From IMG/VR virus record IMGVR_UViG_2910596823_000004: a DNA stretch of 64,000 nucleotides, one strand, 5' to 3'. Each line of letters starts with the position of its first letter. Positions within the stretch are counted from its first letter, which is position 1. The notes beneath the pieces were generated by a model. The model was not told the origin of the DNA. It did no database searches and saw only the letters and a list, made by a program, of their open reading frames with translations. Positions 1 to 64,000 of the stretch are shown here, piece after piece. Position numbers and translations under genes: made by a program. The stretch is from a virus (taxonomy: Duplodnaviria > Heunggongvirae > Uroviricota > Caudoviricetes).

Positions 1-1172
1 TTTTGTCACCAGCAGACTGTTAACGCGCTGGAAGTCGTACATCTTCGCTGCGCCCGAAGAGTTATCGATGCCCTGTGCGTTATCCTGCTTGGTTCGCTCA
101 CCTGCCACACCAACGGAATGGTAGATCTCGTTAATCACCGTCTTAATCGTGGTGATAATCATCTGGGCCTGTTTCGGGTCCGGAGACAGGTAGAATGGCT
201 GATTACCGCTCTCAGAGTCGAAGGTGAAGACGCGCTTTGTCCCCATTTCAAGCACTTTGGTGTGGTTTTCATCGCCCGGCAGCAATGACTGAACCGGGAT
301 CGCCAGCTGGCTGAATGTCTGATCCTGAATAATCGCGTCAAGGTTCGACAGGTAGTTGGCCACGGCGCGATCAAGATAGGCAATATCGTCAATCAACGAC
401 GGGCTGAAATACGGAGACTCGCTTTCACCAATGCAATCCACCGGGAACACCGGCACCACGCCCAGATTATGCTGGCCGCTATCCTCCAGAACGACTTTGG
501 CCTGACGGCGACCGCTATTTCCGGAACCCTTCTTCACTTCTTCACGGAACAGATACCACTCGTTTTGCGTCCACAGACGGTAACGCTGGTATTCCTGCCC
601 GGTTGAAGTGAACGGATCTTCGTCGTCGCGCGCGATTTCAACAATCAGCGCCCACAACATATTGCCGTCTTCATCCCAGGCAACATCAAGCAGCTGCTGC
701 GGCGAAATCCAGTAAGCGTAGGCACGCGCATCATTTTTCTTCTCGTCTGCAACAGACTCAACATCGACGTTCATCGTGCTATCCACGACAACCCAGATAC
801 GGCCATAAATGGATGATTGCAGATCGATAGCCGCCATAAACGCATCGATGGAGGCGTTCTGGCGCGTGGCTCGCTTCCAGAAATTGCGGATCTGCTCCGG
901 TGCTTCATCAGTGTTGCGGTGAATGACCTCTTTGAAGAGGTATTTGTTGATGAGGTTTACCACTTCGCGCGTATGGTTGAAGCGATAAGCGCGTTCCAGG
1001 CGCTCTTTGAACTCCTGATCGCCCTCTTTGAAGTAACGGAAGATATTGTCGTTGAACCAGGCACGCCCGCCAGCGTAGGTGCTGGCGAGGAAGTCCCAAT
1101 GTTCTTTTTTCTTCTCATATTCAGGGTGGCGTCGTGCCACAAGGTCTTTGATTTGCTTGTCAGTCAATTCCA
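1..1172 (-). CDS. Portal protein, partial. The ORF runs off the window start, so the C-terminus is missing.
   Basis: I translated the minus strand by hand. An ATG at 1170-1172 opens an uninterrupted frame to position 1 (MELTDKQIKDLVARRHPEYEKK...). It lies directly downstream of terminase large subunit, the canonical portal position. It is not in the ORF track because it is truncated by the window edge. Confidence 0.5.
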
Positions 1173-1206
1173 TTTGATTTCCCTTTCCACTTAGGTAAGT
1201 ACTTAC

Positions 1207-2463
1207 CTATCTAGATCCACCAAGAATAACACGATTTTTCACCGGATACCTACGATGAACCGGATAACCCAACGCATCCGCACTGTGTTCGATGCCGCCA
1301 GTCTTATCCATATCGCGTGAGCCTGGCTTGTAGATCACCTTCTCCAGCGAGTCGATGAGGTGTTTGCACTTCGGATCGATGTACAACCGGGTTTCGCCCG
1401 AGGCACTCATCAACATGCGGTTCACTGCGTTAACACGGTCTGCGATCGGCGGGTGCTTCTTCGGATAATCGACTCGAAGGAAACCTTTTTCCTTGAAGAT
1501 ATCGACGTCCGATTCGCCGCGTGCGTGCTGGCGATACGCACCTGCCGGGTCAGGGAAGATAGTGACCTGAGACTTCCAACGCCAGAAACGGCGCTCCAGC
1601 TCATCACACACTTCAGCCGTGTTGGAAGAGAACAGCACAACCTCGTCCACGGCCCACAACTCGCCATTTGGCTGCGGCTGCAGGATGACCGATGACATAG
1701 GGTCGATGTTGAAGTCCTGACCAACCCAGATCGGCAGTTTCGGATTGAACTGGAGTGGCTTCACATGCACATTGCGGTCGAACGGGTAGTAAACGCGTCC
1801 GGACATGTTTTCGAAGCTGGCCAGGTATTCCTGTGCGAACGATTTAGGGTCCATATCGTTCTTCGCTGCTTCGATTTCCGCGCTCGGTACGAACGGAGAA
1901 TCGGCCGTAACGAACTGCCAGCTCTTCCACTGCCCCTTGCGTTGCAAATCTTTGTTCTGACCGATAGTCCACAGCTTGTGGAACTCGGAGAAGCCTTTTG
2001 GCGTACCGATGATCAGCGCACCGCCACGGGTGGAGGACAGTGTCGGACGCAGTACCTTGTACCAGGTGTCAGGCTTCATATCCTGAAATTCATCGAGCAC
2101 CACAAAGTGCAGTGCCACACCACGAAGCGTATCGGGCTTATCCGCACCTTTCAGCGCGATTTCAGAGCCGTTCTTCAGCACGATGGTCATCGTGGTGTCG
2201 TTTTTCTTACGAACCCATTTACGCGGCAGAACTTCCTGCAGGTCATCCCACAAGATCTGGCGAGCCATCTGGTAAGTCGGTGCGACGTACCAGACACGTT
2301 GCTTCTTCTCTTTGGCTGCCGCGCGGATGATGGTGGAGATCGACAACCGGGATTTACCCCAGCGTCGACCCGCACACACCACTTTGAAACGATGTGGCGA
2401 CTGGAAGACTTGCATCTGCCCAGAATGCAGCTGTACGAGACTCAGAGACGACGGGATGGCCAT
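1207..2463 (-). CDS. terL: Terminase large subunit (TerL)
   Basis: 418 aa. It has an N-terminal Walker A (VVCAGRRWGKS) typical of terminase ATPase, a packaging-module position between the putative TerS and portal, and a 3-nt gap to the upstream gene. Confidence 0.75.
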   Translation of the reverse strand: MAIPSSLSLVQLHSGQMQVFQSPHRFKVVCAGRRWGKSRLSISTIIRAAAKEKKQRVWYVAPTYQMARQILWDDLQEVLPRKWVRKKNDTTMTIVLKNGSEIALKGADKPDTLRGVALHFVVLDEFQDMKPDTWYKVLRPTLSSTRGGALIIGTPKGFSEFHKLWTIGQNKDLQRKGQWKSWQFVTADSPFVPSAEIEAAKNDMDPKSFAQEYLASFENMSGRVYYPFDRNVHVKPLQFNPKLPIWVGQDFNIDPMSSVILQPQPNGELWAVDEVVLFSSNTAEVCDELERRFWRWKSQVTIFPDPAGAYRQHARGESDVDIFKEKGFLRVDYPKKHPPIADRVNAVNRMLMSASGETRLYIDPKCKHLIDSLEKVIYKPGSRDMDKTGGIEHSADALGYPVHRRYPVKNRVILGGSR

Positions 2464-2465
2464 AG

Positions 2466-3107
2466 TTAGACGCTCCCATCACTTTCATCACCAGACGCGT
2501 CAGAATCGCCCTCAGCTTCGCTCAGTGCTTCCTCTTCGAGTGACTCAAGCAGATCGTCATCAATCAGATCCGGCTCATCATCTTCCTTACGCAGCTGCGC
2601 CACCTGGGAAGGCGTAAGTTCGCCAAATACCAGGTTCGGGATTTCGTCGTCCTCGTTCTCCACGCGATCCATACCGAGCGCTTTCGACGATATTTCGAAG
2701 CACTTAGCGAGTGTGCCGCTGGCACGCTGGAGACTCTTCAGGTCATCTTCGATGGCTGCCAGTGGCCTGCCGTCCTTCTTGGCTGTGGCCACCTCATGCA
2801 TCACCATACGACCGAGTGCGAACGCCCAATCGTCGTAACGAGTCCGGCGCTCTTCGATTTTCTCTGCACGCGCCTTCGCACGCAGCTCTGCGTCGGATTT
2901 GAGCGACTCGCGCACCATCTTCCCAACGGAGTCCGCGCCTTTCTCTAATCCACGCTTTTTGAAATGTCTGGAGAGCGTTTCACGACGAATGCCGTACTCT
3001 TCCTCCAGCTTGGAGAGTGTGTATTCGCCGGAAGTCCACTTCGCTTCGGCTTCTGCCCACTCAGCTGGTGTCAGGCGAGTTTTGCTCTCGTCTTTTTCTA
3101 CAGTCAT
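2466..3107 (-). CDS. Putative terminase small subunit / DNA-binding packaging protein
   Basis: 213 aa, immediately upstream of and coupled to TerL. It has an HTH-like N-terminus and a very acidic C-terminal tail. The assignment is by position only. Confidence 0.45.
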   Translation of the reverse strand: MTVEKDESKTRLTPAEWAEAEAKWTSGEYTLSKLEEEYGIRRETLSRHFKKRGLEKGADSVGKMVRESLKSDAELRAKARAEKIEERRTRYDDWAFALGRMVMHEVATAKKDGRPLAAIEDDLKSLQRASGTLAKCFEISSKALGMDRVENEDDEIPNLVFGELTPSQVAQLRKEDDEPDLIDDDLLESLEEEALSEAEGDSDASGDESDGSV

Positions 3108-3302
3108 AGATCCCTCTAAAACACTCAGAGCGCATCCTTGCGCTCCTAAACAACTTGTTTAATTCAGTGCCTAACCAATTTGTTTTCTGGGTGTTTAAAA
3201 CCGGGCTGGGAAGTATTCAGAACCTGCTTCCGTATATATTTAATAAGTCACTTAGTATTTATATATACGGAAGCAGGCTCTCAAACTGGCTCCCAGACCG
3301 AC

Positions 3303-3569
3303 TTACATCACCAGTAATTTGGCTCTGGCACGACCTAACGTGGTCAGTCCCAGCGTGCGACGGTGGTAGCCGGAATCACCGCGCTGGCGGCACATTCCTT
3401 TCTCCACCAGCCCCTTTTTCACCAGTGCGCGGATAGAGAACTGCATACTCTGTTTGGTCGTTTTGTACGGCAGCACTTCAAGCAGCTCGTCCAGATCGAG
3501 CAGATGCCCACGCTCATGGCCTAAATTGATGGTTTTGATGATGTCTTTTTGTTTGTCGGTCAACGTCAT
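3303..3569 (-). CDS. Hypothetical small protein (88 aa), possibly winged-helix
   Basis: ORF in the same operon direction. It is followed by an 80-bp hairpin element. Confidence 0.4.
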   Translation of the reverse strand: MTLTDKQKDIIKTINLGHERGHLLDLDELLEVLPYKTTKQSMQFSIRALVKKGLVEKGMCRQRGDSGYHRRTLGLTTLGRARAKLLVM

Positions 3570-3578
3570 GGCAAATCC

Positions 3579-4478
3579 TTATGCCGGTAATGCAATTTCA
3601 AGAGGTTTATTCAAAGGCTGTTTGTCGAATGCCAGCAGTGGCAGCGTGTCCGGCAGCTGACGACCAAAGTCCGGGTTTCGGTACACGCCATACAGCGGAG
3701 ACGTGAAGCTCAGGTTGTGAATGTCCTTGAGCAGCTTCACGATGCTGGCCTCGTCCACCAGGCTGTCGGCAATGTCCTGAATCGTCGTGCCACGATTACG
3801 CCCGGCTTTGGCCAGGGAACTGTTCTTGTGGTAGTCAGCGACCAGATCACGCAGCGCACGACGACGGCGAGACTCACTCATGGCGAACAGCTCTTTGACG
3901 ATCGCTTCGTTGTCGCCAGGGTCAGAACGGAAATGACGCTGGAAGACGCGCAACGCACTCTCATAGCTCTTCGGACGCTCCGGACGGATGAACTGGAACC
4001 CTGCTTTCATGGCGAACGGGTTGTATTTGCTCATCGACGACTGGATCTCGATGATTGGCCGGTCGTGCATCCTGCTAACCAGGTTAATCATTCGATAGGA
4101 GACGCCGACACCGCGGTACTGAGTGTCAACAACGGAACGGCTGATCACGGCAAAGTTGTTGTTCACGTACCGGCCCCAATACTGGTTGGCCACGGTGGTA
4201 TTGGTGGTTGGCTTCAGCTTAGGAAACATGCGATGGCGAGGCGCCAGCAGCAGTTTCGGGTAAGCCATAACCACGACGCCCACCAGCCGGTCGTCCAGTT
4301 CGCAGCGATAATACGTTGGCGCGAACGGCTTACCATCCGTCTTGTAGTGCAGCGACTTCAGCGCGTGCCAGTCTTCAACCGTGCCTTTGGTAACGGTCAT
4401 ACGCTCCAGAAAGTCCAGATGACGCGGGAACTCTTCCGGGCGGTAGCGTTTGATGATGATGCCTGTCATGTCGATCAC
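3579..4478 (-). CDS. Hypothetical protein (299 aa). The central segment VVDTQYRGVGVSYRMINLV looks like GNAT motif A.
   Basis: Long ORF, tightly packed with its neighbours. Confidence 0.45.
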   Translation of the reverse strand: MIDMTGIIIKRYRPEEFPRHLDFLERMTVTKGTVEDWHALKSLHYKTDGKPFAPTYYRCELDDRLVGVVVMAYPKLLLAPRHRMFPKLKPTTNTTVANQYWGRYVNNNFAVISRSVVDTQYRGVGVSYRMINLVSRMHDRPIIEIQSSMSKYNPFAMKAGFQFIRPERPKSYESALRVFQRHFRSDPGDNEAIVKELFAMSESRRRRALRDLVADYHKNSSLAKAGRNRGTTIQDIADSLVDEASIVKLLKDIHNLSFTSPLYGVYRNPDFGRQLPDTLPLLAFDKQPLNKPLEIALPA

Positions 4479-4729
4479 CTACGCTCGATATTGGCATTGA
4501 TGAAGTCCAGGCGAAGCGATTCCATCGCCCCAACCATGACGTATGGACGCCCACCGTTATGCCAGCAATCCAGCACACTGCCGTCGTTGTTGATCATCAG
4601 CAGTGCCAGGCTCTGGCTTTTGCCTTCTCTGGCGTACTGGAGTGCTTCTTCCAGCAGGCGGATGACTTCAACGTTGTTGTTGTCAGCCTCTTTCGATGGC
4701 TTCAGCTCTACGATCTTCAAATCAGGCAT
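4475..4729 (-). CDS. Hypothetical protein (84 aa)
   Basis: ORF overlapping its neighbours by 4 nt and 8 nt (operon coupling). Confidence 0.4.
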   Translation of the reverse strand: MPDLKIVELKPSKEADNNNVEVIRLLEEALQYAREGKSQSLALLMINNDGSVLDCWHNGGRPYVMVGAMESLRLDFINANIERR

Positions 4730-5360
4730 ATTCCACCTTCACGCGTTCTTTGTAGTGCTTGGTGATCTGCATATCCGGGCGCAGCGCGTTCTTCAGGTCT
4801 TCGTGGGTCGTCGCCACCATTACCGTCGCACCAACCTTACGGGCGGCACGCTGGAGGTTCGACGCCACAACCTGGGCGGTTACACGGTCGAGAACAGCGC
4901 CAAATTCGTCGGCAGCCCAGACTTTCGCGCCGGACTCGATCAGCTTGGCGATCTTGAGACGGTATTTCTGGCCGTCAGACATCTCGGATGGCTTACGCAC
5001 AAAGAGATAGGCGTCGTTCAATCCGGCCATAGACAGCAGCCCCAGCGCTTCGCTGGTGGTTTTGCCCAGCTGGTCAATGACGTTAACCTCATTGTCGAAG
5101 GCAAAGTCATCGATGGAGGCTACAGAAAGCCCTTCATCCTTCATCTGGCGTTGCAGCTCGCGCAGCACAACGGATTTACCGGAACCGGATTGGCCGGTGA
5201 TGTACACCACGTCGCCCTGCTTCACTTCCAGCTCCAGATTGTCGTAAAGCGTCCACTCTTTTTCGTCCAGACCAAGACCGAACGATTCGGCAATCTCCAG
5301 CGTGCGCGTGGTTTTGTTCACGCGGGTCTGAAACGATACGTTGATGGTGTATTTGCTCAT
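4722..5360 (-). CDS. Minimal ABC-type ATPase
   Basis: Walker A GQSGSGKS, ABC signature MSDGQKYRL, Walker B VWAADEF, H-loop TTHE. Its start overlaps the upstream ParB-like gene (ATGA). Confidence 0.6.
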   Translation of the reverse strand: MSKYTINVSFQTRVNKTTRTLEIAESFGLGLDEKEWTLYDNLELEVKQGDVVYITGQSGSGKSVVLRELQRQMKDEGLSVASIDDFAFDNEVNVIDQLGKTTSEALGLLSMAGLNDAYLFVRKPSEMSDGQKYRLKIAKLIESGAKVWAADEFGAVLDRVTAQVVASNLQRAARKVGATVMVATTHEDLKNALRPDMQITKHYKERVKVEYA

Positions 5361-6058
5361 GCGGCCAGCTCCCCAGAAGAAACTTTCTCCGCATACGCCA
5401 CGAAAGCGTCTACCCCGCTCTCTCCCGTGATTTCTTCCATGTGGGCAAGCAAATCCCCAACCACAATGGCAGAGCCAGCAGGGAGCGTTTTAAAACCCAA
5501 TACGTCGATGACGCGGACTTCTTCAGCGGCCACTTCGCGACTGATCTCGGTGTGCTCTTCTTTCTGGCGTTCCGTCTCTTCGCCCAGATCGAGCACCAGA
5601 GAGCCGGTTTCCATCTCTTCGGTCATGCTGCCGACAAGCACGTTCAGCTCGCGCTCTTCAAAACCGAAGACCTCGACGTCGCCCAGCACCAGGGATTCCA
5701 GTTCCTGCTGCAATTTGATGGCGTCGTAGTCAATACTGGCCAGGCGGTTGTCTTCCAGACGCTTCGCCTTCACTTCTTCTTCGCTCAGATCGTCGCGAAC
5801 GATGACCGGCACACGCTCCAGACCAGCCAGAAGTGCCGCCTCGCGACGACCGTGGCCAGTAATGATGACGTCGTGCTTGTCGACCGTGATCGGCTGGTCA
5901 AAACCGCGCTTTTTGATGGCGGCCGCCAGGTCGCGGATCTGCTGTTCGTCATGTTTTTTGGCGTTCATCTCATACGGGATAAGTTCTGCCGGGTTTCGAT
6001 AGACGATTTCAAAGTTTTTGGTCATTACATACGCTCCTTGTAGTAGTCGACCAGCCAC
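5357..6058 (-). CDS. ParB/Srx-like N-terminal domain protein
   Basis: ParB-NTD motifs (NPAELIPYEMNAK ... ITGHGRREAALLAG). The real start may be the internal ATG at 6025 (MTKNFEIV). Confidence 0.55.
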   Translation of the reverse strand: MAGRLLQGAYVMTKNFEIVYRNPAELIPYEMNAKKHDEQQIRDLAAAIKKRGFDQPITVDKHDVIITGHGRREAALLAGLERVPVIVRDDLSEEEVKAKRLEDNRLASIDYDAIKLQQELESLVLGDVEVFGFEERELNVLVGSMTEEMETGSLVLDLGEETERQKEEHTEISREVAAEEVRVIDVLGFKTLPAGSAIVVGDLLAHMEEITGESGVDAFVAYAEKVSSGELAA

Positions 6059-6723
6059 ACTAGGGCTTCCCCGGCGTTCTCAATTTCGTTACCGGTATTG
6101 ATCCCCTGCTCTTTGATGATGGTTTTGATGGTGTCGGCGACGCGATCTGACGCATCAAACGTCACCTTAAAGCGCATCGTCTGGTGTTCAGCGCCGACTC
6201 GCTCGGTTTTCTCGCGTTTGTCATCATCGACCGGCTCGTCATCGCCACGGGAGAGTGCTTCCAGCGCCTCAAGATCGATAACGGACGCTTTGGCGAGTGT
6301 TGCCGCCATCTCGTCGTCATACGGGGCGATATCGGACAACCGGTAGTCGATTTCAGACTGGATTTCTTCGATTAAGCGCTGCAAAGCGACCTGATCGTCT
6401 TCGCCGTAGCGCTCGTTATCGACGAGGGACATCTGCTTGGCCACCAGGTCGTTAATTTTGCCCACGGAGATGACGGGAACCGTTGAAATGCCCTGCTCCA
6501 TCGCGGCACGCCAGCGGTGTTCGCCACCGAGGATCTCAAAAATGCCCCCGTCCAGCTCCCGCGCCAGAATTGGCTTAAAAAAGCCCAATTTTTCGATAGA
6601 GCCTTTCAGTTTTTCGAAGTTTTGCGCTCCAACGGAGTTGGTATTCCAGGGATTCGGACGCAGGTTCGCGACTTCCACCTGCAGAATCGTAATTTTCACA
6701 TCCATAATTCTGATACAATCCAT
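6025..6723 (-). CDS. ParB/Srx-like N-terminal domain protein (second copy)
   Basis: LRPNPWNTNSV ... ILGGEHRWRAAMEQGISTVPVI, which resembles the ParB GERRxRA box. Confidence 0.55.
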   Translation of the reverse strand: MDCIRIMDVKITILQVEVANLRPNPWNTNSVGAQNFEKLKGSIEKLGFFKPILARELDGGIFEILGGEHRWRAAMEQGISTVPVISVGKINDLVAKQMSLVDNERYGEDDQVALQRLIEEIQSEIDYRLSDIAPYDDEMAATLAKASVIDLEALEALSRGDDEPVDDDKREKTERVGAEHQTMRFKVTFDASDRVADTIKTIIKEQGINTGNEIENAGEALVWLVDYYKERM

Positions 6724-6787
6724 TGTATAAGTACTTACTTACTATAATAGCCAATTACCATACAAAAGGCACGAAGGAAAGAGGTTT

Positions 6788-8347
6788 ATGACAGTTCGGA
6801 TTGTATCGAATGCAGTCAATGCGCTGATTTCTGGCGCTGATGACAACGTGAAACGGCTCGTTCAGGAGATGTTGAGCTATGAAGTGGAGGCTGGTGACTG
6901 GAAAGGAACCAGCACGATGTTCAACTGGAGCAAAAACGCGTTCCCGGCTGGGTTTGCGAAACCAGTTGCAGCCAACCTTCTGAAAGCTGGCATCAAATGC
7001 GTGCATGTGCGCAAGGAAAAAGCCCCCGCGCTGGGCAAGCCGAACCCGGTAGTTAACCCATTCCCGTATAACCCGGACTATGCGTATCAGGATCAGACAG
7101 TGGAAACACTGGTGCGCGAAGGGATGATGATTGCCCAGATTGCGACGGGTGGCGGTAAATCGAACGTAGCGTGTAAGGCAGCTGCTCGCATTGGTCGTAT
7201 GACGCTGTTTTTAACCACGCGATCGGTTCTGATGTTCCAGATGGCAGAGAACTTCCAGAAATCCATCGACTACCGCGCGGAGAATGGCGAGCCGTGGCTG
7301 AAAGGTCAGAAAGTTGGGGTGATTGGATCGGGTGAGTTCCAGGTCTCGCGCCATATCAACGTTGCCACGGTGCAGACCCTGGCCAGTTTTCTCGAAGAGC
7401 CACCGCGCGACGCATCACCGGAGAAAAAACAGTACCACCTGAAGCGCCGGGAACTGGTTAAGCGCTTTCTGTCCAGCGTTTCTCTGCTGATTCTGGAAGA
7501 GGCACACGAATCATCTGGTTCTAACTTCTACGACATCGCCCGGTTGTGCATCAATGCTGACTACCGTCTGGCGCTGACAGCAACGCCGTTCATGAAGGAC
7601 TCGACTGAAGCAAATATGCGTCTCATGGCCGTTGCTGGTCGCATTGAGATAAAGGTCACGGAGAAATATTTGATCGATCGAGGTATTTTAGCCAAACCCT
7701 ACTTTCTATATCATAAAATCGCGTACACTCCAGACGAGGTGCGGATTAGAGCCGAACTTGCTTCAAAACACCTGAATTTTCGGGTTGGAATGAGTACGGC
7801 TTACCAGAAAGCCTATCAGTTAGGCATCGTTTATAATCTGGGACGCAACGAAGCTATTGTGCGTGAAGCGTTAATGTACAAGAGCCACGGTCTGAACTGT
7901 ATGACGTTGGTTCGCCTGAAGCGTCATGGTCAGATCTTGATGGAAATGATGAAAGAGAGCGGCCTGAAGGTCGATTTCATCTACGGAGAATCAAACCAGA
8001 CTACCCGACAAGCAAAGCTCAACAGTCTGGCGGCAGGCAAGATAGATGTTCTGATTGGTTCAACCATTCTGGATGTTGGTGTCGACGTTCCAAGCGTAGG
8101 GGCGGTGATTCTGGGTGGCGGCGGCAAAGCCGAAGTTGAGATGCGCCAACGTGTTGGTCGCGGTCTTCGAGCCAAAAAGAATCAGGCTAACGTGTGCTTT
8201 ATTACCGACTTCATTGACGTGAGCAATAAATACCTCATGTCGCATTCATATGAGCGGAAGCACATTATCGACACGACGCCTGGATTTGCCGAGGGAGTAT
8301 TGCCGGTGGGTAGCACATTCGATTTCACTGTTTTGAATAGAGAGTAA
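6788..8347 (+). CDS. SF2 DEAD/DEAH-box helicase (UvsW-like role possible)
   Basis: Walker A IATGGGKS, DEAH box LILEEAHE, and a C-terminal helicase domain (GSTILDVGVDVP ... QRVGRGLR). Confidence 0.7.
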   Translation: MTVRIVSNAVNALISGADDNVKRLVQEMLSYEVEAGDWKGTSTMFNWSKNAFPAGFAKPVAANLLKAGIKCVHVRKEKAPALGKPNPVVNPFPYNPDYAYQDQTVETLVREGMMIAQIATGGGKSNVACKAAARIGRMTLFLTTRSVLMFQMAENFQKSIDYRAENGEPWLKGQKVGVIGSGEFQVSRHINVATVQTLASFLEEPPRDASPEKKQYHLKRRELVKRFLSSVSLLILEEAHESSGSNFYDIARLCINADYRLALTATPFMKDSTEANMRLMAVAGRIEIKVTEKYLIDRGILAKPYFLYHKIAYTPDEVRIRAELASKHLNFRVGMSTAYQKAYQLGIVYNLGRNEAIVREALMYKSHGLNCMTLVRLKRHGQILMEMMKESGLKVDFIYGESNQTTRQAKLNSLAAGKIDVLIGSTILDVGVDVPSVGAVILGGGGKAEVEMRQRVGRGLRAKKNQANVCFITDFIDVSNKYLMSHSYERKHIIDTTPGFAEGVLPVGSTFDFTVLNRE

Positions 8348-8349
8348 GC

Positions 8350-8628
8350 ATGAGCGAGAAACGCGCTATACACTGCCAGGTTCAGTTAACCGAAAAAGCA
8401 AACGACAAGCTGGAAACCTTTCAGAATCGACTGCGTGAACGCAACATAAAACTGTCAAAGGCAGACATCATTAATCTGGTGCTGTCCAACATGACGATGG
8501 CTGATTTTGATAAGGCAGCTACATCATTAGAGGCTTCAGCCAAAGCTCGCGAAAAGGTCATGAAGATTTACGAAAACTCGGGTATGACCAAAGAAGATCT
8601 GGCCGATATTCTAAAACGCCTCGATTGA
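8350..8628 (+). CDS. Hypothetical protein (92 aa)
   Basis: Coupled 3 nt after the helicase stop. Followed by the terminator at 8631-8660. Confidence 0.45.
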   Translation: MSEKRAIHCQVQLTEKANDKLETFQNRLRERNIKLSKADIINLVLSNMTMADFDKAATSLEASAKAREKVMKIYENSGMTKEDLADILKRLD

Positions 8629-8630
8629 GT

Positions 8631-8660
8631 ATCATGGCGCCTTGAGGCGCCATGATTTTT
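8631..8660 (+). terminator. Rho-independent terminator
   Basis: Hairpin atcatggcgcc-ttga-ggcgccatgat followed by TTTTT. Confidence 0.6.
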
Positions 8661-8676
8661 CGTAAAGATAAGGATT

Positions 8677-9111
8677 TTGTTCGGTACAATGAAACACGCA
8701 TTACTTCCTCTGATTGCTACCTCCGCGTTACTTATCACTGCATGTCAATCTCGTCCTGTTTCTGTCTCTGATGCAAAGCCAGCACCGCAGGCCAGAATAT
8801 TCAAATACCAATCTCCAGCGGCATCTACGCTGGTGGTACTGAGGGATAAAAGCATGGTGGGCGCAGGTTGCGACGCATCGATCTTCATCAATGGCGAAAC
8901 CGTTGCCAAACTTGAGACAGGTGAAAAAGTCACTTTTCATCTGGATGCCGGAGAATGGATTGTTGGCGCTTCACTGGAAGGCGCCGGGCTGTGCGCACTG
9001 AACCCTGCTCGTCAGGAACGCGAGACGATCACCAAAGCTGGCGAGACGAAAGTCTTCCGGGTGTTCACCAGCAACGCAGGTGACATCGATATCCTACCAA
9101 CGACACTGTGA
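8677..9111 (+). CDS. Putative lipoprotein
   Basis: Signal peptide with lipobox LITAC. Start may be 8689 (MKHALL). Confidence 0.5.
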   Translation: MFGTMKHALLPLIATSALLITACQSRPVSVSDAKPAPQARIFKYQSPAASTLVVLRDKSMVGAGCDASIFINGETVAKLETGEKVTFHLDAGEWIVGASLEGAGLCALNPARQERETITKAGETKVFRVFTSNAGDIDILPTTL

Positions 9112-9116
9112 CGATA

Positions 9117-9643
9117 TGACGAATATTACTGACATCACCTACGGGATTCCTGCAGAAGTCTGGCCGCGAGATTACACCAACGTGGAGAAGGCGCTGATGT
9201 TCTGGCGTAAGTCTCTCATTCCTGTAAGGGTCACGATGGAAGATGGTCAGGTGTTCTGCATGTACGTTCAGGGTCTCATGTCGTCGCGCAACAAAGTCGA
9301 CCTTTGCCCTGCCCCGTTCGACAAAGAAAATCGTATAAGGCTCCCACTTGAGCGAATCAGCACGATTGAATCAGGTGTGACAGAAGGCATTGCGCACGAT
9401 TTCACGGGTCGGACAACGGTACACCCAGACTATGTGGAGAATCGGCCATCTCGCCGTGATTTCTTCAAAATTTGTCGCCAGGCTCATGAGATGCAGAAGT
9501 CTATAAGGGTCTACATGGCGGATGGCCGTGAAATTGAGGGTGTGTCTTCAGGCGTAGACGCTTGCCAGGTCACGCTCAACATGGGGGACGGTCGGAAGAC
9601 AGTCGTCATGTTCGATTGGGTCGAACGGATTTTACCGTTTTAA
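9117..9643 (+). CDS. Hypothetical protein
   Basis: ORF (MTNITDITYG...). The track start at 9080 overlaps the previous gene, so the ATG at 9117 is preferred. Confidence 0.45.
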
Positions 9644-9654
9644 ATCAATAAGGG

Positions 9655-9686
9655 TAATAACCGGCTAAGTCCGGTTATTATTTTAT
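9655..9686 (+). terminator. Rho-independent terminator
   Basis: taataaccgg-ctaagt-ccggttatta followed by TTTT. Confidence 0.6.
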
Positions 9687-9861
9687 GTGTCACTTCCCGT
9701 TATATTTATTTCCCCTAATCCCGATTCCGTTTTAAATATATAAGGGTGATTGACCGAATAGGAAATTTATTTAGGCAACACCTTCGAGAAAACGCGTTTT
9801 ATTTCTAAGACTTTGATTTTTATTGAAGAAAAATTTTTTCGTTCCCGCGTAAAAAACTCTT

Positions 9862-9891
9862 GATTTTAATTTCTGTATATCGATAATTAGT
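9862..9891 (+). promoter_or_regulatory. Candidate sigma70-like promoter for the AT-rich moron
   Basis: TTGATT, a 17-nt spacer, then GATAAT-like -10, in an AT-rich UP-like context. Weak inference. Confidence 0.3.
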
Positions 9892-9965
9892 CACATCGAA
9901 AGCGAACACGCTAACGATAAACAAATAACAAATTAAGTTATCAATATTACATAAGGATTAATATC

Positions 9966-10616
9966 ATGTCTAACGTTGCTATCTCTAAAAAATCCATCAT
10001 CGACGCTGCTGTAGTTATCGCTAATGAATTACAAGTTGCAGCCAATAATGCTACTCAGACTTATAACAATCATTATCAGAATGGTACGCACACAAAAGCA
10101 GATAAAGCTAACATGCTTGCAGCGACTACCAAACTTGCATACTTCACCAACAACGTTTTAAACGCTGTTAATGATGAGAAATTAGCTGGTGTCTTTTACT
10201 ACGCGATTAAAGCAAGCAAACAAGCGCCAGAAGTGTTTTTCCGCGAAGCTATGACCAATAGCTATTCACTCGAAAAATTGGTTTATCTGGTTAAATCTAT
10301 CAAGTCTGGTAAATGCGTTTATTCCGTCGCTGATATGTCCGGATCTCGTGTATTCGCATTAATCGAAATGATTAATGATGAACTGGAAACATTCACAAAT
10401 GGCGCTGTTTTCGATTTGATGAATGAAGCCAAAAAAGAAAATGAAATTAAATTGGACGCTGGATATACGCAAGCCAACCAGCTGATCAATCTTTGTGAAC
10501 GTCTCGGACTGGTCGAAAAGATCAAAGGAATGGGCGCAGCGAAAAACGGATCGCAGCAATATCGCTTTATCAAGAATGATTTTTATAACTATCTGGCTGA
10601 TGCTTTCAAAGCGTAA
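9966..10616 (+). CDS. Hypothetical protein (216 aa) in a very AT-rich island
   Basis: Clear ORF whose A/T-rich codon usage differs from the backbone. Flanked by terminators. Confidence 0.55.
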   Translation: MSNVAISKKSIIDAAVVIANELQVAANNATQTYNNHYQNGTHTKADKANMLAATTKLAYFTNNVLNAVNDEKLAGVFYYAIKASKQAPEVFFREAMTNSYSLEKLVYLVKSIKSGKCVYSVADMSGSRVFALIEMINDELETFTNGAVFDLMNEAKKENEIKLDAGYTQANQLINLCERLGLVEKIKGMGAAKNGSQQYRFIKNDFYNYLADAFKA

Positions 10617-10626
10617 TTAGATGGAT

Positions 10627-10654
10627 ATAGCGCCCACTATGGGCGCTATTTTTA
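10627..10654 (+). terminator. Rho-independent terminator (copy 1)
   Basis: atagcgcccactatgggcgctat followed by TTTTT. Confidence 0.6.
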
Positions 10655-10666
10655 AGGATAAAAATC

Positions 10667-10822
10667 ATGATTAGTTATGACCAGATCCGCGCGGAATATC
10701 GCGCAAAATATCGCGCTTATAAACTTGAATTAATCGACGACTTAAAAGCGCAACGTGACAAATTAAATTTTACGTTTTCTGATTTGCTTAACAGCAAAAG
10801 AGACTGTAAACGCAAACGTTAA
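10667..10822 (+). CDS. Small basic hypothetical protein (51 aa; below the track cutoff)
   Basis: ATG 7 nt after an AAGGA RBS (MISYDQIRAEYRAKYR...). Ends before the second terminator copy. Confidence 0.35.
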   Translation: MISYDQIRAEYRAKYRAYKLELIDDLKAQRDKLNFTFSDLLNSKRDCKRKR

Positions 10823-10872
10823 TATTTGCGCTTGTCTGAAATGATCGGAAAACTGCAAAACAGCATTTAAGC

Positions 10873-10900
10873 AATAGCGCCCACTATGGGCGCTTTTTTC
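10873..10900 (+). terminator. Rho-independent terminator (copy 2; same stem as 10627)
   Basis: aatagcgcccactatgggcgct followed by TTTTTT. Confidence 0.6.
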
Positions 10901-10921
10901 GTTTCAAGATCCGCACATCAT

Positions 10922-10947
10922 AACGCGCCATTGTTGGCGCGTTTTTT
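10922..10947 (+). terminator. Terminator-like hairpin
   Basis: aacgcgcca-ttgtt-ggcgcgtt followed by TTTTTT. Confidence 0.45.
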
Positions 10948-10949
10948 AT

Positions 10950-11470
10950 TGTCTGAAGTCAGCCAAAACAGACCAAAAATAAGCGCCATAAACGCGCCAA
11001 TTTAACGCGTTTTTATGTGTGGTGGTACATACCCATTACCCACAATAAAAATCACGTTATAGCGCGTTTTACAGCGTTTTAGCGCGTGGATTATTTTGTC
11101 GTGTCGTGGGCGTGATCGTCTGGCGATAGCTGGCGACGTGATCCGCGCTATCCTTCGGGACGTGTCGGCAATGTTGGCGCTATCCGTGGGCGCTCGCGTA
11201 TCATTGGCACGTTGGCGCGACGTGTACGCGCTTGCAGTGGTTTACCCACGGATTCACATAATCACATAGCGAAAGCTATCTGGATGGCTCAGGGGCTGAA
11301 ACCCCACCAGCGCTACCCCAGCGCCGCTACGCAATTTCTGGCGCGATTCTGGGCTTCTCCCGCTCTGTTTTCTACATAAAGGCAAACCCAGCCGTTTCCC
11401 GAAAATTTCCTGACCGTTTCCCTTCGGTTCCCCGGACAGCTCTCTGGCCGTTTCTGAAATTCCCTGCGGC
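10950..11470. repeat. Repeat-dense non-coding region
   Basis: Contains GCGCG hairpins, three copies of GCGACGTG, two of GCGCTATCC, and three CCGTTTCCC copies (minus-sense GGGAAACGG). It holds no credible ORF. Confidence 0.5.
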
Positions 11471-11514
11471 AGCTGGTGGACGAAAAGAAAGGGGCGTTTC
11501 CGGCCCCTCCCCTC

Positions 11515-11997
11515 TTACTTGCCAGCCATGATGTGAATGCGGTTCTTTCCGTACACCTCTTTCACGTATTCCCCGCACGAGACACTCCACGAGTCGATTC
11601 CTGCTTCGTAGGTGACGTTTTTGCACTTGATGGCATTGTTGGCGATGCGCATCCCCTCCCCCACTGCTTCCTGTTCGCTGAAGTCGAACCCGGATTCTGT
11701 TTTAACCCATAGCGCGATCTGCGTGGCGAACTCGATGAGTTTTGACTGGCAGAAGCGACCGCTGCGTACCGGGAAGATGAATACGCCAAATCCCGAAGTG
11801 GAGACATACGCTTTCTCAAATACGCGCTTATGGCGACGGTTGCAGATTATGTCATTGGTGATCTGCTGTTTCTCTTTACCGGACAGTTCGATGGTTACAT
11901 TGTCACGCCAGGCGCCCAGCACGCTTTTCTCGTTATCAGAGAACGTCACAGAAATATGGCCATGCGCAGGGGTGTTAACAGTAGCGATAAAATTCAT
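11515..11997 (-). CDS. Hypothetical protein (160 aa)
   Basis: ORF directly preceded by a class-B motif at 12011-12045. Confidence 0.5.
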   Translation of the reverse strand: MNFIATVNTPAHGHISVTFSDNEKSVLGAWRDNVTIELSGKEKQQITNDIICNRRHKRVFEKAYVSTSGFGVFIFPVRSGRFCQSKLIEFATQIALWVKTESGFDFSEQEAVGEGMRIANNAIKCKNVTYEAGIDSWSVSCGEYVKEVYGKNRIHIMAGK

Positions 11998-12202
11998 GGT
12001 GATAATCCTTTAAACAACTTGTTTTCTTGTTTGTTTAATTATCGCTACGCGCATAAGGCGTCCAAGCGTTCTGTTTCGGCAACTGGTGGCCGGCAGGGAT
12101 TCGGAGGGTTGTTCGGTAGCCTGGCGGTAAGAGGTGGGTGTTTTTAGCCTGCGGGAAACAGGATGGTCATTTAAGGCCACCAGCATGGGTGGCCTCGTTT
12201 TC

Positions 12203-12499
12203 TTAGTGGAGCAGACCGACGTCGATGGTATCGCCGGAGCCATCCACGCGGATCATCAGCATGGCGAAAGCATTTAATGGGTATCCTGCGTGCCAGTCCG
12301 GGAAGCGGTCATCGCGCATGAAGTCGGCAATGTCATAAACGCTGTCCTCAAAGCGGAAGAAGCGGGCATCACATTGTTCGTCCTGTTCAATGTGATCCAT
12401 TTCCTGCTGCTCTTCCGGCGACAGGTCGAGCCAGGATTCCAGCCATACGTTTTCAGCTTTAGGGGAGATAGTGAAATCGGTCATGTGCATATCTTCCAT
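12203..12499 (-). CDS. Hypothetical acidic protein (98 aa)
   Basis: ORF preceded by a class-B motif at 12503-12537. Confidence 0.45.
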   Translation of the reverse strand: MEDMHMTDFTISPKAENVWLESWLDLSPEEQQEMDHIEQDEQCDARFFRFEDSVYDIADFMRDDRFPDWHAGYPLNAFAMLMIRVDGSGDTIDVGLLH

Positions 12500-12611
12500 G
12501 CGTAAACATCTTGTTTTCTAGTTGGTGTAATTATCGCAGTGTGGATAAGGCAAAAAACATTTTGTTATCGGGGATAAGAAAATGGCGCGGGGTACGCGCC
12601 ATTGGAAGGGA

Positions 12612-13007
12612 TTATTCAAACACGCTTTCGGGAATAAATTCGTCTACCATCGCGCTGGAAACGATGCGCAGACCGTATTGACCCATCCAGGTGCTGTTAG
12701 AGTTCAAATCAGAGGTAAACAGCGTGTCGACTCTGGTCATCAGCTTATCGAACATCGCCTTGTCCGCGGTGCGGAAGTACGCTTCCAGCTTTAGCAGCAG
12801 CGGGTCGGTTGCGTTGCTGATGTTCTGATAACCTACGGTGTATACCGCACTTTCACCTTCCCCCTCGCGCACTAAGGTGCTGGTGTGAACCTCCGTTCCG
12901 GTAGTGTTGTCACGCAGAACGACGGTCAGTTTGGCAACTTTCTCGCCGAAGGTGGTTTCGGACGCATAATGTAAATCCAGCACAAGATTTTCGCGTAAAA
13001 CAGTCAT
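12612..13007 (-). CDS. Hypothetical protein (131 aa)
   Basis: ORF with a palindromic element upstream (13046-13064). Confidence 0.45.
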   Translation of the reverse strand: MTVLRENLVLDLHYASETTFGEKVAKLTVVLRDNTTGTEVHTSTLVREGEGESAVYTVGYQNISNATDPLLLKLEAYFRTADKAMFDKLMTRVDTLFTSDLNSNSTWMGQYGLRIVSSAMVDEFIPESVFE

Positions 13008-13074
13008 CTTTATCTCCCTGTATTTGACTAACCTATATTATTGTCATAGGTATGTACTTACAATACAGGAGACT

Positions 13075-13101
13075 AAAAAAGCCCCGAAGGATGAACGGGG
13101 C
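13075..13101 (-). terminator. Rho-independent terminator (minus strand)
   Basis: Minus-sense hairpin agccccgttcatccttcggggct followed by TTTTTT. Confidence 0.55.
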
Positions 13102-13134
13102 TGTCGTAGGGTCGACTAATCGCTTTTGCACATG

Positions 13135-13446
13135 TCAGGCTGTCGCCAGGAGAGAGGCACGCTGGATTTCTTGCTGGGCTGCTTTGTTCGCCTCCAGTAG
13201 CGCCTGTTCCAGCTCTCCTTCCGGCCAGATAATCTGTTTTGCCATCCACCCTCTTCCACTCTGGCGACGCACACTCATGACGTAACGCGTGCGGGAACCA
13301 TTGTCGAATGAGACCAGCGTCTCTTTGAACAGGCGAATGGCAGTGCCGTTGGCGATGATATCGAGCAGGGTCAGCTGGCTCATTGCGGTTGGCTTTTCTT
13401 TACGTGGCTGGCCCGCACTCAGTTTGGTGATCATCGCGTTTTTCAT
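13135..13446 (-). CDS. Hypothetical protein (103 aa)
   Basis: ORF preceded by a class-B motif at 13458-13493. Confidence 0.45.
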   Translation of the reverse strand: MKNAMITKLSAGQPRKEKPTAMSQLTLLDIIANGTAIRLFKETLVSFDNGSRTRYVMSVRRQSGRGWMAKQIIWPEGELEQALLEANKAAQQEIQRASLLATA

Positions 13447-13586
13447 AATTCACTCCGTAAACAACTTGTTTTCTTGTTGGTGTAAATAATACCAGCGAGA
13501 AAACGGCTACAAAGCATAGCGTTACGGCGCTGCGCAGCCCCGGAGGTTGCAAACAGCAAAAAGCCACCGTGCTGGTGGCCTCACGC

Positions 13587-13803
13587 TTAATCTTCGTCGT
13601 CCGGGAACTCGATGTGTACCGCATCCACCAGCTCCCGCTGTTCATCTTCACTGAGCAGGTGCCAGATCTCCTTCCCTTTGGGTGATTCCCCTTCAGCTGG
13701 TACGAACGACCACAACTTGCGGTACAACTCCGGCCCCACTGCATCCAGGCATTCAGCCAGGGAATCCACGCTCCACACCTCAACCATCACAGGCATCTTA
13801 ATC
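13587..13803 (-). CDS. Hypothetical acidic protein (72 aa)
   Basis: ATG at 13801-13803 preceded by a GAGGG RBS (MIKMPVMVEVWSVDSL...). The longer track ORF, 13587..13997, overlaps the next gene. Confidence 0.4.
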
Positions 13804-13815
13804 ATCTCTTCACCC

Positions 13816-14031
13816 TCACTTCGTTTCTGACATCGTGCAGTTCCACGCGACGGACATTGGGTTGTCCTCGATATGGAAATCAAACGTCCCTTCTCTGTAT
13901 CCTTCAGAGATGAGCGTCGCCACGCGGCCAGCAACATCCAGGGAACGGATAACGTCATCGAGGGAGATCTCACACTCGGATGACGCTTCCTCGCCACAGA
14001 GGGTGATGCTGATATTCAGATGTTTGTACAT
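13816..14031 (-). CDS. Hypothetical protein (71 aa)
   Basis: ORF preceded by a class-B motif at 14047-14081. Confidence 0.4.
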   Translation of the reverse strand: MYKHLNISITLCGEEASSECEISLDDVIRSLDVAGRVATLISEGYREGTFDFHIEDNPMSVAWNCTMSETK

Positions 14032-14176
14032 GTGTTTCTCCTTTGTCTAAACACATTGTTTTCTTGTGTGTGTTATTATCGCAATAAGAAAACGGGGAAA
14101 AAGAATTCCTTAAAGGCTGATGTGCTTGTGCCGATTTATTGATATGTATGTATCTGGCTAACTCAGAGGGAATGTG

Positions 14177-14419
14177 ATGAGCACTAAAGACTACACAGAC
14201 GGGTACTTCAGCATCGACGCCGAGAGAGGCGAGTTGCTACATGGCGGCATCGCTGTCGGACGCGTCATTTTGGTTAACGGTCAGATTTACACAGAGCTGG
14301 ACGATACCAGTTCAAGCGCACCTGTCGTCTCCGGCCCCTTCGGGACAAGAGAAGAGGCGCTCGATGATTTGTGGGACAACAGAGACGATGCGAATCAGGG
14401 CAGTGAGATTTTCGAATAA
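14177..14419 (+). CDS. Hypothetical protein (80 aa)
   Basis: ORF transcribed divergently from the small-gene cluster. Confidence 0.4.
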   Translation: MSTKDYTDGYFSIDAERGELLHGGIAVGRVILVNGQIYTELDDTSSSAPVVSGPFGTREEALDDLWDNRDDANQGSEIFE

Positions 14420-14429
14420 ACGTCCTCGG

Positions 14430-15700
14430 CGATTTCACCACCAAAACCCGTAACCCTTTACACTAGATCTGGCTTCCCGACATGAGCGTGCGAAGCTGAT
14501 CTGGTCTCAACGCTCAACTGCGGGATTCACCAATTCCCGCACTCTTCAGGTGAATGAGGAAAAGGCATACTCCCGCAGCCGCCCCTCGCTCTGAACCGGG
14601 ATGTACCCGTTTCCCGACCGGCAGCCAGCCTTTTCTCGGTTCGTATAGCGGGATTCCCACCGTTTCCCTGAAAACCTCCAGCCTTTTCCCTACGGCGATG
14701 CCCCGTTCCTGAAAAGGGACATGGCCTTTTCCCTGGATGGCCCGAAGGTTGACCGAAGGGGTGGATAGGGACGTTACGGGGGATGAAAACTATGGCTTGA
14801 ATTTCTACGAAGAAAGTAGCGATACCCCTCTTCCCCTTCCCACTTATACCTCCAGTTAAATCTCTACGGATTTTCTCTCCTGTGGACGTGCAAACCTTCC
14901 CCCTGATAACACTCTATACGGCGAGTATTCCTTTGGGTGAAATGGGTGGTTTGTTCTCTCTACCGGCGTATGTGGTTTCGTTCTTTTTGAGGTGGTTCTT
15001 CTCTGTGTTTTCGTCTGGGGTGTTCTCGTCGTTTTGGGGAGTGTTCTTCTCCCTGTATGGAGTAATGGCAGGTGCGCTTTTCTCTTCGTTTACGTGAAAT
15101 TGTGGAAGTGTGGGTAATGGCAGTAGGGCGCTTTAGTTGTTCTCCGCATATGAAGTAATGGCGTTCCCTGCTATTCAGGGATTTGCGCTCTCTTTCGGGG
15201 TAATGGTGGGTAAAGGAGATTGCGACGGTTCCTGTTCTGGTCTGGGTTTGTCCGGGGTTTCGTTCTGGCTGTTCTTCTCCGTGTATTGGGTAATGGCATA
15301 TAGGGGTTTGCGTGCACGAGCTGCATTCACGGTTGCCTGGGGAGATTAGGTGGGTGCTCTGTAGCCTGGGGCAAAGAGGTGGGTCTTTTCGGTAGCCTGA
15401 CAGGAAGAGGTGGGTGTTTCCGGGATTGTGGGTAATGGCGTCTCTGGGTTTCCTGTGGGTGTGGTTAACTTGTTTTCTTGTGCCTGAAAACAACTTGTTT
15501 AGATGTCCAACATAACGCAACGGGAGCGCTTCTGAGCGTGTCTGCTTTTGGGTGGTATCACGAGTCGTTTTTGACGTTTTGGTCGCAGGGAGATGGATTC
15601 TGGTGCGCAGGAATTTGGGTATAAGAGATGGCGTGCGAAAACATCAATTTTTTAGACCAAATCAGGGGAAAGCGTTGACTTTTCGTTGACGTGTTATTTA
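14430..15700. repeat. Large non-coding repeat region, G+T-rich on the plus strand
   Basis: Six copies of GTAATGGC, roughly 44-50 bp apart or multiples of that. Further repeats of TAGCCTG..AAGAGGTGGGT and CCTTTTCCC/CCGTTTCCC. The only ORFs are compositional artefacts. Confidence 0.55.
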
Positions 15701-15853
15701 TTTGTTTTCTTATGGGGGTAATTGGCTTAAATGCCTTGTCACGCCTGGGTTGGGGTAGGTTGGAGAGGTGGGGAAAGTGGCGATCAACGGACTCTTATAG
15801 AAATCCTCAATTTGTGACCGCCAATGTCAACGGATTGATTAAGCTAGTTGTGC

Positions 15854-17044
15854 TCAAACATCTCCGTTCTTAATCCACTGCCTGATTTCCTCGTCTCGTG
15901 CGACTTCTTTCTCGTGTTGGGTAACATACAGGTCGGGTAAAAGAGGTGGAGCGAATTCTGGCTCTGTCGAACACCACTTTTCATATGCCTCACGCATAGA
16001 TTTTTCTACATCCCAATGTTCCAACTCTTGGTATTCAATCGGCCAGTTATCCTGCAATTTCTTCACAGCTTTAGCCACGTCGTACCGGAAGTAAGGGTTA
16101 AGACCAATGAAATTACCAGCCAGCATGTCATCAACCTCCTTCACTCTGGCAATCTTGGAAAACTTACCAATAGCAATGTTGAGATCCCAATCAGACACGA
16201 ATAACAGCAGTGCGGCAAATGCCAGAAACTTAGCCTCTCCATATGCTCTGTCGCTAACCGTTTTTGTCTTAAACTCAATGTAATTGCTCATCACAAACCC
16301 AGTAAGCTTGTAAGTCTTATTTATCTCATCTTCCAAAAGCGATGGGTCGAGAATTGCACGGCCACGATTATTATCTATGTGTTCTAAGATTGCCGAAATG
16401 TCTCTATGGGATACTGAAATTTTACGCAATTGCTGGAGAGTCTTGATGTGAACTCTTAGCACCTCTTTGTCAATTGCACGAGACCAAGAAAAACCAGGCA
16501 CAGTAGCCTGAATGGGTGAGAAAGGCATAATATCCGGGTTTGTCCATGCCAAATATGATTCACGTAACCCGCTAATATAGTCAAGCCAATCCAAATGACC
16601 CTTTTCCAGCCATATTTCAAATGTGGAGTCCTTACGCTTATTGAAGAACCATTCCCTCATCTGCCACATTTTTTCTTGCGTAAAAATCCCTTCCTGTATG
16701 CCGGCGCATACCAGTTTTCGTATTACCTGCGAATACTTTGTTCGATCTTTCGTGAATGTGACAAGGTGCTGCCTTACCTCAGATGTTAACCTATCTCCGT
16801 AGAAGTCACATGATGGATGGTGGCCTTGGCCAGCTTCACCAGTAAATCTGAAATGCGCCTTCTTGTGATAACCATCATTCCTAGAGGCTCTAACAAACGA
16901 GCCACCTCCGACTTTGCAAATTGGACAGATGATGTCTTCACGAGCGACAGCATGAACTGAGCTGTCATCTAAATTTTTAAGTGCCAAGTACTGCTCGGGG
17001 TCGACTTCCTTTTGTAACGATTTCGAAAAAGCTGTATCCGTCAT
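15854..17044 (-). CDS. Hypothetical protein (396 aa) with N-terminal Cys/His cluster (CPICK...HHPSC)
   Basis: Long ORF. GC looks lower than the backbone by eye. Similar ~30-bp motifs lie at 15693-15722 and 17128-17160. Confidence 0.55.
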   Translation of the reverse strand: MTDTAFSKSLQKEVDPEQYLALKNLDDSSVHAVAREDIICPICKVGGGSFVRASRNDGYHKKAHFRFTGEAGQGHHPSCDFYGDRLTSEVRQHLVTFTKDRTKYSQVIRKLVCAGIQEGIFTQEKMWQMREWFFNKRKDSTFEIWLEKGHLDWLDYISGLRESYLAWTNPDIMPFSPIQATVPGFSWSRAIDKEVLRVHIKTLQQLRKISVSHRDISAILEHIDNNRGRAILDPSLLEDEINKTYKLTGFVMSNYIEFKTKTVSDRAYGEAKFLAFAALLLFVSDWDLNIAIGKFSKIARVKEVDDMLAGNFIGLNPYFRYDVAKAVKKLQDNWPIEYQELEHWDVEKSMREAYEKWCSTEPEFAPPLLPDLYVTQHEKEVARDEEIRQWIKNGDV

Positions 17045-17185
17045 ATTGTCCTCTTAAATGTCTCGTTCCAGTAATCGGTTGACTAAGGGGGCCGATCAAC
17101 TACTTAGCCAAGATATTATAGCTCTTGTTATTTATTTGTTTTCTTATATGTGTAAACAAATAAACGCTACAATTTCGACAATAAC

Positions 17186-18151
17186 TCAATTCCTATTGTG
17201 TCCTACTGAACGAGAAAGCAGTATGCGTTTCCAGTGTGATTCTCGTCGGTTTATCTCGCAGGCGTCACTGTTAATGTCCATGATTTCCAGAATAGAGAAC
17301 GTGACATTCTTGAGCCTTTCCTCATCGCCGGTTCCAAACGCTTCAATCAGGCCAGCATTCCCGCCGTGACCCGTTTTAAAGTAGGTCTTCCATCTTCCCC
17401 ATATTCCGCCTTTGCCGTTTGCCTGGCCAACATACAACTTCTCGCCATCAACATCAGTCAGCAGGTAGATGCCTTTGACAATACTCAGTGCAGTTCTCCA
17501 CGACTTTAACTCCTGCCGAATGATGGTTCCGAGACTGGCTCTGTCCAGAACTACGTCTTTGTAGCCGGGAAACTCGCCAAATGATAGACAGGATGGCGCA
17601 ATCTCAACGACTCGCAGTTTTCCGGCAAGAGTTTCGCCGTTCAAAATAGATCTGCGAGGACGCTCCGCACTGACATACAAACGTCCACGATATTCATCCA
17701 GTTCAGGAACAGGTGTCAGTTGATAGAGATAGTAGTCTTCGTTCCGGCCAGGTACTGCATGTGATGCTGTCAGAGAACACCCAACGTTGAGATAGGTGCC
17801 AGCATAGAGAAATCGCGCCTTATCTTCAGTCTGAATAAGAGAGACAACGTAAGTACGATTGAAGCTTTTCAGCTTCTGCAGGCATTGCCAGTCGTCGAAC
17901 GTCTCTTTCACGAACTCCTGTATCGGGTTTTCTTTATATTCGTTGGTGCTGGCTAAATGAATTTTGCTGTTATTTGGGGTCAGCTGCGGGTATAGCGACT
18001 GAAGGTACTGGAATAGTTCCATGCAGAAAATGTCCCTTATGAGATCGGCTCTGATATCTGGTATCTCACATGGAGAGCCGATCTGTCCACGACAAAAAAA
18101 AAGGCTTACCAGTCCCAGCCAGGTAATCCGTCCACCAGCTCGGCGTCGCAA
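17186..18151 (-). CDS. Protein with C-terminal GIY-YIG nuclease domain
   Basis: C-terminus reads KGIYLLTDVDGEKLYVGQANGKGGIWGRWKTY...NRRESHWKRIL (GIY...YVG plus conserved R and E). The N-terminal ~200 aa are unassigned. The true start may be the ATG at 18022 (MELFQYL). Confidence 0.55.
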   Translation of the reverse strand: MRRRAGGRITWLGLVSLFFCRGQIGSPCEIPDIRADLIRDIFCMELFQYLQSLYPQLTPNNSKIHLASTNEYKENPIQEFVKETFDDWQCLQKLKSFNRTYVVSLIQTEDKARFLYAGTYLNVGCSLTASHAVPGRNEDYYLYQLTPVPELDEYRGRLYVSAERPRRSILNGETLAGKLRVVEIAPSCLSFGEFPGYKDVVLDRASLGTIIRQELKSWRTALSIVKGIYLLTDVDGEKLYVGQANGKGGIWGRWKTYFKTGHGGNAGLIEAFGTGDEERLKNVTFSILEIMDINSDACEINRRESHWKRILLSRSVGHNRN

Positions 18152-18426
18152 TCGAAGTGAACCGCGTCAAAGCCGGCATCCACTATGGTCTGTATGTTAG
18201 AGATCGTCTCTTCGGAAATGCCATACTCACGCAGCTCTTCTTTCCAGTCATTCCCTCGCATTCCAGCACGAACAATCCAGCCGTACTGTGTACCGTGTAC
18301 CCAATTCAACCCGCGATCAGAAAGTGGGTCGAAGCAGGCAATGGGTAGCCGTTCTGAATCCGCTGCCGTTACGTGGGCGGTGCTGATCACCGCCGTCTTA
18401 TACGATTCGGTGATTTTCAGCATCAT
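18106..18426 (-). CDS. Hypothetical protein (106 aa)
   Basis: ORF. Its stop is followed by a T9 run and an imperfect hairpin. Confidence 0.45.
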   Translation of the reverse strand: MMLKITESYKTAVISTAHVTAADSERLPIACFDPLSDRGLNWVHGTQYGWIVRAGMRGNDWKEELREYGISEETISNIQTIVDAGFDAVHFDCDAELVDGLPGWDW

Positions 18427-18677
18427 GCCTTCTCCTTTGGAAACAGAATGTCGGCCGTGTCAGAAATGACATCCCAATTCACGCCGACGCTGGCGTCATG
18501 GCACTCTTTGATTTTTCGCAAAACCTGAACGCACTGTTCGTCAGTCAGGTCTGGTCGCACTTCACCTACATCTTCCTTGTGCCACATCACCATCAGCAGC
18601 GGCTCGTCTTCTGGGTAGTTCTCCAGCTTTTCGATGATGTCTTTTGCGGTTCCGAGCATGATTAACCCCTTAAACAA
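18423..18677 (-). CDS. Hypothetical protein (84 aa)
   Basis: ORF preceded by a class-B motif at 18671-18703. Confidence 0.45.
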   Translation of the reverse strand: MFKGLIMLGTAKDIIEKLENYPEDEPLLMVMWHKEDVGEVRPDLTDEQCVQVLRKIKECHDASVGVNWDVISDTADILFPKEKA

Positions 18678-18864
18678 TTTGTCTTCTTGTTGGTGTTATT
18701 ATCTCAAATAACAAAAGGCAGAAAACAAGATGTTTAAGGGATGATTAGGTGAGTTTGAAGTCGTCTATGTCATCAACAAACTCCATATACCTGGCTTCGA
18801 CACTCGACAATCTGATCAGATACGCAAGCCCGTAACTAAGTGAAGTGGGTTGCTCCAGCACAAA

Positions 18865-19011
18865 TTAGAACCCATCATCATGCGTTTTACCAAGCCAGAA
18901 TCCCCCACCGTATTCTTTTTCACGTTGGAAGAAAACGAACTGTCCTGGTATCAGGTGTTTGAGTGCTTCGCCTCTATAGACGATCTCATATTTGGAATTT
19001 TTGATGCCCAT
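18865..19011 (-). CDS. Small hypothetical protein (48 aa; below the track cutoff)
   Basis: ATG at 19009-19011 after a GAGG RBS. Translates as MGIKNSKYEIVYRGEALKHLIPGQFVFFQREKEYGGGFWLGKTHDDGF. A class-B-like motif lies upstream. It competes with a plus-strand ORF at 18850..19041. Confidence 0.3.
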   Translation of the reverse strand: MGIKNSKYEIVYRGEALKHLIPGQFVFFQREKEYGGGFWLGKTHDDGF

Positions 19012-19200
19012 TTTTCCCGCCTCATAACACTGTATAAATAAACAGTAATAATTATTGCAGTACCGGTCAACTTTGCTGGTTAAGGGAATAACAAGGTGGT
19101 GAAAACAATTTGTTTCGGCACTTGAGATTTTGCAAATCGCACATACATGGAAAACGGCAATTATTGAAACCTGATTTGACCCATGTGAAAGGAGGAAACG

Positions 19201-19404
19201 ATGAAGACCTATGATCGCAACCGTAACGCTATCACTACCGGCAGCCGAGTGATGGTGGCAACGAATGGTGCAACGGGAGTCATCAAGGAAATCTGCGGAG
19301 AAGGCAAATCAGAAGAACAATTACGCCGTTCTGACTGCGTATCTATCGAAGGTGTGGAGGGTCTGTTCTGCCCAATGGATTTGGTTCGCTTAGGGTTCCA
19401 CTAA
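19201..19404 (+). CDS. Hypothetical protein (67 aa)
   Basis: Strong RBS, GGAGGAAACG then ATG. Confidence 0.45.
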   Translation: MKTYDRNRNAITTGSRVMVATNGATGVIKEICGEGKSEEQLRRSDCVSIEGVEGLFCPMDLVRLGFH

Positions 19405-19454
19405 TTTCACCAACCAGAAAACAAATTGTTAAAGGCCACAATAGTGGCCTTCAT

Positions 19455-19826
19455 TTACTCAGCGATAAGCGATCCAATCATCGCCTGTAGCTCTCGTTCT
19501 TTTTCTTTGGCTACGCGTAGTAATTCGGCATTTACATGACGTTGCAGCTTATCCATTACACGGAACGACGGACGGCGCATGACGCTCTCGTCGATGGCTT
19601 TGGTATTCAAGCTAATAAGATGCCCGAAGTGGTTGAAGCCAGCCCCGACGAACACTTCATATAGCTGGGCATCGCGCTCAAACAGAGCGATCCCATTTCG
19701 CACCTCAAGCAGCGTTCCTTCCTCAATAAGCGTATCCAGCGCCTTATCCCAGACCGGACAAAAGCGATAATTGAAACCTTCCAGTAATGCTGTAAAAAAC
19801 AGCGAAACGGCATTACCCAACTTCAT
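19455..19826 (-). CDS. Hypothetical protein (123 aa)
   Basis: ORF in a three-gene minus-strand operon. Confidence 0.45.
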   Translation of the reverse strand: MKLGNAVSLFFTALLEGFNYRFCPVWDKALDTLIEEGTLLEVRNGIALFERDAQLYEVFVGAGFNHFGHLISLNTKAIDESVMRRPSFRVMDKLQRHVNAELLRVAKEKERELQAMIGSLIAE

Positions 19827-19828
19827 AG

Positions 19829-20119
19829 TTACTCTTCCTTGCTCCTTGCTCTGTTAGCCTGCACTTCCTTAGCCAGCTCGTAGGTAATTTTGCACGGCAC
19901 AATCATCGCCCAGCCTTTTTCGTGGCTGTTAATCACCTGCTGAACATGGCCGTCTGTAATGGGCAGATCCGGCAACTGTTTAAAAACTTCCATCTGCTCA
20001 TGGATATGCAGAAACCACCTTGCCAGCTCCATCTGCTCACCGCGGGTGAGGGGATTATCCAGCGGGGACTTAACAAAAGCGGAGACGCGCTCGACAGGCA
20101 GATCATTCATGCCGCGCAC
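19829..20119 (-). CDS. Hypothetical protein (96 aa)
   Basis: ORF with a 3-nt gap from the downstream gene. Confidence 0.45.
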   Translation of the reverse strand: MRGMNDLPVERVSAFVKSPLDNPLTRGEQMELARWFLHIHEQMEVFKQLPDLPITDGHVQQVINSHEKGWAMIVPCKITYELAKEVQANRARSKEE

Positions 20120-20676
20120 CTCTCTGCTTTATCCTGCAATTCGCGGACATACTCGACCAAAGAGCCGCCTGGTGGGATCTGGCATTCCTCAACTAACTGG
20201 AAGTAGATGTCTGCGGCCGCGCGTGTGTTCGAGCCTTTGTTTAGCTGCTCTTCGCGCAGCGCATCACGTTCGTTGATCAAACGAACACACTCGCCGTTAC
20301 GCTGATCAACAACGGCCTCAAGTTCAGCGATACGTTCGCCTGGCGTCTTGCCTTCTTTGCGCTGGATGGTGACGGTAAACTCGCCCATTTCAGGAACGTT
20401 GTACCCCAGCTCTAGGTAGTTTCTGGCGCCGCTGCGGACGAACTCACCTGCGAACATGGTGGCGAACATCGCAGAGGCCATTTCTCCTTTGAAAAGCGAC
20501 TCCAGAGCTAACGGAGTGCCGGCAGACAGAGCCTCTTTTGCTGTGTCCATTGCGTCCATGAACCGGTCGAACTCATTGGCGCGTTTCTCAAGGTCTCTCC
20601 ACTGCTGGCTCCAACGGCGTGCCAGATGTTCGATAAAAACCTGCGCCGATTCATCAAAGTTACCTTCGAACGTCAC
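20107..20676 (-). CDS. Hypothetical protein (189 aa)
   Basis: ORF with a GTG start 5 nt after an AAGGAG RBS. Confidence 0.45.
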   Translation of the reverse strand: MTFEGNFDESAQVFIEHLARRWSQQWRDLEKRANEFDRFMDAMDTAKEALSAGTPLALESLFKGEMASAMFATMFAGEFVRSGARNYLELGYNVPEMGEFTVTIQRKEGKTPGERIAELEAVVDQRNGECVRLINERDALREEQLNKGSNTRAAADIYFQLVEECQIPPGGSLVEYVRELQDKAERCAA

Positions 20677-20853
20677 AAGCTCCTTGTCGATTTTATGGTT
20701 CCGGCAGGCGTTCCTTCGTTCCCCTGTAGCACTAAATTAAATGGCAGCTTCGCCTGATTAACGCTGGCGAATGTAATTCTCGATTTTTCGCTCATGTGTT
20801 TACCTCTGATAAAGTGGCTCTATTCTTACACAAATTAGGTAAGTATTTACCTA

Positions 20854-22557
20854 TCATTTTACACGCTTGAAAACGTATACGCTGACAGTGATTCCGGTGT
20901 CTTCAAACTCGTCAGTAAACGACTTCCCTTTGGCATAAACGTAATTATCCAGCGACATCCAGTTCAGAACTGGCGCATCACCCGGCAGTACAGCCACCAG
21001 TCGCCCGCCGACTTTAAGATGCTCCAGCGCGGCCAGCGTATGCTCTCTGTGACGGCCAAGAGAGTAGGGCGGGTTCATGACGATTTTGTCGAACTGATAG
21101 CCTGCGTTGTCCTCAGACCACTTCATGAAGTCACAGCAGACCGTATTTGTGTACCCCTTGCCAAGCAGGATATCAGCGAAGAGAGGTGCGACTTCTATGC
21201 AGGTAACGTCTTCCGGATTGGCGTCGATGCAGGCCAACAGATCTCCGCGCCCGGCTTCAGGCTCCAGCAGCTTCTCACCTAGCTTCAGCTCGATGGCTCT
21301 GGCAACGTACTCCGCTATCAAACGTGGGGTAGGGTAGAACTGGTGTGATTTTGTATCCGGTATTAAGCCGGTGGCCACAATCGTATTGAGCGTATGGCCG
21401 ATCTCATACGGGAACTGCCAGTGCTTTTTCTCCTGCACGCCGCCAATGAAGTTCAGTGTGCGCTCAAGCTCTTCCACCTGTGACTTCTGTAGGTTGGAAT
21501 CAGAGAAGTACCAGACGCCTTTGTCTTTGCTGAATCGCCCGTCGCGCAGCGCGGTACGAACCGGCTCGGAGATCGTCTTCTGGATTAACCCGAACTCTTT
21601 TGGTGCCCGTGTTTTGGGTGCAGTACGGCATGGCGCCGGGATTGCTGCAGGCATACTGTAAGCCAGCACCTCATTCAGCTTCCAGGCCACGTCAGGATGT
21701 ATTTCAAAGTGAACGTTGCCGTTCTTGAACATCTTCACGCGCATCAGGTTTCCGTCGACATTCATCCAGTCACCGGTCTGGCAGTCGTTTGCCCGGTACG
21801 CAGCTGATAGCATCTCAGTTGTGCGGTTGATGGTGATGAACTCTTTGTGTGCGAAGAAATGAAGCATGACGCGCAGGTCGTCGATGTAGTCCTCTTTCCG
21901 GTAGTTCACGCTGACGCTGTCCCGCCAGAACTCGGAAATGCAGTTGGCGATGATCAGACGCTCGCTAAAGCCGTTCGTCTTATTGGTCTTGTGGGCAGGA
22001 CTCAGCGCTTTAAACAAGCCATACACGCGCTCAGAGAGATATTTGTGCCTGTCATTCAGCAGATTGAGCATCGTGGGGATGACCGTTTCTGCTTTGAACT
22101 CCGGCACACCAACGAACTCCTTAACCTTCATCTGGTAGCCGGTTCTGTCAGTCCTGATGGTCTCCTGCTTGCCCTCGATGAACTGCTCCCGCCACTCGTC
22201 GCGGCGGGAAGCTGGCATGATCAGCAGAACGTTTGTCATATCCGTGACCTTCTTCCAGTACTCGGCCCAGATATTCTGTTTCACCCATTCAAGGTCGACC
22301 TTATCCAGCCAGGCTCTGTTAAAGCGTGTGCGCTCGTCATCCGGCCGGTGGTTGAGTCGCAGCAGGCGGTTAATCATGTTGTGGCGTTCGTCGCCATAAA
22401 CGAAGTCGTGAACCTGATGCATGAATGCGATCTCTTTCTCGCACTCGGCCACAATTTCGTGGATGACGTTCATTTCCTGCCGGTAGTCGATATCAGTGTT
22501 TGGGGTGATAGCGTCAATGATGGAAAGGGCTGTATTCATGATTGCACCATTAAACAA
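20854..22557 (-). CDS. DNA N6-adenine methyltransferase with a long N-terminal extension
   Basis: C-terminal class-I SAM MTase with NPPY (FDKIVMNPPYS). The real start is probably the ATG at 22539 (MNTALSIID), since the track start lies inside the upstream class-B motif. Confidence 0.6.
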   Translation of the reverse strand: MFNGAIMNTALSIIDAITPNTDIDYRQEMNVIHEIVAECEKEIAFMHQVHDFVYGDERHNMINRLLRLNHRPDDERTRFNRAWLDKVDLEWVKQNIWAEYWKKVTDMTNVLLIMPASRRDEWREQFIEGKQETIRTDRTGYQMKVKEFVGVPEFKAETVIPTMLNLLNDRHKYLSERVYGLFKALSPAHKTNKTNGFSERLIIANCISEFWRDSVSVNYRKEDYIDDLRVMLHFFAHKEFITINRTTEMLSAAYRANDCQTGDWMNVDGNLMRVKMFKNGNVHFEIHPDVAWKLNEVLAYSMPAAIPAPCRTAPKTRAPKEFGLIQKTISEPVRTALRDGRFSKDKGVWYFSDSNLQKSQVEELERTLNFIGGVQEKKHWQFPYEIGHTLNTIVATGLIPDTKSHQFYPTPRLIAEYVARAIELKLGEKLLEPEAGRGDLLACIDANPEDVTCIEVAPLFADILLGKGYTNTVCCDFMKWSEDNAGYQFDKIVMNPPYSLGRHREHTLAALEHLKVGGRLVAVLPGDAPVLNWMSLDNYVYAKGKSFTDEFEDTGITVSVYVFKRVK

Positions 22558-22641
22558 ATTGTTTTCTTGTTGGTGTTATTTTCCCAAAGTTGAAAAGGCG
22601 TAAAAGCAGCATTCACAGGCGTTGCAGCTGATTTAAGGCGT

Positions 22642-22663
22642 AAAAAAGGGGGCTTTCGCCCCC
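22642..22663 (-). terminator. Rho-independent terminator (minus strand)
   Basis: Minus-sense gggggcgaaagccccc followed by TTTTTT. Confidence 0.55.
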
Positions 22664-22680
22664 TGTCGGCAGGTGAGAAA

Positions 22681-23251
22681 TTAGTGGTGTACGTGCTGCG
22701 TTTTGTGCGGCTGTTTGTTCAGGTCGTGGCGATGGGTCAGCTCGCGCATCATGTCTTCAAGACGGCTCTTGGTGTCGTCAAGCTGGTCGGCCATTGCCCC
22801 CAGCAGCTGGCGAACGGCCATCGGATCGTCGCTGTTCAGATCAGGCATTTTGAACCCAGCCTGGGAAGACATCAGTTTGAAGGCGGCCAGCAACATCGCC
22901 AGAGAAGACTTCAGTCCGGCGATTTCGCGATCTTTGCTGGCGTTGGTTTCATCTGCCTTGACTGAATCCGGTGAGCACTTCGGCTTGCTTACCATTTCCA
23001 GCGTTGCCTGAAGTTTGTCGGCGCGTTCTTTCTCTTCCAGATACGCTTCGCCGAAATGACGCGCCAGCATCACAATTTCAATCGGATCATCAATCATGCT
23101 TGAGAACTTGAGAACGCTGAAAAGGCGGTCGATAGGGGAGGCGTCGTCTTCGTGACCAACCACAAGACCCATGATCTCAACCAGTTCGGCCGCACCAACT
23201 TTTTTAATCACGCTTTCAACTTTGGCATTAGTTTTTTTGCATTTTTCGCAC
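22681..23251 (-). CDS. Hypothetical protein (~190 aa)
   Basis: ORF. The preferred start is the ATG at 23251 (MCEKCKK...) after an AAGGAAAAAACAC RBS. Class-B motif upstream. Confidence 0.45.
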
Positions 23252-23361
23252 ATGTGTTTTTTCCTTATGTTTTTAAACAAGTTGTTTTCTAGATTGCGTT
23301 ATTGTGGCGTGACTGAAAAGGTGGGCAAACGCTACGTAAAGGCGGACACCCACACTGACGG

Positions 23362-24177
23362 TTAATGAAGACGTTTGGATTCCTTCATTTCACGTTCGAC
23401 ATGCTCACGACACGGCTCATACTCAATGGCGCTGGCGGTAATTTTCCCGGCAGAAATTAGCTTCACGGCAGCAAAGCAAAGTCCTTTAAAGGTGAACTTG
23501 GCCTGGTTGCGTCCGTTTCCGATGACAACGTTTTTGCCATATCCGCGGTCAATGAAGATCTTGAGGAACTGGCGGTTAACAGTGATGTATTTGCGCTTAA
23601 CGTACACATCACCCAGCGAGTCCATCAGCGCACCCAGAACAGCCCCGGACGTTCCGAGAATGCGACCAGCTTCATTCAGCCCATAAAGCTCATCAGCAGT
23701 GCCGCAAATGGTGTCCATGAGAATGGCTTTTGGTTTTGCGTTAGATAGTGCAACGCCTAACGCCTCGTTCTCTTTCTCCAGACGCTCGTTTTCCTCGACC
23801 TGGTGTAACAAATGAACCAGAGCTTCTTTATAGGTACGTGGAATAGCAGGCGTTCCGCGGTCGGCAAACATGGACTCAAGCTCTCTCCACCGATCAACAA
23901 GGCGTGCGGTAAATTCAGGAGAAAGCTGCGCCACGACAACGATGCTGTCGCGTTTACCCTGTTCGGCTTCGAACAAGTAAAACGTAGCCGGACGCCCGGC
24001 AGTGGGCTTTTCCACCAATGGTGGAAAAGTAATAACGCCGGATTTAGCGAGTCTTTCAATGGTGCGTTTTACGCTGTCATGGCGACTGCCGACCATTTCG
24101 GCGATCTCCTGACTGGTCATCGATGGTTTGGCGTGTAAGCCTGTAGTGGTGGGAGTGTGTGCAGTTGCCTCAAACAT
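23362..24177 (-). CDS. Phage regulatory protein Rha / antirepressor-like
   Basis: Rha-type N-terminus (TSQEIAEMVGSRHDSVKRTIERLAKSG). Confidence 0.5.
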   Translation of the reverse strand: MFEATAHTPTTTGLHAKPSMTSQEIAEMVGSRHDSVKRTIERLAKSGVITFPPLVEKPTAGRPATFYLFEAEQGKRDSIVVVAQLSPEFTARLVDRWRELESMFADRGTPAIPRTYKEALVHLLHQVEENERLEKENEALGVALSNAKPKAILMDTICGTADELYGLNEAGRILGTSGAVLGALMDSLGDVYVKRKYITVNRQFLKIFIDRGYGKNVVIGNGRNQAKFTFKGLCFAAVKLISAGKITASAIEYEPCREHVEREMKESKRLH

Positions 24178-24198
24178 ACATTCTCCATTCAGTGTAAA

Positions 24199-24225
24199 AA
24201 GGGCCGTCAGTGGCCCTTGTTGTTA
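24199..24225 (-). terminator. Terminator-like hairpin (minus strand)
   Basis: Minus-sense agggccactgacggccct followed by TTTTT. Confidence 0.45.
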
Positions 24226-24285
24226 ACTCTCATTGGTTGATTGGCTAAACAATTTGTTTTAACAGTGCCGAAAAGAGATTTGGCA

Positions 24286-24474
24286 TCAAAAGAACCAGAG
24301 AATGCTGCCCACCGGAACAACGAAAATGCCCACGACACGCGCAAGTGTCATTCCGGCATCAAACTGAAGATCGCCACTGTTCACGAGTTTCACCAGATTC
24401 ATGATCCAGCCGCCAATCAGAAAAATGGCGAGGCCAACAATCATCGCGGTGACTTTCTGGAAGCTCCATTTCAT
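24286..24474 (-). CDS. Small two-TM membrane protein (62 aa)
   Basis: Two hydrophobic helices. Confidence 0.4.
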   Translation of the reverse strand: MKWSFQKVTAMIVGLAIFLIGGWIMNLVKLVNSGDLQFDAGMTLARVVGIFVVPVGSILWFF

Positions 24475-24483
24475 GCAATAGCC

Positions 24484-24978
24484 TCAGTCACAGCAGAAGG
24501 AAGATCCGGAGTTGCAGGTCGAGCTGGAATCGTGTCCAGCAGCATCCCATCCAGAGAGACAGGAGGTCGTTCTGGCAGGGGTGTCGTCTGCAAGGTTGTG
24601 GTGGAAGTAGTTGTGTCCGTCATCAACAGACTCTGACCGGTTGGTACGGCTACCGCTGCCAGGGTTGCTAAAATTACTCCGTAGGCCATTGGCTTCAGTC
24701 GATTTCGTTGAAAATTTTCCATAAGAACTGTCCTTGTGTGCCTGGGATTCACGCAACACACGAGAGGCGACGGAATCACGCACCTTCCCCATGCCTACTG
24801 TCGCACCCAGATTTGCTATGGCGGTAGCTTGCGCATCAATGCGCTTCTCCAGCTCAAACACTCGTTCTTCCAGTTCCGCAAGGCGTGCAGAAACACGACC
24901 GCTAAACAGCTCGGCCAGAACCAGGCGAATTGAACGGGGACGTTTATTGAAAGAAGTGAAAGGCGTTTGACGTGCCAT
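24484..24978 (-). CDS. Hypothetical coiled-coil protein. The C-terminal third is compositionally odd, and a second frame (24471..24779) with a signal-anchor overlaps it.
   Basis: ORF. The N-terminal 85 aa look protein-like (LAELEERVFELEKRIDAQ). The overlapping frames are unresolved. Confidence 0.3.
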   Translation of the reverse strand: MARQTPFTSFNKRPRSIRLVLAELFSGRVSARLAELEERVFELEKRIDAQATAIANLGATVGMGKVRDSVASRVLRESQAHKDSSYGKFSTKSTEANGLRSNFSNPGSGSRTNRSESVDDGHNYFHHNLADDTPARTTSCLSGWDAAGHDSSSTCNSGSSFCCD

Positions 24979-25387
24979 TTGGATTCCATTCAGTGTCAGA
25001 AAGAGTTGCGGCTGGCTTGGCCAGCCGCCTTTTGGCGTTCCATCCTGGAACAGTACCTAACCGGTACTTCGTCATCCTGACGAACGGTAAGATACCTGAT
25101 TTAAAATGATAGGTAAATGCTTACTTATTACTTTGTGACAAAAATCCAATATCACGCTTGTGAGGCATATCAGATGCGGAGTAGACGGCGATCATAGTAG
25201 GCCGTTCATTAGATCGGCTTTGAGAGCGGATTGGACCAAACCCTAGATAGCGAGAGAGCACGGTGCTAATACCCGGTCACGTCACCAGCCAGGCGACAAC
25301 AGATGAGTTCATGGCAACATTTCGGAAGGTATCTTCGTATCATTATGTGGTTAAATATACATAATTTAACCCAATGGAATTTTAGCC

Positions 25388-25990
25388 ATGCTAGCCTTCT
25401 GGCACGAAAATTCAGACCTCATCTCCGCATTTTTAGCAGCTCTTTTAGGTGGCTTTTTCACGATGCTAGGAGTGACAACTCAGGTGAAACAGCAAGCAAA
25501 ACAGCAGGCAACAGCGGCCAGAGAGAAGCGTATAACAACGCTATTGGGTGTCAGAGAGGAAATAGACTCACTGATTAAACTGTATCAGGCCAGAATGGCA
25601 GAAGAACTCAAAAAATACGACCAGAACTCACCGTTCGATAACATTTTCCCCATTACTCAAAACTACTTCACGTTCTATGAAGCCAACTCGGCATCCCTAC
25701 CTGAAGTTCATAGAGAAACACTCTCAAAAATTGTGGCTTTTTATACAAGCGCAAGAAGCCTAATTGATTCCTATCGCGGTAATAATGCACTTATCGAACG
25801 GCTGGACTCCACGCAGGTTGCAAGTGACATTACTGGCAACAAAGAGCATCTTGCACACCTGAAAAGATACACCATCCTAGCCACAAAGTACGGCCGCGGA
25901 TTAATGATGATTCATGAAGAGGTCATGCTGCGCTATAAACAGGTTATAGAAGCCATCGATGGTGAAATCTCACAGTTACAATGCAGTTAG
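25388..25990 (+). CDS. Membrane-anchored hypothetical protein (200 aa; N-terminal TM)
   Basis: ORF on the opposite strand, inside an apparently lower-GC island. Confidence 0.45.
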   Translation: MLAFWHENSDLISAFLAALLGGFFTMLGVTTQVKQQAKQQATAAREKRITTLLGVREEIDSLIKLYQARMAEELKKYDQNSPFDNIFPITQNYFTFYEANSASLPEVHRETLSKIVAFYTSARSLIDSYRGNNALIERLDSTQVASDITGNKEHLAHLKRYTILATKYGRGLMMIHEEVMLRYKQVIEAIDGEISQLQCS

Positions 25991-26187
25991 CACTACAATC
26001 TGTCCGCATATTACTCGACGCGGTCGGGCTTAACGGGCTGAAGATCCACTGTGAGCGAGAAGATGACTGTTACGCGTTGAAGTTAATTGTATTACTTAGG
26101 TAAACATTATCATTTTCCAGACGTTAAGTTGTATCTTTGATAGGATTAAAAAAGGTATAGATAGCTTATGTTACTGAAGGAATAAAA

Positions 26188-26997
26188 ATGACAAAAATTA
26201 GTGAACGATGGAAGCACAATGGCATTACTAAAGGTTATTGCAATATTTGTGGAAAATTTGACTTGCTCACAAAGGATCATGTCCCTCCAAAGTGCGCCAT
26301 AACCTTAGGTCCTGTCCTTCAGAAAACAGTTAGCGAATTTTTTAATGCTCAGGAACCAGTTAAACCGTTAAATGCTAAAAACGGATCTTATTTCAGAACT
26401 ATTTGCAGTCACTGCAACAATAAGGTGTTAGGTGGGTTCGATGTTGCAATTGAAAATGTAGCAAACTCCTTTAAAGAACAGTTGAGTCAATATATGAATG
26501 GTACGAATGTATATCCATTCATTAGAATACCTTTTGATAGCATATCTTTCACTAAGGCTATGATTGGACACGTGCTATCAGCAACTTCAGTTGAAGATTG
26601 TAAAAAAGAACCCGTACACAGCCTCTTCTATACACCTTTAAAGGATTATGTTTTGGGTAATAATCCAAGTTTTGAGGAAACTCATGATATTTACTACTGG
26701 TTTTACCCACACAGAATGCACATATCCGCTCAAAGTGTAGCATTTATGAACGAAGGACATGTGGCATTTATTTGTGCTTTACATTTTTTCCCTATCGGGT
26801 TTATTATCACAATGAAAAATGAAGGAACATACCCTGCCCACTCAACAAAATTAGATCTTGAAGATAAATTCCTTACATTTAATATGACCTCTATAAATTA
26901 TGAGTATACGACATTTCCATTTGTAAATCTTAAGGGAAACCAAATGTATGCTATAAGCAACGGCCATACTTGTGTTAGTTATCCAATAATTAAGTGA
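26188..26997 (+). CDS. HNH-endonuclease-domain protein (269 aa)
   Basis: N-terminal CNICGKFDLLTKDHVPPK ... CSHCNN, i.e. a Cys pair, DH and a second Cys pair in an HNH-like arrangement. The C-terminal ~180 aa are unassigned. AT-rich codons. Confidence 0.5.
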   Translation: MTKISERWKHNGITKGYCNICGKFDLLTKDHVPPKCAITLGPVLQKTVSEFFNAQEPVKPLNAKNGSYFRTICSHCNNKVLGGFDVAIENVANSFKEQLSQYMNGTNVYPFIRIPFDSISFTKAMIGHVLSATSVEDCKKEPVHSLFYTPLKDYVLGNNPSFEETHDIYYWFYPHRMHISAQSVAFMNEGHVAFICALHFFPIGFIITMKNEGTYPAHSTKLDLEDKFLTFNMTSINYEYTTFPFVNLKGNQMYAISNGHTCVSYPIIK

Positions 26998-27656
26998 CAG
27001 CTAAATTATACAATCAACGCATGTTCACGTTTTACATATACCATCGATAATGTCCGCTCTTGGCACATTGAAGACATTACGATGCGCGATTTTTTCCCTC
27101 GCGCGTGTGCGCACGCGTGCGTGTAAATATTAAAAATTTTTATTAGAAAAGAAAAACTTACTTCCCAGAACAGGTTTTAATAAAACCTGAACTGAACGAA
27201 CGAAGTGAGTGAAGTTCACCTCGAACGAAGTGAGAGGTTGTCTTTTCAGGTAATACTCTCCCAGGGAGGTGAGTACAAAATCTCCTCACCAACCTGGTCG
27301 TTACATAACCTGAAAAGTTATGACCTAAGTCTACTGCCAGCTTAGGCTTGGGAAGTTATGGATGACAGCACCCCAGAACCGAGATCTTCCCACACTTTAT
27401 GAAGGGGAGTACTGGATTCAACCTCTCGAAATACTCCAGACTCGACAATCATAAAGTGACCCTTCTCTCCGCTCACTTTGGTTCCCCCTTCCCCAACCCC
27501 TAAGCGGTGCCGGTTCTACGCTGGTAGTGAGCTTTTTTAAACCTGACGCCAGTGACGCTATCCCCCACCCATCAGGTCGAGCTGCCGGAATCAATCCGGA
27601 AAGCGAGTGGATTTTATCACTGGCGATCTGCGTTTTAAATGGTAAGTACTTACCGA

Positions 27657-27887
27657 TTATTTCGATTGATTATTTTCTCGACCATGAAGCTGGACGTTCA
27701 GGGCAAACACCTCATTGATGAGTTCCCCTAACAGCTGCTCCACCAGCTCTTTGTGCTCGCCTGAATGAAGACATTTGAGCGACCATTCGTAGAGACTGAA
27801 AGCCTTATCGCGATCTTTCATCATGTCGCGCACTTTGGCCAGAAAATCGCTCTCAACGAGCGCTACGACGTTCGTCGGGTATACCAT
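27657..27887 (-). CDS. Hypothetical protein (76 aa)
   Basis: ATG after an AAGGAAAAC RBS. Confidence 0.45.
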   Translation of the reverse strand: MVYPTNVVALVESDFLAKVRDMMKDRDKAFSLYEWSLKCLHSGEHKELVEQLLGELINEVFALNVQLHGRENNQSK

Positions 27888-28089
27888 GATAGTTTTCCTT
27901 ACTGTGGTTCATAAAATCGATTCTAGAGCGTCTGAAGAGGGGTTCCAGTGGGTTCTGGAGGTGTAAAACGGTCTGGGAGTTGTTTGGAAATCACGTCTTA
28001 AAAAGCCTGCGTCTGTATATATTAATAATTAGTACTTAGTTATTTATATATACGGAAGCAGGTTCTCAAACTAACTCCCAGACTGGTGT

Positions 28090-28707
28090 TTACGCTGCCT
28101 TTTTACGTGGTCTCTTCTTCCTGACAACATTGGCAGGATCATAACCACCCAGCTTTTTCATCACCGCCAGCGGTATCTTGCTGATGGTGTGCCCAGCTTC
28201 CTGACAGTAGCCACGGAAGATAAGCAACATGCTGCCACCAGGGTTGATGTTCACCTCCACCAGCCCAAGTTCAACATCCGGCTCAACGAACGCAACACGG
28301 CCGCCAGACAAGATGACGGTTTCGTTGGCGCATTCAGCCGCACGCTCGTACCACTGCGTATCGAGGGATTGTGGTATCAACATGACCGTCGTCACTCCAC
28401 GCGCCTGCTCGCGGATGGCTGCGTCTATCCAGGGGGTGATTTTGGAGTAGGGCGGGTTAAGGAACGCCACAGTGCCAGGTTCTCCCCAGCTGCACTTGAG
28501 CGCATCACGCTCAACACCGATAAAGTTCGGCAGGAGAGCATTATCTTTGTTGCAGGCGACGTCCACATCGAACTTTACGCCTATGTAACGTTGGATGGCG
28601 ACAAACAACCACTGCGGTGTGCGCCAAAGGTCGCGAAGAGAGGCATCACGCTCTCGCTTTTTGATTTTTTCGGCTGCGATCATTACTTTGCTTTGATAGG
28701 TAAACAC
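28090..28707 (-). CDS. dam: Phage Dam-type N6-adenine DNA methyltransferase
   Basis: LNPPYS motif and RDLWRTPQW as in the phage Dam MTase family. The real start is probably the ATG at 28683 (MIAAEK). Confidence 0.65.
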   Translation of the reverse strand: MFTYQSKVMIAAEKIKKRERDASLRDLWRTPQWLFVAIQRYIGVKFDVDVACNKDNALLPNFIGVERDALKCSWGEPGTVAFLNPPYSKITPWIDAAIREQARGVTTVMLIPQSLDTQWYERAAECANETVILSGGRVAFVEPDVELGLVEVNINPGGSMLLIFRGYCQEAGHTISKIPLAVMKKLGGYDPANVVRKKRPRKKAA

Positions 28708-28867
28708 TTACCTATTTTTTCATTTAATCCAACGAATAGCAAACAAAGAAGAACGCGCCAGATCCGCAAACGGGAAGCTCTCTGGCGCGTTTTATCGATG
28801 CTGGGTATGCGATTAGCTTACCCAGCGTCCTAAAGCTCTCAGGGGCTTTAGATCGGGTAGGGGAACA

Positions 28868-29710
28868 TCATCCAATGGAATACTCCGCTATGAATTTTTT
28901 GACGATCGGCGACTCTTTATTAAGGGTTAGATTTCCACCTTCCCTGGTGGCAATGCCAGTAGCTGGAAACACAGCCATCATCTGGCCAGCCTGAGTCGAA
29001 GCGGTGTTGAGCGGATATGGTTTCTCCGGGTTGCTCATTAGCGCCAGTTTAATGCTATTGCTGGTCGCCGTGTTCGCGTCAAGGATATGGCGCATTGCGA
29101 TTACCGTGTAGACGCTGATTTCCGGCCCACCACTAAACCAGTTCAAAAGGTTTAAGATCTTGTCTTTCGCTTTGACTGGCGCCCCTTCGAATGCGGCAGT
29201 AAAGCTCTCACTTTCCAGACCGGCTGTCGCATAGAACGATTCGTCCTTACCTTCCAGCGTGAAGCGAGGTTTGGCCGTGGTACGCTCTGATTTTGCCTTC
29301 TGGCGTTTTGGCTGCTCTTCTTCAGGTTTAGGCTCTGACGCCACTGAAGGTAAAGGGGTTGGATCTGTACCGGTAGTCTCAGTACTTCGAGCGTCAAGTT
29401 CAGGCGCTGGCTCGTTCACTATCTCCGCAACAAGGTCACGCTCTGGTTCCTCGACCTTCACCGATTCGTGCTCAATCTCAAGCTCTTCCAGAATGCTACT
29501 CAGATCGCCGGTAGAGCTGGCATTCATGACTTCATCCGCCACCGCCTCGACTGGTTTTGCGATTGCATCATCCAGACCAGAGAGAAGATCGTCGATCTCG
29601 TCGACACCGCTCGTTTTCGCAGCTTTCTGCACTGGTTCGTCGAGAGATTGCAACATTGCAGTCAGTTCGTCCAGGTCATCGTTTTTAACAGTGTTTGTAA
29701 CTGCGCTCAT
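28868..29710 (-). CDS. Hypothetical protein with an acidic, low-complexity N-terminal half (280 aa)
   Basis: ORF. Confidence 0.45.
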   Translation of the reverse strand: MSAVTNTVKNDDLDELTAMLQSLDEPVQKAAKTSGVDEIDDLLSGLDDAIAKPVEAVADEVMNASSTGDLSSILEELEIEHESVKVEEPERDLVAEIVNEPAPELDARSTETTGTDPTPLPSVASEPKPEEEQPKRQKAKSERTTAKPRFTLEGKDESFYATAGLESESFTAAFEGAPVKAKDKILNLLNWFSGGPEISVYTVIAMRHILDANTATSNSIKLALMSNPEKPYPLNTASTQAGQMMAVFPATGIATREGGNLTLNKESPIVKKFIAEYSIG

Positions 29711-29838
29711 TTTTAACTCCTTATGTTTTTGTTGGTGCGTTTCCGCGTTTTGGTTGAGCGTATTTTGTCAAAACCTATCAGGCGGAAAAGTCATAATTAC
29801 AGGCAGTTAGAAGAACTGAAGGCAAAGAAAAAGCGCCA

Positions 29839-30396
29839 TCAGGCGCTTTCGAATGGGAGTTTGAAGAAGCCGTATTTCTCTCGGGCTTTGAAGAAACACT
29901 GCATCATCAGATCAGTATCGTAGAGAGCACTATGGGCCTTCTCACGGTCGTAAGTGAACCCAAGTGAGAACGCCAGCTCTTCCAGGCGTGGGCGCTTCCC
30001 ATCCTCGGTAGCCCACAAGCCATCCAGCATGGAGTCAACCAGAGGGATATCTGGCAATTTCACCCCATAGCTACCGAACTCGTGGCGAATGAACGGAAGG
30101 TCAAAAGCCTCTCCGTTATGGGCGACTAACGCGCTACATGCGCCCATGTACGCAGCAATCTTGCCTGCGTGGTCAGCCAGTAGCGGTTCCGTCGCCAGAT
30201 CTTCCAGTGAAATGCCATGCACTGCCTGAGCCTTCGGATCGATACTGCGACGCGGGTTGAAGCGCATCTCAAGGCTGTCGATGTGCTTCTGGGTTTCCAG
30301 TTCATAACGGGTTATCGCGATTTCGATAATTTTGTGGCCGGATGTGAAGTCCAGCCCTGTGGACTCAATATCGACGCCACCGACAATCGTGGTCAT
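29839..30396 (-). CDS. DnaQ-like 3'-5' exonuclease (DEDD family)
   Basis: Exo I VDIESTGLD, Exo III HSALYDTD. It sits in the same replication cluster as the DnaE-like polymerase. Confidence 0.65.
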   Translation of the reverse strand: MTTIVGGVDIESTGLDFTSGHKIIEIAITRYELETQKHIDSLEMRFNPRRSIDPKAQAVHGISLEDLATEPLLADHAGKIAAYMGACSALVAHNGEAFDLPFIRHEFGSYGVKLPDIPLVDSMLDGLWATEDGKRPRLEELAFSLGFTYDREKAHSALYDTDLMMQCFFKAREKYGFFKLPFESA

Positions 30397-30405
30397 TGGT
30401 ACTCC

Positions 30406-30825
30406 TTACAGCTTCTTCGCGCCTTTCAGCAGTGCGCCACGCACAAACTGAGCAGCCTTTTTCAGTGCGTCCTCGCCACTTTCGCAGACGACCGGCTCGC
30501 GCCATTCGCCCGTTGATGTGTTGAGGATCTGGATTTGGTTGGTCTCCAGGCAGACGGACACGTACAAAACCGTACCGCCTGAGAGTTTGAGGTGCATAGG
30601 AAACAGAGGGCGCTTGGTGCCGCCATTGAACTGCGACATCGCCACATTGATGGCTTCGCCAACCTCTTCCCCAACAAGCCCTTGAACGGACTCAAACACT
30701 GCGCGGATAGCCAGACGTGCTTCACGTTCACTCATCAAAGAGCGGGATTGTTCGTCAGCAATGCGGATCAGTGCTTCAATCGCTTTACGATCTAATTCAT
30801 CCGAGAGGGGAAGTTCATCTATCAT
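30406..30825 (-). CDS. Hypothetical protein (139 aa)
   Basis: ORF. Confidence 0.4.
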   Translation of the reverse strand: MIDELPLSDELDRKAIEALIRIADEQSRSLMSEREARLAIRAVFESVQGLVGEEVGEAINVAMSQFNGGTKRPLFPMHLKLSGGTVLYVSVCLETNQIQILNTSTGEWREPVVCESGEDALKKAAQFVRGALLKGAKKL

Positions 30826-30888
30826 TCTGTTTTTCCTCGATTCATTTCGCGTGTCTTATTGTCACACTGCCCAACAGGGGAGCAATAT

Positions 30889-31533
30889 TCAGTGGAAGGT
30901 CACTCGTCCTGTTATACGGCGCTCGATGTTTTCAGCGGCTCTGTCCAGCACTCGCAATACCGATCTGGCTCGCGCTTCAACCGTGCGGCACTTTTCAGAG
31001 ATAACGAACACCTGCAGATCGCCGGTTTGGGGAAGCGTGTTGATTTTCGTCAGCTCACCGCACATAAGTGCATCGATGCGAGCAACATAGAGACGGTCAA
31101 GCGATCCTCGCTGGGGACGCGCGAGATCTTTGCTGGAAAGCTCAACGCCCGGGCGAAGACCCGCGATAGCATTGAAGTTGGAAATGGCCGCTTTGTGGCA
31201 AAACTGCTCAATGTCGAGAGCCAGCTCGATGCAGCGGTCTTCGTTGGTCTGGCCGACCAGGTCAAGCGTATAAGCCATGACATCGGCTGGCGTGCGGTCG
31301 ATAACAAAACCTTCAACGCCGCGGGTGATCATCTCGATATGTCTGGCAATCTCCATCTGAACCTGAAGACGTTCGTAAAGGGGCAAACGCTCGCCAACCT
31401 TCACCCCCAGACTGCCCATCAGCTTGCCAACGCCGGCATCCACATACGGAATGCCATAATGCGCATCGATGTACCTTGCCAGGGTTGTTTTTCCACTGCC
31501 CTGTGCGCCAGTGATTCCAATCCGGTAATCCAT
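30889..31533 (-). CDS. P-loop nucleotide (dNMP/thymidylate-like) kinase
   Basis: P-loop GITGAQGSGKTT. Overlaps folA (ATGA). Confidence 0.5.
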   Translation of the reverse strand: MDYRIGITGAQGSGKTTLARYIDAHYGIPYVDAGVGKLMGSLGVKVGERLPLYERLQVQMEIARHIEMITRGVEGFVIDRTPADVMAYTLDLVGQTNEDRCIELALDIEQFCHKAAISNFNAIAGLRPGVELSSKDLARPQRGSLDRLYVARIDALMCGELTKINTLPQTGDLQVFVISEKCRTVEARARSVLRVLDRAAENIERRITGRVTFH

Positions 31534-32009
31534 TACGACCTTCTGTATACGATCTGCAAAAAGCCAGGCTCATCCTCATTTGCACGTTGGGTATAAGCCG
31601 TTTCGACTGGTACGAACCCTAAAGAACGCATCATTGGCGCCGGGAAGAACGCATCCGCGCCCGGCACATCCACGCCAATATGCGACAGCCAGATCTCTTC
31701 TACGTGTGGCATAAAGAGCGAGTAAATCTGCCCGCCACCAATCACCCAGACCGGATCTGGCAGTCTCAAAACGTCATCGATGCCAGCGGGGTAGAACCCA
31801 TTGGGGATATACCCACGAGAGCGCGTCAAAACGAGGTTATGGCGCTCTGGCAGCGGGCGCTTGAGACTTTCCATCGTCTTGCGTCCCATCACGACAGTGG
31901 CGTTTTTGGTGAGTTGTTTGAACAGTTTCAGATCGGTCGGGCAACACCAGGGAAGTTCGTTGCCAATGCCGATTTCATAGTTGCGGCCGACAGCTGCAAT
32001 CATCTTCAT
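31533..32009 (-). CDS. folA: Dihydrofolate reductase
   Basis: MKMIAAVGRNYEIGIGNELPW...DLKLFKQLT is alignable by eye to the E. coli FolA N-terminus. 158 aa. Confidence 0.8.
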   Translation of the reverse strand: MKMIAAVGRNYEIGIGNELPWCCPTDLKLFKQLTKNATVVMGRKTMESLKRPLPERHNLVLTRSRGYIPNGFYPAGIDDVLRLPDPVWVIGGGQIYSLFMPHVEEIWLSHIGVDVPGADAFFPAPMMRSLGFVPVETAYTQRANEDEPGFLQIVYRRS

Positions 32010-32363
32010 TGGCTTACCTCATAGATGGTTGGTCGCTGGTGAGAATCTGCCAGCGCAGAACGCAGACGCGGATCATGAACCAGTGCGGCGATAAGTAAGT
32101 CGCCTTTGTGCTCTGCCAGCGTGCGCTTGATATGGGTTTCAAAACTGACACCGCGCGGAACAAGGTGGAGCCAGTCATAATCAATGCCGAAGTCCTTCAG
32201 CCAGCGTTTGGTTGGGCCTTCGAGCGCTTCCGGACGACTACTGATAAGCACCACTTCAGCACCGGAGCGAGCAAAACCACGCAACATGCGGCTGGTGTCA
32301 ACAACGGGTAAAAAGTGATCCACTTACCGCCACCACCAACGGTTTAATATTGATCCACCTTGT

Positions 32364-34193
<1,830 letters not shown>

Positions 34194-34381
34194 TAACCCC
34201 TGGATCAATTTTCAACCGCTGGGGTGGATCAGTTTTGCACCGTTGGTAACAGCTGGTGGGAAAGATGAGTTCATCACCGGCAATGAGAGCGCCTGCATCC
34301 GCATCAGACACTGCTTTGCGATGGCTGGCTCTCGCCAGCACACCTTCAATTTCACACAACACATACATCCCTCTGGCCATA

Positions 34382-35497
34382 TCACACCGCCACTGGAACC
34401 TTGATCCACGGAAGAGGGCTGTAGCCGCACACCTGCACACCTTCCCATTTGAAGTCGTCCAGTTCGGCCCATTCATGCGGGAAGATGACAACCGGGTCGG
34501 ACTCATTGGGCGGCTCGCGCTTCATCAGTTCCTCAACGCCTTCCATGTGGTTGTCGTAGAGATGAACGTCAAAGCCAAAATGCACGAATGCGCCAGCCAT
34601 GTGGCCGGTGATCTTCGCGAGGAAGTGGGTGAGAATGCCGTAACCGGCGATGTTGAACGGCATACCAACAAAGGTATCGACGCTGCGCTGCACCAGGCAT
34701 GAGTTCAGAATGCGTTTCGGGATGCCCAGCTCGTCCAGCATGTTCTCAGTAATGCCGCCATCTCTTTCCAGAAGACACAGCATCTGGGTGTAAATAGACT
34801 CGTGGCCGTGGCGGTTGTGCTGAATGCCAATGTCGGTGGCCATAGTCAGTCGGGTCTCAAAGTCCAGCTCGCGACTCCACAGTGAAAACACGAAATGGCA
34901 TGGCGGCAGCTTCATATCTTCCAGTTCGCCAACATTCCAGGCATTCAGCAGGATGCGACGATCTGTAGGGTTGGTGCGAAGCGTGTCAACGATACGCTGT
35001 AGCTGATCAATTTCACGGGACAACACAACGCGATCTTCACTTACGCCCAGATACCCCTCGACCTTGTACCCGCGCTCACGGAACGTGTCGATTTTGCTCA
35101 AATACTCGCTATGGCTCACGATGCGGGTATCTTCCCACCGACGCCATTGTTTGCCATAGACCGGGCCTAAATCGCCATTTTCATCAGCCCAGGCATCCCA
35201 GATTTTGACGCCATTGTCTTTCAGGAACTGGATGTTGCCCGTTCCTTTGAGATACCACTCCAGCTCAACCAGTAACGGCTTCAGGTTGACGGCTTTTCCG
35301 GAGATAAGTGGAACAGAGCCTCCCGTCAGCATGTAGTAGGAAGGGACATATGAAACGCTTTTTGTGCCGGTTCCGGTGCGATCACCCGCGTGAACGCCAG
35401 TGTTGAGCACCGTTTCAACCACTTTGGCATACGAACCACTGGCAAACTGACCGTTCGTAAAGTCTCGATTCAGTAGGATAGACAAAATCAACCTCAC
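34382..35497 (-). CDS. thyA: Thymidylate synthase (ThyA family)
   Basis: DRTGTGT, DLGPVYGKQWRRW, KLPPCH catalytic-Cys motif. Longer than E. coli ThyA, so it has inserts or an N-terminal extension. Confidence 0.7.
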   Translation of the reverse strand: MRLILSILLNRDFTNGQFASGSYAKVVETVLNTGVHAGDRTGTGTKSVSYVPSYYMLTGGSVPLISGKAVNLKPLLVELEWYLKGTGNIQFLKDNGVKIWDAWADENGDLGPVYGKQWRRWEDTRIVSHSEYLSKIDTFRERGYKVEGYLGVSEDRVVLSREIDQLQRIVDTLRTNPTDRRILLNAWNVGELEDMKLPPCHFVFSLWSRELDFETRLTMATDIGIQHNRHGHESIYTQMLCLLERDGGITENMLDELGIPKRILNSCLVQRSVDTFVGMPFNIAGYGILTHFLAKITGHMAGAFVHFGFDVHLYDNHMEGVEELMKREPPNESDPVVIFPHEWAELDDFKWEGVQVCGYSPLPWIKVPVAV

Positions 35498-35577
35498 ACA
35501 AGATAGGTAAGTACATACATATTATTTTATACAAGTTTATCTGTCAGAAGTGTGTAAGGCTAGGAGGGGAGTAAAAA

Positions 35578-35605
35578 AATGGTGGCTCTTAGGCCACCAT
35601 TGCAA
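35578..35605 (-). terminator. Rho-independent terminator (minus strand)
   Basis: Minus-sense atggtggcctaagagccaccat followed by TTTTTTT. Confidence 0.55.
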
Positions 35606-35673
35606 TGAGCAATTAAGAACTTGGACAATAAAACACGCCCAGGCAATATATAATGATAAGTAGATACTTACAA

Positions 35674-36543
35674 TTATTTTTTTACCATCTCGTAAAGAGA
35701 TGAGGCTTTCGCCTTCTCAACAAAGCGAGTCAGATCCACATCGCTGTAGGTTGGGGATTTGAGGATCTTGCCATCAGAAACTCTGAAGCCAATCATCATG
35801 TCAGTCCCTTCAGCGTGGCGGAAGCCCAGATCTTCCTTGTCGTATTTGCAATTCTCTACCGCCACACGACGCTCTTCGGCGTCAGCCGGCCACAGCTTGG
35901 TCATGTTGGAACGATGGATTTCTGCCACCAGCTCAACAATATCGATACCGAGAAAATCAGCCAGGCGGTAGGTCATCATGCAGGCAACGTAGATTTTATT
36001 CATCACGCGGCGCAGCTCCTGCACCAATTCGGAATCGCTAATCGGCTTCGCTTCGAGTTTGTCAGCCAGCGCATTCAGCATTAATGCAGCTTCTTTTGCT
36101 TCTTCAAACGGGATGGCCATGTCGTCAAAGACCGTGTTGCCTGGAACCATGATGGTGTGGATGAAGCGATCAACACTCTGCTCTTGGGTGTAGTAGCTCA
36201 TGCCTGTAGAGATACCGCCTTTGATGGCCACCATTGTGCCGACGCCCACGTAAAGGAAGTCAGCCATCGCATCCAGCAGCGCCGTCATGTCCCCGTTTTT
36301 AGCTGCCGGGATGCCCTCGGTAACAGCTTCTTCGTGGATCAGCTTGGCACGCAGACGCAGTAGTGCCGGATCTGAAATGGCACGGCGTGGGTGCTGAAAC
36401 AGTGTGTGGAACTGGTCAACCATCAGGTAGATGCTTTCCGTTGCCTTGCCAAAACCGGGATTCAACTCGTAAGGCTCTGGCTTAAATCCCACGAGTTTGT
36501 CTGCGGCAAGTTTCAGATGATCGGTCAGTTTCGTAAATTTCAT
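35674..36543 (-). CDS. Possible MazG-like nucleotide pyrophosphohydrolase (290 aa)
   Basis: LIHEEAVTEG ... DMTALLDAMADFLYVG resembles MazG EExxE/D motifs. Start chosen at the ATG after the AAGGAAAGAAAGAAGAC RBS. Low confidence on function. Confidence 0.4.
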   Translation of the reverse strand: MKFTKLTDHLKLAADKLVGFKPEPYELNPGFGKATESIYLMVDQFHTLFQHPRRAISDPALLRLRAKLIHEEAVTEGIPAAKNGDMTALLDAMADFLYVGVGTMVAIKGGISTGMSYYTQEQSVDRFIHTIMVPGNTVFDDMAIPFEEAKEAALMLNALADKLEAKPISDSELVQELRRVMNKIYVACMMTYRLADFLGIDIVELVAEIHRSNMTKLWPADAEERRVAVENCKYDKEDLGFRHAEGTDMMIGFRVSDGKILKSPTYSDVDLTRFVEKAKASSLYEMVKK

Positions 36544-36625
36544 GTCTTCTTTCTTTCCTTTGGACTTCATTTGATACGTCAATTGTGACCCAGCAGCGCC
36601 AGGCCACAAAGTGGTTAAACTCGGC

Positions 36626-37792
36626 TTAAAGGTCTGCGAACTGGCTCAGGCCGGAGCGATCGACAGCGGAGTCAATCTGGCCAACGAGGTAGTTGCTTTG
36701 TTCAGCTTCCTGCGGAGCGATCTGCAGGGTGTCTGACAGCAGCCATTTGTTCATCCATACCAGTGGATCGTCTTTGATTTCCGGGAACAGCGGTCGCAGC
36801 CCAAGACGACGCATTGCCAGGTTGGTGCGGTATTTCACATAGCTTTTGAGGATGTCGGCATTCAAGCCAATCATTGAGCCGTCTTTAAACAGATAGTCAG
36901 CCCAGCGCATTTCCTGCCCGGCCACATCCATCATGGTCTGATAGATGAAGCTCTCTTCTTCTGCGGCAATCATCTTCCACATCAGACCTTCACGACCGGT
37001 ACGCATAAAGCGGATCATGCGTTCAGTACCTTCGCAATGCAGAGTCTCGTCGCGCGCGATAAAGCGCATGATCTTCGTGTTGCCCTCCAGCAGCTTCCGC
37101 TCACCAAAGGCGAACGTACACGCAAAGCTCACGTAGAAGCGAATCGCCTCCAGTGCATTCACCGACACCAGTGTTCGGAACAGCTGGCGCTGGAGAGGGT
37201 AGGGCTTGCCATCAAACTCGCTGACATAAAGCCGTTCAAATTCGTCTTCGCCAAGATGCTGGCGAGCGCAGGTCATTTCGTACAGTCTGTCATATTCGCT
37301 TGAGATGCTTACAGCCCGGCTGATGATCTCTTCGTCCGTGACGATGCCGTCGAAAACGATGCTCGGGTCATCCACCATACCGCGGATAATGTGCGTATAG
37401 CTGCGGCTGTGAATCGTCTCGGAGAACGACCAGGTCTCGACCCATGTCTCCAGCTCAGGAATGGAGATCAGCGGCAGCAGTGTTGCGTTAGGACTGCGAC
37501 CCTGAACGGAATCCAACAGCGTCTGGTAACGCAGGTTGCTCAGGAAAATATGGCGCTCGTGCTCTTGCAGCTTGGTATTGAAGTCGATGCGGTCAGTGGT
37601 AATGTCGACTTCTTCAGGGCGCCAGAAGAACGAAAGTTGTTTCTCAATCAGCTTTTCGAAGTCACGGTACTTTTGCTGATCGTAGCGTGCTACGTTGACA
37701 GACTGGCCGAGGAACATAGGTTCCTTCGTTGCGTCGTTAGCGCCCAAACGGAAAGTAGAATAAGTCATGTGTTTCCCTCTGAATGTTATCAA
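36626..37792 (-). CDS. nrdB: Ribonucleotide reductase small subunit (class Ia NrdB)
   Basis: Di-iron/tyrosyl radical protein motifs ([12 protein letters not shown] ... EGxxH). The start may be 37768 (MTYSTF). Confidence 0.75.
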
Positions 37793-37875
37793 ATGGCTTT
37801 AAACAAATTGTTATCTTATTGGTTTAAACAAGGTGCTCAACTCAATGAAAAGGTGGGGATTTCTCCCCACGCTCA

Positions 37876-40191
37876 TCAGATTTTGCACGCGCCATCGCAC
37901 TCATCTTCTGGCTCAACAACCTCCGCAGCGGAAGGGTCTGACACCTGATCGTCGTCATCACGCTTACCAGCGCCATCACGCGTGTTGTGGTAATAAAGCG
38001 TCTTCACACCTTGCTGATACGCAAACAGCAGATCTTCCAGCAGCTTCATCATTGGAACCTTGTCGCCAGGGAAGCGAGTCGGGTCGTAGTTGGTGTTCGC
38101 AGAGATGGCCTGATCGAAGAACTTCTGAATGATGGCCACCTTAGTCAGATAGCCGCGGTTATCCGGCATATCCCACAGGTACTCGTACTGGTCTTTCAGT
38201 TGAGCGAAGTCCGGAACGACCATCTTCACGATGCCGTCTTTGGAAGACTTCACGGACACCGGGCCGCGGGGCGGCTCAATACCATTGGTGGAGTTGGTGA
38301 TCTGGCTGGACGTCTCACACGGCATTTGAGCGGTCAGAGTTGAGTTACGCAGACCATGCTCACGGATACGGCCACGCAGCTCTTCCCACGGCATTTTCAG
38401 CTCGAAAGAGGTCTCCGGGTTGGTATCCAGCGTTTTGCGATAGTGGTCGACTGGCAGCTGGCCCTGTGCGTATTTGGTGTGGGAGAACCAGTCACATGCA
38501 CCTTTCGCTTCGGCCAGTCGGCAGCTCGCATCGAGCAGGTAGTACTGAATGGCTTCGAAGGTCTCATGAACCAGCTGGTTGCCCGCAGCGTCAGAGTAGT
38601 TAAAGCCGTTCTTCGCCAGATAGTAAGCAAAGTTGGTCACGCCAATACCCAGACTACGACGAGCTTTAGCCGGGATTTCTGCAGCAGCCATCGGGTAGTC
38701 CTGATAGTCGAGCAGAGAGTCCAGTGCCGCCACAGCGTAAAACGCCACGTCTTTCAGTGAGTCCAGCGTGCGGATCGCACCCAGGTTGAACGCAGACAGG
38801 GTGCAAAGCGCGATTTCCCCGTTCGGATCGTCAGTGAACGCCAGTGGCTTGGTCGGTAGCGTGATCTCCATACAGAGATTGGACTGGTGTACCGGTGCAA
38901 TTTCCGGAACGAATGCGCCGTGATCGTTCATGTGGTCGACGTTGGCAATATAAACACGACCAGTGGAGGCACGCTCCTGCATCAGCGTAGAGAACAGGTC
39001 GACGGCCGGGATAGATTTCTTACGGATGCTCTCGTCGGCTTCGTACTTCAGGTACAGCTCTTCGAACTTGTCCTGATCAACAAAGAACGCGTCGTACAGG
39101 CCCGGCACATCGTGTGGGCTGAACAGCGTAATGTTTTCGTTGCGCACCAGGCGGCGATACATCAGACGGTTGATCATCACGCCATAGTCGAGATGACGAA
39201 CGCGGTTCTCTTCAATGCCACGGTTGTTTTTCAGCACCAGCAGACTTTCAACTTCCAAGTGCCAGATCGGATAGAACGCTGTAGCAGCGCCGCCGCGAAC
39301 ACCGCCCTGAGAGCAGGATTTCACCGCCGTCTGGAAGTGTTTCAGGAATGGAATAACGCCAGTGTGGGTGGCCTCGCCATTGCGGATCTCACTGCCCAGC
39401 GCACGCAGACGCCCAAAACCAATACCAATGCCCGCGCGACGTGACACGTAGTCGATGATTGCGGAAGACGCAGCGCTAATCCCTTTCAGACTATCAGCAG
39501 CTTCAATCAGCACGCAGCTGGAGAACTGGCGAGTAGGGGTGCGCACGCCGGCCATAATTGGCGTTGGCAGAGACAGCTTGAATGTACTGGTCACATCGTA
39601 GAAGCCCTTAACCATCTCCAGACGCGTCTTACCGGCGCAGCCATCTTCCCAATTCTGGAACAGGCACATGCCGACCAGCATGTAGAGTTGCTGTGGCCCT
39701 TCGTAGATAGCGCCAGTTACACGGTTTTGAACGAGATACTTGCTCGCCAGCTGCACGGTGGCGGCATAGCCGAAGTATTCGTCGCGCTTAGGCTTGATGT
39801 ACACGCCCAGCTCGGCAATTTCTTCCTGAGAGTAGTACTTGAGAAGGTCTTCATCGTAAACGCCACGACTGACGTTGCTGACGATGTGATTGTAGAAATT
39901 CGGGTAGTCATACTGGCCGAAGGCGTCCTTGCGGATCTTGAACAGGCTCAGTCGCGCGGCAACCTGCGAGTAGTTCGGGGTTTCCGGAGAGATCAGATCG
40001 GCAGCGGACTTCACCAGCGCCTCATGCAGCTGGCAGGTGGTCATTCCGTCGAAAATGCTGGCAGCAGCGCCCATAGCGACAGCAGACGCGCTAACGTTGC
40101 GAATGTTTTCGACTCCCCACATCACAACGCGGTTGTATTTTTCCTCTGACAACGGCTCAGTGGAACCGTTACGTTTTACGATGCTTATCAT
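37876..40191 (-). CDS. nrdA: Ribonucleotide reductase large subunit (class Ia NrdA)
   Basis: 771 aa with an N-terminal ATP-cone (VKRNGSTEPLSEEKYNRV) and a C-terminal CxxC tail. Confidence 0.8.
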   Translation of the reverse strand: MISIVKRNGSTEPLSEEKYNRVVMWGVENIRNVSASAVAMGAAASIFDGMTTCQLHEALVKSAADLISPETPNYSQVAARLSLFKIRKDAFGQYDYPNFYNHIVSNVSRGVYDEDLLKYYSQEEIAELGVYIKPKRDEYFGYAATVQLASKYLVQNRVTGAIYEGPQQLYMLVGMCLFQNWEDGCAGKTRLEMVKGFYDVTSTFKLSLPTPIMAGVRTPTRQFSSCVLIEAADSLKGISAASSAIIDYVSRRAGIGIGFGRLRALGSEIRNGEATHTGVIPFLKHFQTAVKSCSQGGVRGGAATAFYPIWHLEVESLLVLKNNRGIEENRVRHLDYGVMINRLMYRRLVRNENITLFSPHDVPGLYDAFFVDQDKFEELYLKYEADESIRKKSIPAVDLFSTLMQERASTGRVYIANVDHMNDHGAFVPEIAPVHQSNLCMEITLPTKPLAFTDDPNGEIALCTLSAFNLGAIRTLDSLKDVAFYAVAALDSLLDYQDYPMAAAEIPAKARRSLGIGVTNFAYYLAKNGFNYSDAAGNQLVHETFEAIQYYLLDASCRLAEAKGACDWFSHTKYAQGQLPVDHYRKTLDTNPETSFELKMPWEELRGRIREHGLRNSTLTAQMPCETSSQITNSTNGIEPPRGPVSVKSSKDGIVKMVVPDFAQLKDQYEYLWDMPDNRGYLTKVAIIQKFFDQAISANTNYDPTRFPGDKVPMMKLLEDLLFAYQQGVKTLYYHNTRDGAGKRDDDDQVSDPSAAEVVEPEDECDGACKI

Positions 40192-40206
40192 GTATCACCC
40201 AATAAA

Positions 40207-40232
40207 AAAGGCCACTAAATATAGTGGCCTCA
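40207..40232 (-). terminator. Rho-independent terminator (minus strand)
   Basis: Minus-sense aggccactatatttagtggcct followed by TTTTTT. Confidence 0.55.
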
Positions 40233-40268
40233 TGTTAATAGATAAGTACTTACCTATCAATTACCGAC

Positions 40269-40874
40269 TTATAAAATTCCTGCAAGAACATCGCGAACCT
40301 GACGGAATTGATCAGTTTGCATACCGGTGTAAATCGACGCGACAGCGTCCGCAAGGTGCTCGTTTTTATTCACCAGCACTTCCTTACCAGATTGCTTCCG
40401 GCGCAACCACGGGGCGTTTGGCTGCTTCTGCGTAGCCCACTGAATGATCTCTTCCTTCGACGTGGTCAGCTTATTCCCGACATAGTGCTTAATCTCGTTT
40501 GGCGTGACCTGTATCAGTGGCTTATCCACGCACGCCAGTACGCCAATGCAGATGCCGTATGAGGTTTGTGCGCGACTGGACTGGCTACCAACCGGAAGTT
40601 CACAAAACACCATATGGGCCTGTTCGATTATGGGCTTGGCGGTGCGCCAGATTTCGTTAGCGCGGCGCAGATCGTCGCTGTTTACGCGAACCGTCTTCTT
40701 GTTGCCGCCAGCTTTGGTTTCCACCAATGTCAGGCCATGAATGTCCAGCTTATCCGTTTCCAGATCCAGCGTGCCAATCGCCAGGCCAAAGTTGCTCATT
40801 GAAGGGTCGACGCCGACCACACGAATGGTTTTACTCACTTTTGGTCTCCTTACCACGTAGCCCAGGTTGGGCAT
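40269..40874 (-). CDS. RuvC-like Holliday-junction resolvase
   Basis: VVGVDPSMSNFGLAIG at the N-terminus, with acidic catalytic residues later (NEHLADAVA). Confidence 0.55.
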   Translation of the reverse strand: MPNLGYVVRRPKVSKTIRVVGVDPSMSNFGLAIGTLDLETDKLDIHGLTLVETKAGGNKKTVRVNSDDLRRANEIWRTAKPIIEQAHMVFCELPVGSQSSRAQTSYGICIGVLACVDKPLIQVTPNEIKHYVGNKLTTSKEEIIQWATQKQPNAPWLRRKQSGKEVLVNKNEHLADAVASIYTGMQTDQFRQVRDVLAGIL

Positions 40875-41596
40875 TCCATTAGTTTCTGTTCAAGTGTCTT
40901 TTCCGGCTCGCGATCTGGCGGCTTCGGAATGTCGCTAACAACGTGAATGCTATCGTTGGTTAGAACGCCTGCAGCAATGTCTGCATCGATCATGCTCTGG
41001 CCGATGAAATGCCGCATGATGTCGATCAGATGGTGTGCAGCCGTTTCATTCGCGCTGAATACATGGGGGAGAAGAACTTCAATAATCGCTACTTCACATC
41101 CCTCCTCGTAAAAGCAGAGTTTCGCCCGCTTTGAAATTGGCGCGTGCCGGTCATAGTCAACAGAGAAGCTGGCGAAGGCAGCACCCGGCATTGCAACGTG
41201 ATCCGCGCGTGCGTTAGCGTGTCGAATCAGATTAGTGAATGCGGTGCTGATGTGCGTCTCCATTGCATTGAAGAGTGCATTTTCTTGGATGTTCAGCGTT
41301 CCGGTTTCAGGAATCACAACGAACCCCGGCCCAGAATGTGGGAGATATCCACCTTCCGTAAATGGATTAATAAGGATCGGCGCAGTGCTTCCTGACGGCA
41401 GCATAGACAAACTCGGCATCAACGGAGTCGATGACAACAGACTGGTTAATACCGCGAACTGGTCGTCATTGATGTTTTCGTTTTTCCACAAAAGTGCAGG
41501 CGCAGCTGCTTTTGCCGTATGGTGGTTTATCAGCTTTATAGACTGCATCACGGCAAACATTTGCAAAAACTGCGTGCGGCTCAAGTTAAACGACAT
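40850..41596 (-). CDS. Hypothetical protein (248 aa)
   Basis: ORF. Confidence 0.4.
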   Translation of the reverse strand: MSFNLSRTQFLQMFAVMQSIKLINHHTAKAAAPALLWKNENINDDQFAVLTSLLSSTPLMPSLSMLPSGSTAPILINPFTEGGYLPHSGPGFVVIPETGTLNIQENALFNAMETHISTAFTNLIRHANARADHVAMPGAAFASFSVDYDRHAPISKRAKLCFYEEGCEVAIIEVLLPHVFSANETAAHHLIDIMRHFIGQSMIDADIAAGVLTNDSIHVVSDIPKPPDREPEKTLEQKLMECPTWATW

Positions 41597-43502
41597 AGCT
41601 GCGACCCTCTTTGACTTCGACTGTGATGGTTTCCCGGAACCATGATTTCATCTCTTTGTGGGAGATGATCATCACTGTGCCGCGTTCACGCGCTTTGGCT
41701 TCCAGAATCCCCATGAGACGCTCCAGACCGGCAGTGTCGAGCGCGTCATCAATTTCATCGCCGATAAACAACTCAATATTCTTACTGGCACGACTGGCAA
41801 CCAGATCCTGCAAGGCAAGAGAGCACGCAATGCGCACCTTACGCTTCTCGCCACCAGACAACGTCTGGAAGGATTTGCTGGAGCCTGTTTTGGTCACGCT
41901 GATATTGAATTTGTCGCGATACTCGCCTTTCTTCGTTGTCTCCATTGTCGACCATTCGGCAACGATGTTGCCGTCCGACAGCGTGTTGAGATACTCCGCA
42001 GTTCTGATGTTCAGGAAAGGCGTAACGGAGGTCAGGATGTGTGAACGCACACCAGCTGGGGAGTAAACCTGGCGAGCTTTCTCCAGCAACAGAGCCTGTT
42101 CCTGAATACTCTTTAACTCATTTTTAAGTACTGCATGATTAGATTTATTGGCAGCCAGGTTGTCTTCATGACGCTTAATAACGGCCAGAAATGGGTTTAC
42201 CTCTGCCATAATGCGATTCATGTCGGTACGCGCCCGCGCCACCATCGCTTCGACGGCCACAACTTCACGTTCGCGATGACGCAGCGCACTTAGCTCATTG
42301 GTCAGGCGTTCGATTCTGGCGATGATTTCTGAGACGTCGGGTGTGGCTGAGACCAGTGCAGACTCGATGCCGAGCGCTTTCTCAAGACGAGCTTTGTGTT
42401 GAGCCACTGCCGCTGCTGATGCCTGCGCCTGGCCGATCTCATTACGCGCTTGTTCAATGAAACTCTCCTTCACGGTGGACAAATCTTCTTCGCAGTAGGG
42501 CTTTCCGCACGTAACACAAGGTGCTCCGACCTTTGTGCTGACCTCTTCTGCTTTGGTTTTAAACGAGCGAGCACGGTTCATCGACTCGTTCTGTGCCGCT
42601 TCTGAAGTGCGGATGCTTGAGCGGATCCCCGTAATCGCACCGCGCACCTTCAGCAGTTTGGCATCATGCTCTTCTTTGGAGGCCAGCTTGCTGCGTTCGC
42701 CAGCAATCGCGTTTTCCGTATCCCGGATCTGTTCCGGCAGCGAGCGAATTTCCATCACGACTTCAGACAGCGTTACCTCCGCGCCAGCCAAATCGACACG
42801 GGCCTTGTCCAGACGTTCGCCGCGATCGCGTTCCCAACTATCAGAGGACGCTTTGGCCGCCTCAATCTCTGACTGCGCGGTCTCGATAAGCGTGAGACAG
42901 GCGTCCATTTTGGATTTTGTAACATCCATGCGTGCGGCAGCTGCATTAGCACGCTCGCGAGCAATGGCATAGGCTCGCGTTAACCGGTCGACGCCAGCGG
43001 CTTCTTCAACGATGGTTTTGAGGTTCTTGTCAGACATACCCGGCAGATCTGGCATTGCTTCCTGACTGGCGTAGATGGACGCCATGAACACCTCTTTGGA
43101 TGCACCAATCAGGCGTTCAACGAACTCCTGCGTCAGTGTGTCTTTGCCTTTGGTCATGTCACCGTCTTCGCCACGGACGATCAGCCGGTTCTTGAACTCT
43201 TTGTGTTTGCGGTGGCGAATGATGGCGTAACGCTTTCCTTCATCCTCAACAGTCACCATCACACGACAGTTTTTCTCGTGACCGGTAGACAGCACGTCAT
43301 CACCTTTGACGCCATGCGCAGTTTCGCCATACAGACACCACATCAGGCTGTTCATCAAAGTCGATTTGCCCGCGCCATTGCTGGCAGCAGAAGAATCTCC
43401 ACTATTAACACCCTGAATGAGCACCAGACCGCGTTGGTCTAACTCAACTTCGGCGCTGGCTAACGCCATGAAGTTCTCAACCTGGAGCTTTAGAAATTTC
43501 AT
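41586..43502 (-). CDS. SbcC/Rad50-like ATPase (T4 gp46-like)
   Basis: N-terminal Walker A GVNSGDSSAASNGAGKST. A long coiled-coil with a CxxC hook (CVTCGKPYC). C-terminal signature and Walker B (LSGGEKRKV ... FIGDEID). Confidence 0.7.
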   Translation of the reverse strand: MKFLKLQVENFMALASAEVELDQRGLVLIQGVNSGDSSAASNGAGKSTLMNSLMWCLYGETAHGVKGDDVLSTGHEKNCRVMVTVEDEGKRYAIIRHRKHKEFKNRLIVRGEDGDMTKGKDTLTQEFVERLIGASKEVFMASIYASQEAMPDLPGMSDKNLKTIVEEAAGVDRLTRAYAIARERANAAAARMDVTKSKMDACLTLIETAQSEIEAAKASSDSWERDRGERLDKARVDLAGAEVTLSEVVMEIRSLPEQIRDTENAIAGERSKLASKEEHDAKLLKVRGAITGIRSSIRTSEAAQNESMNRARSFKTKAEEVSTKVGAPCVTCGKPYCEEDLSTVKESFIEQARNEIGQAQASAAAVAQHKARLEKALGIESALVSATPDVSEIIARIERLTNELSALRHREREVVAVEAMVARARTDMNRIMAEVNPFLAVIKRHEDNLAANKSNHAVLKNELKSIQEQALLLEKARQVYSPAGVRSHILTSVTPFLNIRTAEYLNTLSDGNIVAEWSTMETTKKGEYRDKFNISVTKTGSSKSFQTLSGGEKRKVRIACSLALQDLVASRASKNIELFIGDEIDDALDTAGLERLMGILEAKARERGTVMIISHKEMKSWFRETITVEVKEGRSYVV

Positions 43503-43690
43503 ACTTTGCCTCTAACTTTTTGATTCAAATGCTGGCCTTTTCGCAGTTGAAACTCTGTGTGGGCCGGGAAAGACCTGCGTTTCAGTACGCCTTGTTTGCT
43601 CAGTCTCCCCAGGTAAAACGCCACAGGGTTTCCGTTGGGTGGGTAGGGCTTGTGGAACATCACCGTCTGGCCTCGTTCAAGTCTTTTCAT
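43499..43690 (-). CDS. Small hypothetical protein (63 aa) between sbcD and sbcC
   Basis: Internal ATG (MKRLERGQTV...). Its stop overlaps the sbcC start (ATGA). The longer track ORF overlaps sbcD. Confidence 0.35.
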   Translation of the reverse strand: MKRLERGQTVMFHKPYPPNGNPVAFYLGRLSKQGVLKRRSFPAHTEFQLRKGQHLNQKVRGKV

Positions 43691-43731
43691 CGTGGAGATG
43701 AAGTCCCGAAAGCTCCCAGAATGGCTCGTTC

Positions 43732-44817
43732 TCACACTGCCTCCGCACTCTCCGCTTCGGTCAGGATCTCCTGACACAGCATGTCCAGCTTGCTCAGGTC
43801 GAAGCCGCCGTCAGTGTCGTGAACGATCTTGCAGTACGCCGCGACGGACTCGCCCAGGCTGTCTATTTTGCTGGTCTCCGCAGTACTGGCAGTGCCTTCC
43901 ATCATCGATGCCTTGCGGATGAAGTTGCAGACGACCCCCTTCGCGCCCATTGTCTTCAGGACGTTCTGGAGTTTGATGCCTTCTTCATCGCTCTCAACAA
44001 CGGCACGGAAGCGCACGTAGTTACCGCGGATTTGGTCGTCTTCCACATCGTCCTCAAGGTTCACGAACTTTGGCGCAGAAGTTTCGTGGTGGGTGAATGT
44101 GCCGTCAGGGTTGACGATCATGAAGCCAGCCAGCGAACCAACATCGCCCCAATTCTGGTGCGTCAGCGCCCCGATGCTGACCACTCCAGGCAGCACTTCT
44201 TTGTGGTTGTGGTAGTGTCCGGACAGCAACAAACGGAAGCCGATATCTTTCAGTTCCTGTGCGTCGATGCCGACATCAGGCATGGTGGGGATCGCTTTGT
44301 TGATCGAGGTATGCACAACGACATCATGGTTGTCGCCATCCAGCCCGGAACGCAGTGTTTTGAGGTCGCTGATAAGCTCTGCGTGGTTATTGCGCCAGCT
44401 AATCAGGTGGACGGTAACGTCGCCCATTTTGATGGAGTGAGGACGTTTGCCGCAGACGATTTCCACACCGATTGAGCGCAGAGAGGCCGCTGCATTGGCG
44501 CTGTATACGGAATCGTTGGTTTCGAGGTCGTGGTTGCCGGCCAGCATAACCACTTCGAGGCCCAACTCTTTGATGATCCACTCGTAAGTTTCTGTCACGA
44601 AATGCAGGACGGAAGGCGAGATAGCACCACGAACATGGAAAGTATCACCAGCCACCAGCATGTGTTTGCAGCCCGCAGCTTTCATGGCTTTGGCAGCTTC
44701 TTTCGTGGCGTCCAGTTGGATCTCCAGTCGAGAGTTCAGCCCGTCAGCGTTTGTTGTCGCAAAAGCATCCCAACGATGATAATGGGGGTCTGATATCACC
44801 CCGTATGGCAATGTCAT
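43732..44817 (-). CDS. SbcD/Mre11-like nuclease (T4 gp47-like)
   Basis: Calcineurin-like phosphoesterase motifs (ISDPHYH, GDTFH, GNHD). Confidence 0.7.
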   Translation of the reverse strand: MTLPYGVISDPHYHRWDAFATTNADGLNSRLEIQLDATKEAAKAMKAAGCKHMLVAGDTFHVRGAISPSVLHFVTETYEWIIKELGLEVVMLAGNHDLETNDSVYSANAAASLRSIGVEIVCGKRPHSIKMGDVTVHLISWRNNHAELISDLKTLRSGLDGDNHDVVVHTSINKAIPTMPDVGIDAQELKDIGFRLLLSGHYHNHKEVLPGVVSIGALTHQNWGDVGSLAGFMIVNPDGTFTHHETSAPKFVNLEDDVEDDQIRGNYVRFRAVVESDEEGIKLQNVLKTMGAKGVVCNFIRKASMMEGTASTAETSKIDSLGESVAAYCKIVHDTDGGFDLSKLDMLCQEILTEAESAEAV

Positions 44818-45045
44818 GTGTCTTTTCCTTTGTGGTTATTTTGATACAGATATTAAGCGTGTTTAAGAGGCGATCAACCCAGACAACACGGCACATTAGA
44901 AAATCTACAGGCACATGATTATGACAAAATATATAAGTAAGTGAATACCTATTTTATGGAGCGGTAAAGATTTCTAAATGTTACAAGCCACTCTATAATC
45001 GCAGTCACTCAATGATGACAACCAAACGAAAAAGGAGAACGGACG

Positions 45046-45549
45046 GTGAAACGCGTAATTATTGGGACGATGGCCATTGCTCTGATCGGATGCGTGCCAA
45101 AACCGCCTCAAGATGAAAAGTCAGCTGGCGGGTACGTTGATATTTACTCCACTTCAAGCGTAGCTATTGCCCAGGACAGAGCCGACAAATTGTGTGGAAG
45201 CCATGCCTATTATGTCTCCAACGACAATGATTTAACCAAAGTCATGGGTAGATACGCGCCTTCATTCCCAAAAATCCGTTTCAACTGTGATCTTGAAATG
45301 GCCGCTTATCTCGGTAGCAAAGAGGCAAAGGAGATCAAGATGAAGCGCATAGAGGAAGCCTACAAGGAGATGTACAAGGCCCAATATGAGCTGAAAGAAG
45401 TGCGCCGTAAGAACGCTGATCCGAAGAAGCTGGAGTCCTACACAGAACGCGATCCGGACGGCACTATTCGCAGCTACAGCTTCTTGGACGGCAAGTCGTG
45501 CGAATCCATCGTATACCCAGACGGCACTGGCAAAACAACTTGCGATTAA
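45046..45549 (+). CDS. Putative lipoprotein (167 aa)
   Basis: GTG start after AAGGAGAA. Lipobox LIGC. Confidence 0.5.
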   Translation: MKRVIIGTMAIALIGCVPKPPQDEKSAGGYVDIYSTSSVAIAQDRADKLCGSHAYYVSNDNDLTKVMGRYAPSFPKIRFNCDLEMAAYLGSKEAKEIKMKRIEEAYKEMYKAQYELKEVRRKNADPKKLESYTERDPDGTIRSYSFLDGKSCESIVYPDGTGKTTCD

Positions 45550-45559
45550 TTCTTCAGAA

Positions 45560-45582
45560 GCACCTCATATGGGGTGCTTTTT
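45560..45582 (+). terminator. Rho-independent terminator
   Basis: gcacctcatatggggtgc followed by TTTTT. Confidence 0.55.
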
Positions 45583-46075
45583 ACTTTGGATCGCGAAACA
45601 GCATCTGCGTGCCTTTGGGGGACGTGTCGAAAAGGTGAAAACCTCTGCGTTTTAGCATGTCGGCCATTTGCGAGGATTTGACGTAGCACTTCGCCATCAT
45701 CGGCTGGTTCGGGTTTGAATCGATCATGTCGGACACCAGCATTGACCCATAGCCTTTCCCGCGTAGTTCTTTGACGATACTGACGGCACGGAGTTCAAGT
45801 CGTGGCGCACCGGTTGGATCGAGTGCGGCACAGAACCAGATTAGCCCTGCTTTTTTGTCATCAGAACGGCGCAGCAGGATGTAGATATAATGCCCGGAGT
45901 ATTGACCCTGCTCGTTCGTCTTGATTGCCAGCCTGGTCTGCTTCTCAAAGGTTTTACCCCCCTTTGATGTGAGGATCTCTTCGTAGAAGTGACCCTTGCG
46001 TGCGCCGTCTTCGAACTCCCCCATGATAAATGGCATGTCTGCCTCAGTCGCTGCCCTTGAATAAAATTCACTCAT
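45581..46075 (-). CDS. GNAT-family acetyltransferase
   Basis: Motif A VKELRGKGYGSMLV. Confidence 0.5.
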   Translation of the reverse strand: MSEFYSRAATEADMPFIMGEFEDGARKGHFYEEILTSKGGKTFEKQTRLAIKTNEQGQYSGHYIYILLRRSDDKKAGLIWFCAALDPTGAPRLELRAVSIVKELRGKGYGSMLVSDMIDSNPNQPMMAKCYVKSSQMADMLKRRGFHLFDTSPKGTQMLFRDPK

Positions 46076-46150
46076 GTATTAATCCCTAAAGCTCTCAGTG
46101 TCTTTCTAAGACACCATATTTTATGCCCCGGTAAAACCATGAGTTTACGT

Positions 46151-46795
46151 TTAAAACGTCTCAGAGGGATTCTGACGCGCAACGCTGATGTCGATTACCC
46201 CAGCTTTTGGACGAGGGTCGACAAGATTCAACTCTTCAGCACTGTGATACTCCGTATCGAACTCCCGATCGACATGGCGAATGTAGATGGCCGTGAGAAG
46301 GCTGTCGTCGTTCAGGAAGTGTCCGTAGGATTTGCGGATCACTTCGCCAACCTTCTCGATCTTCTCTCCGCCCATACAGAGATGGTTAAACCGGCTGTGT
46401 TTTCGCAGCATCTCATCCACCGGGCCGGAGTAGACCTTATCGACTCTCCCGAATCGGATGATATTTCCAGTATCAGCCTCAACCAGACAAACGAGTTTGC
46501 CAGGCTCGACCCGGTCCCGCCATGTTACACCAGAGCGGAGTGTGTTGAAGTAGGGAGCGTCCAATCCGATGATCGGTTTACGAAATGCCAGCAGTGGCAC
46601 GTAACGTATGCAGCTGTTCAGGTGGAAGTGCGCACCGGCGTCGTGGAGTTTGAGCCGGGTTTCGTTAATCGGGCACTTCGACGCAATGCCGCACAGGTCG
46701 CAGAGCAACTTCTGTTTGTTCAGGCTAGTGTTCGATTCAATGGTGTAGGAGCCATCTTCAAGACGGCGAACCCAGCGCGTGCGTTTGAGATCCAT
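46151..46795 (-). CDS. Hypothetical protein (214 aa) with a CxxC cluster
   Basis: ORF. Confidence 0.4.
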   Translation of the reverse strand: MDLKRTRWVRRLEDGSYTIESNTSLNKQKLLCDLCGIASKCPINETRLKLHDAGAHFHLNSCIRYVPLLAFRKPIIGLDAPYFNTLRSGVTWRDRVEPGKLVCLVEADTGNIIRFGRVDKVYSGPVDEMLRKHSRFNHLCMGGEKIEKVGEVIRKSYGHFLNDDSLLTAIYIRHVDREFDTEYHSAEELNLVDPRPKAGVIDISVARQNPSETF

Positions 46796-46879
46796 AGTTC
46801 TTATTCAAATAGTTTTGTCCGGGGCAACGATAACTGACAAGGCGCACCGATGTTTGCAAATGCCTGTTTTACTTATACC

Positions 46880-47000
46880 CATTATTCACAGGCCCGATCC
46901 AATAATTAGATCCCCAGAGAGATCCTACAGAAGATCAAAAGAGATCCCCGATCGTCTCCAGCCGTTGCGGTTACTGGCCTGAGAGGGGGTTACTATCCAC
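46880..47000. repeat. GATC-rich origin-like segment (copy 1). A ~120-bp direct repeat of it lies at 47262-47350.
   Basis: Six GATC sites within ~90 bp. The second copy conserves CACAGGCCCGATCCA.TAATT.AGATCCC. Confidence 0.5.
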
Positions 47001-47525
47001 TATGGGGAGGAAAGTAACCTCTGTAGAGAGCATAATAACCGCTATGAAGAGCAAAACAACCTCTCTGGAGAGTGGTCGGTATCCACTGTAGTGAGTAGGA
47101 GACATTGTCTTAACTGGATAACTCAGTGCCTGTTTTTCTACGTCAGGTGGCTGATATTCATAGAGATGTTGGAAGTTTTGCGTTCAGGCGTGTTTGTTTC
47201 GACCACACATTATCCCCAGAAGGGGAGTGATGGCTGGTTTTGCAATTACCTGATTTTTATACACAGGCCCGATCCAGTAATTCAGATCCCAAAGAGAACC
47301 AAAGAGGCCCACAAAGACCCAAAAAGATCCCCGCACCCCGCAAACCGTTGTGCCACATGGCCTTAGAGGTGATCGATATCCACTATAGAGAGAAGATCAG
47401 CCACTATGAAGAGTAAACCAACCACTGTAGAGAGTAGAAAAACCACTATAGGCGGTAGGATAACCGCTGCGATGAGTGCTACTATCCACTGTAATCAGTA
47501 AAGGCCACCAAAGCGGTCGAATAAA
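46990..47525. repeat. Iteron array upstream of repA (about 10 copies in two clusters)
   Basis: Repeats of ~19 bp, consensus (T/C)ATCCACTGTAGTGAGTA, with variants CCACTATGGGGAGG, CCACTGTAGAGAGTAG, CCACTATAGGCGGTAGG. Confidence 0.65.
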
Positions 47526-47539
47526 AAGAGACACTTGGA

Positions 47540-48604
47540 ATGAGCGAAAACGGCAATAAAAACATAGCGATCGTTGAAGCATTCTCAGAAACAGACAAAA
47601 AGACCGGTGAAGTTGTTACGTTAGTTCCTAACACCAACAACACAGTTCAGCCTGTTGCTCTGATGCGTCTTGGTCTCTTCGTTCCGACGCTGAAATCGAC
47701 CGCCAGGGGCAGAAAGGGGCAAATGGTCTCTATGGACGCCTCTGCTGAACTCAAACAGCTGTCTCTGGCCAAAGCCGAAGGGTACGAGGACATAAGGATC
47801 TCCGGCGTTCGTCTGGATATGGATAACGACTTCAAAACGTGGGTAGGCATCATCCATGCGTTCGCCAAGCACAAGGTTGTTGGCGATACTGTCACGTTAC
47901 CGTTCGTCGAGTTCGTCAGGCTCTGTGGCATACCAACGGCCAGATCGTCCGCGAAGTTACGCAAGCGCCTGGACAGTTCTCTAACTCGTATTGCCACAAA
48001 CACTATCTCATTCCGCAGTAAAGGCTCTGATGAGTATTACGTGACGCACCTTGTGCAGACAGCAAAGTACAGCACAAAGAACGACACGGTCTCGCTGCAG
48101 GCTGATCCTAAGATTTTCGAACTCTACCAGTTCGACAAAAAGGTTCTTCTGCAACTCCGGGCAATTAACGAACTCTCCAGAAAAGAATCCGCGCAGGCGC
48201 TCTACACCTTCATCGAAAGTTTGCCACCTGACCCGGCACCAATCTCGTTGGCTCGCTTACGCGCCAGACTTAACTTAACCAGCCGCACCATTACCCAGAA
48301 CGCGACAGTCAGGAAGGCGATGGAGCAACTTCGGGAGATCGGCTATCTCGATTACACCGAAGTGAAGCGCGGCAGCTCGGTCTACTTCATCATCCACTAT
48401 AGGCGGCCGAAGTTACGCCCGGCATTGCCACCAGCTAAAGCTGCGCCGGAAGAACCAGAAGAGCAGGAAGATAGCTTGCCTGGTGATGATCAGGAGGACA
48501 TCATCGATGTTGTTCCTGAAGAAAAAGACGGTGAGATGGTCATGTTGAGCAAGGAAGAACTGGCGATTCTCGAAGAGCTACGCAAGGCAAAAGCTCGCAA
48601 ATAG
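47540..48604 (+). CDS. repA: Plasmid replication initiator RepA (iteron-binding, P1/F-RepE type)
   Basis: 354 aa bracketed by iteron arrays on both sides. Resembles Rep_3-type initiators by eye. Acidic C-terminus. Confidence 0.65.
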
Positions 48605-49165
48605 CTCAACCACTGTAGAGAGTAGAAAGGCTCACTATCCACTGTAGTGAGCCTTTTGTTTATCTGAAATCCGCTATCCACTGTAGTGAGTAACAACAAC
48701 CTAAGAGTAACCACTGTAGGCAGTGGCGCTCAAATAACGAAATAAATGTTAGTGGTTACAAACCCAGATGAAACAAGGGCTGCGAGGTTAGTGGTCACTG
48801 GGTATCTTGTTAAATCCACTCTCTATAGTGGTTATCGTTGTTCCCGTCGTTATTGGCTATCCACTATGGAGAGCAGAATCGGTTGGCCGGATTTGCTAAC
48901 CACTGTAGTGAGTAGATATCCGCTGAAAACAGTGACGGTTTACTCTCCATAGTGGATACCCGCTGGAGAACGCATTCCATCACTCTCTATAGTGGTTGTT
49001 GGCTGCTGATGAACGCCTGTTTACTCCCTACAGTGGATAGCGACGTCGATAATCGCCACTTTACTCACTACAGTGGATACCGGATGTCACGGCAGGCGTT
49101 TTACTCAATACAGTGGTTATTGGTCGGATACGCACGCGGTGAGCTGGCTACTCACCGCAGTGGTT
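48605..49165. repeat. Iteron array downstream of repA (about 13 copies, both orientations; incA-like)
   Basis: CCACTGTAGAGAGTAG, ATCCACTGTAGTGAG (twice), CCACTGTAGGCAGTGG, reverse-orientation TCTCCATAGTGGATACC / CTCTATAGTGGTTG / TACAGTGGATA, and others. Confidence 0.65.
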
Positions 49166-49172
49166 AGTGTTA

Positions 49173-49388
49173 TCAATGGATTTTCTTCAGCAGACCCCAG
49201 AGTGTCCCGGCCTTCGTCGTGAGCTTACCTGTTTCCGGATCATACATGCGCCATTCGCGACGCTGGTGGACAATGACACCGTCCTCACGTTCCAGACGCT
49301 CCAGCACGCCGGGTTGCTTAAACCCTTTGGCACGCCAGTAGCCGCTTGTTTTTTCGATTTCCAGACCTGCCAGTGTAACCGCCATCAA
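49173..49388 (-). CDS. Hypothetical protein (71 aa)
   Basis: ORF. Confidence 0.35.
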   Translation of the reverse strand: MMAVTLAGLEIEKTSGYWRAKGFKQPGVLERLEREDGVIVHQRREWRMYDPETGKLTTKAGTLWGLLKKIH

Positions 49389-49720
49389 CCAACCTCCTTG
49401 CAGTCATCGAAAAGGTAGCTGGCGTTCTTCGCGTGAACGCCGTAGACATCACTTGATTTGTTGTAAACGAACTTATCTTCACCCACGCCAGACAGTTTGC
49501 CGTTACGTTTGGTGAGATAGGGGGAAGACAGGACGCGATCATCGCGCACAACATAAAACTGTTCGCCGCTGTCCACAACCATCGCACCGTAGCTGGCTTT
49601 GACGACATTGCGGATCACGTCGTTTTTCACTTCGGCCACTGACATCTCACACTCATAGACGTGCGTGTCCGCGTAGACAGGGAGGGAGAGCAGCGCCAGA
49701 GTCAGGGCTATTTTCTTCAT
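49385..49720 (-). CDS. Secreted/periplasmic hypothetical protein (111 aa; signal peptide)
   Basis: MKKIALTLALLSLPVYA signal. Confidence 0.45.
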   Translation of the reverse strand: MKKIALTLALLSLPVYADTHVYECEMSVAEVKNDVIRNVVKASYGAMVVDSGEQFYVVRDDRVLSSPYLTKRNGKLSGVGEDKFVYNKSSDVYGVHAKNASYLFDDCKEVG

Positions 49721-49896
49721 GCCACGACTCCTTTGATAACGCCGAATGCTGAGTCGAATACCAGCACTACGGCCAGCGAATTAACCATCGCGCCATTAAC
49801 AGGCGCCAGCGCTTTACGGATTGATCCGGTGAAGATGCAATCGAGCACAAAAGCTATCGAGACAATAAGTAACAAGGTGTCTAATACAGTGTTCAT
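49717..49896 (-). CDS. Small membrane protein (59 aa; below the track cutoff)
   Basis: Hand translation gives MNTVLDTLLLIVSIAFVLDCIFTG... It overlaps the downstream gene (ATGA). Confidence 0.3.
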   Translation of the reverse strand: MNTVLDTLLLIVSIAFVLDCIFTGSIRKALAPVNGAMVNSLAVVLVFDSAFGVIKGVVA

Positions 49897-49936
49897 GATA
49901 GGTAAATACTAACTTATATATTTTTTGCTGTAAATA

Positions 49937-50213
49937 TCACTCAAAAGTGCTGATGCCTAAGATACGCTCAAGATGAGCCGCGTCTTCATCGCTTACCGGC
50001 ATCGTGTCGTCGACGTACCAGCAACTACCGTTGTGCCAACAAACACCGTCATCATCGACATACACAGAATCTGCATCAATGCCTGTGTACTCAACGAGAT
50101 TGCGCTCAATTGCCGCTTGAATTTCTTCATCGTTCAGCCCATCACACTTGACCATGAACAACGGGTAAACGTCATAGTCGGTGCTGGCTGAAATGCGAAC
50201 CAAAATCTTCATG
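49937..50213 (-). CDS. Hypothetical protein (~92 aa)
   Basis: ORF. Start chosen at the ATG after a GGAGAAAACAC RBS (MKILVRIS). Confidence 0.4.
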
Positions 50214-50280
50214 TGTTTTCTCCTTGTTGGTAAGTACTTATTTATATTAATGTGCGCCATGCGGCGCACAATCATTGTGT

Positions 50281-50691
50281 TTAGGCTGGTGGAAAGAACT
50301 TCTCCAGCGTGCGGTCGACAGCCTTATCAATGTGCATCAGATGCCAGACGACCATATCTTTGTTTCCCAGACCGCGGGTGTAGATCACGTCGAACTTACG
50401 CCAGGCGGCGTGAAACCAGTGCGGTGTATCATCAACCGGCAGATTCTCTCCAGCCTCCTTGAAGTACTTGAGCAGCATGGCCTGTTCAGCGGTGGGCGTC
50501 GGGCCAATCTCTTCCGCATACATTCTGATGAAACGCTGCCAGTCGGCTTCATCTTCTGAAGGTTCCGGTGAGTTCATCTCTGCAATCGCCTCACGCAGCT
50601 GCGTCGCCCATTCTGGCTCCGGGAAGCCCTGGGCAATTTCGGTATCCACTACATCCAGCGCAGCGTTGGCCGCGTCATACAGTTTCTTCAC
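50281..50691 (-). CDS. Hypothetical protein (136 aa)
   Basis: ORF. Confidence 0.4.
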   Translation of the reverse strand: MKKLYDAANAALDVVDTEIAQGFPEPEWATQLREAIAEMNSPEPSEDEADWQRFIRMYAEEIGPTPTAEQAMLLKYFKEAGENLPVDDTPHWFHAAWRKFDVIYTRGLGNKDMVVWHLMHIDKAVDRTLEKFFPPA

Positions 50692-51064
50692 TCTTTTTCT
50701 CCTGCATTAAAAGGAACACGGTCATTGCCGCTCTGAAAGGGTTAGGGTTCTGGATCAGATGTTGTGGAGTTGAACTATCCACCGTTCTGTGGGCCGCTCT
50801 CCACTCACCGGGCTGTCTTGCAGGGACTACACCAATTCTGTGTCGGTAAATAATGTCCCACGCATCCTCCGGATCGTTACACCAGTCGAAGGTTCCGGCT
50901 CCGTTCGGACCGATGGCGACCACTGCTGTGTAATCACCTTCCTGTGAGCCTTTCCAGCCGTATTGTGAGATGAGCGGTCGATGGCCGGTGGCTTCCGCGA
51001 CCAGACAGTTGATTTCAAAGTCCGTCATCTCGCTGTAATTTTTCATTCCCGATCTCCTTCTCAT
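50675..51064 (-). CDS. Hypothetical protein (129 aa)
   Basis: ORF preceded by a class-B motif at 51130-51162. Confidence 0.4.
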   Translation of the reverse strand: MRRRSGMKNYSEMTDFEINCLVAEATGHRPLISQYGWKGSQEGDYTAVVAIGPNGAGTFDWCNDPEDAWDIIYRHRIGVVPARQPGEWRAAHRTVDSSTPQHLIQNPNPFRAAMTVFLLMQEKKSEETV

Positions 51065-51162
51065 CCGTTGCCGAACAACTATGTGGCGTTGTCACTTTGT
51101 ACTTCTACGGATGGTAATTCCGTATTAGTAACCAATTTGTTTTCTTGTTGGTGATAATACGG

Positions 51163-51190
51163 AAATAAAAAAGGCGTCCAAGTGGACGCC
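51163..51190 (-). terminator. Rho-independent terminator (minus strand)
   Basis: Minus-sense ggcgtccacttggacgcc followed by TTTTTT. Confidence 0.55.
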
Positions 51191-51208
51191 GTATCTTTGA
51201 AAAGGCTG

Positions 51209-52039
51209 TTACTTCAACGCGATAAACGGAGTATTAGCCCCTTCAGTCATGTACTGAGGCAACTGACCATTCCATTTGTTGATGGCTTCCAGCTCCATGA
51301 CGTTCGGGTTCTGACGTAATGCTTCACCGCGCAACTTGATGGCATCAGCTTCTGCTTGAGCACGCTTGCGGATAGCGTCGGCTTCACCTTCGGCTTGTTC
51401 ACGCAGCATGTTCGCTTCTGCCTTGCGCTGCTCAACTTCCTGCTGGCGCTGGAGCGTTTTCTGGTTCGCGGTCACTTTGGCATTGATAGATTCGATGACA
51501 GTGTCCGGGTAGTCTGGTTTGCCCACCCATGACAGGCTAATAACCTCAATACCTACCGGTGACATTTCTGCCTGAATGTCTTTCAGCGCATTGTCGAGCA
51601 GAGACGCCTTGCCACCGTCGATGAACGTGTCGGTAGTCATGCGGCTGGCCAGACGGTTCAGTGAGTCCGCAATCTTCTGGCGCAGATCAGTGTCGGTAAT
51701 GTCATCAACACCTTTGCGATAGGTCTGGAATACGGTAGTTACTTTGTCGCGATTAACCAGATATGCCACACCAATTTTGTGGCCGATGGCTGTACCGTCG
51801 CTCATCTGAAATGTGAACGGCTCATCGTAGGTTTTCATCTGTTTGAAAGTGGGGAAGGTGTACAGCTCGGTATTCAGACCAGTCCACTGACGGCCAACGC
51901 CGACAACTTCACCGATACCTTTGTCTTCACCCAATTTGTTTACCTTAATGCCAACGTATCCCGGTTCCACGCGATCGCAGCCGGTCAGACCCATTGTGCA
52001 AATAGCAGCCAAAGCCACCGCCAGTAAACCTTTCTTCAT
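51209..52039 (-). CDS. SPFH/band-7 domain lipoprotein
   Basis: Lipobox LTGC. The SPFH core is followed by an Ala/Glu-rich coiled coil (AEANMLREQAEGEADAIRKRAQAEADAIKL). Confidence 0.55.
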   Translation of the reverse strand: MKKGLLAVALAAICTMGLTGCDRVEPGYVGIKVNKLGEDKGIGEVVGVGRQWTGLNTELYTFPTFKQMKTYDEPFTFQMSDGTAIGHKIGVAYLVNRDKVTTVFQTYRKGVDDITDTDLRQKIADSLNRLASRMTTDTFIDGGKASLLDNALKDIQAEMSPVGIEVISLSWVGKPDYPDTVIESINAKVTANQKTLQRQQEVEQRKAEANMLREQAEGEADAIRKRAQAEADAIKLRGEALRQNPNVMELEAINKWNGQLPQYMTEGANTPFIALK

Positions 52040-52042
52040 TAC

Positions 52043-52243
52043 TTACTTCTCCTTAGTTTTATTGAGTGAGTTGATATACCTGCGGCCAGCTTTTAACAAG
52101 GCAACCGGGAAGACTACAGCGATGGCAAGTCCGATAAATAAGGCCAGATCGCTTTTAGCTGATATAAGCGATGGAACCAGTAAACCGTAGATAAAGCAGA
52201 CTGATATCACCGCTGAAACAGCCATGAGATAACCCTTGATCAT
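52043..52243 (-). CDS. Small two-TM membrane protein (66 aa), partner of the SPFH protein
   Basis: Hydrophobic ORF 3 nt upstream of the SPFH gene. Confidence 0.4.
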   Translation of the reverse strand: MIKGYLMAVSAVISVCFIYGLLVPSLISAKSDLALFIGLAIAVVFPVALLKAGRRYINSLNKTKEK

Positions 52244-52304
52244 GTGTTTCCTTTTGTCGTTTTGGTGTAGAAATGATAAGTAAGTACTTATATATTTTCA
52301 AGTA

Positions 52305-52329
52305 TAAAAAAGGCGTCCAATGGACGCCT
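52305..52329 (-). terminator. Rho-independent terminator (minus strand)
   Basis: Minus-sense aggcgtccattggacgcct followed by TTTTTT. Confidence 0.55.
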
Positions 52330-52334
52330 TGTGA

Positions 52335-53411
52335 TTACGCTTCTTCTGTCTCTGCTGGGGACGACTCTTTCGCTCGCCGTTCGTCTATCGCCTGGAGTGC
52401 TGCGATGATTTCCGGGAGTGGCTTCTCGCGGTACATCTCGACGATCTGCGATTTGGTGTATTTCTTATCGCCAATTTCCACACGCCCGCTGGCGTTCTTG
52501 GGCAGGTATCCTTCCTCCAGCATGTACTCAACCAGAGATTCGATGACGTCCAGCCCGCGAGTCGGGTCGAAGTAGAATTTCCATGAGCATTTGCCAAACG
52601 GAGGTGCGACTTTGTTTTTAATGCACTCGGCGCCAACGTCCTGTCCGATCTTCTCTTTACCATCCTTCATGACGGATGCACCCAGACGGATGCGCACCGA
52701 CGCGTAGAACTTCGGAGAGTCGCCACCCGGAGACGTAGTCGGATCGCCAAACATCACGCCAATTTTGGTACGCACCTGGTTCAAGAAGATGATGCACGCG
52801 TTGTACTTACGCGCCCAAAGCGCCAGAGTAGGGAAGTTCGCACTCGTCGCGCGAGCCAGCGCCGTGTTGTCGTTCATGTTCAGCTGATCTTTGTCCTTCG
52901 CAGTGCCTTCTGCCATCTTGTCGAACTTCTCAGCCTTCGAGTTCGGAACCATCGACGCCAGAGAGTCGGCAACGATGCAGATAGGGGCTGTTTCCGGGAT
53001 AAGCTCTTCGTCGCGAACCAGCTTGAGGATTGTGCCGATCAGCTCAACGGAGTCTTCGAAGGTATCCGGCTGTTTGTAGACCCACTGACCATCGTCTTCG
53101 TCGGCGTTCAGACCGTTCGCCACCGCAAGACCAACGTCGAAGCTGTTTTCGTGGTCGAGGAACACGGCCAGACCATCCTGCTTTTGTGCTGACACCATCG
53201 CAGCCGTTGCCAAAAAGGTTTTACCGGCGCTTGGCGGCCCGAAGACTTCAACGATACGCCCACACGGAAAACCACCGTCGTAACGTCCGGAAATGGCTTT
53301 GTTCAGTGGAGGGAAACCGGAGTCAATCCAGTGGGAGACCTTCTGGATCTCGTCATTGCTGCCGATTTTCTTTTTCAGCGCCAGTGCCAGTGCGGATTTG
53401 CCTTTTGCCAT
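52335..53411 (-). CDS. RecA/UvsX-like recombinase
   Basis: Walker A GPPSAGKT in a RecA-like context (GRIVEVFGPPSAGKTFLA) and Walker B-like CIVADSLASM. 358 aa. Confidence 0.65.
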   Translation of the reverse strand: MAKGKSALALALKKKIGSNDEIQKVSHWIDSGFPPLNKAISGRYDGGFPCGRIVEVFGPPSAGKTFLATAAMVSAQKQDGLAVFLDHENSFDVGLAVANGLNADEDDGQWVYKQPDTFEDSVELIGTILKLVRDEELIPETAPICIVADSLASMVPNSKAEKFDKMAEGTAKDKDQLNMNDNTALARATSANFPTLALWARKYNACIIFLNQVRTKIGVMFGDPTTSPGGDSPKFYASVRIRLGASVMKDGKEKIGQDVGAECIKNKVAPPFGKCSWKFYFDPTRGLDVIESLVEYMLEEGYLPKNASGRVEIGDKKYTKSQIVEMYREKPLPEIIAALQAIDERRAKESSPAETEEA

Positions 53412-53413
53412 GA

Positions 53414-53680
53414 TTAGGCTCCTTTTGATTCGTTGATTCGCTTCGAAGCAGCGGCTTCGTCAAACTTGATTGCGTCGTGGTTCAGGTGTTTGGCGACGCG
53501 AGCGATGATCTTCACGACCTGCTCGCTGACCAGCGCGAACTCACGCTCAGTAGCAGAAATGCCAGCAGCGCCCAGAATGTTCGGCAGCGCCACCACAGCG
53601 TGCTCGCCGTGGCAGAAGACAATCTCTTTAGCCAGCATGGTTGGCGTAGTTGCCCCGCCATTAATGATGGATTTCAGCAT
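53414..53680 (-). CDS. Hypothetical protein (88 aa)
   Basis: ORF coupled between the recombinase and the FEN. Confidence 0.4.
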   Translation of the reverse strand: MLKSIINGGATTPTMLAKEIVFCHGEHAVVALPNILGAAGISATEREFALVSEQVVKIIARVAKHLNHDAIKFDEAAASKRINESKGA

Positions 53681-54624
53681 CAGCAGTACCTCTCAAACGG
53701 CAGAACAAACACTTCCAGATCTTCCAGAAACGACCGGAAGTTCAGCTCGTAACACATCTGTTCGAAGGCATTCATGTCGCGTGCGCCTTTAATCGACTCG
53801 ATTTCGCTGGGTGGGAATTTTGTGTCGATAAGGTTCATCAGCATCATGTTGCGCTTAAAGGCTTCGAGCATCCGGCAGCCCGTCTTCTCGTTGAAGGCGT
53901 TCTTTGCCAGCTTGTTGAATGCCGTCTTATAGCGACCTTTGTTGATGACAATGGAGCCGTCGTTAATGCCGCGTACCATTGCGGCCACGCTTCCCCATTC
54001 ATGAAGTAACTCTTTCGCGCCACCGTCACCAATGCCACCGACGCCTTTGATGTTGTCCGAGTTATCGCCCTGCAACGCTTTCGCTTCCAGAAACGCGCGT
54101 GGCGTTGGCAGACCGGTCAGCTCTGCGAACTGTTCGAAGTTCACCTGCTTGTGCTTGGCATCTTCACGCAGGCTTACCCAGCTCACATTCTCGCGAACCA
54201 GCTGGAGCCAGTCGCCATCGCCAGTCAGCAGGTAGATGTGATCGACGGTCGGCTGCGGAGCCAGGCGAGAGACCAGCATTCCAGCCAGGTCGTCCGCTTC
54301 TGCGTCCTTTGCAATGAGTTGGTTAACGCCCAGCGCGGTCATCATTTTCAAGATGTACGGCTTCTGGATGGCAAAGCCTTCTTTCATCTTCTTCATATCC
54401 GGGTCGTCATCGCGATTCGCTTTGTACTCCGGGTAGAAGTCGCGACGTTTGTCGCTGAATCCATCCCACAAGATCATTGGGCGGGCATGGAGAATTGAGG
54501 CGTAACGACGAACGTTCTTCACGAAGCCAAAAGCCGCCTGAACTTCCATCTCGCCGTTGTGTAATTTGTCGGATTGCTGGTGGTAATAGCCAAGGCTGTT
54601 ACCGTCCACAAAGAGATAATTCAC
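53680..54624 (-). CDS. 5'-3' exonuclease / flap endonuclease (T4 RNase H / T5 D15-like)
   Basis: FEN acidic clusters (EADD, TGDGD) and helix-hairpin-helix GDNSDNIKGVGGIG. GTG start after GGAAGGAG. Confidence 0.7.
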   Translation of the reverse strand: MNYLFVDGNSLGYYHQQSDKLHNGEMEVQAAFGFVKNVRRYASILHARPMILWDGFSDKRRDFYPEYKANRDDDPDMKKMKEGFAIQKPYILKMMTALGVNQLIAKDAEADDLAGMLVSRLAPQPTVDHIYLLTGDGDWLQLVRENVSWVSLREDAKHKQVNFEQFAELTGLPTPRAFLEAKALQGDNSDNIKGVGGIGDGGAKELLHEWGSVAAMVRGINDGSIVINKGRYKTAFNKLAKNAFNEKTGCRMLEAFKRNMMLMNLIDTKFPPSEIESIKGARDMNAFEQMCYELNFRSFLEDLEVFVLPFERYC

Positions 54625-54639
54625 CGGTACACTCCTTCC

Positions 54640-54669
54640 AAAAAAGTAAGGCGTCCGTAGACGCCTTAC
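54640..54669 (-). terminator. Rho-independent terminator (minus strand)
   Basis: Minus-sense gtaaggcgtctacggacgccttac followed by TTTTTT. Confidence 0.55.
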
Positions 54670-54685
54670 TGGTCACGTTATGGGA

Positions 54686-55714
54686 TTACAGAGCGTCCAG
54701 TTCAGCCAGCAGGTCGTCGAGACCTTCGTCAGCTGGTGCAGATGCAGTGGCAGCAGATGCTGAAGCACTTGCAGCTGCGGCGGCTTCCGGAGCTTTAACT
54801 TCTTCCGGTTTAGTTTCCGGCTTGAACTCAGCTTCAGCGGCACGCAGGATCTCTTCATCAACCAGGCTGGTGGACTCTGGAGCCGGAGTGTGTGCTGTAG
54901 CGACAGCAGCTGCACCTTCCGTATGACCAGTGATAGAGCCAAAGCCTGGCAGTTCAGCAGCAGCTGATTTTGCAGCGGAAGAAATGGCCGGAGAGGACAT
55001 TGTTGCTGCCGGAGCCGCGATACCAATCAGACGACCCATAGTGCGAGCCGTAGACAGCAGACGGGTTTCGTCAGCCTGGTTCGCGTATGCGATCAGATCG
55101 TGTTGGGTAGTCCAGAGCTTCTCAGGAATGTCGCCTTTGTAGACTTTACGTTTCGGGGATACGTCGTACTTGGTGTCACGACCGGAACCGGTACGCTTAA
55201 TCAGGAACGCATAGCCTTCTTCTTTGCTCAGTGGGTTGCCGATATCATCCGCAATATCTTCGGACATCACTTTGCAGATATCGTCGAAGACCGTAGACGG
55301 CAGCTCAATCAGCTGGCATTTCTCTGCGTCCGCAAAGTCTTCACGCGCAGACAGAACACCGTTGACCAGATAACGAGGTGTAGCACGCATACTGTTAATG
55401 CGCTCTTCCATCGCTTTGTTGCCCTTAAAGCGAGCACGACCTTCCATAACCATCTCACACAGCTGGCAAGCGTGGCCGTGGGTGTGTTGTTCGCAGATGT
55501 AGGCGGTGGTTACATCTTTGCCTTCCTCATTCTGATGCTTAACGTAGTGCATACCGAAAGTCTGGAAGAACACGCCATTCGGGTCGTCCTTGTTCGGAAA
55601 AATGCGCAGATAGTTATTGCCGTCTTTCAGACGGGTCAAATCAACGTTATTGCCACGTTTAGAAGCAATATCGCCACGGGTCTTGTTAAGCAGATCAAGT
55701 AATGACTTAGACAT
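54686..55714 (-). CDS. gp32-like single-stranded DNA-binding protein
   Basis: Zn-ligand cluster CEQHTHGHACQLC and an acidic C-terminal tail (ADEGLDDLLAELDAL). Confidence 0.5.
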   Translation of the reverse strand: MSKSLLDLLNKTRGDIASKRGNNVDLTRLKDGNNYLRIFPNKDDPNGVFFQTFGMHYVKHQNEEGKDVTTAYICEQHTHGHACQLCEMVMEGRARFKGNKAMEERINSMRATPRYLVNGVLSAREDFADAEKCQLIELPSTVFDDICKVMSEDIADDIGNPLSKEEGYAFLIKRTGSGRDTKYDVSPKRKVYKGDIPEKLWTTQHDLIAYANQADETRLLSTARTMGRLIGIAAPAATMSSPAISSAAKSAAAELPGFGSITGHTEGAAAVATAHTPAPESTSLVDEEILRAAEAEFKPETKPEEVKAPEAAAAASASASAATASAPADEGLDDLLAELDAL

Positions 55715-55833
55715 GTATTTCTCCTTGTTGTGATTGTGGCCATTGGCGCTATGCGCGTTGGGCGTTCGTTTATTCGTGGCTCTTTCGAGCGAGAAGGATG
55801 ATAGATCAGTGCTTACTTATGATCTAGCATAAA

Positions 55834-56265
55834 TTAACGGGGAGAGTGGAAACGTTCGGCGCCCAAACGTTCAATCTCCACGATAGCCATTTTGGACGCC
55901 TGGACAATCATGTCGCGGCGGTGGGAGAAGGCGGCTACAGCGTGCTTGTACAGATCTGCAATGTGCCGGGCATCGTCGAGTTTCTGGCGCTTTGCGAGGT
56001 ATTGCGGGTTGGTTCTTACCTTCGCCTCCAGTACGGATTCATTGAACTTAATACCGTTCATACTCAGGTTCTTACGCTCATTGTCGTAGATTTTCGCCTC
56101 AATCGCATCGAGGGAGAGTTTTGCATCTGCGACTTCGCGTTCTGCCCGCGCCAGCTTAGAGCCGTACTCCATCAACAGGCGCGGTTGCTGACGCCAGACT
56201 TCCTCCAGATTGTCGCGGTCGAACTCCAGATCGGACATGATTTTTTCGTAGATATCGGTGCTCAT
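55834..56265 (-). CDS. Hypothetical protein (~144 aa; possible recombination-mediator role by position)
   Basis: ORF. Start chosen at MSTDIYEK. Confidence 0.35.
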   Translation of the reverse strand: MSTDIYEKIMSDLEFDRDNLEEVWRQQPRLLMEYGSKLARAEREVADAKLSLDAIEAKIYDNERKNLSMNGIKFNESVLEAKVRTNPQYLAKRQKLDDARHIADLYKHAVAAFSHRRDMIVQASKMAIVEIERLGAERFHSPR

Positions 56266-56473
56266 GGTGTTAATTACCTGCTTATTTATGTATATCAATT
56301 TTATCATGGAGGAATCAGGCGGAGGAGATTATGACATGATGAAATGGAGGTTATGAGATAGGTAAGCCAGTGAAAAATCAGGTGGTTCTGGTACTCTATG
56401 CCCCGTTAAAAGCTGGCCGTAGACAGCGTACGACAATGTGGTGGAGACACGGACGGATGGAATTCACTCGCCG

Positions 56474-56502
56474 TTGACAGTTGTCAACATCGAACATATA
56501 AT
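56474..56502 (+). promoter_or_regulatory. Near-consensus sigma70 promoter with a palindrome across the -35
   Basis: TTGACA (56474-56479), a 17-nt spacer, TATAAT (56497-56502). The palindrome GTTGACAGTTGTCAAC spans the -35. Confidence 0.55.
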
Positions 56503-56516
56503 ATGCCGGAGATAAA

Positions 56517-56747
56517 TTGTATCTGAAGAAACATACTAATAAGCACATTCAAGCGGCCATTGAATATGCTGTAACTCAAGGCTGGGTTTGGGTTCCACCA
56601 GGCGATTCTGCACACTGTTTTTGCAAATTGCGCTGCGGCAGTCCAGAAGGTGAACACCGAGATCACCAGATGAGCGTATGGTCGACACCGAGAAGTGCTG
56701 AAAACCATGCCAAGCAAATCATTCGTATGGTTGATCGCTGCGATTGA
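56517..56747 (+). CDS. Small protein (76 aa), possibly HicA-like toxin. Weak call.
   Basis: TTG start ~15 nt after the -10. Only loose GW...GS.H pattern similarity. Confidence 0.3.
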   Translation: MYLKKHTNKHIQAAIEYAVTQGWVWVPPGDSAHCFCKLRCGSPEGEHRDHQMSVWSTPRSAENHAKQIIRMVDRCD

Positions 56748-56828
56748 TTTTGCCCGGTAAGGAGTTGCTACAACAACTCCTTACCGAATCAACAAGAGAA
56801 TACTCTGAATACTAAACGAAGAGGTACT

Positions 56829-57386
56829 ATGGCGCTTTATAACTTCACTCTGACACTCTCAGGCGTAACGTATGAGACCGAAGGACTGGAAGACGCGCTG
56901 TACGGAAGCGGCTGTGACGATGCGCTGATTTGCGCATATGGAAACTCCGTATATGTTGAGTTCGACCGCGAAGCTGAATCGCTCGATGCAGCAATTGAAT
57001 CAGCGGTCGACAATATCGAATCAGCCGGAATCGGCGCTATTGTTGAATCTGTCGACTCTGCTCTTGTAGGCTTGAGCGACATTGCGGAAATTACTGAAAT
57101 GTCCCGACAGGCGATTGCAATGCTGAAAGATGGCACTCGCGGTAGCGGTGACTTCCCTTGCCCTGTCCAACGCATTAAAGGTCAGTCTCCACTCTGGGAT
57201 TGGGCTGATGTGGCCGAATGGTTACTAAAGAACGGTAGATTGAAAGATAATAGCGACCTGGTAATTAACGCTCGTGTGCTGAGTAAATGGAACCTTGCCT
57301 TACGTGCGAGCGCTTCAAAAGATTTTCAAGAAGTTGAGTCAATAGCGGCAGCACTAATCGAACGTCGACGTAAAACTATTTCATAG
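56829..57386 (+). CDS. Hypothetical protein with an HTH (EITEMSRQAIAML), possibly HicB-like antitoxin. Weak call.
   Basis: ORF downstream of the small protein. Confidence 0.4.
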   Translation: MALYNFTLTLSGVTYETEGLEDALYGSGCDDALICAYGNSVYVEFDREAESLDAAIESAVDNIESAGIGAIVESVDSALVGLSDIAEITEMSRQAIAMLKDGTRGSGDFPCPVQRIKGQSPLWDWADVAEWLLKNGRLKDNSDLVINARVLSKWNLALRASASKDFQEVESIAAALIERRRKTIS

Positions 57387-57451
57387 TCCTTACGCGTTTG
57401 GTCTTACTGCCCCTCCATTTAATATTAATAACGATGTGCAATTGAGGAATT

Positions 57452-58096
57452 ATGGCCCAAGACTCCAAACGTGGTAGTGCATTGGTTGAGGTTATAAAAT
57501 CTGATGATGTAACCGATCTGTTCAAGGATTACGGTGAGCTAGTTATTGACTCTGCCCTTGAATCGGGAACGCTTGAGTCGATTCCTTTACTCAATACTCT
57601 CGTAGGAATTTTCAAGACAGCCAGCTCAGTGCATGATCGTCGGTTCACGGAAAAGTTAATTCGTTTCATCTCTGGCTTCGCCGATCTAGACGATGCTACA
57701 CGAATAAATATGGCCAATCGGTTGAACGAAAATGACAAATTTGCGGGTAAGGCTGGCGACAGACTGATTGAAATCATTGACCGCATGGAGAGTGAAAATA
57801 AGCCAGAAATTGCAGCAGCATTCTTGAAAGCGTTTGCGTTTGAATACATTGATTTTATTACATTACGTCGCTTAATGGTTGCGCTTGAGCGTATCCCTTC
57901 CTTTGAGATTGATGAGTTAGATACTTTTTCCAAATACGATGAAAACAACCATCATCAAATATCAGATGAAGCGCTTTTACTCTCATTTGTTAATGCTGGG
58001 TTGGGGAAAAACAATGGCGGGTTTGACGGCGGTATTATTTTGCCGACAGATTTGTGCACAGCATTCGTTCGGTTCAAAGGCTTCAAACCGGAATAA
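57452..58096 (+). CDS. Hypothetical protein (214 aa)
   Basis: ATG after a GAGG RBS. Confidence 0.45.
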   Translation: MAQDSKRGSALVEVIKSDDVTDLFKDYGELVIDSALESGTLESIPLLNTLVGIFKTASSVHDRRFTEKLIRFISGFADLDDATRINMANRLNENDKFAGKAGDRLIEIIDRMESENKPEIAAAFLKAFAFEYIDFITLRRLMVALERIPSFEIDELDTFSKYDENNHHQISDEALLLSFVNAGLGKNNGGFDGGIILPTDLCTAFVRFKGFKPE

Positions 58097-58134
58097 TTTA
58101 GATCATATAACCCGCCGTTCGGCGGGCTTCTCTA

Positions 58135-58560
58135 TTATGCGACTTTCTTACCAAAAATTCTCGATAGCGTGACTCTGGTCTGGCGCTTCAGTCTGTACTG
58201 TCTCACATCGCCAATCTTGTTCACTTCCATAAACTCTTTGGCCACCTTCAGTACCAACCGATTGCGGAACAATTTGAACGCCTCCAGATGTTCCTCTGGG
58301 TTATCCGATTCGTAGATCTCCAGCAGATACTGGCACGCCTTCGGATCTTGCGTTTTGAGCGCCAGCGCTCTGGCACATTTACGCAAACGACTGACTTTAT
58401 CGGCACCATCCAGCCCGGCGAACGCCAGCGCCAGATCTAACGTGACCGGGCAGTCGATGATTTCCCAGAACTGCGACCGCATGGTGGCCGCAACTGCTTT
58501 ATCCTGAAAATCCGCTGGGATAGCCGCCAGCGCTTGTGCAATCTTCTGTGCCTCGTTCAT
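58135..58560 (-). CDS. Hypothetical protein (~141 aa)
   Basis: ORF just upstream of dnaE. Confidence 0.4.
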   Translation of the reverse strand: MNEAQKIAQALAAIPADFQDKAVAATMRSQFWEIIDCPVTLDLALAFAGLDGADKVSRLRKCARALALKTQDPKACQYLLEIYESDNPEEHLEAFKLFRNRLVLKVAKEFMEVNKIGDVRQYRLKRQTRVTLSRIFGKKVA

Positions 58561-58574
58561 GGTGTTCTCTTTAT

Positions 58575-61500
58575 TCATTTGCTAATAGTCTCCGCTACCT
58601 CTGCCAGAATTGCTTCCAGCTTTTCGCCTTCCTCTGGGCGAAAGTACAAAATGTTCGGGTTAAATCCGTAGAAAACGGTCACATCCAGCTCTGGCAGATA
58701 CTCTTTGCGTCCAACCAGGTCGGATGGTTTGCTCTTGTTGTTGAAGAGTGACGTCGCCCGGCTGCCACACGTCAGCACATAGGTCGGACGCACCAGATTG
58801 ATCTCTTCACGCATAAAGTCGGTGAACTGGCCGATCTCGTCTTTGGTGTAGTCCTTCTCTTTGTCCTTCACCTTTTTGCACACGCCTGTGACGTAGAGAT
58901 CGCCCATGCGCAGATCGCCTGCAGTAAGCAACTTCGCCTTAAAGTCGTCGTAGCCGTTCTCCATGAAGTAGCCGGTACGCCCATCATTGCCGTTCGCGTT
59001 GTCCAGAATGACCATGATTTTCGGCTTAATGCCAATGCTTGGGCGGATCAGGTCGTCTCCCAGACCCATTTCGGCCGCCATGCGAGTCATCAGTACATTC
59101 ACCTCGGCAGAGCGCTTAGGGTTCATCTCGAACGGTCGAGAGGCTTTTACAGCGTCGATCACCAGATTGCCCATCAACTCTGCCTGGTCGCGCAGTCGTT
59201 CCGGATCTGTCGCTGGCAGACTGCCAGGCTCAATCGATGCGAACGCACCTACTTTTTGCAGTGATTCGCGTACCCGGCTGTTACATGCACGCTTCTCGAC
59301 CGCTTCCTCAAATTGCTCAAGTGACTCGAATTTGCCGCCAACTTTCTCTCGCGCTCTCATGATGGCCTGGCAACCATTCTCAGAGCAGCCTTTCACAGCA
59401 GAGAATGGCGCATACAGAACCTGGCTGCCGTCTTCCAGCGTGCGGATCTCAATTCGGTTAGATGACACGTTAACGTCTGGTGGCAATACGCGAATGCCAT
59501 AGGTCAGCGCATCCTTAACCAGCCCCTGGTGCTTATCCTCGCCCAGAATGGTGAGCGCAGCAGCGAAGAACTCAGCAGGGTAATGTGTCTTTAACCACAT
59601 AGACTGATAGCTGATTAAAGAATAAGCAACACTGTGTGATTTGTTGAATTGGTACGCACCGTTCTTCTCGAAGGCATCCCAGATCTCCTTCGCTTTCGTC
59701 TCAGACAATCCCGGTTGTGACCCTGTAACGCGTACAGCAGCCATAGGTAATTTCACACCAGCCTCCAGCGCTTCTTCAACCGTCCGCAGTGCGCCGTCCT
59801 CACATTTGAAGTGTTCCGCGCGGTGAATACGCTGCGTGGTGCCGTCTTCCATCTCAACGTCGATCCAACCAGCTTGAGCCTGAACGACGAACTTTTCGCC
59901 CATGCTCTTCATCTTTTCCATATCCTTTTTACCGATCGCTTTACGCACACCATCAGCTTCGGCCATCGTGAAGCCAGCCAGCAATCGTGTCGCGTTCATC
60001 GTCTGTTCCTGATACAGAATCACGCCGTTGGTTTCCGCGGTAAGTTCGTCCAGTACCGGGTGCAGCGACTGTGGGGCCATGAAGCCTTTGGCCACGGAGA
60101 CATAGTCGTCCAACATGCCGGATTGGATCGGGCCAGGTCGGAAGAGCGCGGTCGTGGCGACAACGGTTTTGAAGCTCATTGGCTCAATGCCACCGCCCAG
60201 ATCTTTAAGCAGCTTGCGCATGGGGCCGGACTCCAGCTGGAATACGCCCTGCGTGTACCCTGCAGCGAACCCATCCAGAACCTTGCGATCGTCCAGTGGG
60301 ATAGCATCGAGATTGATGTCTTCACCGGTGCTCTCTTTGATGTAGCGTTTCGCGCTATCCAGCAGATCGAGCGTTGCCAGACCGAGAACGTCCAGCTTAA
60401 TCAGCCCCATTGCCTCGCAGTAACGTTTATCGAATGCAATACAGCGAGCGTTGCCACGCAGCTCGACGGGCGTGCGCTCTACCAGTGGAACGCCAGCGAC
60501 GATCATCCCCGCTGCATGACGGCCAAAACCACGCATCAGGCTTTGCAGTTTACACGCCGCTTTGAACGCTTCCGGGTTTTTCGTGGCGTATTTGTCCAGG
60601 CTGGCCAGTTGCTCGCGCAGCTCTTCCAGCGACAGGCTATCGTCCTCCAGATTCTTGAACTCTTTGGATACCGCCATATCCGCAGCGTCGACACCGTAAA
60701 TACGCGCAGTGTCACGCAGCGCAGAAGCGGCGCCCAGATAGGTGAAGTTCGGAATACCGGCAACGTAATCTTCGCCATAGCGTTCATTCAGATACTCGAT
60801 CACCTCATGACGACGTGCCTGGCTGAAGTCCAGATCCGCATCCGGTAAGTCGAGACGTTCAGGGTTGATGAAACGCTCAAACAGAAGACCGTGACGGATA
60901 GGATCGACGTTGGTTATGCCTATGCACCACGCCACCAGAGAACCGGCAGAGGAACCACGACCTGGCCCGACAGGAATGCCAGTTTCACGGCTGTGATTCA
61001 TCAGGTCGCGCACCATCAGGAAGTAGCCACAGAAGCCCAGACGGGTCAGCGTGTCCATTTCGTACTTCAGGCGATCAACATACACACGGTGCTCAGAAGC
61101 CGGTGGTGTGTAGCCAAACTCTTTGGTAGTAAGACGCTTGCGCAGCCCCGCGACAGCCAGCTTCATCAGCGTTGCAGGCTCGTCGTCTGCCATCTTGGGC
61201 AGTGCTGGTGGCAATTCATGCCAGCGCCATGTGCAGGCTTCAATAATGGTGTCCTGCGTTGTTGAGGCCATTGCAGCTGTTACCGGCACATCCATTCGAA
61301 CGGAGAAGGCTTTCAGCGCTTCAAGAAGATGGCGGCGACCATTAACGGCGTTATCTCGCTGGTGGGGAATACGCAGACGATGCGGCTGGTCGATTTTGAT
61401 GTTGTTCGTAACCATGTGCGCAATGTCTTTAATGTCAGCGTCGTCGACCGCTTCGTAATAAGCGGGATAGAACGCCACTGGCTCTATTTTCAGTGCGCTC

Positions 61501-62093
61501 GCCACTTTCATCGCCCGGACGTTAATCTGGTCGTAGAATGGGGTAGGGTGCGGATAAACCACGCTGTAGAAGTTATCGCGTCCTCCAGCTGTCACCAGCG
61601 TCCCGATAATCTTTGCGAAGTCCCGGCGCTGGAATACACTGCCAATGTCGGACGTCAGCAGGATGATGTTGCCTTTGGCATATGCGGCCGCCAGCTGGTC
61701 AAGTGCCAGACGCGGGACAAAGTAGAATTGCTCGCGCTTGTTGGCTAAGGTCATCAGTTCGCACACGTCGCGATAACCTTGCTCATTCTTTATCAGTGCC
61801 GTGAAGCAGTAGCTGCGATCACGCACCAATGATTCCATACATCCTCCTGACTCTTTCGCCAGGCGGGCGCGGTGCTCGTATGTCGGATCGTCGACCACAT
61901 TCAGCTTAACACCACAAATAACCGCCATGTCGTCGCCAGCGGCACGCTGCAGGGGGATCACACTGGCAATGTTCATGCTGTCAGCGGAAATGACAGCGGT
62001 GTAGCCAGCGTCTCTCGCGATTTTCACCGCGTTTTCTGCTTTTAGAGCCGACTCTCCCAGGGAGAAGTCAGTTCTGACCATCAGAGCCTTCAT
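58575..62093 (-). CDS. dnaE: DNA polymerase III alpha subunit (DnaE-type, N-terminal PHP domain)
   Basis: 1172 aa. Conserved C-family polymerase segments such as FERFINPERLDLPDADLDF and GxxLYQEQ. Confidence 0.8.
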   Translation of the reverse strand: MKALMVRTDFSLGESALKAENAVKIARDAGYTAVISADSMNIASVIPLQRAAGDDMAVICGVKLNVVDDPTYEHRARLAKESGGCMESLVRDRSYCFTALIKNEQGYRDVCELMTLANKREQFYFVPRLALDQLAAAYAKGNIILLTSDIGSVFQRRDFAKIIGTLVTAGGRDNFYSVVYPHPTPFYDQINVRAMKVASALKIEPVAFYPAYYEAVDDADIKDIAHMVTNNIKIDQPHRLRIPHQRDNAVNGRRHLLEALKAFSVRMDVPVTAAMASTTQDTIIEACTWRWHELPPALPKMADDEPATLMKLAVAGLRKRLTTKEFGYTPPASEHRVYVDRLKYEMDTLTRLGFCGYFLMVRDLMNHSRETGIPVGPGRGSSAGSLVAWCIGITNVDPIRHGLLFERFINPERLDLPDADLDFSQARRHEVIEYLNERYGEDYVAGIPNFTYLGAASALRDTARIYGVDAADMAVSKEFKNLEDDSLSLEELREQLASLDKYATKNPEAFKAACKLQSLMRGFGRHAAGMIVAGVPLVERTPVELRGNARCIAFDKRYCEAMGLIKLDVLGLATLDLLDSAKRYIKESTGEDINLDAIPLDDRKVLDGFAAGYTQGVFQLESGPMRKLLKDLGGGIEPMSFKTVVATTALFRPGPIQSGMLDDYVSVAKGFMAPQSLHPVLDELTAETNGVILYQEQTMNATRLLAGFTMAEADGVRKAIGKKDMEKMKSMGEKFVVQAQAGWIDVEMEDGTTQRIHRAEHFKCEDGALRTVEEALEAGVKLPMAAVRVTGSQPGLSETKAKEIWDAFEKNGAYQFNKSHSVAYSLISYQSMWLKTHYPAEFFAAALTILGEDKHQGLVKDALTYGIRVLPPDVNVSSNRIEIRTLEDGSQVLYAPFSAVKGCSENGCQAIMRAREKVGGKFESLEQFEEAVEKRACNSRVRESLQKVGAFASIEPGSLPATDPERLRDQAELMGNLVIDAVKASRPFEMNPKRSAEVNVLMTRMAAEMGLGDDLIRPSIGIKPKIMVILDNANGNDGRTGYFMENGYDDFKAKLLTAGDLRMGDLYVTGVCKKVKDKEKDYTKDEIGQFTDFMREEINLVRPTYVLTCGSRATSLFNNKSKPSDLVGRKEYLPELDVTVFYGFNPNILYFRPEEGEKLEAILAEVAETISK

Positions 62094-62273
62094 GTGTTTT
62101 TACCTTTCTGGTTTTCTTGATTTTGTCATTGGGGAAGCCAACGAACTTCCCATACATCGAAATCGCAACCTCTTTGGCTGACTGGTGGCACTCGGACCTA
62201 TCCGGACACGCCAGACAAGCCCGGCCAGTTTCAGACGCTGCGATAAGAGAGCCGAAACATCCTTTACGCACGA

Positions 62274-63509
62274 TTAACCGAAGATCTTCTGAACCACTTC
62301 ACGCGCTGCCTGTGCAGACGTGGATGGAAGTTTATTGATAAACGACTTTTCGATGCCGGCAGAGAAATCACCGCGCATCATTCCGATTTTTGCGGACAGC
62401 AGCAGCTCGCGAGGGCCGATTGGCTGGCTGATCAGATGCTGTTCATAACCTTCACGGACAAGGTTCGCGAACTTCACCATCTTCTCGGCGTATTCGCGGA
62501 TGACGCCAGCCTCAGCCAGCATGTTGACTTCAGCCTTAGTGCTCATGTACTTCACGTTCGAAACAATGCCGAAGCGCGAGAAGTTCGCCGCGTTTTGGAT
62601 GTTCGTACCTTGATAGAGACCCGTTTCGTCGCCAGAGCCGTTAGTGTTGCCAGTGCCAATGAAGGCAAAGCGTTTATGCGGAGTGATACGGCGCCAGTCC
62701 GGAGTTGCCTCTTTGATGATCAGCGGCTCTCCTTCAAGAACTGGCTGGTACACACCCAGAATCTGCGGGAACGCGAAGTCATATTCATCAGCGAGGTACA
62801 CCCAGCCATTTTTCATCGCCAGCGCCAGCAAACCAGGCTCGAAGTAGGTGGAGCCATCGCGAGCGAGGATCTGACCTGTAACGTGTGCTTCTTCCATAGA
62901 TGCCGTATGCTGGGCGCGGATCAGTGGTCGATTCAGCAGGGCGCATAGCTGCGTAGGAAGAGAAGATTTACCGGTTCCTGCATGACCCCAGAGATAGCCT
63001 GGGATTCCGATTTCCAGCATCATGAAGATGTCTTTAATTAGGTCGAAGTCGCCATACACATAGTTCTTCTTCGCTTCCGGTACGAACTCCGGATATGGCG
63101 TGTTGACGTTGACTGTCACCTGTAGTGGTTTTCCGCGTGGCGTTCCCAGCTCTTTGATCGTTACGCCAAGCAGCTCGTGCGCGGCCACCAGTTCAGTCTT
63201 GTATTCGACCGTTCCTACGTAGCCCGGATGTGCGCTAATCTCCGCTACTTTTCCTTCGCCTGAATGCTTTTCGGCACGCTTCTCATTGAGTTTGGCCAGT
63301 GCCGTGCGAGAGATCGTTGGTTCATCCGGAAACGCAGAGGTGTACATTTTCACCACTTCGTCCACGTCCAGACCCTTCGCGGACTCAGGAATGTTTTCGC
63401 AACGGCCCATAGAGATATGGGATTTCAGGTAATGAAAGGATTTGCCACACCACTTGCAGACGATGGCTTCCGGCAAATGTTCTTCTTGCTGTAGTGCAGT
63501 AGCGGTCAT
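62274..63509 (-). CDS. AAA+ ATPase (MoxR/CobS-like, AAA_5 type)
   Basis: Walker A GHAGTGKSSL, Walker B VYLADEYD. Confidence 0.55.
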   Translation of the reverse strand: MTATALQQEEHLPEAIVCKWCGKSFHYLKSHISMGRCENIPESAKGLDVDEVVKMYTSAFPDEPTISRTALAKLNEKRAEKHSGEGKVAEISAHPGYVGTVEYKTELVAAHELLGVTIKELGTPRGKPLQVTVNVNTPYPEFVPEAKKNYVYGDFDLIKDIFMMLEIGIPGYLWGHAGTGKSSLPTQLCALLNRPLIRAQHTASMEEAHVTGQILARDGSTYFEPGLLALAMKNGWVYLADEYDFAFPQILGVYQPVLEGEPLIIKEATPDWRRITPHKRFAFIGTGNTNGSGDETGLYQGTNIQNAANFSRFGIVSNVKYMSTKAEVNMLAEAGVIREYAEKMVKFANLVREGYEQHLISQPIGPRELLLSAKIGMMRGDFSAGIEKSFINKLPSTSAQAAREVVQKIFG

Positions 63510-63605
63510 GTGTTTTTCCTTACTGTTTGTCGTTCGTGGGGTATATCTTATATAAATATATTAGGCTGTATAGTAAGTGATTACTTATTTTTACAGGTAA
63601 AGCCA

Positions 63606-63935
63606 TTACCCAAGAATGATACGAGATAGCTCAGTGACAACTGACGGCCCTAACTCTTCTACGCTGTTTACCAATGCGTAATTTTTGTAGTAACGCCGTG
63701 GTGCGTCGGTCAAAACGCCGATAGCCATCAAATCGATGTCACTCAACGTCTCAATTTCTTTGGTGACGGTTCGCAAATGCTGATGGAACCCATCGCCTGC
63801 AGCACATGGCGCCCCGTCGCTCATAACCAGCATGATCTTCTTGTCCTCCATTCGCCCCGCAAACAGAGTCGCCAGCTGCGCGACGCTCTCACCATCGACG
63901 TTATTGGAGAGCATGAAAAACCTCGGGGCAGCCAT
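63606..63935 (-). CDS. Small vWA-like (CobT-like) protein fragment (109 aa)
   Basis: vWA beta-strand signature KIMLVMSDGAP. An in-frame TGA lies a few codons upstream of the ATG. Confidence 0.35.
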   Translation of the reverse strand: MAAPRFFMLSNNVDGESVAQLATLFAGRMEDKKIMLVMSDGAPCAAGDGFHQHLRTVTKEIETLSDIDLMAIGVLTDAPRRYYKNYALVNSVEELGPSVVTELSRIILG

Positions 63936-64000
63936 CGAATGATGCCATCTACAGGGGTTAAAATAACCACCATCATTTCATAACAATACCTGCTGACTAT

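Follow-up and report, generated by a model that had tools for sequence, protein, structure and literature searches.

A ParB, ABC ATPase, and GNAT gene cassette upstream of the terminase genes in SSU5-like phages: a candidate acyltransferase system acting on phage DNA

Introduction

Roles for ParB folds outside chromosome segregation have come to light recently, one of them as activator of a phage DNA dioxygenase. In that case the DNA thymine dioxygenase 5mYOX176 requires ParB176, a phage ParB without a DNA-binding domain, to act on double-stranded DNA, and ParB and terminase genes are common neighbors of such enzymes (PMC13229309). Fusions of ParB folds with methyltransferases, with ASCH domains, and with an acetyltransferase are also known (PMC12704722), and the GNAT-fold protein Mom modifies double-stranded DNA late in Mu infection (PMC13219725). 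The ParB of phage DLP3 is a different, virion-associated one and has no bearing on the cassette.

Here, we describe a gene cassette in a 64,000-nucleotide stretch of Caudoviricetes DNA (the window; IMG/VR record IMGVR_UViG_2910596823_000004) which is 98.7% identical to the Salmonella phage-plasmid SSU5. The cassette encodes two ParB-fold proteins, an ABC ATPase, and a GNAT-fold protein, and our analysis corrects the common annotation of such genes as “partition protein” and “ABC transporter”. SSU5 parB has served as a plasmid marker in surveillance screens. No published function for the cassette was found in the literature searched, and a search on COG2401, ABC-type ATPase fusions, and ParB-ABC-GNAT-terminase combinations returned no functional study.

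Results

ParB1, ParB2, and the ABC ATPase are encoded by tightly coupled genes on the minus strand. The genes for ParB1 (6723-6025, 232 aa; Pfam ParB_N, E = 9.1e-14) and ParB2 (6025-5357, 222 aa; ParB_N, E = 1e-08) share one nucleotide between stop and start (TAATG), and the gene for the minimal ABC ATPase (5360-4722, 212 aa; Pfam ABC_tran, E = 4.9e-13) starts in an ATGA overlap with the end of ParB2. The original prediction had described two back-to-back proteins with ParB N-terminal domains, one with a GEHRWRA and the other with a GHGRREA box, followed by an overlapping ABC ATPase core with Walker A, MSDGQ, Walker B, and H-loop motifs, all of which we recovered. A GTG at 6058 was rejected as the start of ParB2 in favor of the ATG at 6025.

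Downstream on the same strand lie an 84-aa ORF (4475-4729; phrog_796) overlapping the ABC ATPase gene by 8 nt, the gene for a 299-aa GNAT-fold acyltransferase with a C-terminal helical extension (3579-4478) joined to the preceding ORF by a GTGA overlap, and an 88-aa basic ORF (3303-3569; phrog_900). A 196-nt spacer containing a palindrome separates the latter from the genes for a 213-aa TerS-like DNA-binding protein (2466-3107, minus strand; phrog_867) and the terminase large subunit TerL (1207-2463, minus strand; Pfam Terminase_6N, 1.9e-09; phrog_10250 and phrog_2). The gene unit reaches about 3303, beyond the limits first assigned to it. Three small genes, TerS, TerL, and portal had been expected to follow the ABC ATPase; the TerS-like protein and TerL hold, whereas “small” does not fit a trio that includes the 299-aa GNAT gene, which had been missed, and the portal gene is truncated by the window start. 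On the other side of the cassette, a divergent DEAD/DEAH helicase is encoded on the plus strand (6788-8347; Pfam DEAD, 5e-15; Helicase_C, 5e-13). No sigma-70-like promoter was found between 2300 and 7000; from gene order only, we infer that the cassette is expressed late.

The ABC ATPase has the full motif set of its superfamily, consisting of Walker A (GQSGSGKS, residue 56), Q-loop (IDQLG, 95), signature (MSDGQ, 127), Walker B (VWAADEFG, 147), D-loop, and H-loop (TTHEDL, 184), and all motifs are at least 95% conserved among 27 orthologues. Identity to orthologues is 53-64%, equal to that of TerL. The transporter annotation finds no support, as no permease or membrane-protein family match occurs among the operon products and the partner domain is a GNAT. 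The 299-aa protein, which is basic and carries a 130-residue helical extension, combines the GNAT fold with the acyl-CoA pyrophosphate-binding motif A (R/Q-x-x-G-x-G/A), in which R122 and G125 are invariant. Its family profile finds many proteins of 450-500 aa in which the N-terminal 200 residues match ABC_tran and the C-terminus, from residue 200-235 onward, matches the GNAT. The ABC ATPase lines up collinearly over the first 210 residues of two of these fused proteins (P0277 and P0304), and P0304 is collinear with both window proteins. Homologues of both genes bear the JGI label “ABC-type ATPase with predicted acetyltransferase domain”, and elsewhere ABC-GNAT is encoded as a single protein of 365-500 aa. 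These alignments show the two gene products to be the halves of a split ABC-GNAT enzyme of the COG2401 type. The predicted GNAT is likely active, given the invariance of R122 and G125, the conservation of the ABC motifs, and an ABC ATPase as conserved as TerL. Neither the 84-aa nor the 299-aa protein has a match in Pfam, NCBIfam, or PADLOC, and the 299-aa family has none among PDB sequences by phmmer or profile search.

Both ParBs show the ParB-CTPase fold and match phrog families (ParB1 phrog_723, 4e-86; ParB2 phrog_930, 2e-115). Box II deviates from GERRxRA in each, reading GGEHR in ParB1, where GEHRWRA is at residue 67, and GHGR in ParB2; the last arginine is kept, and in ParB2 the glutamate is replaced by histidine. 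Residues G66, G67, H69, and R70 of ParB1 are at least 95% conserved among 26 orthologues, while N21, G57, R60, D92, and N93 of ParB2 are invariant. An hhalign comparison of the two proteins gives 99.1% probability over 200 columns, and sequence comparison shows ParB1 to be a full-length paralogue and lineage-specific duplicate of ParB2, found in the SSU5 supergroup. Outside their own families, both match strongly the N-terminal ParB domain of ParB-methyltransferase fusions (9.5e-33 for ParB2 in the phrog collection; 6.8e-18 in the PADLOC collection).

The AF2 model of ParB2 (mean pLDDT 80) has a confident N-domain (1-95) and C-terminal helices (172-221), and the middle region (pLDDT 52-72, net charge -16) contains nothing HTH-like. 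The ParB C-termini had been considered as ribbon-helix-helix domains, an assignment dropped because the ParB2 model has three helices. No confident HTH or other DNA-binding domain was recognized in either ParB, and both are acidic (ParB1 pI 4.6). Foldseek matches the ParB2 N-domain to ParB-CDP, Noc, and KorB, and this grouping would suit a role in transcription, with ParB1 and ParB2 as NTP-dependent DNA clamps in the manner of KorB or VirB, either activating the late/packaging operon or insulating it. The cassette does head the late genes and lies downstream of late activators in phages P335, phiNIH1.1, and Pmp13. However, acidic ParBs without a recognizable HTH are poor candidates for such clamps, and transcription control leaves the obligate ABC-GNAT partner and the biosynthetic neighbors described below unexplained, making it a very improbable function.

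The original prediction had put first a possible non-canonical, ABC-ATPase-driven partition system, reasoning that a phage-plasmid needs partition genes and that none were visible next to repA. In such a system the ABC ATPase would take the place of ParA and the two ParBs would bind a centromere. The element is indeed a phage-plasmid with ParB_N domains, and neither a ParA homologue nor a deviant Walker A motif was found in the window, but the missing ParA is a window-edge effect, as SSU5 has a ParA-like gene with a small ORF downstream at 30.5 kb, 30 kb from the cassette and outside the stretch covered here. The proteins themselves also argue against partition: the two ParBs reach 39.3 and 46.9 bits with TIGR00180, whose cut-off is 58.45, and a regular-expression search for the N-terminal ParA-binding motif [LFI]G[KR]G[LFI] (as defined in PMC12704722) matched neither. 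A search for iterated, centromere-like repeats between 2300 and 8500 revealed none, and the ABC protein corresponds to the N-terminal half of a predicted acyltransferase. Finally, the cassette occurs in non-plasmid phages, namely the predicted-virulent Nickievirus and integrating and lambdoid phages. Together with the acidic, HTH-less ParBs, these observations leave the partition reading unsupported, and we give it almost no credence.

The block consisting of helicase, ParB1, ParB2, ABC, GNAT, TerS-like gene, and TerL keeps this order in 30 proteobacterial loci, Nickievirus among them. Nickievirus has no SSU5-type ParA; a ParA tblastn returned no Nickievirus record among the matches listed or in the organism tallies. 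An IMG/VR scan found close relatives only, and in a homologue search with the ABC protein the matches listed were likewise all close relatives, with at least 85% identity. In every complete locus the TerS-like gene directly precedes TerL. The helicase is present in all 28 loci that reach far enough upstream, but it adjoins the cassette only within the SSU5 supergroup and not in other phage groups, and is thus context rather than a core part. The 84-aa ORF is accessory and confined to close enterobacterial relatives; in the majority of the 30 loci it is missing or its place is taken by different small ORFs. The semi-conserved 88-aa ORF (pI 10.1; 15 of 26 loci by phmmer) possibly encodes a winged-helix protein; its only PADLOC match is a weak one to a CARF-associated C-terminal region (2.8e-4). 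Other variable small ORFs are interspersed in the cassette, such as that for a DUF2829 protein in RHEph10.

Beyond this supergroup, the ParB2 HMM matches Pmp13_0047 of a Pasteurella phage (1.7e-42) and p24 of Streptococcus phage phiNIH1.1 (3.4e-39). A minimal form, in which a ParB2-like gene is followed by ABC-GNAT, occurs in phages of Streptococcus, Lactococcus, Gordonia, Arthrobacter, Leptospira, and Pasteurella, with a terminase gene downstream in all except Arthrobacter phage EastWest, where the pair has no adjacent terminase. ParB_N, ABC(-GNAT), and terminase follow one another in phiNIH1.1, Gordonia phages BiggityBass and Jace, and Leptospira phage LE3. In Pmp13 the ParB_N and ABC(-GNAT) genes are found downstream of a Q antiterminator and lysis genes, and in Lactococcus phage P335 downstream of the late activator Alt, in both with the terminase downstream. 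Altogether, a ParB2-type gene adjoins ABC-GNAT in seven phage groups, and besides the SSU5 supergroup the cassette precedes the terminase in five unrelated groups, directly in some and with a few genes between in others. It has also been found in integrated prophages and a lambdoid phage, and the ParB2 plus ABC-GNAT cassette ranges over phages of Proteobacteria, Firmicutes, Actinobacteria, and Spirochaetes. Profile matches and gene order show ParB2 to be a recurrent partner of ABC-GNAT in unrelated phages. The cassette is genuinely tied to the packaging operon, by position, and inside the SSU5 supergroup this tie could be frozen synteny.

ABC-GNAT also occurs by itself. In Enterococcus phage 9184 and Nonlabens phage P12024S it lies among replication genes with no ParB alongside, and phages of Bacteroidota hosts likewise carry it with no identified ParB partner. 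Several of its contexts are DNA linked, including fusion or adjacency to a family-B DNA polymerase, which for some ABC-GNAT genes takes the place of the terminase as neighbor, and fusion to a TFIIB repeat; in one context the ABC domain contains an intein. The basic charge of the GNAT protein, in contrast to the two acidic ParBs, likewise suggests a DNA link. Following ABC-GNAT there are genes for PanD (2e-33) and a CoA-transferase III in Jace, for a Formyl_trans_N protein in BiggityBass, for a protein annotated as formyltransferase in a Porphyromonas phage, and for an ASCH domain in phiNIH1.1. The PanD, CoA-transferase, and formyltransferase neighbors suggest an acyl-donor logic.

The 196-nt spacer that separates cassette and TerS-like gene holds an inverted repeat (3216-3284, no strand assigned) with 24-nt arms that are 92% complementary and a 21-nt AT-rich spacer. 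The ends of the linear SSU5 record map within it, to window position 3240/3241, and the core arms are retained in locus L089, with an analogous palindrome in locus L094. We regard it as a candidate cos/pac site or terminator. The Nican01 record was dropped as evidence for physical genome ends, since it is merely rotated to begin at TerL.

A palindrome at this site fits a packaging accessory, in which the ParBs would recognize or nick the pac/cos region while the ABC protein and a structural GNAT help to build or rearrange the initiation complex of terminase and DNA, or take part in genome-end processing. Such a role would agree with the position upstream of the terminase in the SSU5 supergroup and five other groups, with the translational coupling of cassette and terminase in BiggityBass, for which no TerS is annotated, and with the finding that ParB/Srx domains can be NTP-regulated nickases (PMC5512222). 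On the other hand, most of these phages have a separate TerS-like protein, certain ABC-GNAT genes adjoin a DNA polymerase rather than the terminase, and the ParBs are acidic with no recognizable DNA-binding domain. Strong purifying selection on the GNAT acyl-CoA motif and the ABC catalytic motifs, and neighbors that fit chemistry rather than pac recognition, point away from it as well. The original prediction had offered a ParB-like pac-site recognition and nuclease module as its alternative; the link to packaging stands by position, whereas we saw no sign of pac recognition or nuclease activity, and we consider a packaging accessory unlikely.

Equally unlikely, in our judgment, is an acyltransferase that acts on a protein or small molecule for host takeover or counter-defense, with the ParB as an NTP-sensing regulator only and a nucleoid protein, defense protein, signaling nucleotide, or polyamine as candidate target. 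ParB folds have CTP, ATP, or GTP as ligand, and on mobile elements they are frequently joined to enzymes in fusions with proposed anti-defense roles (PMC12704722), and the variable small ORFs in the cassette are in keeping with such a role. Yet the PADLOC search gave only generic ATPase matches and matches to the ParB-like N-terminal region of methyltransferase models, and no defense or anti-defense family. Moreover, the ABC protein is as conserved as TerL across phages of alpha-, beta-, and gammaproteobacteria, which is unusual for a fast-evolving counter-defense gene, and the PolB and TFIIB-repeat fusions, the constant ParB partner, and the position in the packaging operon point to DNA.

Discussion

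We tentatively favor, at somewhat less than even odds, a lytic-cycle cassette encoding an acyltransferase that is expressed late, assisted by ParB, and coupled to ATP, and that acts on phage DNA or nucleoprotein ahead of packaging. In this model, the cassette would be expressed together with the late and packaging genes, and the acidic, HTH-less ParBs, each comprising an NTP-binding N-domain and a small C-terminal domain, would serve as activator or clamp and keep the basic GNAT subunit attached to double-stranded DNA. Dimerization of the ABC domains, driven by ATP, may gate or power acyl transfer from acyl-CoA to an acceptor on the replicated phage DNA shortly before it is packaged. This acceptor would be a base or a component bound to the DNA, and the modification would protect or mark the progeny genomes. 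The original prediction had itself named DNA-modification enzymes as an outcome at odds with segregation or packaging; the GNAT partner comes close to this, pointing to acyl transfer.

We infer both the acceptor on DNA and its chemistry. GNATs mostly act on proteins or small molecules, which counts against a DNA acceptor. The EastWest pair without an adjacent terminase, the ABC-GNAT genes of 9184 and P12024S without ParB, and the possibility of frozen synteny count against DNA acylation as well. N-acyl groups on exocyclic base amines are labile, as described for N6-adenine (PMC13219725), so that a base with a simple acetyl group may not keep it. The papers and database entries searched contained no report of DNA modification in SSU5-like phages.

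A broader version, which we hold to be rather doubtful, is that ParB2 and ABC-GNAT form a widespread, hitherto unrecognized DNA-modification system in which a ParB clamp without HTH switches on a GNAT gated by ATP, and this GNAT acylates the phage DNA just before packaging. The group would be acetyl in SSU5-like phages and beta-alanyl- or formyl-related where PanD, CoA-transferase, or formyltransferase is co-encoded.

The cassette would represent a second, chemically different case of a ParB with a role outside segregation, here paired with an ATP-coupled acyltransferase. Conservation of this pairing across an old phage lineage matches that of the terminase, and the pairing recurs in unrelated phages. 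Should the acceptor be DNA, the cassette would define a novel type of phage DNA modification and a new chemical class of DNA mark, with bearing on restriction evasion and on phage-plasmid biology in Salmonella, Klebsiella, E. coli, and Yersinia.

Comparison with known systems

The closest described system is 5mYOX176/ParB176 (O'Toole et al. 2026, PMC13229309), which likewise sets beside an enzyme a ParB that is made up of an NTP-binding N-domain and a C-terminal domain and lacks a DNA-binding domain. In the present cassette the predicted enzyme is an ABC ATPase plus GNAT and not an Fe/2-oxoglutarate dioxygenase, and there are two ParB paralogues. The phage ParB-methyltransferase fusions (phrog_498; PADLOC MTase_II PDLC03229) also couple a ParB fold to a transferase; here there is no methyltransferase domain, and the transferase is a separate, predicted ATP-coupled GNAT in the same operon.

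Mom resembles the GNAT at the level of the fold only. It is an adenine modifier of DNA that works alone with glycyl-tRNA (PMC13219725), whereas the GNAT described here keeps an acyl-CoA-type motif A and may need, or at any rate is always accompanied by, an ABC ATPase and a ParB. Canonical ParABS shares with the cassette the N-terminal CTPase fold of ParB, including the box II arginine and the box III asparagine. The cassette differs from it in having no ParA partner, ParA-binding motif, HTH, or parS-like repeats and in being present in non-plasmid phages.

The fused ABC-GNAT proteins of COG2401 ([quoted passage not shown]) have the same domains in the same order, with similarity over both halves, while the window has two genes with the 84-aa ORF between them and the helical extension on the GNAT. 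With a helicase-type NTPase, an RNA target, and no ParB partner, the RNA cytidine acetyltransferases TmcA and NAT10 differ from the cassette, yet they join an NTPase domain to a GNAT that acylates a nucleobase amine.

Results

The window is 98.7% identical across 5.2 kb to the closely related Salmonella phage-plasmid SSU5, in which about 44.8-103.3 kb plus 1-3.24 kb match it in reverse orientation. The two ParB-like genes and the ABC ATPase of the original prediction are real, and every motif it quoted was located; in Pfam, both ParB proteins scored above threshold for ParB_N, as did the ABC protein for ABC_tran. On the minus strand lie ParB1 (6723-6025, 232 aa), ParB2 (ATG at 6025, to 5357, 222 aa; 1-nt overlap with the ParB1 stop, TAATG), the ABC ATPase (5360-4722, 212 aa; ATGA overlap with ParB2), an 84-aa ORF (4729-4475; 8-nt overlap), a 299-aa protein (4478-3579; GTGA overlap), an 88-aa ORF (3569-3303) and, beyond a 196-nt spacer, genes for a TerS-like protein (3107-2466) and TerL (2463-1207). 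A DEAD/DEAH helicase gene (6788-8347) diverges 64 nt upstream of ParB1. The predicted gene calls hold apart from the start of ParB2, which is 6025; of the "three small genes" described downstream of the ABC ATPase, not every one is small, and the limits of the unit are to be redrawn, as it reaches to about 3303.

A candidate cos/pac site or terminator sits after the 88-aa ORF, ahead of the TerS-like gene: an inverted repeat (3216-3284) whose 24-nt arms are 92% complementary and flank an AT-rich spacer of 21 nt. The linear record of SSU5 begins and ends at the point equivalent to window positions 3240/3241, the inner edge of one arm. Locus L089 keeps the core arms CCTGCTTCC/GGAAGCAGG with a different loop, and the Faunimonas locus L094 has a palindrome with 26-nt arms at the equivalent position.

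The 299-aa protein matched nothing in Pfam, NCBIfam or PADLOC. Modelling of its structure from 42 homologues gave a confident result (mean pLDDT 88), its sequence contains the acyl-CoA-binding motif A (YRGVGVS), and R122 and G125 are invariant among homologues at only 41-83% identity. A profile of this family, run against 1.8 billion representative proteins, retrieved many proteins of 450-500 aa in which the match begins at residue 200-235 and the N-terminal part is an ABC_tran domain; one of these, P0304, is visibly collinear with the window ABC protein followed by the 299-aa protein. Homologues of both window genes carry the JGI label "ABC-type ATPase with predicted acetyltransferase domain". 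Judged by these fused sequences, the predicted "minimal ABC ATPase" is the N-terminal half of a split ABC-GNAT enzyme, with the 299-aa protein as its other half.

The order helicase(-)/ParB1/ParB2/ABC/GNAT/TerS-like/TerL was present in all loci examined within the SSU5 supergroup (30/30, two being truncated contigs with just part of the block). These were Pseudomonas phage nickie, Rhizobium phage RHEph10, Stenotrophomonas phage BUCTxx99 and 27 contigs from alpha-, beta- and gammaproteobacterial genome assemblies, many of 100-118 kb; megabase contigs among the 27 suggest integrated copies. Identity to the window proteins was 53-64% for ABC, 53-63% for TerL, 36-46% for GNAT, 34-42% for ParB1 and 32-43% for ParB2. 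Every ABC catalytic motif was at least 95% conserved, and conservation says that both catalytic halves of ABC-GNAT should be functional.

The core genes are separated by small ORFs that differ between loci, with the 84-aa ORF limited to close relatives. Such variable ORFs inserted between the four conserved genes include RHEph10 gp080 (L004 6390-6692) and ORFs in loci L093-L111; one, in RHEph10, is annotated DUF2829, and the cassette apparently accommodates moron-like insertions. In three loci (L090 9947-12190, L097 11392-12525, L103 9898-12487), TerL either has a greatly extended frame (749, 838 aa) or is split, which suggests intein or homing-endonuclease insertions. A 108-kb Yersinia pestis contig (L087) carries a copy of the cassette that is 99% identical.

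Inside the SSU5 supergroup, synteny by itself would be no proof of a functional tie to packaging; the most important finding is that the cassette recurs outside it. Of 50,697 phage records searched by tblastn with a fused ABC-GNAT protein, 80 matched, with hosts from many phyla; annotated neighbourhoods were inspected, and domains were checked by Pfam and by HMMs built from the SSU5 lineage. In Streptococcus phage phiNIH1.1, p24 and p25 (ParB_N, ABC) are followed by a GNAT remnant ORF, an ASCH-domain gene and TerL. In Lactococcus P335 the late activator Alt comes first, followed by Orf23 (ParB_N), Orf24 (ABC), Orf25 (GNAT) and then TerS/TerL. Genes 1-4 of Gordonia BiggityBass overlap mutually and run into terminase, gp16 and gp17 of Leptospira LE3 precede TerL, and the lambdoid Pasteurella phage Pmp13 has Q antiterminator, lysis genes, ParB-like, ABC-GNAT, TerS and TerL in that order. 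ParB_N then ABC(-GNAT) are also genes 85 and 86 of Gordonia Jace and genes 74 and 75 of Arthrobacter EastWest; of all these phages, EastWest alone has no terminase gene after the pair. The single ParB of the outside cassettes belongs to the ParB2 family (1.7e-42 in Pmp13, 3.4e-39 in phiNIH1.1), so the core is ParB2 plus ABC-GNAT, and ParB1 is a lineage-specific duplicate. Both the partnership of ParB2 with ABC-GNAT and the position of the cassette relative to terminase are established; the cassette may instead be a packaging accessory. No ParB was seen adjacent to ABC-GNAT in Nonlabens P12024S and Enterococcus 9184, where it lies among replication genes.

Just after the phiNIH1.1 ABC gene, an unannotated 89-aa ORF in another frame (L115 5783-6052) has GNAT motif A (QGVGLG); the ABC-GNAT of this phage appears frameshifted or split. 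In four database proteins (P0447, P0461, P0027, P0452), a piece of ParB2 or of the GNAT protein is attached to unrelated domains, e.g., minor tail protein L with ParB_N; these proteins are probably assembly or gene-calling chimeras, not real fusions.

Partition, the first role proposed for these genes, is not supported. The window has no ParA, and SSU5 encodes a ParA-like protein with a small downstream ORF elsewhere, at 30.5-31.5 kb, outside the window. The cassette occurs in non-plasmid phages. Nickievirus Nican01, for which its describers predicted a virulent lifestyle and long terminal repeats (PMC11256456), carries it; tblastn with SSU5 ParA gave no Nickievirus record among the matches listed or the organism tallies. 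The ParA-binding motif is absent from ParB1 and ParB2, which fall below the TIGR00180 cut-off and are strongly acidic (pI 4.6); the region expected to hold an HTH carries a net charge of -12 to -16. Modelling of ParB2 gave two confident parts, a ParB-CTPase N-domain (best Foldseek matches ParB-CDP, Noc and KorB) and a small C-terminal helical domain, with only low-confidence helices between them. ParB1 is a full-length paralogue of ParB2 (hhalign 99.1% probability). As for the centromere-like repeats that partition called for, no iterated repeats were found in 2300-8500.

Elsewhere in the window, a minus-strand two-gene unit (32364-34165) resembles an IS21-family insertion sequence, with a 340-aa IstA-like transposase and a 260-aa IstB-like ATPase identified from translations alone; it is missing at the equivalent SSU5 site (blastn gap 32297-34252). 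Three segments (15837-18107, 25193-27084, 54692-58713) have no blastn match to SSU5, the rest of the backbone being 96-99% identical. GC is low in one (0.41 at 26-28 kb), unmatched 185-aa and 214-aa ORFs (56829-58096) lie in another, and the segments look like cargo replacement hot spots.

Discussion

We infer that the cassette is a ParB-assisted nucleic-acid-modifying phage module. The ParB proteins would hold or activate the ABC-GNAT enzyme on DNA, ATP-driven ABC dimerisation would gate acyl transfer, and the result would be modified progeny DNA, or modified DNA-bound material, just before packaging. Complex, acceptor and biological role are presumptive in this scheme, as is timing: no sigma-70-like promoter was detected for the cassette, and we therefore infer its expression timing from gene order in other phages.

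Neighbouring enzymes, fusions and charge point to acyl-group chemistry on DNA. After ABC-GNAT, Jace (L123 5092-6203) encodes an aspartate decarboxylase (PanD, 2e-33) and a CoA-transferase III fragment, which could provide an unusual acyl-CoA. In the same place, BiggityBass (L116 1823-2473) has a formyltransferase domain, a Porphyromonas phage (L120 6086-6559) a gene annotated formyltransferase and phiNIH1.1 its ASCH domain; biosynthetic enzymes directly after ABC-GNAT hint at phage-made acyl donors. A family-B DNA polymerase is found fused to, or adjacent upstream of, ABC-GNAT, one ABC-GNAT protein has a C-terminal TFIIB repeat, and an intein lies within the ABC domain of one protein. The GNAT subunit (pI 9.8) and the 88-aa ORF (pI 10.1) are basic and both ParBs acidic. 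GNAT enzymes mostly target proteins and small molecules, and this one may likewise be directed at protein; a point against DNA as acceptor is the possible instability of N-acyl groups attached to exocyclic base amines.

The searchable literature yielded no account of what the ABC-GNAT family or its pairing with ParB does; related arrangements are known. A thymine dioxygenase needs a phage ParB without a DNA-binding domain to act on double-stranded DNA, and enzymes of this ParB-dependent dioxygenase type often lie near ParB and terminase genes (PMC13229309). In phages, methyltransferases and PUA-like domains are common fusion partners of ParB-CTPase folds, and one acetyltransferase fusion binds GTP (PMC12704722). 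Mom is a GNAT-fold enzyme which modifies dsDNA late in Mu infection (PMC13219725). By analogy with these systems, it is plausible that the cassette has the architecture of a DNA-acting ParB/enzyme module.

Follow-up and report, generated by a model that had tools for sequence, protein, structure and literature searches.

In the C1 operator system of P1 and in the OL-OR looping system of lambda, one operator word recurs at many early promoters, and auxiliary operators are found as well. Titration sites of the P1 incA, F incC and datA type are promoterless and geneless direct repeats with a spacing of about two helical turns and a variable copy number, and they are placed away from the site of action of their protein. 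The bipartite ori/crr origin of P4 consists of two non-coding repeat clusters that lie several kb apart and have short direct words in common. Operators flank the lambda ori and the P1 oriL. Here a repeat-dense stretch of an SSU5/pHCM2-like phage-plasmid is compared with these systems. Elements of this type are common in clinical Enterobacteriaceae and their cargo includes resistance and defence genes; no description of their lysis-lysogeny control was found in the literature searched.

The window, that is, the whole 64-kb piece of phage-plasmid DNA that was analysed, contains a gene-free stretch of 1.25 kb (14,585-15,835), which is non-coding and dense in direct repeats. The stretch is present in 859 PLSDB plasmids, almost none of which annotate it. 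It is carried on plasmids by 246 of 5,426 complete E. coli genomes (4.5%), and none of the 5,426 gave a chromosomal match. It is unannotated, and its function is without earlier description. A reading made from the letters only (the sequence-only reading) had placed a non-coding locus at 14430-15700. The locus is real, but its conserved part reaches 15,835 and not 15,700, and the left portion (14,420-14,585) differs from lineage to lineage and lies outside the conserved element. An 81-aa ORF on the plus strand (14174..14419, phrog_23830) was seen in the window's own lineage only and is an insertion outside the conserved element. On the right, homology ends at TGTCAACGG (15826-15834), where the variable cargo starts.

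The best explanation, to which we give a probability of about 45%, is that the stretch is a cis-acting hub for the binding of regulators to DNA, located between a variable accessory/defence slot and the early lytic operon. The repeated words are those which flank the early promoters, and the regulators of the early lytic genes therefore most likely dock on the stretch. Among the functions offered by the sequence-only reading, an array of protein-binding sites fits best.

All ten early (class-B) promoters have the form CCKTWTY-N7-9-GATAAT-ACACCAAC-AAGAAAACAAnTTGTTTA. The first early gene (13816-14031) has a real class-B promoter on the minus strand at 14048..14096, which forms the left boundary. 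In minus sense this promoter reads CCGTTTTC-N7-TGcGATAAT-ACACACAC-AAGAAAACAAtgTGTTTA-SD-ATG, and 36 of 37 sequences, as well as the relatives L123 and L124, retain its -10 with TGn. The words common to the stretch and the class-B promoters are CC(G/T)TTT(T)C(C), GTTTTCTT and AAACAAnTTGTTT. The window has 21 copies of CCKTTTYC (10.5 expected), which form clusters at 11392-11421 and 14607-14732 among other sites, and 13 copies of GTTTTCTT (3.3 expected), of which those at 15472 and 15704 are in promoter orientation. The palindrome AAACAAnTTGTTT is present in 16 copies in 64 kb (0.34 expected). Two further words of the stretch, GTAGCCTG..GGTGGGT and GGGTAAT, were found upstream of the promoter of the 160-aa gene in the window as well as in L123 and L124. 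The GTAATGGC word is absent from the other class-B promoters, and the likeness of CCGTTTCC to the CCGTTTTC of the promoters is that of a 6-7-nt T-rich word. TATAAGA, considered as a phage-specific promoter word, showed no enrichment and was rejected.

In the stretch itself, class-B words are repeated directly several times, with neither a conserved -10 nor a gene downstream of them. No conserved promoter was detected within it by a conserved-promoter scan for sigma-70, and no conserved intrinsic terminator was found there. The class-B promoter proposed at 15464-15502 was only half supported. Its operator words were found in the right orientation (GTTTTCTT at 15472 and the palindrome at 15488), but the -10 (TGnGATAAT), a CCKTTTYC at N7-9 and an SD-ATG are absent; in the window, GTTATG and GCCAAT occupy the places of a GATAAT-like hexamer. 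The operator words at 15472, 15488 and 15704 have the minus-firing orientation seen at 12021, 13468, 14058 and 22561.

Sub-region A (14590..14745, plus strand) has a C-rich plus strand, is retained in L123 and L124 and contains six direct CC(G/T)TTTCC units, which start at 14607, 14629, 14660, 14682, 14704 and 14725 with spacings of 22, 31, 22, 22 and 21 bp and thus form a 44-nt double unit repeated three times. These repeats, and further ones at 11392, 11414 and 11448, had been recognized correctly by the sequence-only reading. The word is that of the upstream element of class-B promoters in the opposite orientation. A conserved block follows at 14775..14850 (GTTACGGGGGAT / TTGAAT..TACG / CCCCTC / CTTATAC), directly past which lies an indel hot spot (14,853-14,880). 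Sub-region B1 (14900..15330, plus strand) is G+T-rich (68%) and carries GTAATGGC units at 15062, 15114, 15155, 15200 (variant) and 15290, which sit inside a 29-nt unit, TGTTCTTCTCCnTGTATgGaGTAATGGCA, present three times. Of six identical copies reported earlier, five are exact (15062, 15114, 15155, 15290 and 15432), while that at 15200 is the one-mismatch variant GTAATGGT; three of the reported positions were wrong by 1. The window holds six exact copies of GTAATGGC, five of them in the stretch, against 1.5 expected.

Three tandem units of ~31 nt, (C)GGTAGCCTG-N6-AAGAGGTGGGTcTTTT, occupy 15329..15420 on the plus strand. The GTAGCCTG-N6-AGAGGTGGGT repeats noted before lie at 15332 (3 mismatches), 15361 and 15392, with another copy at 12116, where 0.01 would be expected in all. 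The core of the units, CGGTAGCCTG, resembles the RfaH ops element. The last GTAATGGC unit (15425..15440, plus strand) reads ATTGTGGGTAATGG and has an exact 14-nt inverted copy at 11033-11046. A double operator, TTGTTTTCTTGTG-cctg-AAAACAACTTGTTTA, without a conserved -10, is located at 15467..15503, and conserved AACGCAACGGGAGCG..TGAGCGTGT lies just past it (15514-15541). None of the 37 sequences has an indel in sub-region C (15600..15835). This sub-region holds GGGTATAAGA (15617-15626), AAAAC(A/G)TCAA / AGACCAAATC (15640-15663), GCGTTGAC with TCGTTGA(C/T) (15672-15691), the class-B-like operator TGTTATTTATTTGTTTTCTTATG without a -10 (15692-15714) and an inverted repeat, GGCGATCA / TGACCGCC, around TCTTATAG (15779-15823). 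Two related sites lie outside the stretch on the plus strand. Three CCGTTTC(C/T) units at 11388..11470, in the left non-coding region (10,830-11,514), are located just past the intrinsic terminator of the early operon, and their core is identical in L123, L124 and pMT1. The second site is a single GGTAGCCTG-N6-AAGAGGTGGGT at 12107..12144; from there it is 60-100 bp downstream to the class-B promoter that serves the 160-aa gene. The stretch and the 10.9-11.5 kb region do flank the cluster of early small genes, as the sequence-only reading had it.

A docking array of this kind would offer a dense, ordered set of sites to the proteins which regulate the class-B promoters, themselves under repressor control. 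Candidate binding words are CCGTTTCCC, GTAATGGC, GTAGCCTG-N6-AGAGGTGGGT and TTGTTTTCTT, and candidate proteins are an S24-type repressor (homologue of CYRAN_98), a second repressor (homologue of CYRAN_45), an FljA-like protein (9,080-9,643) and the 216-aa protein (9,966-10,616). The array may be occupied by the repressor together with one or more additional DNA-binding factors of the phage or the host. Cooperative looping could then connect it with the operators at 14,048 and with its counterpart at 11.39-11.47 kb; alternatively, the array could titrate the regulators. Either looping or titration would make repression of the early operon tighter and sharper. It is possible that the array also serves as a place of activation for lytic replication.

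The stretch is under purifying selection and is very old. Its nucleotide identity between clades (69-84%) is as high as that of the adjacent genes (66-84%) or higher, and 41% of alignment columns are identical across five deep lineages, with islands that coincide with the repeated words. The 160-aa neighbour protein of L123 and L124 is only ~30% identical, yet in both a gap of 1.5 kb retains most elements, arranged as in the window, except that the double operator precedes the repeat units in L123. Conservation of the repeats in relatives was thus borne out by the comparative alignment. The 31-nt repeat changes copy number by whole units (1 to 4 among relatives), and indels of at least 5 nt cluster at 9-12, 20-23 and 30-33 nt, which is suggestive only. 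Binding of proteins to one face of the DNA would predict a 10-bp periodicity of conservation; such a periodicity, with z = 6.7 against a naive shuffle, disappeared with block shuffles and look-elsewhere correction and was not significant (p = 0.39). No Chi sites occur in the stretch, though they are enriched across the window.

The plus strand had been described as G+T-rich. This holds for 14,900-15,840 (68%; 73% in the E. coli clade) but not for 14,590-14,860, which is C-rich (30% C). The asymmetry may mostly be the sum of G/T-rich sites that all point one way. G+T peaks at 74% in invariant columns and falls to 59% in the most variable columns, and G>T changes are commoner than G>A. The value of 59% in variable columns and the excess of G>T point to some compositional constraint on one strand that DNA sites alone would not account for, which counts against the hub.

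The absence of a credible ORF was upheld: substitutions among 15 relatives showed no 3-nt periodicity in any of 18 windows of 180 nt (p 0.32-0.97), and no ORF in the stretch is kept in position or frame across lineages, so a protein-coding gene was rejected. A structured ncRNA, which the sequence-only reading had suggested, was not supported, as SCI was mostly 0.05-0.4 in 120-nt windows on both strands and Rfam 15 gave no match at gathering score in the whole window and nothing at E up to 5 within 14,000-16,000. No tRNA or tmRNA was found. The only hairpin present in all lineages (15073-15112, plus strand) is held together by G-U pairs in G/U-rich sequence and is backed by one independent contrast. 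A minus-strand transcript had also been expected; in E. coli LF82 lysogens, RNA-seq under five conditions showed the minus-strand ORFs annotated in the homologous stretch at background.

A possible but rather doubtful alternative is that this silence reflects repressor control, with which it is consistent, and that a minus-strand long ncRNA or a regulated leader of the early operon (1.1-1.7 kb, C/A-rich, unstructured) is made early in the lytic cycle. Its promoter would lie at the operator clusters (~15,500 or ~15,700-15,800) and fire once the repressor is inactivated, and its repeated GCCAUUACCC and ACCCACCUCUU..CAGGCUAC motifs would serve an RNA-binding factor, from the host or the phage, as sponge or platform. 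The operator words are oriented like real minus-strand promoters, a TATAAA lies partly over the operator in the clades of E. coli and Klebsiella, and sub-region C of L123 holds a near-complete class-B copy. Strand composition is kept even in relatives at only 50% identity, the repeats are direct and variable in copy number, and the minus-sense RNA folds weakly (MFE -12.5 per 100 nt vs -24.9 +/- 5.7 for the window background). However, the lineage of the window shows no conserved -10 (GTTATG, GCCAAT), a conserved terminator is lacking, and the same words occur at 11.39 kb past a terminator; because of this location, a function in minus-sense RNA is unlikely for the copies of CCGTTTCC at 11.39-11.47 kb. 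A sponge of the CsrA/CsrB type was rejected: in minus-sense sub-region A, where each lineage has 4-8 GGA motifs, the unpaired probabilities of these motifs were 0.0-0.99 (sequence-wide means 0.35-0.50), with no consistent exposure. Mimicry of, or antisense to, 16S/23S rRNA (GGGTAATGGC, GAGGTGGG) was also rejected, as shared k-mers equalled the shuffled expectation. It is very improbable that an unstructured C/A-rich minus-sense RNA of ~1.2 kb soaks up a host RNA-binding factor after induction, Rho being the best compositional fit; a Rho decoy of this kind would cause genome-wide antitermination or host shut-off through RNA and not, like P4 Psu, through a protein.

Rho could instead act on the stretch as an insulator, the untranslated, C-rich, G-poor and unstructured minus-sense tract blocking read-through from the cargo into the early lytic operon during lysogeny. 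We regard this as unlikely. Over 14,900-15,790 the minus-sense excess of C over G lies at the 90th-99.9th percentile of all 78-nt windows, the unstructured tract exceeds the 80 nt or more of untranslated RNA needed, and 5-20 nt separate the conserved edge from the ends of the cargo genes, which share their strand with the early operon. In Cyrano, the moron CYRAN_102 is expressed at 57 fpkm, whereas the adjoining ORF, across the right edge and inside the stretch, is at 0. This fall in expression takes place within ~110 nt, however, so 1.2 kb is unnecessary for insulation; loading of Rho is a matter of composition and needs neither words conserved at 70-90% nor ordered repeats nor an indel-free 240-bp block, and in Klebsiella lineages the cargo sits on the opposite strand. 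A link to the 396-aa gene on the right was rejected because the right-hand slot is variable among relatives. The opposite strand is scarcely likely at all to give a G/U-rich transcript whose tandem ops-like elements recruit RfaH for antitermination towards the cargo slot. TTCGGTAGCCTG (12113, 15389) does match the ops sequence GGCGGTAGCGTG at positions 3-9, 11 and 12, where positions 3-8 are RfaH-contact bases and TG is the pause (PMC5995543), and CGGTAGNNTG occurs 5 times, always on the plus strand, against 1.18 expected. But three of these five matches lie inside genes, and ops positions 1, 2 and 10 differ in TTCGGTAGCCTG, while all ops substitutions other than G2C lower activity (PMC5995543). 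There is no conserved plus-strand promoter, TGnTATTAT at 14071 being the sole candidate, and in most lineages the plus-sense RNA would be antisense to neighbouring genes.

As regards replication, repA is located at 47,540-48,604, 32 kb from the stretch, and its 21-bp iterons, TATCCACTGTAGTGAGT, are unrelated to the words of the stretch. Binding of RepA, which the sequence-only reading had raised, and an incA-like control were both rejected on these grounds. A role as centromere or plasmid origin fails because Yersinia pMT1 has lost the stretch (55 records) and is still maintained; since the deletion is tolerated, the stretch is dispensable for replication and maintenance in plasmid mode. This would also suit an origin used in the lytic cycle only, with the phased CC(G/T)TTTCC units as iterons of a putative initiator, transcription under repressor control activating the site, and the G-rich plus strand favouring an R-loop or displaced strand. 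Such an origin seems quite unlikely to us. Six direct units at 21-22 bp, a helical-phase spacing, are iteron-like, operators flank the array, the plus strand is G-rich and a second related site lies 3 kb away. However, no initiator gene lies in or beside the stretch, no Rep-like domain was found among the neighbour proteins, no conserved DnaA box was seen in the alignment, and cumulative GC skew shows no turn. The least stable 40-mer (15693, -45.3 kcal/mol) is between the 95th and 99th percentile of the window and lies 1 kb from the CC(G/T)TTTCC units, and the plus-strand promoter that could give an R-loop (TGnTATTAT, 14071) is not conserved in L124. The neighbouring small proteins had no Pfam, NCBIfam, PADLOC or PDB relatives and no recognisable DNA-binding domain. 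The model of the 216-aa core protein was confident (pLDDT 86), and its matches, to a helical bundle and weakly to a winged helix, were only non-specific.

Conserved like genes and built from cis-elements of early promoters, the stretch is an obvious entry point for dissecting the lysis-lysogeny switch of these elements, as well as a conserved anchor for cargo exchange. It raises the questions of which proteins read the words, whether the array sets the induction threshold, and whether it shields the lytic genes from the ever-changing defence-gene slot beside it.

The comparison with described systems shows resemblances of several kinds. Like a rut site, the minus-sense tract between the two transcription units is untranslated and unstructured, rich in C and poor in G, but it exceeds the length required about tenfold and is conserved in sequence beyond composition. 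JUMPStart/ops leaders likewise have a core CGGTAG..TG on a G-rich strand, repeated here; the flanking ops bases differ, and a promoter or downstream operon on that strand would be putative. Together with the 11.39-kb site, the stretch may be likened in layout to ori/crr of P4, but its words have no link to a primase-helicase or an initiator. With incA, incC and datA it has in common promoterless direct repeats of variable copy number at about two turns, away from genes and from the site of protein action, but its words are unrelated to the iterons of its own RepA, do not lie beside repA and are dispensable for maintenance, as pMT1 shows. For SSU5-like elements, no operator-binding protein was found in the literature searched, and looping would here be a prediction. 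The hub resembles the operators of P1 and lambda, with one operator word, a palindrome or half-site, at many early promoters (16 copies of AAACAAnTTGTTT in 64 kb) and, as in their auxiliary operators, promoterless operator clusters 0.2-1.4 kb from the promoter controlled. Unlike in P1 and lambda, the operators are found here within 1.25 kb of ordered repeats, in the company of at least three other word families.

The window is an SSU5/pHCM2-like phage-plasmid, and the conserved non-coding element studied here spans 14,585-15,835 (the stretch). It shares 97% identity with a Salmonella Senftenberg plasmid and 94% with phage SSU5. On its left, the minus strand carries five small early genes (11,515-14,031); between these and the stretch, an 81-aa ORF (14,174-14,419) and the DNA following it to about 14,585 are lineage-specific. 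To its right is the first cargo gene, a 396-aa ORFan (15,854-17,044), beyond which lies a GIY-YIG protein with a match to UzuA, an Uzume defence protein (E = 7e-58). This right-hand slot (15854-18151, minus strand) is a cargo hot spot, as it is in relatives L004-L016: the window carries the 396-aa ORFan and the GIY-YIG protein there, and relatives carry that ORFan, other ORFans or hypothetical proteins, or DUF262 with a type I R-M system. Large Klebsiella plasmids have just the equivalent of 15,077-15,841, with a DUF262/R-M island.

The repeats described in the sequence-only reading were confirmed. Five exact copies and one variant of GTAATGGC occur within 15,062-15,439 (six exact copies in the whole window against 1.5 expected). 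The 24-nt word GTAGCCTG-N6-AGAGGTGGGT is present in three tandem copies and once more at 12,116, against 0.01 expected. Six CC(G/T)TTTCC units lie at 14,607-14,732 with 21-22 bp spacing and a single 31-bp gap, and another three at 11,392-11,455. The G+T-richness ascribed to the plus strand holds for 14,900-15,840 (68%) and not for 14,590-14,860, which is C-rich. Among relatives, the copy number of a 31-nt unit ranges from 1 to 4 by whole-unit changes. Indels of at least 5 nt cluster near helical-turn multiples, which is suggestive only. A 10-bp periodicity of conservation stood out when the null was naive; once blocks were shuffled and the look-elsewhere effect was corrected for, it was not significant (p = 0.39), and it was rejected.

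Several of these words belong to the class-B promoters, the repressor-controlled early promoters of the window. In minus sense their form is CC(G/T)T(T/A)T(T/C)-N7-9-GATAAT-like -10 (often TGn)-ACACCAAC-AAGAAAACAAnTTGTTTA-3-20 nt-SD-ATG, as seen at ten sites (3148, 12012, 12504, 13459, 14049, 18672, 22552, 23275, 37801 and 51130). There are 13 copies of GTTTTCTT (3.3 expected) and, in the whole window, 16 of the palindrome AAACAAnTTGTTT (0.34 expected). The palindromes, at 3148, 3173, 12012, 12504, 13459, 14049, 15488, 18672, 18723, 19103, 19419, 22552, 23275, 24247, 37801 and 51130, mostly lie directly ahead of small genes on the minus strand. The class-B palindrome sits in the 5' leader, 3-20 nt ahead of each SD. 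The 'iteron' shared by sub-region A (14590-14745) and the left non-coding region is the upstream word of the promoters in inverted orientation. At 15,467-15,503 and 15,692-15,714 operator words recur in promoter orientation without a conserved -10, so that of the class-B promoter first proposed in the stretch only the operator words and their orientation stand.

The left non-coding region (10830-11514), on the far side of the early operon, is conserved and is kept in pMT1 of Yersinia pestis and in two distant relatives, Klebsiella pneumoniae pB-KP1118-1 and a Cronobacter sp. JZ38 plasmid. Its features are three hairpins resembling terminators, repeats of the GTTGGCGC type, an inverted copy of GGGTAATGG at 11033, a Chi site at 11472 and a set of three CCGTTTC(C/T) units. 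Chi (GCTGGTGG) is found 22 times in the whole window against 2.1 expected, and not in the stretch. The intrinsic terminator of the operon is closely followed by the CCGTTTCC copies at 11.39-11.47 kb, an arrangement that argues for a role at the DNA level.

Sequence comparison indicates that the stretch is under strong, ancient constraint. It was found on 859 PLSDB plasmids of Klebsiella, Escherichia, Enterobacter, Salmonella, Citrobacter and Cronobacter, where it is almost never annotated, and on plasmids of 246 of the 5,426 complete E. coli genomes, with no chromosomal copies. Between clades its nucleotide identity is 69-84%, as high as or higher than that of neighbouring genes (66-84%); 41% of columns are identical across five deep lineages, and the right end (15,600-15,835, 240 bp) has no indels in 37 non-redundant sequences. 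In both distant relatives the 160-aa protein, encoded by an early gene downstream of a class-B promoter, is about 30% identical to that of the window, and a 1.5-kb unannotated gap at the equivalent place holds nearly all elements in order. The order is class-B promoter, CCGTT(T)CCC units, TTGAAT..TACG, a C-rich block, a G+T-rich A-poor block with (G/A)(T/A)(A/G)ATGGC repeats, (T/A)GCCTG..GGTG repeats, a double operator, GTTGAC/GTTGAT, TTGTTTTCTTATG, and TCAAC..CTTATAGAAA within an inverted repeat. The sole exception is pB-KP1118-1, in which the double operator precedes some ATGGC/TGCCTG repeats. Both relatives align to the window at about 50% global identity (a shuffled control gave 41.5%), and local matches are colinear. 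In the window and in these two relatives, the promoter of the 160-aa gene is preceded at 60-100 bp by the words GTAGCCTG..GGTGGGT and GGGTAAT.

As first read, the stretch has no credible ORF: across 15 relatives from about eight lineages, we found no 3-nt periodicity in variable columns and no conserved ORF, and a protein-coding gene was rejected. A GTG ORF of 36-43 codons (14992-15117, plus strand) encodes a very hydrophobic peptide and shares its start in most lineages. It is probably an artefact, because G+T-rich DNA gives hydrophobic residues in any frame and codon periodicity is absent. A structured RNA was also rejected. Neither Rfam nor ARAGORN gave a match, structure-conservation indices (RNAalifold, sliding windows) were mostly 0.05-0.4 on both strands, and the minus-sense RNA of 14,900-15,800 is almost without structure. 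The plus-strand hairpin at 15,073-15,112 is retained everywhere; it is weak evidence for a conserved structure, because it is retained via G-U pairs in G/U-rich sequence and offers a single independent contrast. Mimicry of or antisense to rRNA was rejected, and a CsrA sponge was unsupported.

Expression in lysogens was assessed in Cyrano, a phage-plasmid of E. coli LF82 with the homologous stretch at 94,275-95,485 in reverse orientation. Neither CYRAN_103 nor CYRAN_104, annotated there on the equivalent of the window minus strand, rose above background in any of five conditions (0 and ~14 fpkm in LB), and the accessory gene just upstream, CYRAN_102, reached 57 fpkm (RNA-seq re-analysis, PMC9928086 S1 table). 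The minus-strand transcript expected at the outset is therefore not made in lysogens. Elsewhere in Cyrano, CYRAN_43 (OV696614 40,268-40,822), a 'hypothetical protein' between glutaredoxin and integrase genes, was reported 723-fold over prophage background in lysogens (~7,000 fpkm), which makes it a candidate for an abundant RNA or small protein of the lysogenic state.

In pMT1 (55 records), the 160-aa and 93-aa early genes are retained at 95% identity; beside an IS1541 copy the plasmid lacks the remaining three, together with the entire stretch and the cargo up to sbcCD (mapped in NZ_CP016275.1, 37,699-52,178). Plasmid replication and partition therefore do not require the stretch, which counts against a plasmid origin or the centromere-like site suggested earlier. 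Its repeats are unrelated to the RepFIB/P1-type iterons of repA, which lies 32 kb away. The plasmid-mode origin of P1/RepFIB type (46880-49170) includes repA (47,540-48,604), DnaA-box-like TTATTCACA/TTATACACA with GATC-rich repeats, and about 20 copies of TA(T/A)CCACTGTAG(T/A)GAGT, spaced 21 or 40 bp apart, that flank repA on either side.

The most economical reading, to which we give a probability of about 0.45, is that the stretch, placed between the variable slot and the first early operon, is a hub where regulators of the early lytic programme bind the DNA. Such a hub could loop to the early-operon operators and the matching array on the far side of the operon, or alternatively could titrate regulators. 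It does not explain the strand asymmetry well: even the columns that vary most are still 59% G+T, and G>T changes are more numerous than G>A. Readings that act on a single strand therefore stay in play. One is an early-lytic, unstructured RNA or leader rich in C and A, which we consider unlikely. Somewhat less probable still is a Rho-dependent insulator, to which a minus-sense C>G excess at the 90th-99.9th percentile and the expression drop across the edge in Cyrano both point. Phased repeats and flanking operators would suit a lytic origin, but with no initiator, no conserved DnaA box and only a modest AT-rich patch we consider it improbable. The resemblance of CGGTAGCCTG to the RfaH ops element is a lead only, and a very slender one.

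The proteins encoded nearby were also searched. No recognisable relatives were found for the small neighbouring proteins, and the confident model of the conserved 216-aa protein (9,966-10,616) gave just generic helical and weak winged-helix matches. A core gene at 9080-9643 (plus strand) belongs to the FljA family (Pfam Flag1_repress PF03614, E = 1e-96). In Salmonella, FljA represses the translation of fliC mRNA. Relatives from non-motile Klebsiella retain the gene, as does pMT1, so the native target of the protein may be the phage-plasmid itself.

No description of the stretch or of SSU5-type operators was found in the literature searched. The 16-copy palindrome, a set of putative operators, can be likened to the dispersed C1 operator network of P1. 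The stretch resembles auxiliary operator or iteron-like control arrays and is unusual among them in its size, its several interleaved word families, its strand asymmetry and the depth of its conservation.

Follow-up and report, generated by a model that had tools for sequence, protein, structure and literature searches.

A Uzume-family GIY-YIG gene as probable cargo of an SSU5-like phage-plasmid, next to an apparently independent backbone gene

The window that we analysed is a 64,000-nucleotide stretch of viral DNA, and the locus of interest comprises three genes on its minus strand. The first of these, g106 (18106-18426), is a backbone gene that forms the left border of a variable slot. It encodes a 106-aa protein with a DUF5983 C-terminal domain (Pfam PF19419, E = 1.5e-22; phrog_5003), and it is kept in SSU5, in pHCM2, and in the relatives L004 and L067-L069. 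The second gene, uzuA (17186-18022), has an ATG start and encodes a 278-aa protein with an N-terminal domain of ~175 aa (a candidate PUA-like reader) and a C-terminal GIY-YIG domain (residues ~183-276). Immediately upstream of its ribosome-binding site, in the 5' UTR, is an inverted repeat (18042-18084, minus strand) with perfect 11-bp arms (AGATCGGCTCT and AGAGCCGATCT) and a 21-nt loop. We will call the third gene, which encodes a 396-aa protein (15854-17044), gene B.

The initial annotation had described two open reading frames on the minus strand, and both are where it placed them. But the extent that it gave for the first gene (17186-18151) is an artefact of the ORF caller: the 321-aa frame from a TTG at 18151 overlaps g106. 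The UzuA homologs are all about 270-280 aa long and begin with M-x-L-F, and the deposited annotation of CP074286, a plasmid that is 99.5% identical, gives uzuA as 837 bp. Given these lengths and starts, we place uzuA at 17186-18022, with 278 codons for amino acids. It follows the annotation in having a C-terminal GIY-YIG domain (Pfam GIY-YIG, E = 1e-5) preceded by a part that is not GIY-YIG, although that part is about 175 aa rather than the ~200 aa proposed.

UzuA matches the PADLOC profile for UzuA (PDLC03973) over nearly its full length (profile positions 27-278 of 278; E = 6.9e-58, 194 bits), and it also matches PDLC03974 (E = 1.1e-36). The catalytic residues Y186, Y197, R210, E261, and N276 are intact; they are invariant in the 29 homologs that we aligned, and they align with Y6, Y17, R27, E75, and N90 of I-TevI. 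Judging from the profile matches and the active site, the GIY-YIG protein is a member of the anti-phage defence family Uzume. This bears out the suggestion that the protein is linked to anti-phage systems, but not the suggestion that it could be new, since it matches an existing profile and is 100% identical to proteins that were already deposited.

Uzume appears in the literature as a defence system of one gene, with a GIY-YIG domain (bioRxiv 10.1101/2024.10.26.620412). It has been attributed to Millman et al. 2022, with its mechanism given as unknown (PMC12926258). The main text of the preprint by Millman et al., where we looked for an experimentally validated homolog, does not mention Uzume by name, and we found no phage-resistance data for this ortholog in the searchable literature. 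In Bacillus, Uzume is reported to be often on plasmids (PMC11811056). The gene in the window resembles the described system in its length (equal to the 278-position profile), in its C-terminal GIY-YIG domain, in being a lone gene, and in belonging to a family that is often plasmid-borne. We see no structural difference; what sets this copy apart is its place in the cargo slot of a phage-plasmid and its lineage-specific 5' and 3' hairpins. A standard run of PADLOC or DefenseFinder would label the locus as Uzume, so we advise against treating it as a new two-gene system. This correction is the main practical value of our analysis.

GIY-YIG domains are also found in homing endonucleases. In I-TevI and the Seg enzymes, an N-terminal catalytic domain is joined by a linker to a C-terminal DNA-binding domain. 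UzuA has the same catalytic fold and the same catalytic residues as these enzymes, so we considered whether uzuA might be a selfish, free-standing homing gene that inserted between g106 and the gene that follows, and that spreads among SSU5-like genomes by cutting alleles that lack it. However, UzuA has its domains in the opposite order to the Tev and Seg enzymes, with GIY-YIG at residues 183-276 of 278, and we found no NUMOD or helix-turn-helix DNA-binding tail. The gene lies in neither an intron nor a lytic phage, and its product matches a curated model of a defence system. The family is chiefly chromosomal or plasmid-borne (Pseudomonas, Xanthomonas, Bordetella, Pantoea, and actinobacteria); only 3 of 50,697 phage records contain a homolog, and these are two Klebsiella phage-plasmids and a fragment. 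Also, uzuA has diverged in step with the backbones that carry it (100, 84, 83, and 77% identity), as expected from long residence and not from a recent sweep. We consider homing to be very unlikely. The initial annotation had noted that homing endonucleases usually have GIY-YIG at the N-terminus, and its reading that the protein is not one of them is supported.

What might UzuA do? The AlphaFold2 model of UzuA has a pLDDT of 88, and Foldseek independently ranked YTH domains directly after I-TevI. The N-terminal domain is predicted to form a beta-barrel with consistent matches to ASCH, EVE, YTH, SRA, and the N-domain of McrB, but these matches are low-scoring and lie below the usual confidence levels. 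The Pfam models for ASCH, EVE, YTH, and SRA do not match any of 29 members of the UzuA family, even at E ≤ 5. Tentatively, the predicted fold resembles the PUA-like readers of modified bases (ASCH/EVE/YTH). This resemblance suggests a type IV restriction mechanism. The ~175-aa domain would be a PUA-like beta-barrel of the ASCH/EVE/YTH/SRA kind that recognizes a modified base in the nucleic acid of an incoming phage and places the C-terminal GIY-YIG domain for cutting. [quoted passage not shown] Modification readers are typically shuffled among different nucleases. When we searched with a profile of the N-terminal domain alone, the 120 listed matches (of 298) were solely UzuA-type proteins, with no fusions to other effectors; so there is no sign of reader-like shuffling.

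The known enzymes with the most similar logic are PD-T4-3/CMoRE (PDB 9U75), a GIY-YIG type IV restriction enzyme that is specific for 5hmC and glucosyl-5hmC, and a set of fusions between PUA-like readers and nucleases. Examples of the latter are VcaM4I (EVE-HNH), MspJI and AbaSI (both with SRA), and the N-domain of McrB. [quoted passage not shown] UzuA has the opposite domain order, and it has GIYLLTD...KLYVG instead of the family-defining GIYxY. The sequences are unrelated: we found no match of UzuA to the PADLOC models for PD-T4-3 at E ≤ 1 and no match to the sequence of 9U75 in PDB. Like the reader fusions, UzuA appears to join a predicted N-terminal beta-barrel to a nuclease, with the low-scoring matches described above, but it does not belong to any of those families at the sequence level. 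Also, its nuclease is GIY-YIG instead of HNH or PD-(D/E)xK, and among the matches that we found, only CMoRE shares this feature. By analogy to CMoRE and from the structural model, we infer that UzuA may act as a modified-base-dependent nuclease. The mechanism of Uzume is unpublished; the system may be a type IV restriction enzyme that combines a PUA-like reader with GIY-YIG, and this gives a testable hypothesis for how it works.

Since RNA is a frequent ligand of ASCH and YTH domains, it could be the target of UzuA. UzuA could also be an abortive-infection toxin. In that case, the N-terminal domain would sense a phage protein or an RNA cue, and the GIY-YIG domain would degrade host and phage nucleic acids indiscriminately. 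The published descriptions of Uzume leave room for this, the PUA-like assignment is weak, and the closest matches of the N-terminal domain (ASCH and YTH) are mainly RNA binders. Furthermore, the 5' UTR of uzuA is structured and might hold the expression of a toxic protein low. The predicted fold of its hairpin has a free energy of -24.7 kcal/mol (z = -2.4), and the inverted repeat is kept, with small changes, upstream of uzuA in the relatives L004 and L068. On the other hand, no antitoxin or immunity partner is conserved beside uzuA, and CMoRE, the best-characterized analog, is a direct-acting enzyme rather than an abortive-infection system (PMC12923530). We think that a toxin of this kind is unlikely, but it deserves some weight; we prefer modification-dependent cutting.

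The protein encoded by gene B, a member of phrog_12525, has CPxC...HHPxC in its N-terminal beta region, and the rest is all-helical. The Cys/His cluster noted in the initial annotation holds up well: C40, C43, H75, and C79 are invariant in 32 homologs. Gene B is the positional ortholog of SSU5_107 (57% amino acid identity) and of a pHCM2 gene (95.5% amino acid identity). The family comprises about 184 sequence clusters and is without a described function; it has no match in Pfam, NCBIfam, PADLOC, or PDB, and the search by structure returned no match either. A full-length gene B is present in 257 plasmids in PLSDB. In SSU5-like phage-plasmids, alleles of gene B are strongly diverged (57% amino acid identity) within flanks that are 95% identical. 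Lone homologs of gene B occupy sites that are typical of accessory or defence genes: on IncX1 plasmids, their neighbors are NACHT or Abi genes; in a Klebsiella lambdoid prophage, the homolog is in the moron region (adjoining a SocA/Panacea gene and a pyocin module); and in Pectobacterium chromosomes, it is in a two-gene islet. Gene B thus seems to recur in accessory regions of several kinds of mobile elements, and the family is a widespread, structurally unassigned accessory protein of such elements. It may even represent a new kind of protein that acts alone in immunity or counter-immunity, which we propose quite tentatively and consider improbable.

Are uzuA and gene B partners? The initial annotation viewed them as a two-gene module of a nuclease and its partner. 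Under this proposal, they would form an obligate defence system, with gene B as a zinc-finger sensor or regulator and GIY-YIG as the effector. In its favor, the two genes are neighbors on one strand, they occur together in 30 PLSDB plasmids and one Kluyvera contig, both are below their immediate neighbors in GC content, and gene B has no assigned function that would exclude such a role. Nevertheless, a presence/absence comparison across SSU5-like genomes and other relatives showed that each gene is found without the other. Gene B occurs without uzuA in SSU5, in pHCM2 (where a 10-bp junction joins it to the upstream gene), and in plasmids from E. fergusonii and Klebsiella. Conversely, uzuA occurs without gene B in elements from Enterobacter, Salmonella Tennessee, Klebsiella, and Buttiauxella, which include at least four other SSU5-like variants. 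No uzuA is near the homologs of gene B in the IncX1 plasmids, the lambdoid prophage, or the Pectobacterium chromosomes.

The counts point the same way. Among 62 loci with uzuA from species representatives, gene B is within 8 kb of uzuA in just one, which is another SSU5-like contig; outside of the window's lineage, no homolog of gene B is that close in any of 61 loci. When we clustered the neighbors of uzuA in these 62 loci and in plasmid loci, no gene family was shared outside of SSU5-like elements. In PLSDB, only 30 of the 257 plasmids with gene B have the uzuA-B junction, while 43 records have uzuA followed by a 172-aa gene, and 33 records (of the pHCM2 type alone) have g106 joined to gene B without uzuA. 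Also, 141 bp separate uzuA from gene B. This gap contains a hairpin and a TATAAT, which suggests that the two genes are expressed separately. The TATAAT (17115-17120, minus strand) lies 5 bp downstream of a sequence motif linked to uzuA, and gene B starts 70 bp further on. The hexamer reads as a possible -10 element for gene B; it lacks a good -35 hexamer, and our promoter scan did not report it. Given its distribution, the two-gene system is largely refuted, and we consider it extremely unlikely.

In most of the relatives that carry uzuA, a different gene follows it, and within the SSU5-like elements alone, three different genes do. We considered these as other potential partners: the 172-aa gene found behind uzuA in most relatives, a 148-aa secreted protein from Buttiauxella, SSU5_106, and a 242-aa gene on large Klebsiella plasmids. 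No two of these four are related, none is related to the Pectobacterium neighbor of gene B, and none of them matches Pfam or PADLOC, so we rejected them.

The comparison to pHCM2 (L065) shows how uzuA is placed. With blastn, 18423-18107 of the window aligns to 2174-2490 of pHCM2, and 17044-13563 aligns to 2501-5984 (95.7% identity), so just 10 bp separate the two blocks in pHCM2. Relative to pHCM2, the window has a clean insert of 1,062 bp (17045-18106, minus strand), which comprises the 5' UTR of uzuA, uzuA itself, and the 141-bp 3' spacer with a copy of the motif. More broadly, the locus region is 99.5% identical to the Salmonella plasmid pCFSAN006211, and its flanks are 86-95% identical to SSU5. 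The initial annotation had described a module of lower GC content. This is correct for gene B (43.7%) and for the spacer between the genes (34%), but uzuA, at 47.8%, is within one standard deviation of the window's mean (50.8%, with a standard deviation of 4.0 across 1-kb windows).

We propose that uzuA arrived as a self-contained cassette of ~1 kb, with the gene between a 5' hairpin and a 3' hairpin that includes the motif. The slot lies between g106 and a conserved non-coding block, and in the window's lineage, it holds two independent items, uzuA and gene B. The explanation that we favor, and consider quite probable, is that the window is an SSU5-like phage-plasmid; that uzuA is cargo in this variable slot and a copy of the already-described Uzume; and that gene B is an independent backbone gene and not its partner. 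This documents a defined cargo slot in SSU5-like phage-plasmids where exchange has involved Uzume as well as at least three other small genes. The slot is relevant to the carriage of defence genes by phage-plasmids of clinical Enterobacteriaceae.

The motif is an exact 22-bp direct repeat (ATAAGAAAACAAATAAATAACA, minus strand) at 15692-15713 and 17126-17147, for which 100 shuffles gave no matches. With identity relaxed to 90%, the repeat is 30 nt long (15692-15721 and 17126-17155). The flanking repeats of ~30 bp in the initial annotation are therefore real, but they are not diverged, as 22 bp are exact, and their coordinates were off by 1-5 bp. Even allowing for up to 3 mismatches, these are the only two copies in the window. 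They do bracket gene B, as had been proposed, but only the copy at 17126 is part of the uzuA cassette; the copy at 15692 is part of the conserved backbone. In the uzuA-linked copy (17126-17164, minus strand), the core of the motif supplies the right arm of a hairpin with perfect 11-bp arms (17131-17141 and 17154-17164), and the 3' spacer folds with z = -3.2. This copy is 38-40 bp after the stop codon of uzuA, with 0-2 mismatches, in all five of the SSU5-like variants that carry uzuA. The unit of uzuA and motif is common to variants with three different downstream genes. Downstream of gene B, the backbone copy (15692-15721, minus strand) closes a non-coding block that is strongly conserved (15714-15840). 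SSU5, pHCM2, L004, and L066-L070 all have this copy at the same position, and in the aligned relatives, the motif and the flanking GTTGAY/RTCAAC repeats are almost invariant.

The initial annotation had offered recombination at the repeats, or two promoters, as explanations. Homology to the uzuA-bearing relatives L068 and L004 stops at 17126 and 17122, that is, at the motif, so the repeat does mark the boundary of the cassette in these comparisons. Relative to pHCM2, however, the breakpoints are at gene boundaries and not at the motif, which counts against this explanation. As to promoters, a scan for the sigma-70 consensus found no excess over shuffled sequences and no site at the motif. We also rejected intrinsic terminators, as the hairpins are not followed by runs of T, and Rfam had no match in 13500-18600. 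Nor was the motif brought in with uzuA, because it is absent from all of the uzuA loci outside of SSU5-like elements. Since one copy is in the backbone while the other trails uzuA and coincides with breakpoints in homology, the motif is probably a cassette boundary or a regulatory site. We suggest that it is a backbone element, one copy of which moves with the uzuA cassette, and that it serves as a recombination boundary, as a binding site for a regulator, or as both. The core of the motif (AAGAAAACAANTNAA) occurs three times in the window, versus 0.19 times expected, and a degenerate third copy of the motif (15460-15496, minus strand; 70% identity over 15460-15489) has an 11-bp hairpin of its own, with arms at 15467-15477 and 15486-15496.

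The region is 99.5% identical to the Salmonella Senftenberg plasmid pCFSAN006211, and it matches 232 non-mobilizable ~110-kb plasmids from Enterobacter, Escherichia, Salmonella, and Citrobacter. The match to phage SSU5 is confined to the flanks. Together, these matches indicate that the window is an SSU5-like phage-plasmid.

ORF calling on the window gave two ORFs on the minus strand of this region. The GIY-YIG ORF, uzuA, was first called from a TTG at 18151, which corresponds to 321 amino acids. We rejected this start because the 5' extension overlaps the upstream backbone gene g106 (18106-18426) and because the homologs are shorter: all of them have 270-280 amino acids and an N-terminus of M-x-L-F. 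Also, the gene is annotated as 837 bp in CP074286, a plasmid that is 99.5% identical to the window. We therefore place uzuA at 17186-18022 (278 amino acids). The start in the initial annotation (18151) was too far upstream, and its length of ~200 amino acids for the N-terminal domain needed a correction. The other ORF, gene B, lies at 15854-17044 and encodes 396 amino acids. The GC content is 43.7% for gene B, 34% for the spacer between the two genes, and 47.8% for uzuA, versus a window mean of 50.8% (standard deviation 4.0), so the "lower GC" reported for the module is clear for gene B and the spacer only.

UzuA matches PADLOC's UzuA model PDLC03973 (E = 6.9e-58) across profile positions 27-278 of 278, and a second PADLOC UzuA model also matches it (E = 1e-36). 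Uzume is listed as a system of one gene, which has a GIY-YIG domain (bioRxiv 10.1101/2024.10.26.620412); it is credited to Millman et al. 2022 and is classed as having an unknown mechanism (PMC12926258). Judging from the sequence, the locus is an instance of this known system in the cargo slot of a phage-plasmid, which is why it is of low interest. The initial annotation's observations were largely correct apart from its start codon, domain length, and account of the repeat, which are now amended. Its interpretation was half right: the defense-type cargo (from the PADLOC match) and the boundary repeat hold, but the system is not new and is not a two-gene system. Two leads are left: a tentative model of Uzume as a reader fused to a nuclease, and the unassigned family of gene B.

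In Pfam, UzuA has a GIY-YIG domain alone (residues 183-266). Residues Y186, Y197, R210, E261, and N276 align to the catalytic Y6, Y17, R27, E75, and N90 of I-TevI (profile alignment, E = 2e-5) and are invariant across 29 diverse UzuA homologs. Because of this alignment and invariance, the nuclease is probably active. The family, found on both chromosomes and plasmids, is widespread: it extends over Enterobacterales, Pseudomonas, Xanthomonas, Stenotrophomonas, Bordetella, and actinobacteria, in which the similarity covers the C-terminal two-thirds. Homologs are present in only 3 of 50,697 phage records (two Klebsiella phage-plasmids and one fragment). We therefore rejected the idea that UzuA is a homing endonuclease. 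Nor do these records show orthologs uniformly present in strictly lytic relatives with a known replication or homing function, which the initial annotation had named as evidence against its own interpretation.

A second lineage of uzuA, 57% identical, is common on 125-330 kb Klebsiella IncFIB/IncHI1B plasmids and accounts for the majority of 207 Klebsiella matches. In one example (L071:5001-5834), a mer operon lies a few kb to one side, and genes for a PP2C phosphatase, an InaA-kinase, and TerY-C lie a few kb to the other.

The AF2 model of UzuA is confident (pLDDT 88). When it was compared to known structures with Foldseek, YTH domains ranked next after I-TevI, but at E values of only 0.04-0.6. 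CMoRE (PD-T4-3) offers a precedent, having been shown to act as a type IV enzyme with GIY-YIG in a single polypeptide, with 5hmC and glucosyl-5hmC as the bases that it reads (PMC12923530). UzuA itself is not CMoRE: its domain order is reversed, its motif is GIYLL instead of GIYxY, and the sequences do not match. Given the YTH ranking and the CMoRE precedent, the most economical mechanism would be that the N-terminal domain is a modified-base reader fused to the GIY-YIG nuclease, a proposal that we rate at somewhat below an even chance. ASCH and YTH domains are often RNA binders, which is a caveat for this model. A Pfam search found no sequence-level PUA signal in the UzuA family. Among the matches listed in a search with the N-terminal domain, it is joined to GIY-YIG only.

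Are uzuA and gene B partners? Gene B belongs to phrog_12525, and its positional ortholog in SSU5 is SSU5_107 (57% amino acid identity); SSU5 has a 63-amino-acid gene at the position taken by uzuA. In S. Typhi pHCM2, gene B (95.5% identical) is only 10 bp from g106 and uzuA is absent. Plasmids from E. fergusonii and Klebsiella also contain gene B without uzuA. Conversely, at least four variants have uzuA without gene B: uzuA is followed by an unrelated 172-173-amino-acid gene in Enterobacter pMTY10695 (uzuA 84% identical), Salmonella Tennessee pCFSAN076210 (uzuA 83%), and Klebsiella pKp46564-1 (uzuA 77%), and by a gene for a 148-amino-acid secreted protein in Buttiauxella. Across 62 species-representative uzuA loci, gene B is near uzuA in only one other SSU5-like contig, and no neighbor family is shared outside the SSU5-like plasmid lineage. 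In PLSDB, junction searches found uzuA-B in 30 records, the tight pHCM2-type g106-B junction in 33, and uzuA next to the 172-amino-acid gene in 43; gene B is full-length in 257 plasmids. Since each gene is found without the other and different genes follow uzuA in relatives, we rejected gene B as a partner of uzuA. The mutual absence and the junction counts argue that the two genes are independent occupants of one variable slot.

Most SSU5-like plasmids with uzuA encode this conserved 172-173-amino-acid hypothetical protein after it, in place of gene B (L068:3921-4439, L069:3910-4425, and L070:3922-4440 in relatives' loci). They comprise an Enterobacter type with 43 PLSDB records and, in addition, types from Klebsiella and Salmonella Tennessee. 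The protein has no match in Pfam or PADLOC.

Gene B has no match in Pfam, NCBIfam, PADLOC, or PDB sequences. An exhaustive search placed its family in 184 clusters at 50% identity, nearly all of ~375 amino acids. No DefenseFinder matches were reported in pHCM2-like elements (bioRxiv 10.1101/2025.09.12.675607), so gene B is outside current defense catalogs. It is far more diverged from its SSU5 allele (64.7% nucleotide identity) than the adjoining flank is (94.8%). A homolog from a Klebsiella lambdoid prophage (L074:7001-8215; 51% identical) is in the early-right moron region, between O/P/ParB-HTH genes and a SocA_Panacea gene with a pyocin S/immunity pair. In the Pectobacterium chromosome (L077-L079:7001-8191; 80% identical), the homolog is one of two genes that form an islet flanked by ychF and an MFS transporter gene, with an adjoining Y1 transposase gene in one case. 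Ralstonia, Rhizobium, and Yersinia plasmids carry distant homologs in accessory regions with poor annotation, and those from IncX1 plasmids are next to either a NACHT or an Abi gene. These data are compatible with gene B being an accessory immunity or counter-immunity protein, and equally with a backbone regulatory protein.

The IncX1 homologs (28% identity; L072:5001-6128 and L073:5001-6128) have a fixed position, with dqlB (a type I toxin gene) on one side and the hns-hha-topB block on the other. Their neighbor varies: in pHP2 it encodes a protein with a NACHT domain, and in Salmonella Dublin plasmids one of the Abi family.

The slot is marked by a 22-bp direct repeat, ATAAGAAAACAAATAAATAACA, with two exact copies on the minus strand (15692-15713 and 17126-17147); 100 shuffles gave no match. 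It lengthens to 30 nt at 90% identity, so the ~30-bp repeat in the initial annotation is real, but the copies are exact over 22 bp and not diverged. A repeat search found a degenerate third copy at 15460-15489. The window and pHCM2 have a single clean difference of 1062 bp (17045-18106), flanked by g106 (86% identity) and by gene B and downstream sequence (95.7%). In comparisons with the other variants that carry uzuA, homology extends from g106 across uzuA, ends at the motif's last base (17126 for L068 and 17122 for L004), and restarts directly past the stop codon of gene B (15839 and 15831). This places the repeat at a cassette boundary.

The uzuA-linked copy (0-2 mismatches) lies 38-40 bp past the uzuA stop in every uzuA-bearing SSU5-like variant. 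Whether or not they carry uzuA, all SSU5-like elements have the backbone copy ~140 bp past the last variable gene, and the motif is absent from all uzuA loci outside this lineage. In our reading, the motif belongs to the backbone, where a protein perhaps binds it, and it would also provide a patch of homology where cassettes end. The backbone copy ends a non-coding block that shows almost no variation, even between SSU5-like elements whose identity in other parts is only 72-78%. This block (15714-15840, directly downstream of gene B) contains GTTGAC, GGCGGTCAC, TTTCTATAAGA, and CCGTTGATCGCC; past the motif, the region carries ATCAACGAAAAGTCAACG, and GTTGAY/RTCAAC occurs four times in total. 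The block is probably a protein-binding region.

There are perfect 11-bp hairpins on the 3' side of uzuA (arms 17131-17141 and 17154-17164, with the right arm from the uzuA-linked motif copy) and in its 5' UTR (arms 18042-18052 and 18074-18084). Both UTRs fold more stably than shuffled controls (z = -3.2 and -2.4). A consensus TATAAT follows the motif at 17115-17120; no convincing -35 hexamer accompanies it, and promoter and terminator scans were at background.

None of the related plasmid records annotates a CDS in the ~1.4 kb at 14450-15853, and Rfam gave no match there. This stretch has strong strand asymmetry (+ strand GC skew up to +0.37 and AT skew down to -0.45) and several families of 20-37-nt direct repeats (14972/15020; 15042/15135/15270; 15111/15287/15429; 15329/15358/15389). 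These repeats look like iterons and might point to an origin of replication, a centromere, or a long non-coding RNA.

Short stretches of 30-75 nt (13444-13488, 14048-14101, and 18657-18745), which differ from the 22-bp motif, recur at several places between genes in the window, SSU5, pHCM2, and pCFSAN006211, at 78-94% identity. These are probably the promoter-type repeats that the initial annotation alluded to. Finally, at a distance of 2.4 kb upstream from the slot that holds uzuA is a 567-amino-acid ORF (20854-22557, minus strand), for which relatives' annotations give a protein with a DUF4942 domain; from reading its translation, the C-terminal part looks like a methyltransferase.

Follow-up and report, generated by a model that had tools for sequence, protein, structure and literature searches.

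Two separate gene cassettes, one carrying a candidate phage-exclusion nuclease, in a variable slot of an SSU5-like phage-plasmid

When two neighbouring genes run together against the direction of the genes around them, do they form one system, or have they merely come to lie side by side? The question is raised by a stretch of 64,000 nucleotides of a tailed virus (IMG/VR record IMGVR_UViG_2910596823_000004), called the window here. On its plus strand, ORF-A (25388..25990) and ORF-B (26188..26997) sit amid minus-strand backbone genes, just as a preliminary description of this DNA had reported. That description went on to pair them, with a membrane sensor serving an HNH nuclease. The pairing is not supported: each gene is a module of its own, and the two differ both in where their homology ends and in where they occur. 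We think it rather more probable than its opposite that they are two independently acquired single-gene cassettes in a variable slot, where B is a stand-alone enzyme and a candidate phage-exclusion nuclease, and A is independent of it.

The window itself is, judging from sequence comparison, an SSU5-like phage-plasmid. SSU5-like phages and plasmids match it on both flanks, with the middle replaced. The backbone homology stops at 25193 and restarts at 27048-27090, and in SSU5, Cyrano, PhiR41_1 and ST13-OXA48phi12.3 the slot is filled by a gene for RNase HI. The composition of the insert is deviant: the GC content, 0.508 over the whole window, falls to 0.451 in module A and to 0.346 in module B, and the GC3 of ORF-B is 0.30. 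Presence or absence among collinear relatives, deviant composition and an orientation of their own are the marks of morons and hotspot cargo, and A and B bear all three. The low GC and the accessory character that had been proposed are both borne out, the cargo being horizontally acquired and in a variable slot. Consensus scans upstream of A or B gave no convincing sigma-70 site, and those after A or B no intrinsic terminator, the counts in each case not exceeding those in shuffled sequence.

The borders of the cassette are not where they had been placed, at palindromes near 25108 and 27641. The perfect palindrome GGTAAGTACTTACC (27641..27654) belongs to a window-wide motif, which occurs 13 times (allowing up to 3 mismatches) against about one expected; its copy at 25112-25125 is a 3-mismatch match. 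The homology breakpoints lie elsewhere, and we rejected it as a cassette border. Likewise, a structured non-coding stretch does follow ORF-B, as had been said, but it is no part of the cassette. Approximately 600 bases after B are non-coding, and they fold more stably than shuffled sequences on both strands (z = -5.2 and -5.0); the strongly folding element at 27090..27600 (minus strand, uncertainly assigned) is conserved SSU5-type backbone, outside the cassettes.

Where, then, do the cassettes begin and end? Homology to module A runs from 25211 to 26062, with its right end at 26062-26072 across all other contexts. Module B (26102..27067, plus strand) shares 93-95% of its nucleotides with P2-like, lambdoid and plasmid contexts; a long form begins at 26037-26045. 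At these limits lie versions of two inverted repeats of 22-24 bases, hp1 (GTCCGCTyyTGGCACrrAGCGGAC) and hp2 (TCCGCTnTGAGCGArAAGCGGA). The left edge of module A carries a degenerate hp2-type motif, TCGGCTTTGAGAGCGGATTGGA (25214..25235, plus strand). Homology to Serratia and Cronobacter chromosomes begins here, at 25211-25214, and at this same edge Cronobacter has the canonical TCCGCTTTGAGCGAGGAACGGA, with related copies in Serratia and Dickeya. After ORF-A, at the junction of the two cassettes, stands a degenerate hp1-spacer-hp2 composite (26002..26066, plus strand), built of an hp1-like part at 26002-26025 and an hp2-like part at 26045-26066. At the right edge of the array (27052..27066, plus strand), the 5' half of hp1, GTCCGCTCTTGGCAC, is fused to the backbone sequence ATTGAAGAC. 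A complete hp1 follows B in pro147, in UMNK88 and in a plasmid (L014), and at three other loci (L003, L010 and L011) this backbone sequence is joined, likewise at TGGCAC, to different cargo.

Hundreds of junctions whose flanks are unrelated carry copies of hp1 and hp2. In many prophages, plasmids and chromosomal islets of enterobacteria, they mark the points where cassettes join. Covariation in their stems does not exceed that of shuffled controls, and on this negative test we rejected a structured RNA or a single-stranded DNA hairpin; their role, if any, is as DNA sequence. Rfam returned nothing relevant for the cassette region, the non-coding element or the canonical junction motifs, its only match being sok, beside some lambdoid copies. 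In the papers searched, neither the accession numbers nor the motif strings appear.

These motifs may have a part in cassette exchange. A larger proposal can be built on them, which is that hp1 and hp2 belong to an undescribed cassette system of the Enterobacterales. Here, recombination at sites of 22-24 nucleotides would shuffle defence and other conflict genes in an integron-like way, driven either by a recombinase acting in trans or by the recombination functions of phages; ORF-B would count among the most frequent cargoes, and would also be a new HNH defence of a single gene. The unit would be [hp2 - leader - gene(s) - hp1], and the joints of an array hp1-N15-19-hp2. Exchange would take place among lambdoid and P2-like prophages, phage-plasmids, plasmids and chromosomal spots free of integrases (for example icd and phn-nrdD). 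Clustering of the genes at 240 loci gave no recurring recombinase or integrase linked to the motifs, a tyrosine-recombinase-like gene of 200 aa, as in plasmid pC21A02010, lying near only two of them. We regard this proposal as possible but tentative, and its truth as a good deal less probable than its falsity.

The reading of B as a nuclease relies, of course, on the protein that it encodes. ORF-B specifies 269 aa, in which an N-terminal Cys4 zinc finger of HNH-like type (residues ~15-100) precedes a beta-rich C-terminal domain. Its motif is C18xxC21, D30-H31, C73xxC76-N77. In 220 sequences of the family, and down to ~25% identity, the residues C18, C21, D30, H31, P33, P34, C73, C76, N77, D85, G127, H128, W171 and P202 are 97-100% conserved; the four cysteines reach 99-100%, and D85, which lies eight residues past N77 along the helix, 99%. 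The HNH-type motif that had been noticed in the N-terminus is confirmed. The AF2 model (pLDDT 85.8, pTM 0.88) has strands at 24-32 and 67-73 and a helix at 74-103. D30-H31, at the end of the first strand, and an asparagine at the metal-ligand position (N77), at the start of the helix, are present as in a His-Me finger, and the cysteine pairs stand where those of a structural zinc site would, C18xxC21 before the first strand and C73xxC76 at the junction of strand and helix.

The family is large and unnamed. It comprises 1693 representatives at E ≤ 1e-3, all of ~270 aa, or about 1700 clusters at 50% identity. In PHROGs, ORF-B falls in phrog_21495 (E 2e-187), a family without a name. Pfam gives nothing above threshold (HNH 11.4 bits against a cut-off of 21.4, HNH_5 10.9 against 27.5), although HNH_5 reaches a still sub-threshold 13.5-18.5 bits in six of ten distant members. 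Nothing is found in NCBIfam or PADLOC. Profile searches of PDB sequences, with the whole family or with the N-terminal module alone, produced chance matches only, and a structure search found no solved relative of the C-terminal domain. Bona fide HNH genes, sought among the retrieved loci for a profile-profile comparison, were absent there. NCBI attaches the names "chaperonin" and "metal-binding protein" to members of the family; these names are misleading.

Genes of this family occur in many places. Among 5426 complete E. coli genomes, 141 carry ORF-B. In P2-like phages it stands, without A, between the tail sheath and tail-fibre assembly genes, in the Z/fun slot that is known as the "phage exclusion" region of P2 (PMC3091744). 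It also follows directly after the portal gene gpQ in the gpQ-gpA interval of P2-like prophages, a recognised hotspot (PMC9122126, PMC13586616). A lambdoid prophage, a plasmid, a filamentous prophage and a P2 remnant likewise carry B without A, and B also occurs in chromosomal islets. In the window, as in the contexts examined of the P2-like Z-slot, lambdoid prophage and plasmid, it runs opposite to the genes around it; in the gpQ-gpA hotspot it is co-oriented with gpQ. Beside its homologues lie genes for Shedu SduA (E 3e-302), the PADLOC candidates PDC-S15 and PDC-S31, and DUF2726.

Such a distribution might be that of an HNH homing endonuclease of the free-standing kind, whose gene would selfishly invade intergenic sites of phage genomes with no benefit to host or prophage. 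The layout of B, with an N-terminal HNH-type module and a C-terminal domain of ~170 aa in a protein of ~270 aa, is comparable to that of free-standing HNH homing enzymes such as the T4 Mob proteins and I-HmuI, and near-identical DNA (the 93-95% given above) has indeed been inserted between conserved genes in phages of several unrelated kinds. However, these junction motifs and slots are also home to unrelated cargo other than nucleases (A, DUF4238, CdiI, GNATs), so that mobility seems to belong to the cassette context. Further, the antisense orientation of B and its much lower GC resemble those of a moron expressed in the lysogen, its sites include chromosomal islets and the border of a filamentous prophage, and a structure search gave no match to solved homing enzymes. 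A homing endonuclease is thus an unlikely account of ORF-B.

ORF-A is a different matter. As had been described, it encodes 200 aa with one N-terminal transmembrane helix; its only hydrophobic segment lies at residues 11-29 (mean Kyte-Doolittle 2.14), and a basic stretch comes after it. The protein has no named domain. Its remainder is predicted to be helical, and the AF2 model, made from the single sequence, is too poor (pLDDT 59.8) for a structure search or any statement of fold. The family is narrow and confined to the Enterobacterales, with 33 clusters in all (39-96% identical), and two strongly conserved motifs, FPITQNYFTFYE and ARSLIDSYRGNN. A scan of genome contigs for wider homologues yielded one locus. 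Neither Pfam, NCBIfam nor PADLOC matches ORF-A. PADLOC-DB v2.0.0 has in fact no family at E ≤ 1 for either protein.

ORF-A without B occurs in hundreds of plasmids and in chromosomes of Serratia, Cronobacter and Dickeya. What follows it there varies. In Serratia marcescens it is a HEPN_Toprim_N gene; in S. nevei, genes for a 261-aa protein, a PtuA-like (Septu-like) ATPase (PtuA E 7e-40) and a 224-aa protein; in Cronobacter, a DUF4238 gene; elsewhere in chromosomes, CdiI_ImmP, two GNATs, or nothing. Thus A and B each adjoin, separately and in other places, anti-phage genes (DUF4238, Septu-like PtuA, Shedu SduA, PDC-S15, PDC-S31). DUF4238 alone protects against T7 (PMC9122126).

We can now return to the notion that A and B are one abortive-infection or exclusion system, with the membrane protein as sensor or anchor and the HNH protein as executor. 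The two genes are, after all, adjacent and co-oriented, and one lineage of SSU5-like elements, represented by at least 24 contigs, has stably kept them together. A two-gene system would be expected to co-occur across unrelated backgrounds, but this juxtaposition is found only in that lineage. It appears in 0 of 72,556 plasmids, 0 of 50,697 phages and 0 of the 5,426 E. coli genomes. On plasmids and in chromosomes, A is as a rule not accompanied by B, and B is without A in the 141 E. coli genomes and in 53 viral loci. Within the window, the limits of A and B are independent, a junction motif lies between them, and the intergenic gap is 198 nt. Nor does any other partner gene for B recur: neighbour clustering over the 53 viral loci found no common neighbour family, save for backbone genes confined to particular phage groups. 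Small transmembrane proteins are encoded just upstream of diverged B homologues at three loci (10 nt at L053 and L054, 6 nt at L057), and these leave some room for a membrane partner of B. They have, however, no sequence similarity to A. That A and B make up one system is accordingly improbable.

Improbable, too, is a purely zinc-binding, non-catalytic role for B, as a regulator or as the "chaperonin" or "metal-binding protein" of its database names, in a region unrelated to nucleic-acid cleavage: the names, the sub-threshold HNH scores and the want of a solved structural relative would suit it, but such conservation of the D-H dyad, N77 and D85 would be unexpected in a purely structural zinc ribbon, and the chaperonin link finds no match in Pfam, NCBIfam or the PDB.

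The favoured reading, that of two independent cassettes, suggests the following picture. Each cassette carries its own leader and is bounded by copies of hp1 and hp2, and the adjacency of A and B would reflect the stacking of cassettes, not partnership. In B, the N-terminal beta-beta-alpha zinc finger would be an intact HNH-type centre, where D30-H31 may act as the general-base dyad, N77 (possibly with D85) may provide metal ligands, and C18, C21, C73 and C76 would hold a structural zinc. The novel C-terminal domain presumably selects the substrate. Expressed from the lysogen, B would cut invading phage DNA, possibly modified DNA, in a role akin to that of the exclusion genes Z/fun, old, tin and DUF4238 in the same P2-like slots. 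The protein of cassette A, membrane-anchored and helical, would work alone, acting at the membrane in exclusion or abortive infection.

Several things follow. The ORF-B family, with its ~1700 clusters, has no curated model and yet recurs in those slots of P2-like and other prophages that house exclusion and defence genes. Should it protect against phage, it would add a compact nuclease system made of one gene, with a new domain for choosing the substrate. The correction of a "sensor plus effector" reading is relevant to the automated calling of systems in hotspots. Finally, cassette limits at a conserved motif offer a testable handle on the rapid swapping of defence genes between mobile elements, and on the entry of these genes into chromosomal spots without mobility genes, a question that is open in the field.

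How do these elements compare with those already known? Like REP/BIME elements, hp1 and hp2 are short inverted repeats between genes, conserved in sequence and numerous, often placed right after stop codons, and coincident with rearrangement breakpoints. They appear to depart in sequence from the REP consensus of E. coli; the copies are co-oriented, not alternating, and are concentrated at accessory-cassette junctions on mobile elements of several genera. Like integron cassettes, the units here have an ORF with a conserved inverted-repeat element of ~66-70 nt at its 3' end, stack head to tail in the same orientation, carry variable cargo that includes defence genes, and lose sequence identity between contexts at the element. 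Unlike attC, however, the element is conserved in sequence and not in structure, the RYYYAAC/GTTRRRY boxes are not kept (by eye, the flanking AAC...GTT is lost), ORFs of both orientations lie between copies, Rfam has no match, and no integron integrase was found at the 240 loci. With the R boxes not kept and intI not found, we rejected attC as their identity. As for ORF-B, McrA, the HNH type IV restriction endonuclease of the e14 prophage, is among the closest known systems. The exclusion genes of the P2 Z/fun and gpQ-gpA slots (old, tin, DUF4238) differ from B in that it is unrelated in sequence to their PADLOC models, and in that it resides here in an SSU5-like phage-plasmid, replacing an RNase H gene. 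Like them, however, B is a single gene, variably present, of low GC, and housed in the same slots of P2-like phages.

ORF-A (25388..25990, plus strand, 200 aa) and ORF-B (26188..26997, plus strand, 269 aa) stand between neighbours that run on the minus strand. SSU5-like phage-plasmids match the window on both flanks. In SSU5, Cyrano, PhiR41_1 and ST13-OXA48phi12.3, the minus strand at this slot has, in order, the genes for a 164-aa hypothetical protein and RNase HI, a non-coding stretch of about 570 nt, and the genes for a 76-aa hypothetical protein and a Dam-type methyltransferase. Here, the RNase H gene is missing, and the genes for A and B are found in its place. Pairwise blastn places the end of backbone homology at 25193, and its restart at 27090 against SSU5 or at 27048-27053 against plasmids with other cargo. 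By the same method, module A extends over 25211-26062 and module B over 26102-27067; a longer form of module B, starting at 26037-26045, occurs in lambdoid prophages. The window as a whole has a GC content of 0.508, compared with 0.451 for module A and 0.346 for module B; the GC3 of ORF-B is 0.30. The preliminary description of the two genes was thus correct in its protein lengths, strand, transmembrane segment and HNH-type motif, and right in its idea that they are accessory cargo.

Its choice of borders did not hold. The palindrome GGTAAGTACTTACC, proposed as the border on both sides, lies outside the homology breakpoints and is a window-wide motif, with 13 copies at three or fewer mismatches (1194, 6726, 13049, 20838, 25112, 27641, 28699, 35506, 40241, 49901, 50229, 52279 and 56007), where about one is expected. 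The two copies that were checked, at 25112 and 27641, both fall outside coding sequence. The motif may serve the phage-plasmid in regulation, as an operator or as a site associated with promoters.

The non-coding stretch that follows ORF-B was rightly called structured, but it is not part of the cassette, since it is conserved backbone. This element of about 500 nt (about 27090-27600, SSU5-type backbone) shows almost no variation among nine SSU5-like elements of five genera, in contrast to its diverging flanks. The folding z-score is about -5 for both strands, compensatory changes are seen in 8 of 147 predicted pairs, and Rfam returned no match. An alternating purine-pyrimidine tract, cgcgcgtgtgcgcacgcgtgcgtg (27096-27125), is Z-DNA-prone and differs in length from one SSU5-like relative to another (alignment columns 540-562). 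In the compared locus L001, SSU5_090 (4222-4986), a "putative ribonuclease H," is annotated with 254 aa, against 195-197 aa in other relatives; its start codon was probably miscalled, since the extra N-terminal part overlaps the conserved element.

Are A and B, then, a pair? Module A (92-94% nucleotide identity) is found in many SSU5-like plasmids of Enterobacter, Citrobacter and Salmonella without B. There, ORF-A is followed by a 106-aa unknown protein (pCAV1741-110, L003), an orphan CdiI immunity protein (pN16S089-2, L011), two GNAT acetyltransferases (pMS-37c, L010), or a DUF2254 plus betT block (p1_020038, L012). Module A is also present in chromosomal islets of Serratia, Cronobacter and Dickeya. 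In Serratia marcescens, it lies between a permease and nrdDG, and is followed by a HEPN_Toprim_N protein; at the same spot in S. nevei, it is followed by a 261-aa protein, a PtuA-like ATPase (E 7e-40) and a 224-aa protein. In Cronobacter, it adjoins icd and precedes a DUF4238 protein. No gene follows A in Dickeya, where it adjoins a 1964-aa helicase-nuclease, or in a diverged copy that follows sopAB in a different phage-plasmid.

Of 5426 complete E. coli genomes, in turn, 141 have module B (93-95% nucleotide identity) without A, and it lies at 120 sites in chromosomes and 29 in plasmids. In the P2-like phage pro147 and a P2-like prophage, B lies between the tail sheath and tail-fibre assembly genes; in the UMNK88 lambdoid prophage, it lies between hokD and replication genes. 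Elsewhere, it sits beside a small integrase and a DUF2254/BCCT block (a plasmid), at the end of a P2 remnant (Serratia), or next to a filamentous prophage (Vibrio). Clustering of the neighbours of 53 viral B loci gave no common family, except for phage backbone genes that are restricted to certain phage groups.

No record among 72,556 plasmids, 50,697 phages and 5,426 E. coli genomes contained both A and B. The exact B protein does accompany A in one lineage: at least 24 contigs, about 100-110 kb long, all built on this backbone. Because A occurs without B, and B without A, across many contexts, the proposal of a membrane sensor joined to an HNH nuclease in one system is unsupported. The best-supported view is that A and B are two independent hotspot cassettes. 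Small transmembrane proteins do lie 6-10 nt upstream of diverged B homologues in three compared loci (L053 5278-5991, L054 5284-5991, L057 5317-5973). These show no similarity to ORF-A, and may act as partners in these lineages or be there by chance.

As a protein, ORF-A has one strongly hydrophobic segment of 19 residues (11-29, mean Kyte-Doolittle 2.14), with a basic stretch after it. The remainder is predicted to be helical, and a single-sequence AlphaFold model was poor (pLDDT 59.8). Searches of ORF-A returned no domain match; its family is narrow, with 33 clusters in Enterobacterales that are 39-96% identical and share strongly conserved motifs. In small variable islets, A is repeatedly the first gene, and the other genes are of defence type (DUF4238, Septu-like, HEPN/Toprim); DUF4238 has been validated against T7 (PMC9122126). 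A role for ORF-A in membrane-level exclusion or abortive infection is a plausible conjecture.

ORF-B corresponds to phrog_21495, an unnamed family, and had no match above threshold in Pfam and none in NCBIfam or PADLOC. The family is large and uniform. A word-index search gave 91 clusters, named "chaperonin" or "metal-binding protein" at NCBI, and an exhaustive profile search gave 1693 representatives at E<=1e-3, nearly all of about 270 aa and matching end to end. The name "chaperonin" looks like a propagated annotation error, as no Pfam, NCBIfam or PDB relationship was found. Fifteen positions are 97-100% conserved in 220 members: C18, C21, D30, H31, P33, P34, C73, C76, N77, D85, G127, H128, W171, P202 and P244. 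These include the motif residues C18xxC21, D30-H31 and C73xxC76-N77.

An AlphaFold model built on 33 sequences was confident (pLDDT 85.8, pTM 0.88). In it, a strand (24-32) ending in DH is followed by an inserted helix, a second strand (67-73) and a helix (74-103) that opens with CxxCN; as modelled, this is the order of elements in the HNH beta-beta-alpha zinc finger. In HNH enzymes, for example Cas9 (D839/H840/N863) and McrA, an Asp and the Asn of the helix are the metal ligands, and the His serves as general base. Sub-threshold matches to HNH and HNH_5, obtained with ORF-B and with 6 of 10 distant members, give weak but consistent independent support. Given this layout and these matches, we call ORF-B HNH-like and probably catalytic, rather than a proven member. 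Its C-terminal domain (about 105-269, with H128 and W171 invariant) has no solved relative. Residues 191-209 (26758-26814), the hydrophobic HVAFICALHFFPIGFIITM (mean Kyte-Doolittle 1.9), are modelled as a buried beta-hairpin, not a transmembrane helix; a reading from hydropathy only could take them for a membrane span.

What might such an enzyme do? Between FI and G, P2 carries Z/fun, which is annotated as phage exclusion; in other P2-like phages, genes gained by horizontal transfer are known from this region (PMC3091744). Diverged B homologues immediately follow the portal gene gpQ, with gpA a few kb off. The gpQ-gpA region is a recognised defence hotspot, as is a site among the tail genes (PMC9122126, PMC13586616). 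Other homologues adjoin Shedu SduA (E 3e-302), PDC-S15 (FRG domain), PDC-S31 (DUF2971) or DUF2726. With the Z/fun slot, the gpQ-gpA hotspot and these neighbours, defence or exclusion is the leading reading for B, through guilt by association. This uncharacterised, widespread HNH-like enzyme can reasonably be put forward as a candidate single-gene exclusion system of a new kind.

The breakpoints of both modules coincide with a pair of motifs, hp1 (GTCCGCTyyTGGCACrrAGCGGAC) and hp2 (TCCGCTnTGAGCGArAAGCGGA), frequently joined as hp1-N15-19-hp2, a composite of 66-70 nt just 3' of a stop codon. In the window, module A has a degenerate hp2 at its left edge (25214-25235), the A/B junction has a degenerate hp1-hp2 (26002-26066), and the 5' half of hp1 (27052-27066) is fused to the backbone. 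The same TGGCAC point joins the backbone to three different cargos in SSU5-like plasmids. Cronobacter has the icd 3' end with hp2, A, hp1-hp2, DUF4238, hp1-hp2; Dickeya has DUF3916, hp1-hp2, A; UMNK88 has backbone with hp2, B, hp1, backbone; and pro147 has B, hp1, backbone. The pair also marks junctions in L003, L004, L006, L010-L016 and L084, and in more than 240 scanned loci. Some loci are arrays, with several co-oriented copies 0.5-3 kb apart and ORFs in either orientation between them.

The exact hp2 pattern occurs in more than 120 stretches each of IMG/VR and JGI metagenome contigs. Among the 121 viral matches listed, there are 83 distinct contexts, and among the hp2 matches listed a single left flank meets eight or more different right flanks. 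The right flank cgcccgcatagcgtaaacaggcgtc of a DUF2254 plus BCCT/betT block (L012 5076-5829; L014 6897-7037; adjoining ORF-B in another plasmid) is joined through hp2 to at least seven left partners, ORF-A included; non-defence cargo thus uses the same junctions. Covariation in the stems was not above shuffles (87.8% of cells paired, equalled by 90 of 500 shuffles). Conservation therefore lies in the sequence, two inverted repeats of the form 7-N10-7, rather than in a proven hairpin. No Rfam family matches hp1 or hp2, and no paper in the library searched contains these strings, although the repeat could be described under another name. Of everything observed here, this junction motif is the most unusual, and it is offered as a lead. 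No recombinase recurs near it in 240 loci. A 200-aa tyrosine-recombinase-like "site-specific integrase" (L014 5301-5903, plasmid pC21A02010) is divergent from an hp2/ORF-B cassette, and a viral contig (L177 14212-14487) carries the second tyrosine-recombinase-like gene near the motif, two loci in all. At these two loci only, the layout of a recombinase gene divergent from the cassette resembles that of an integron.
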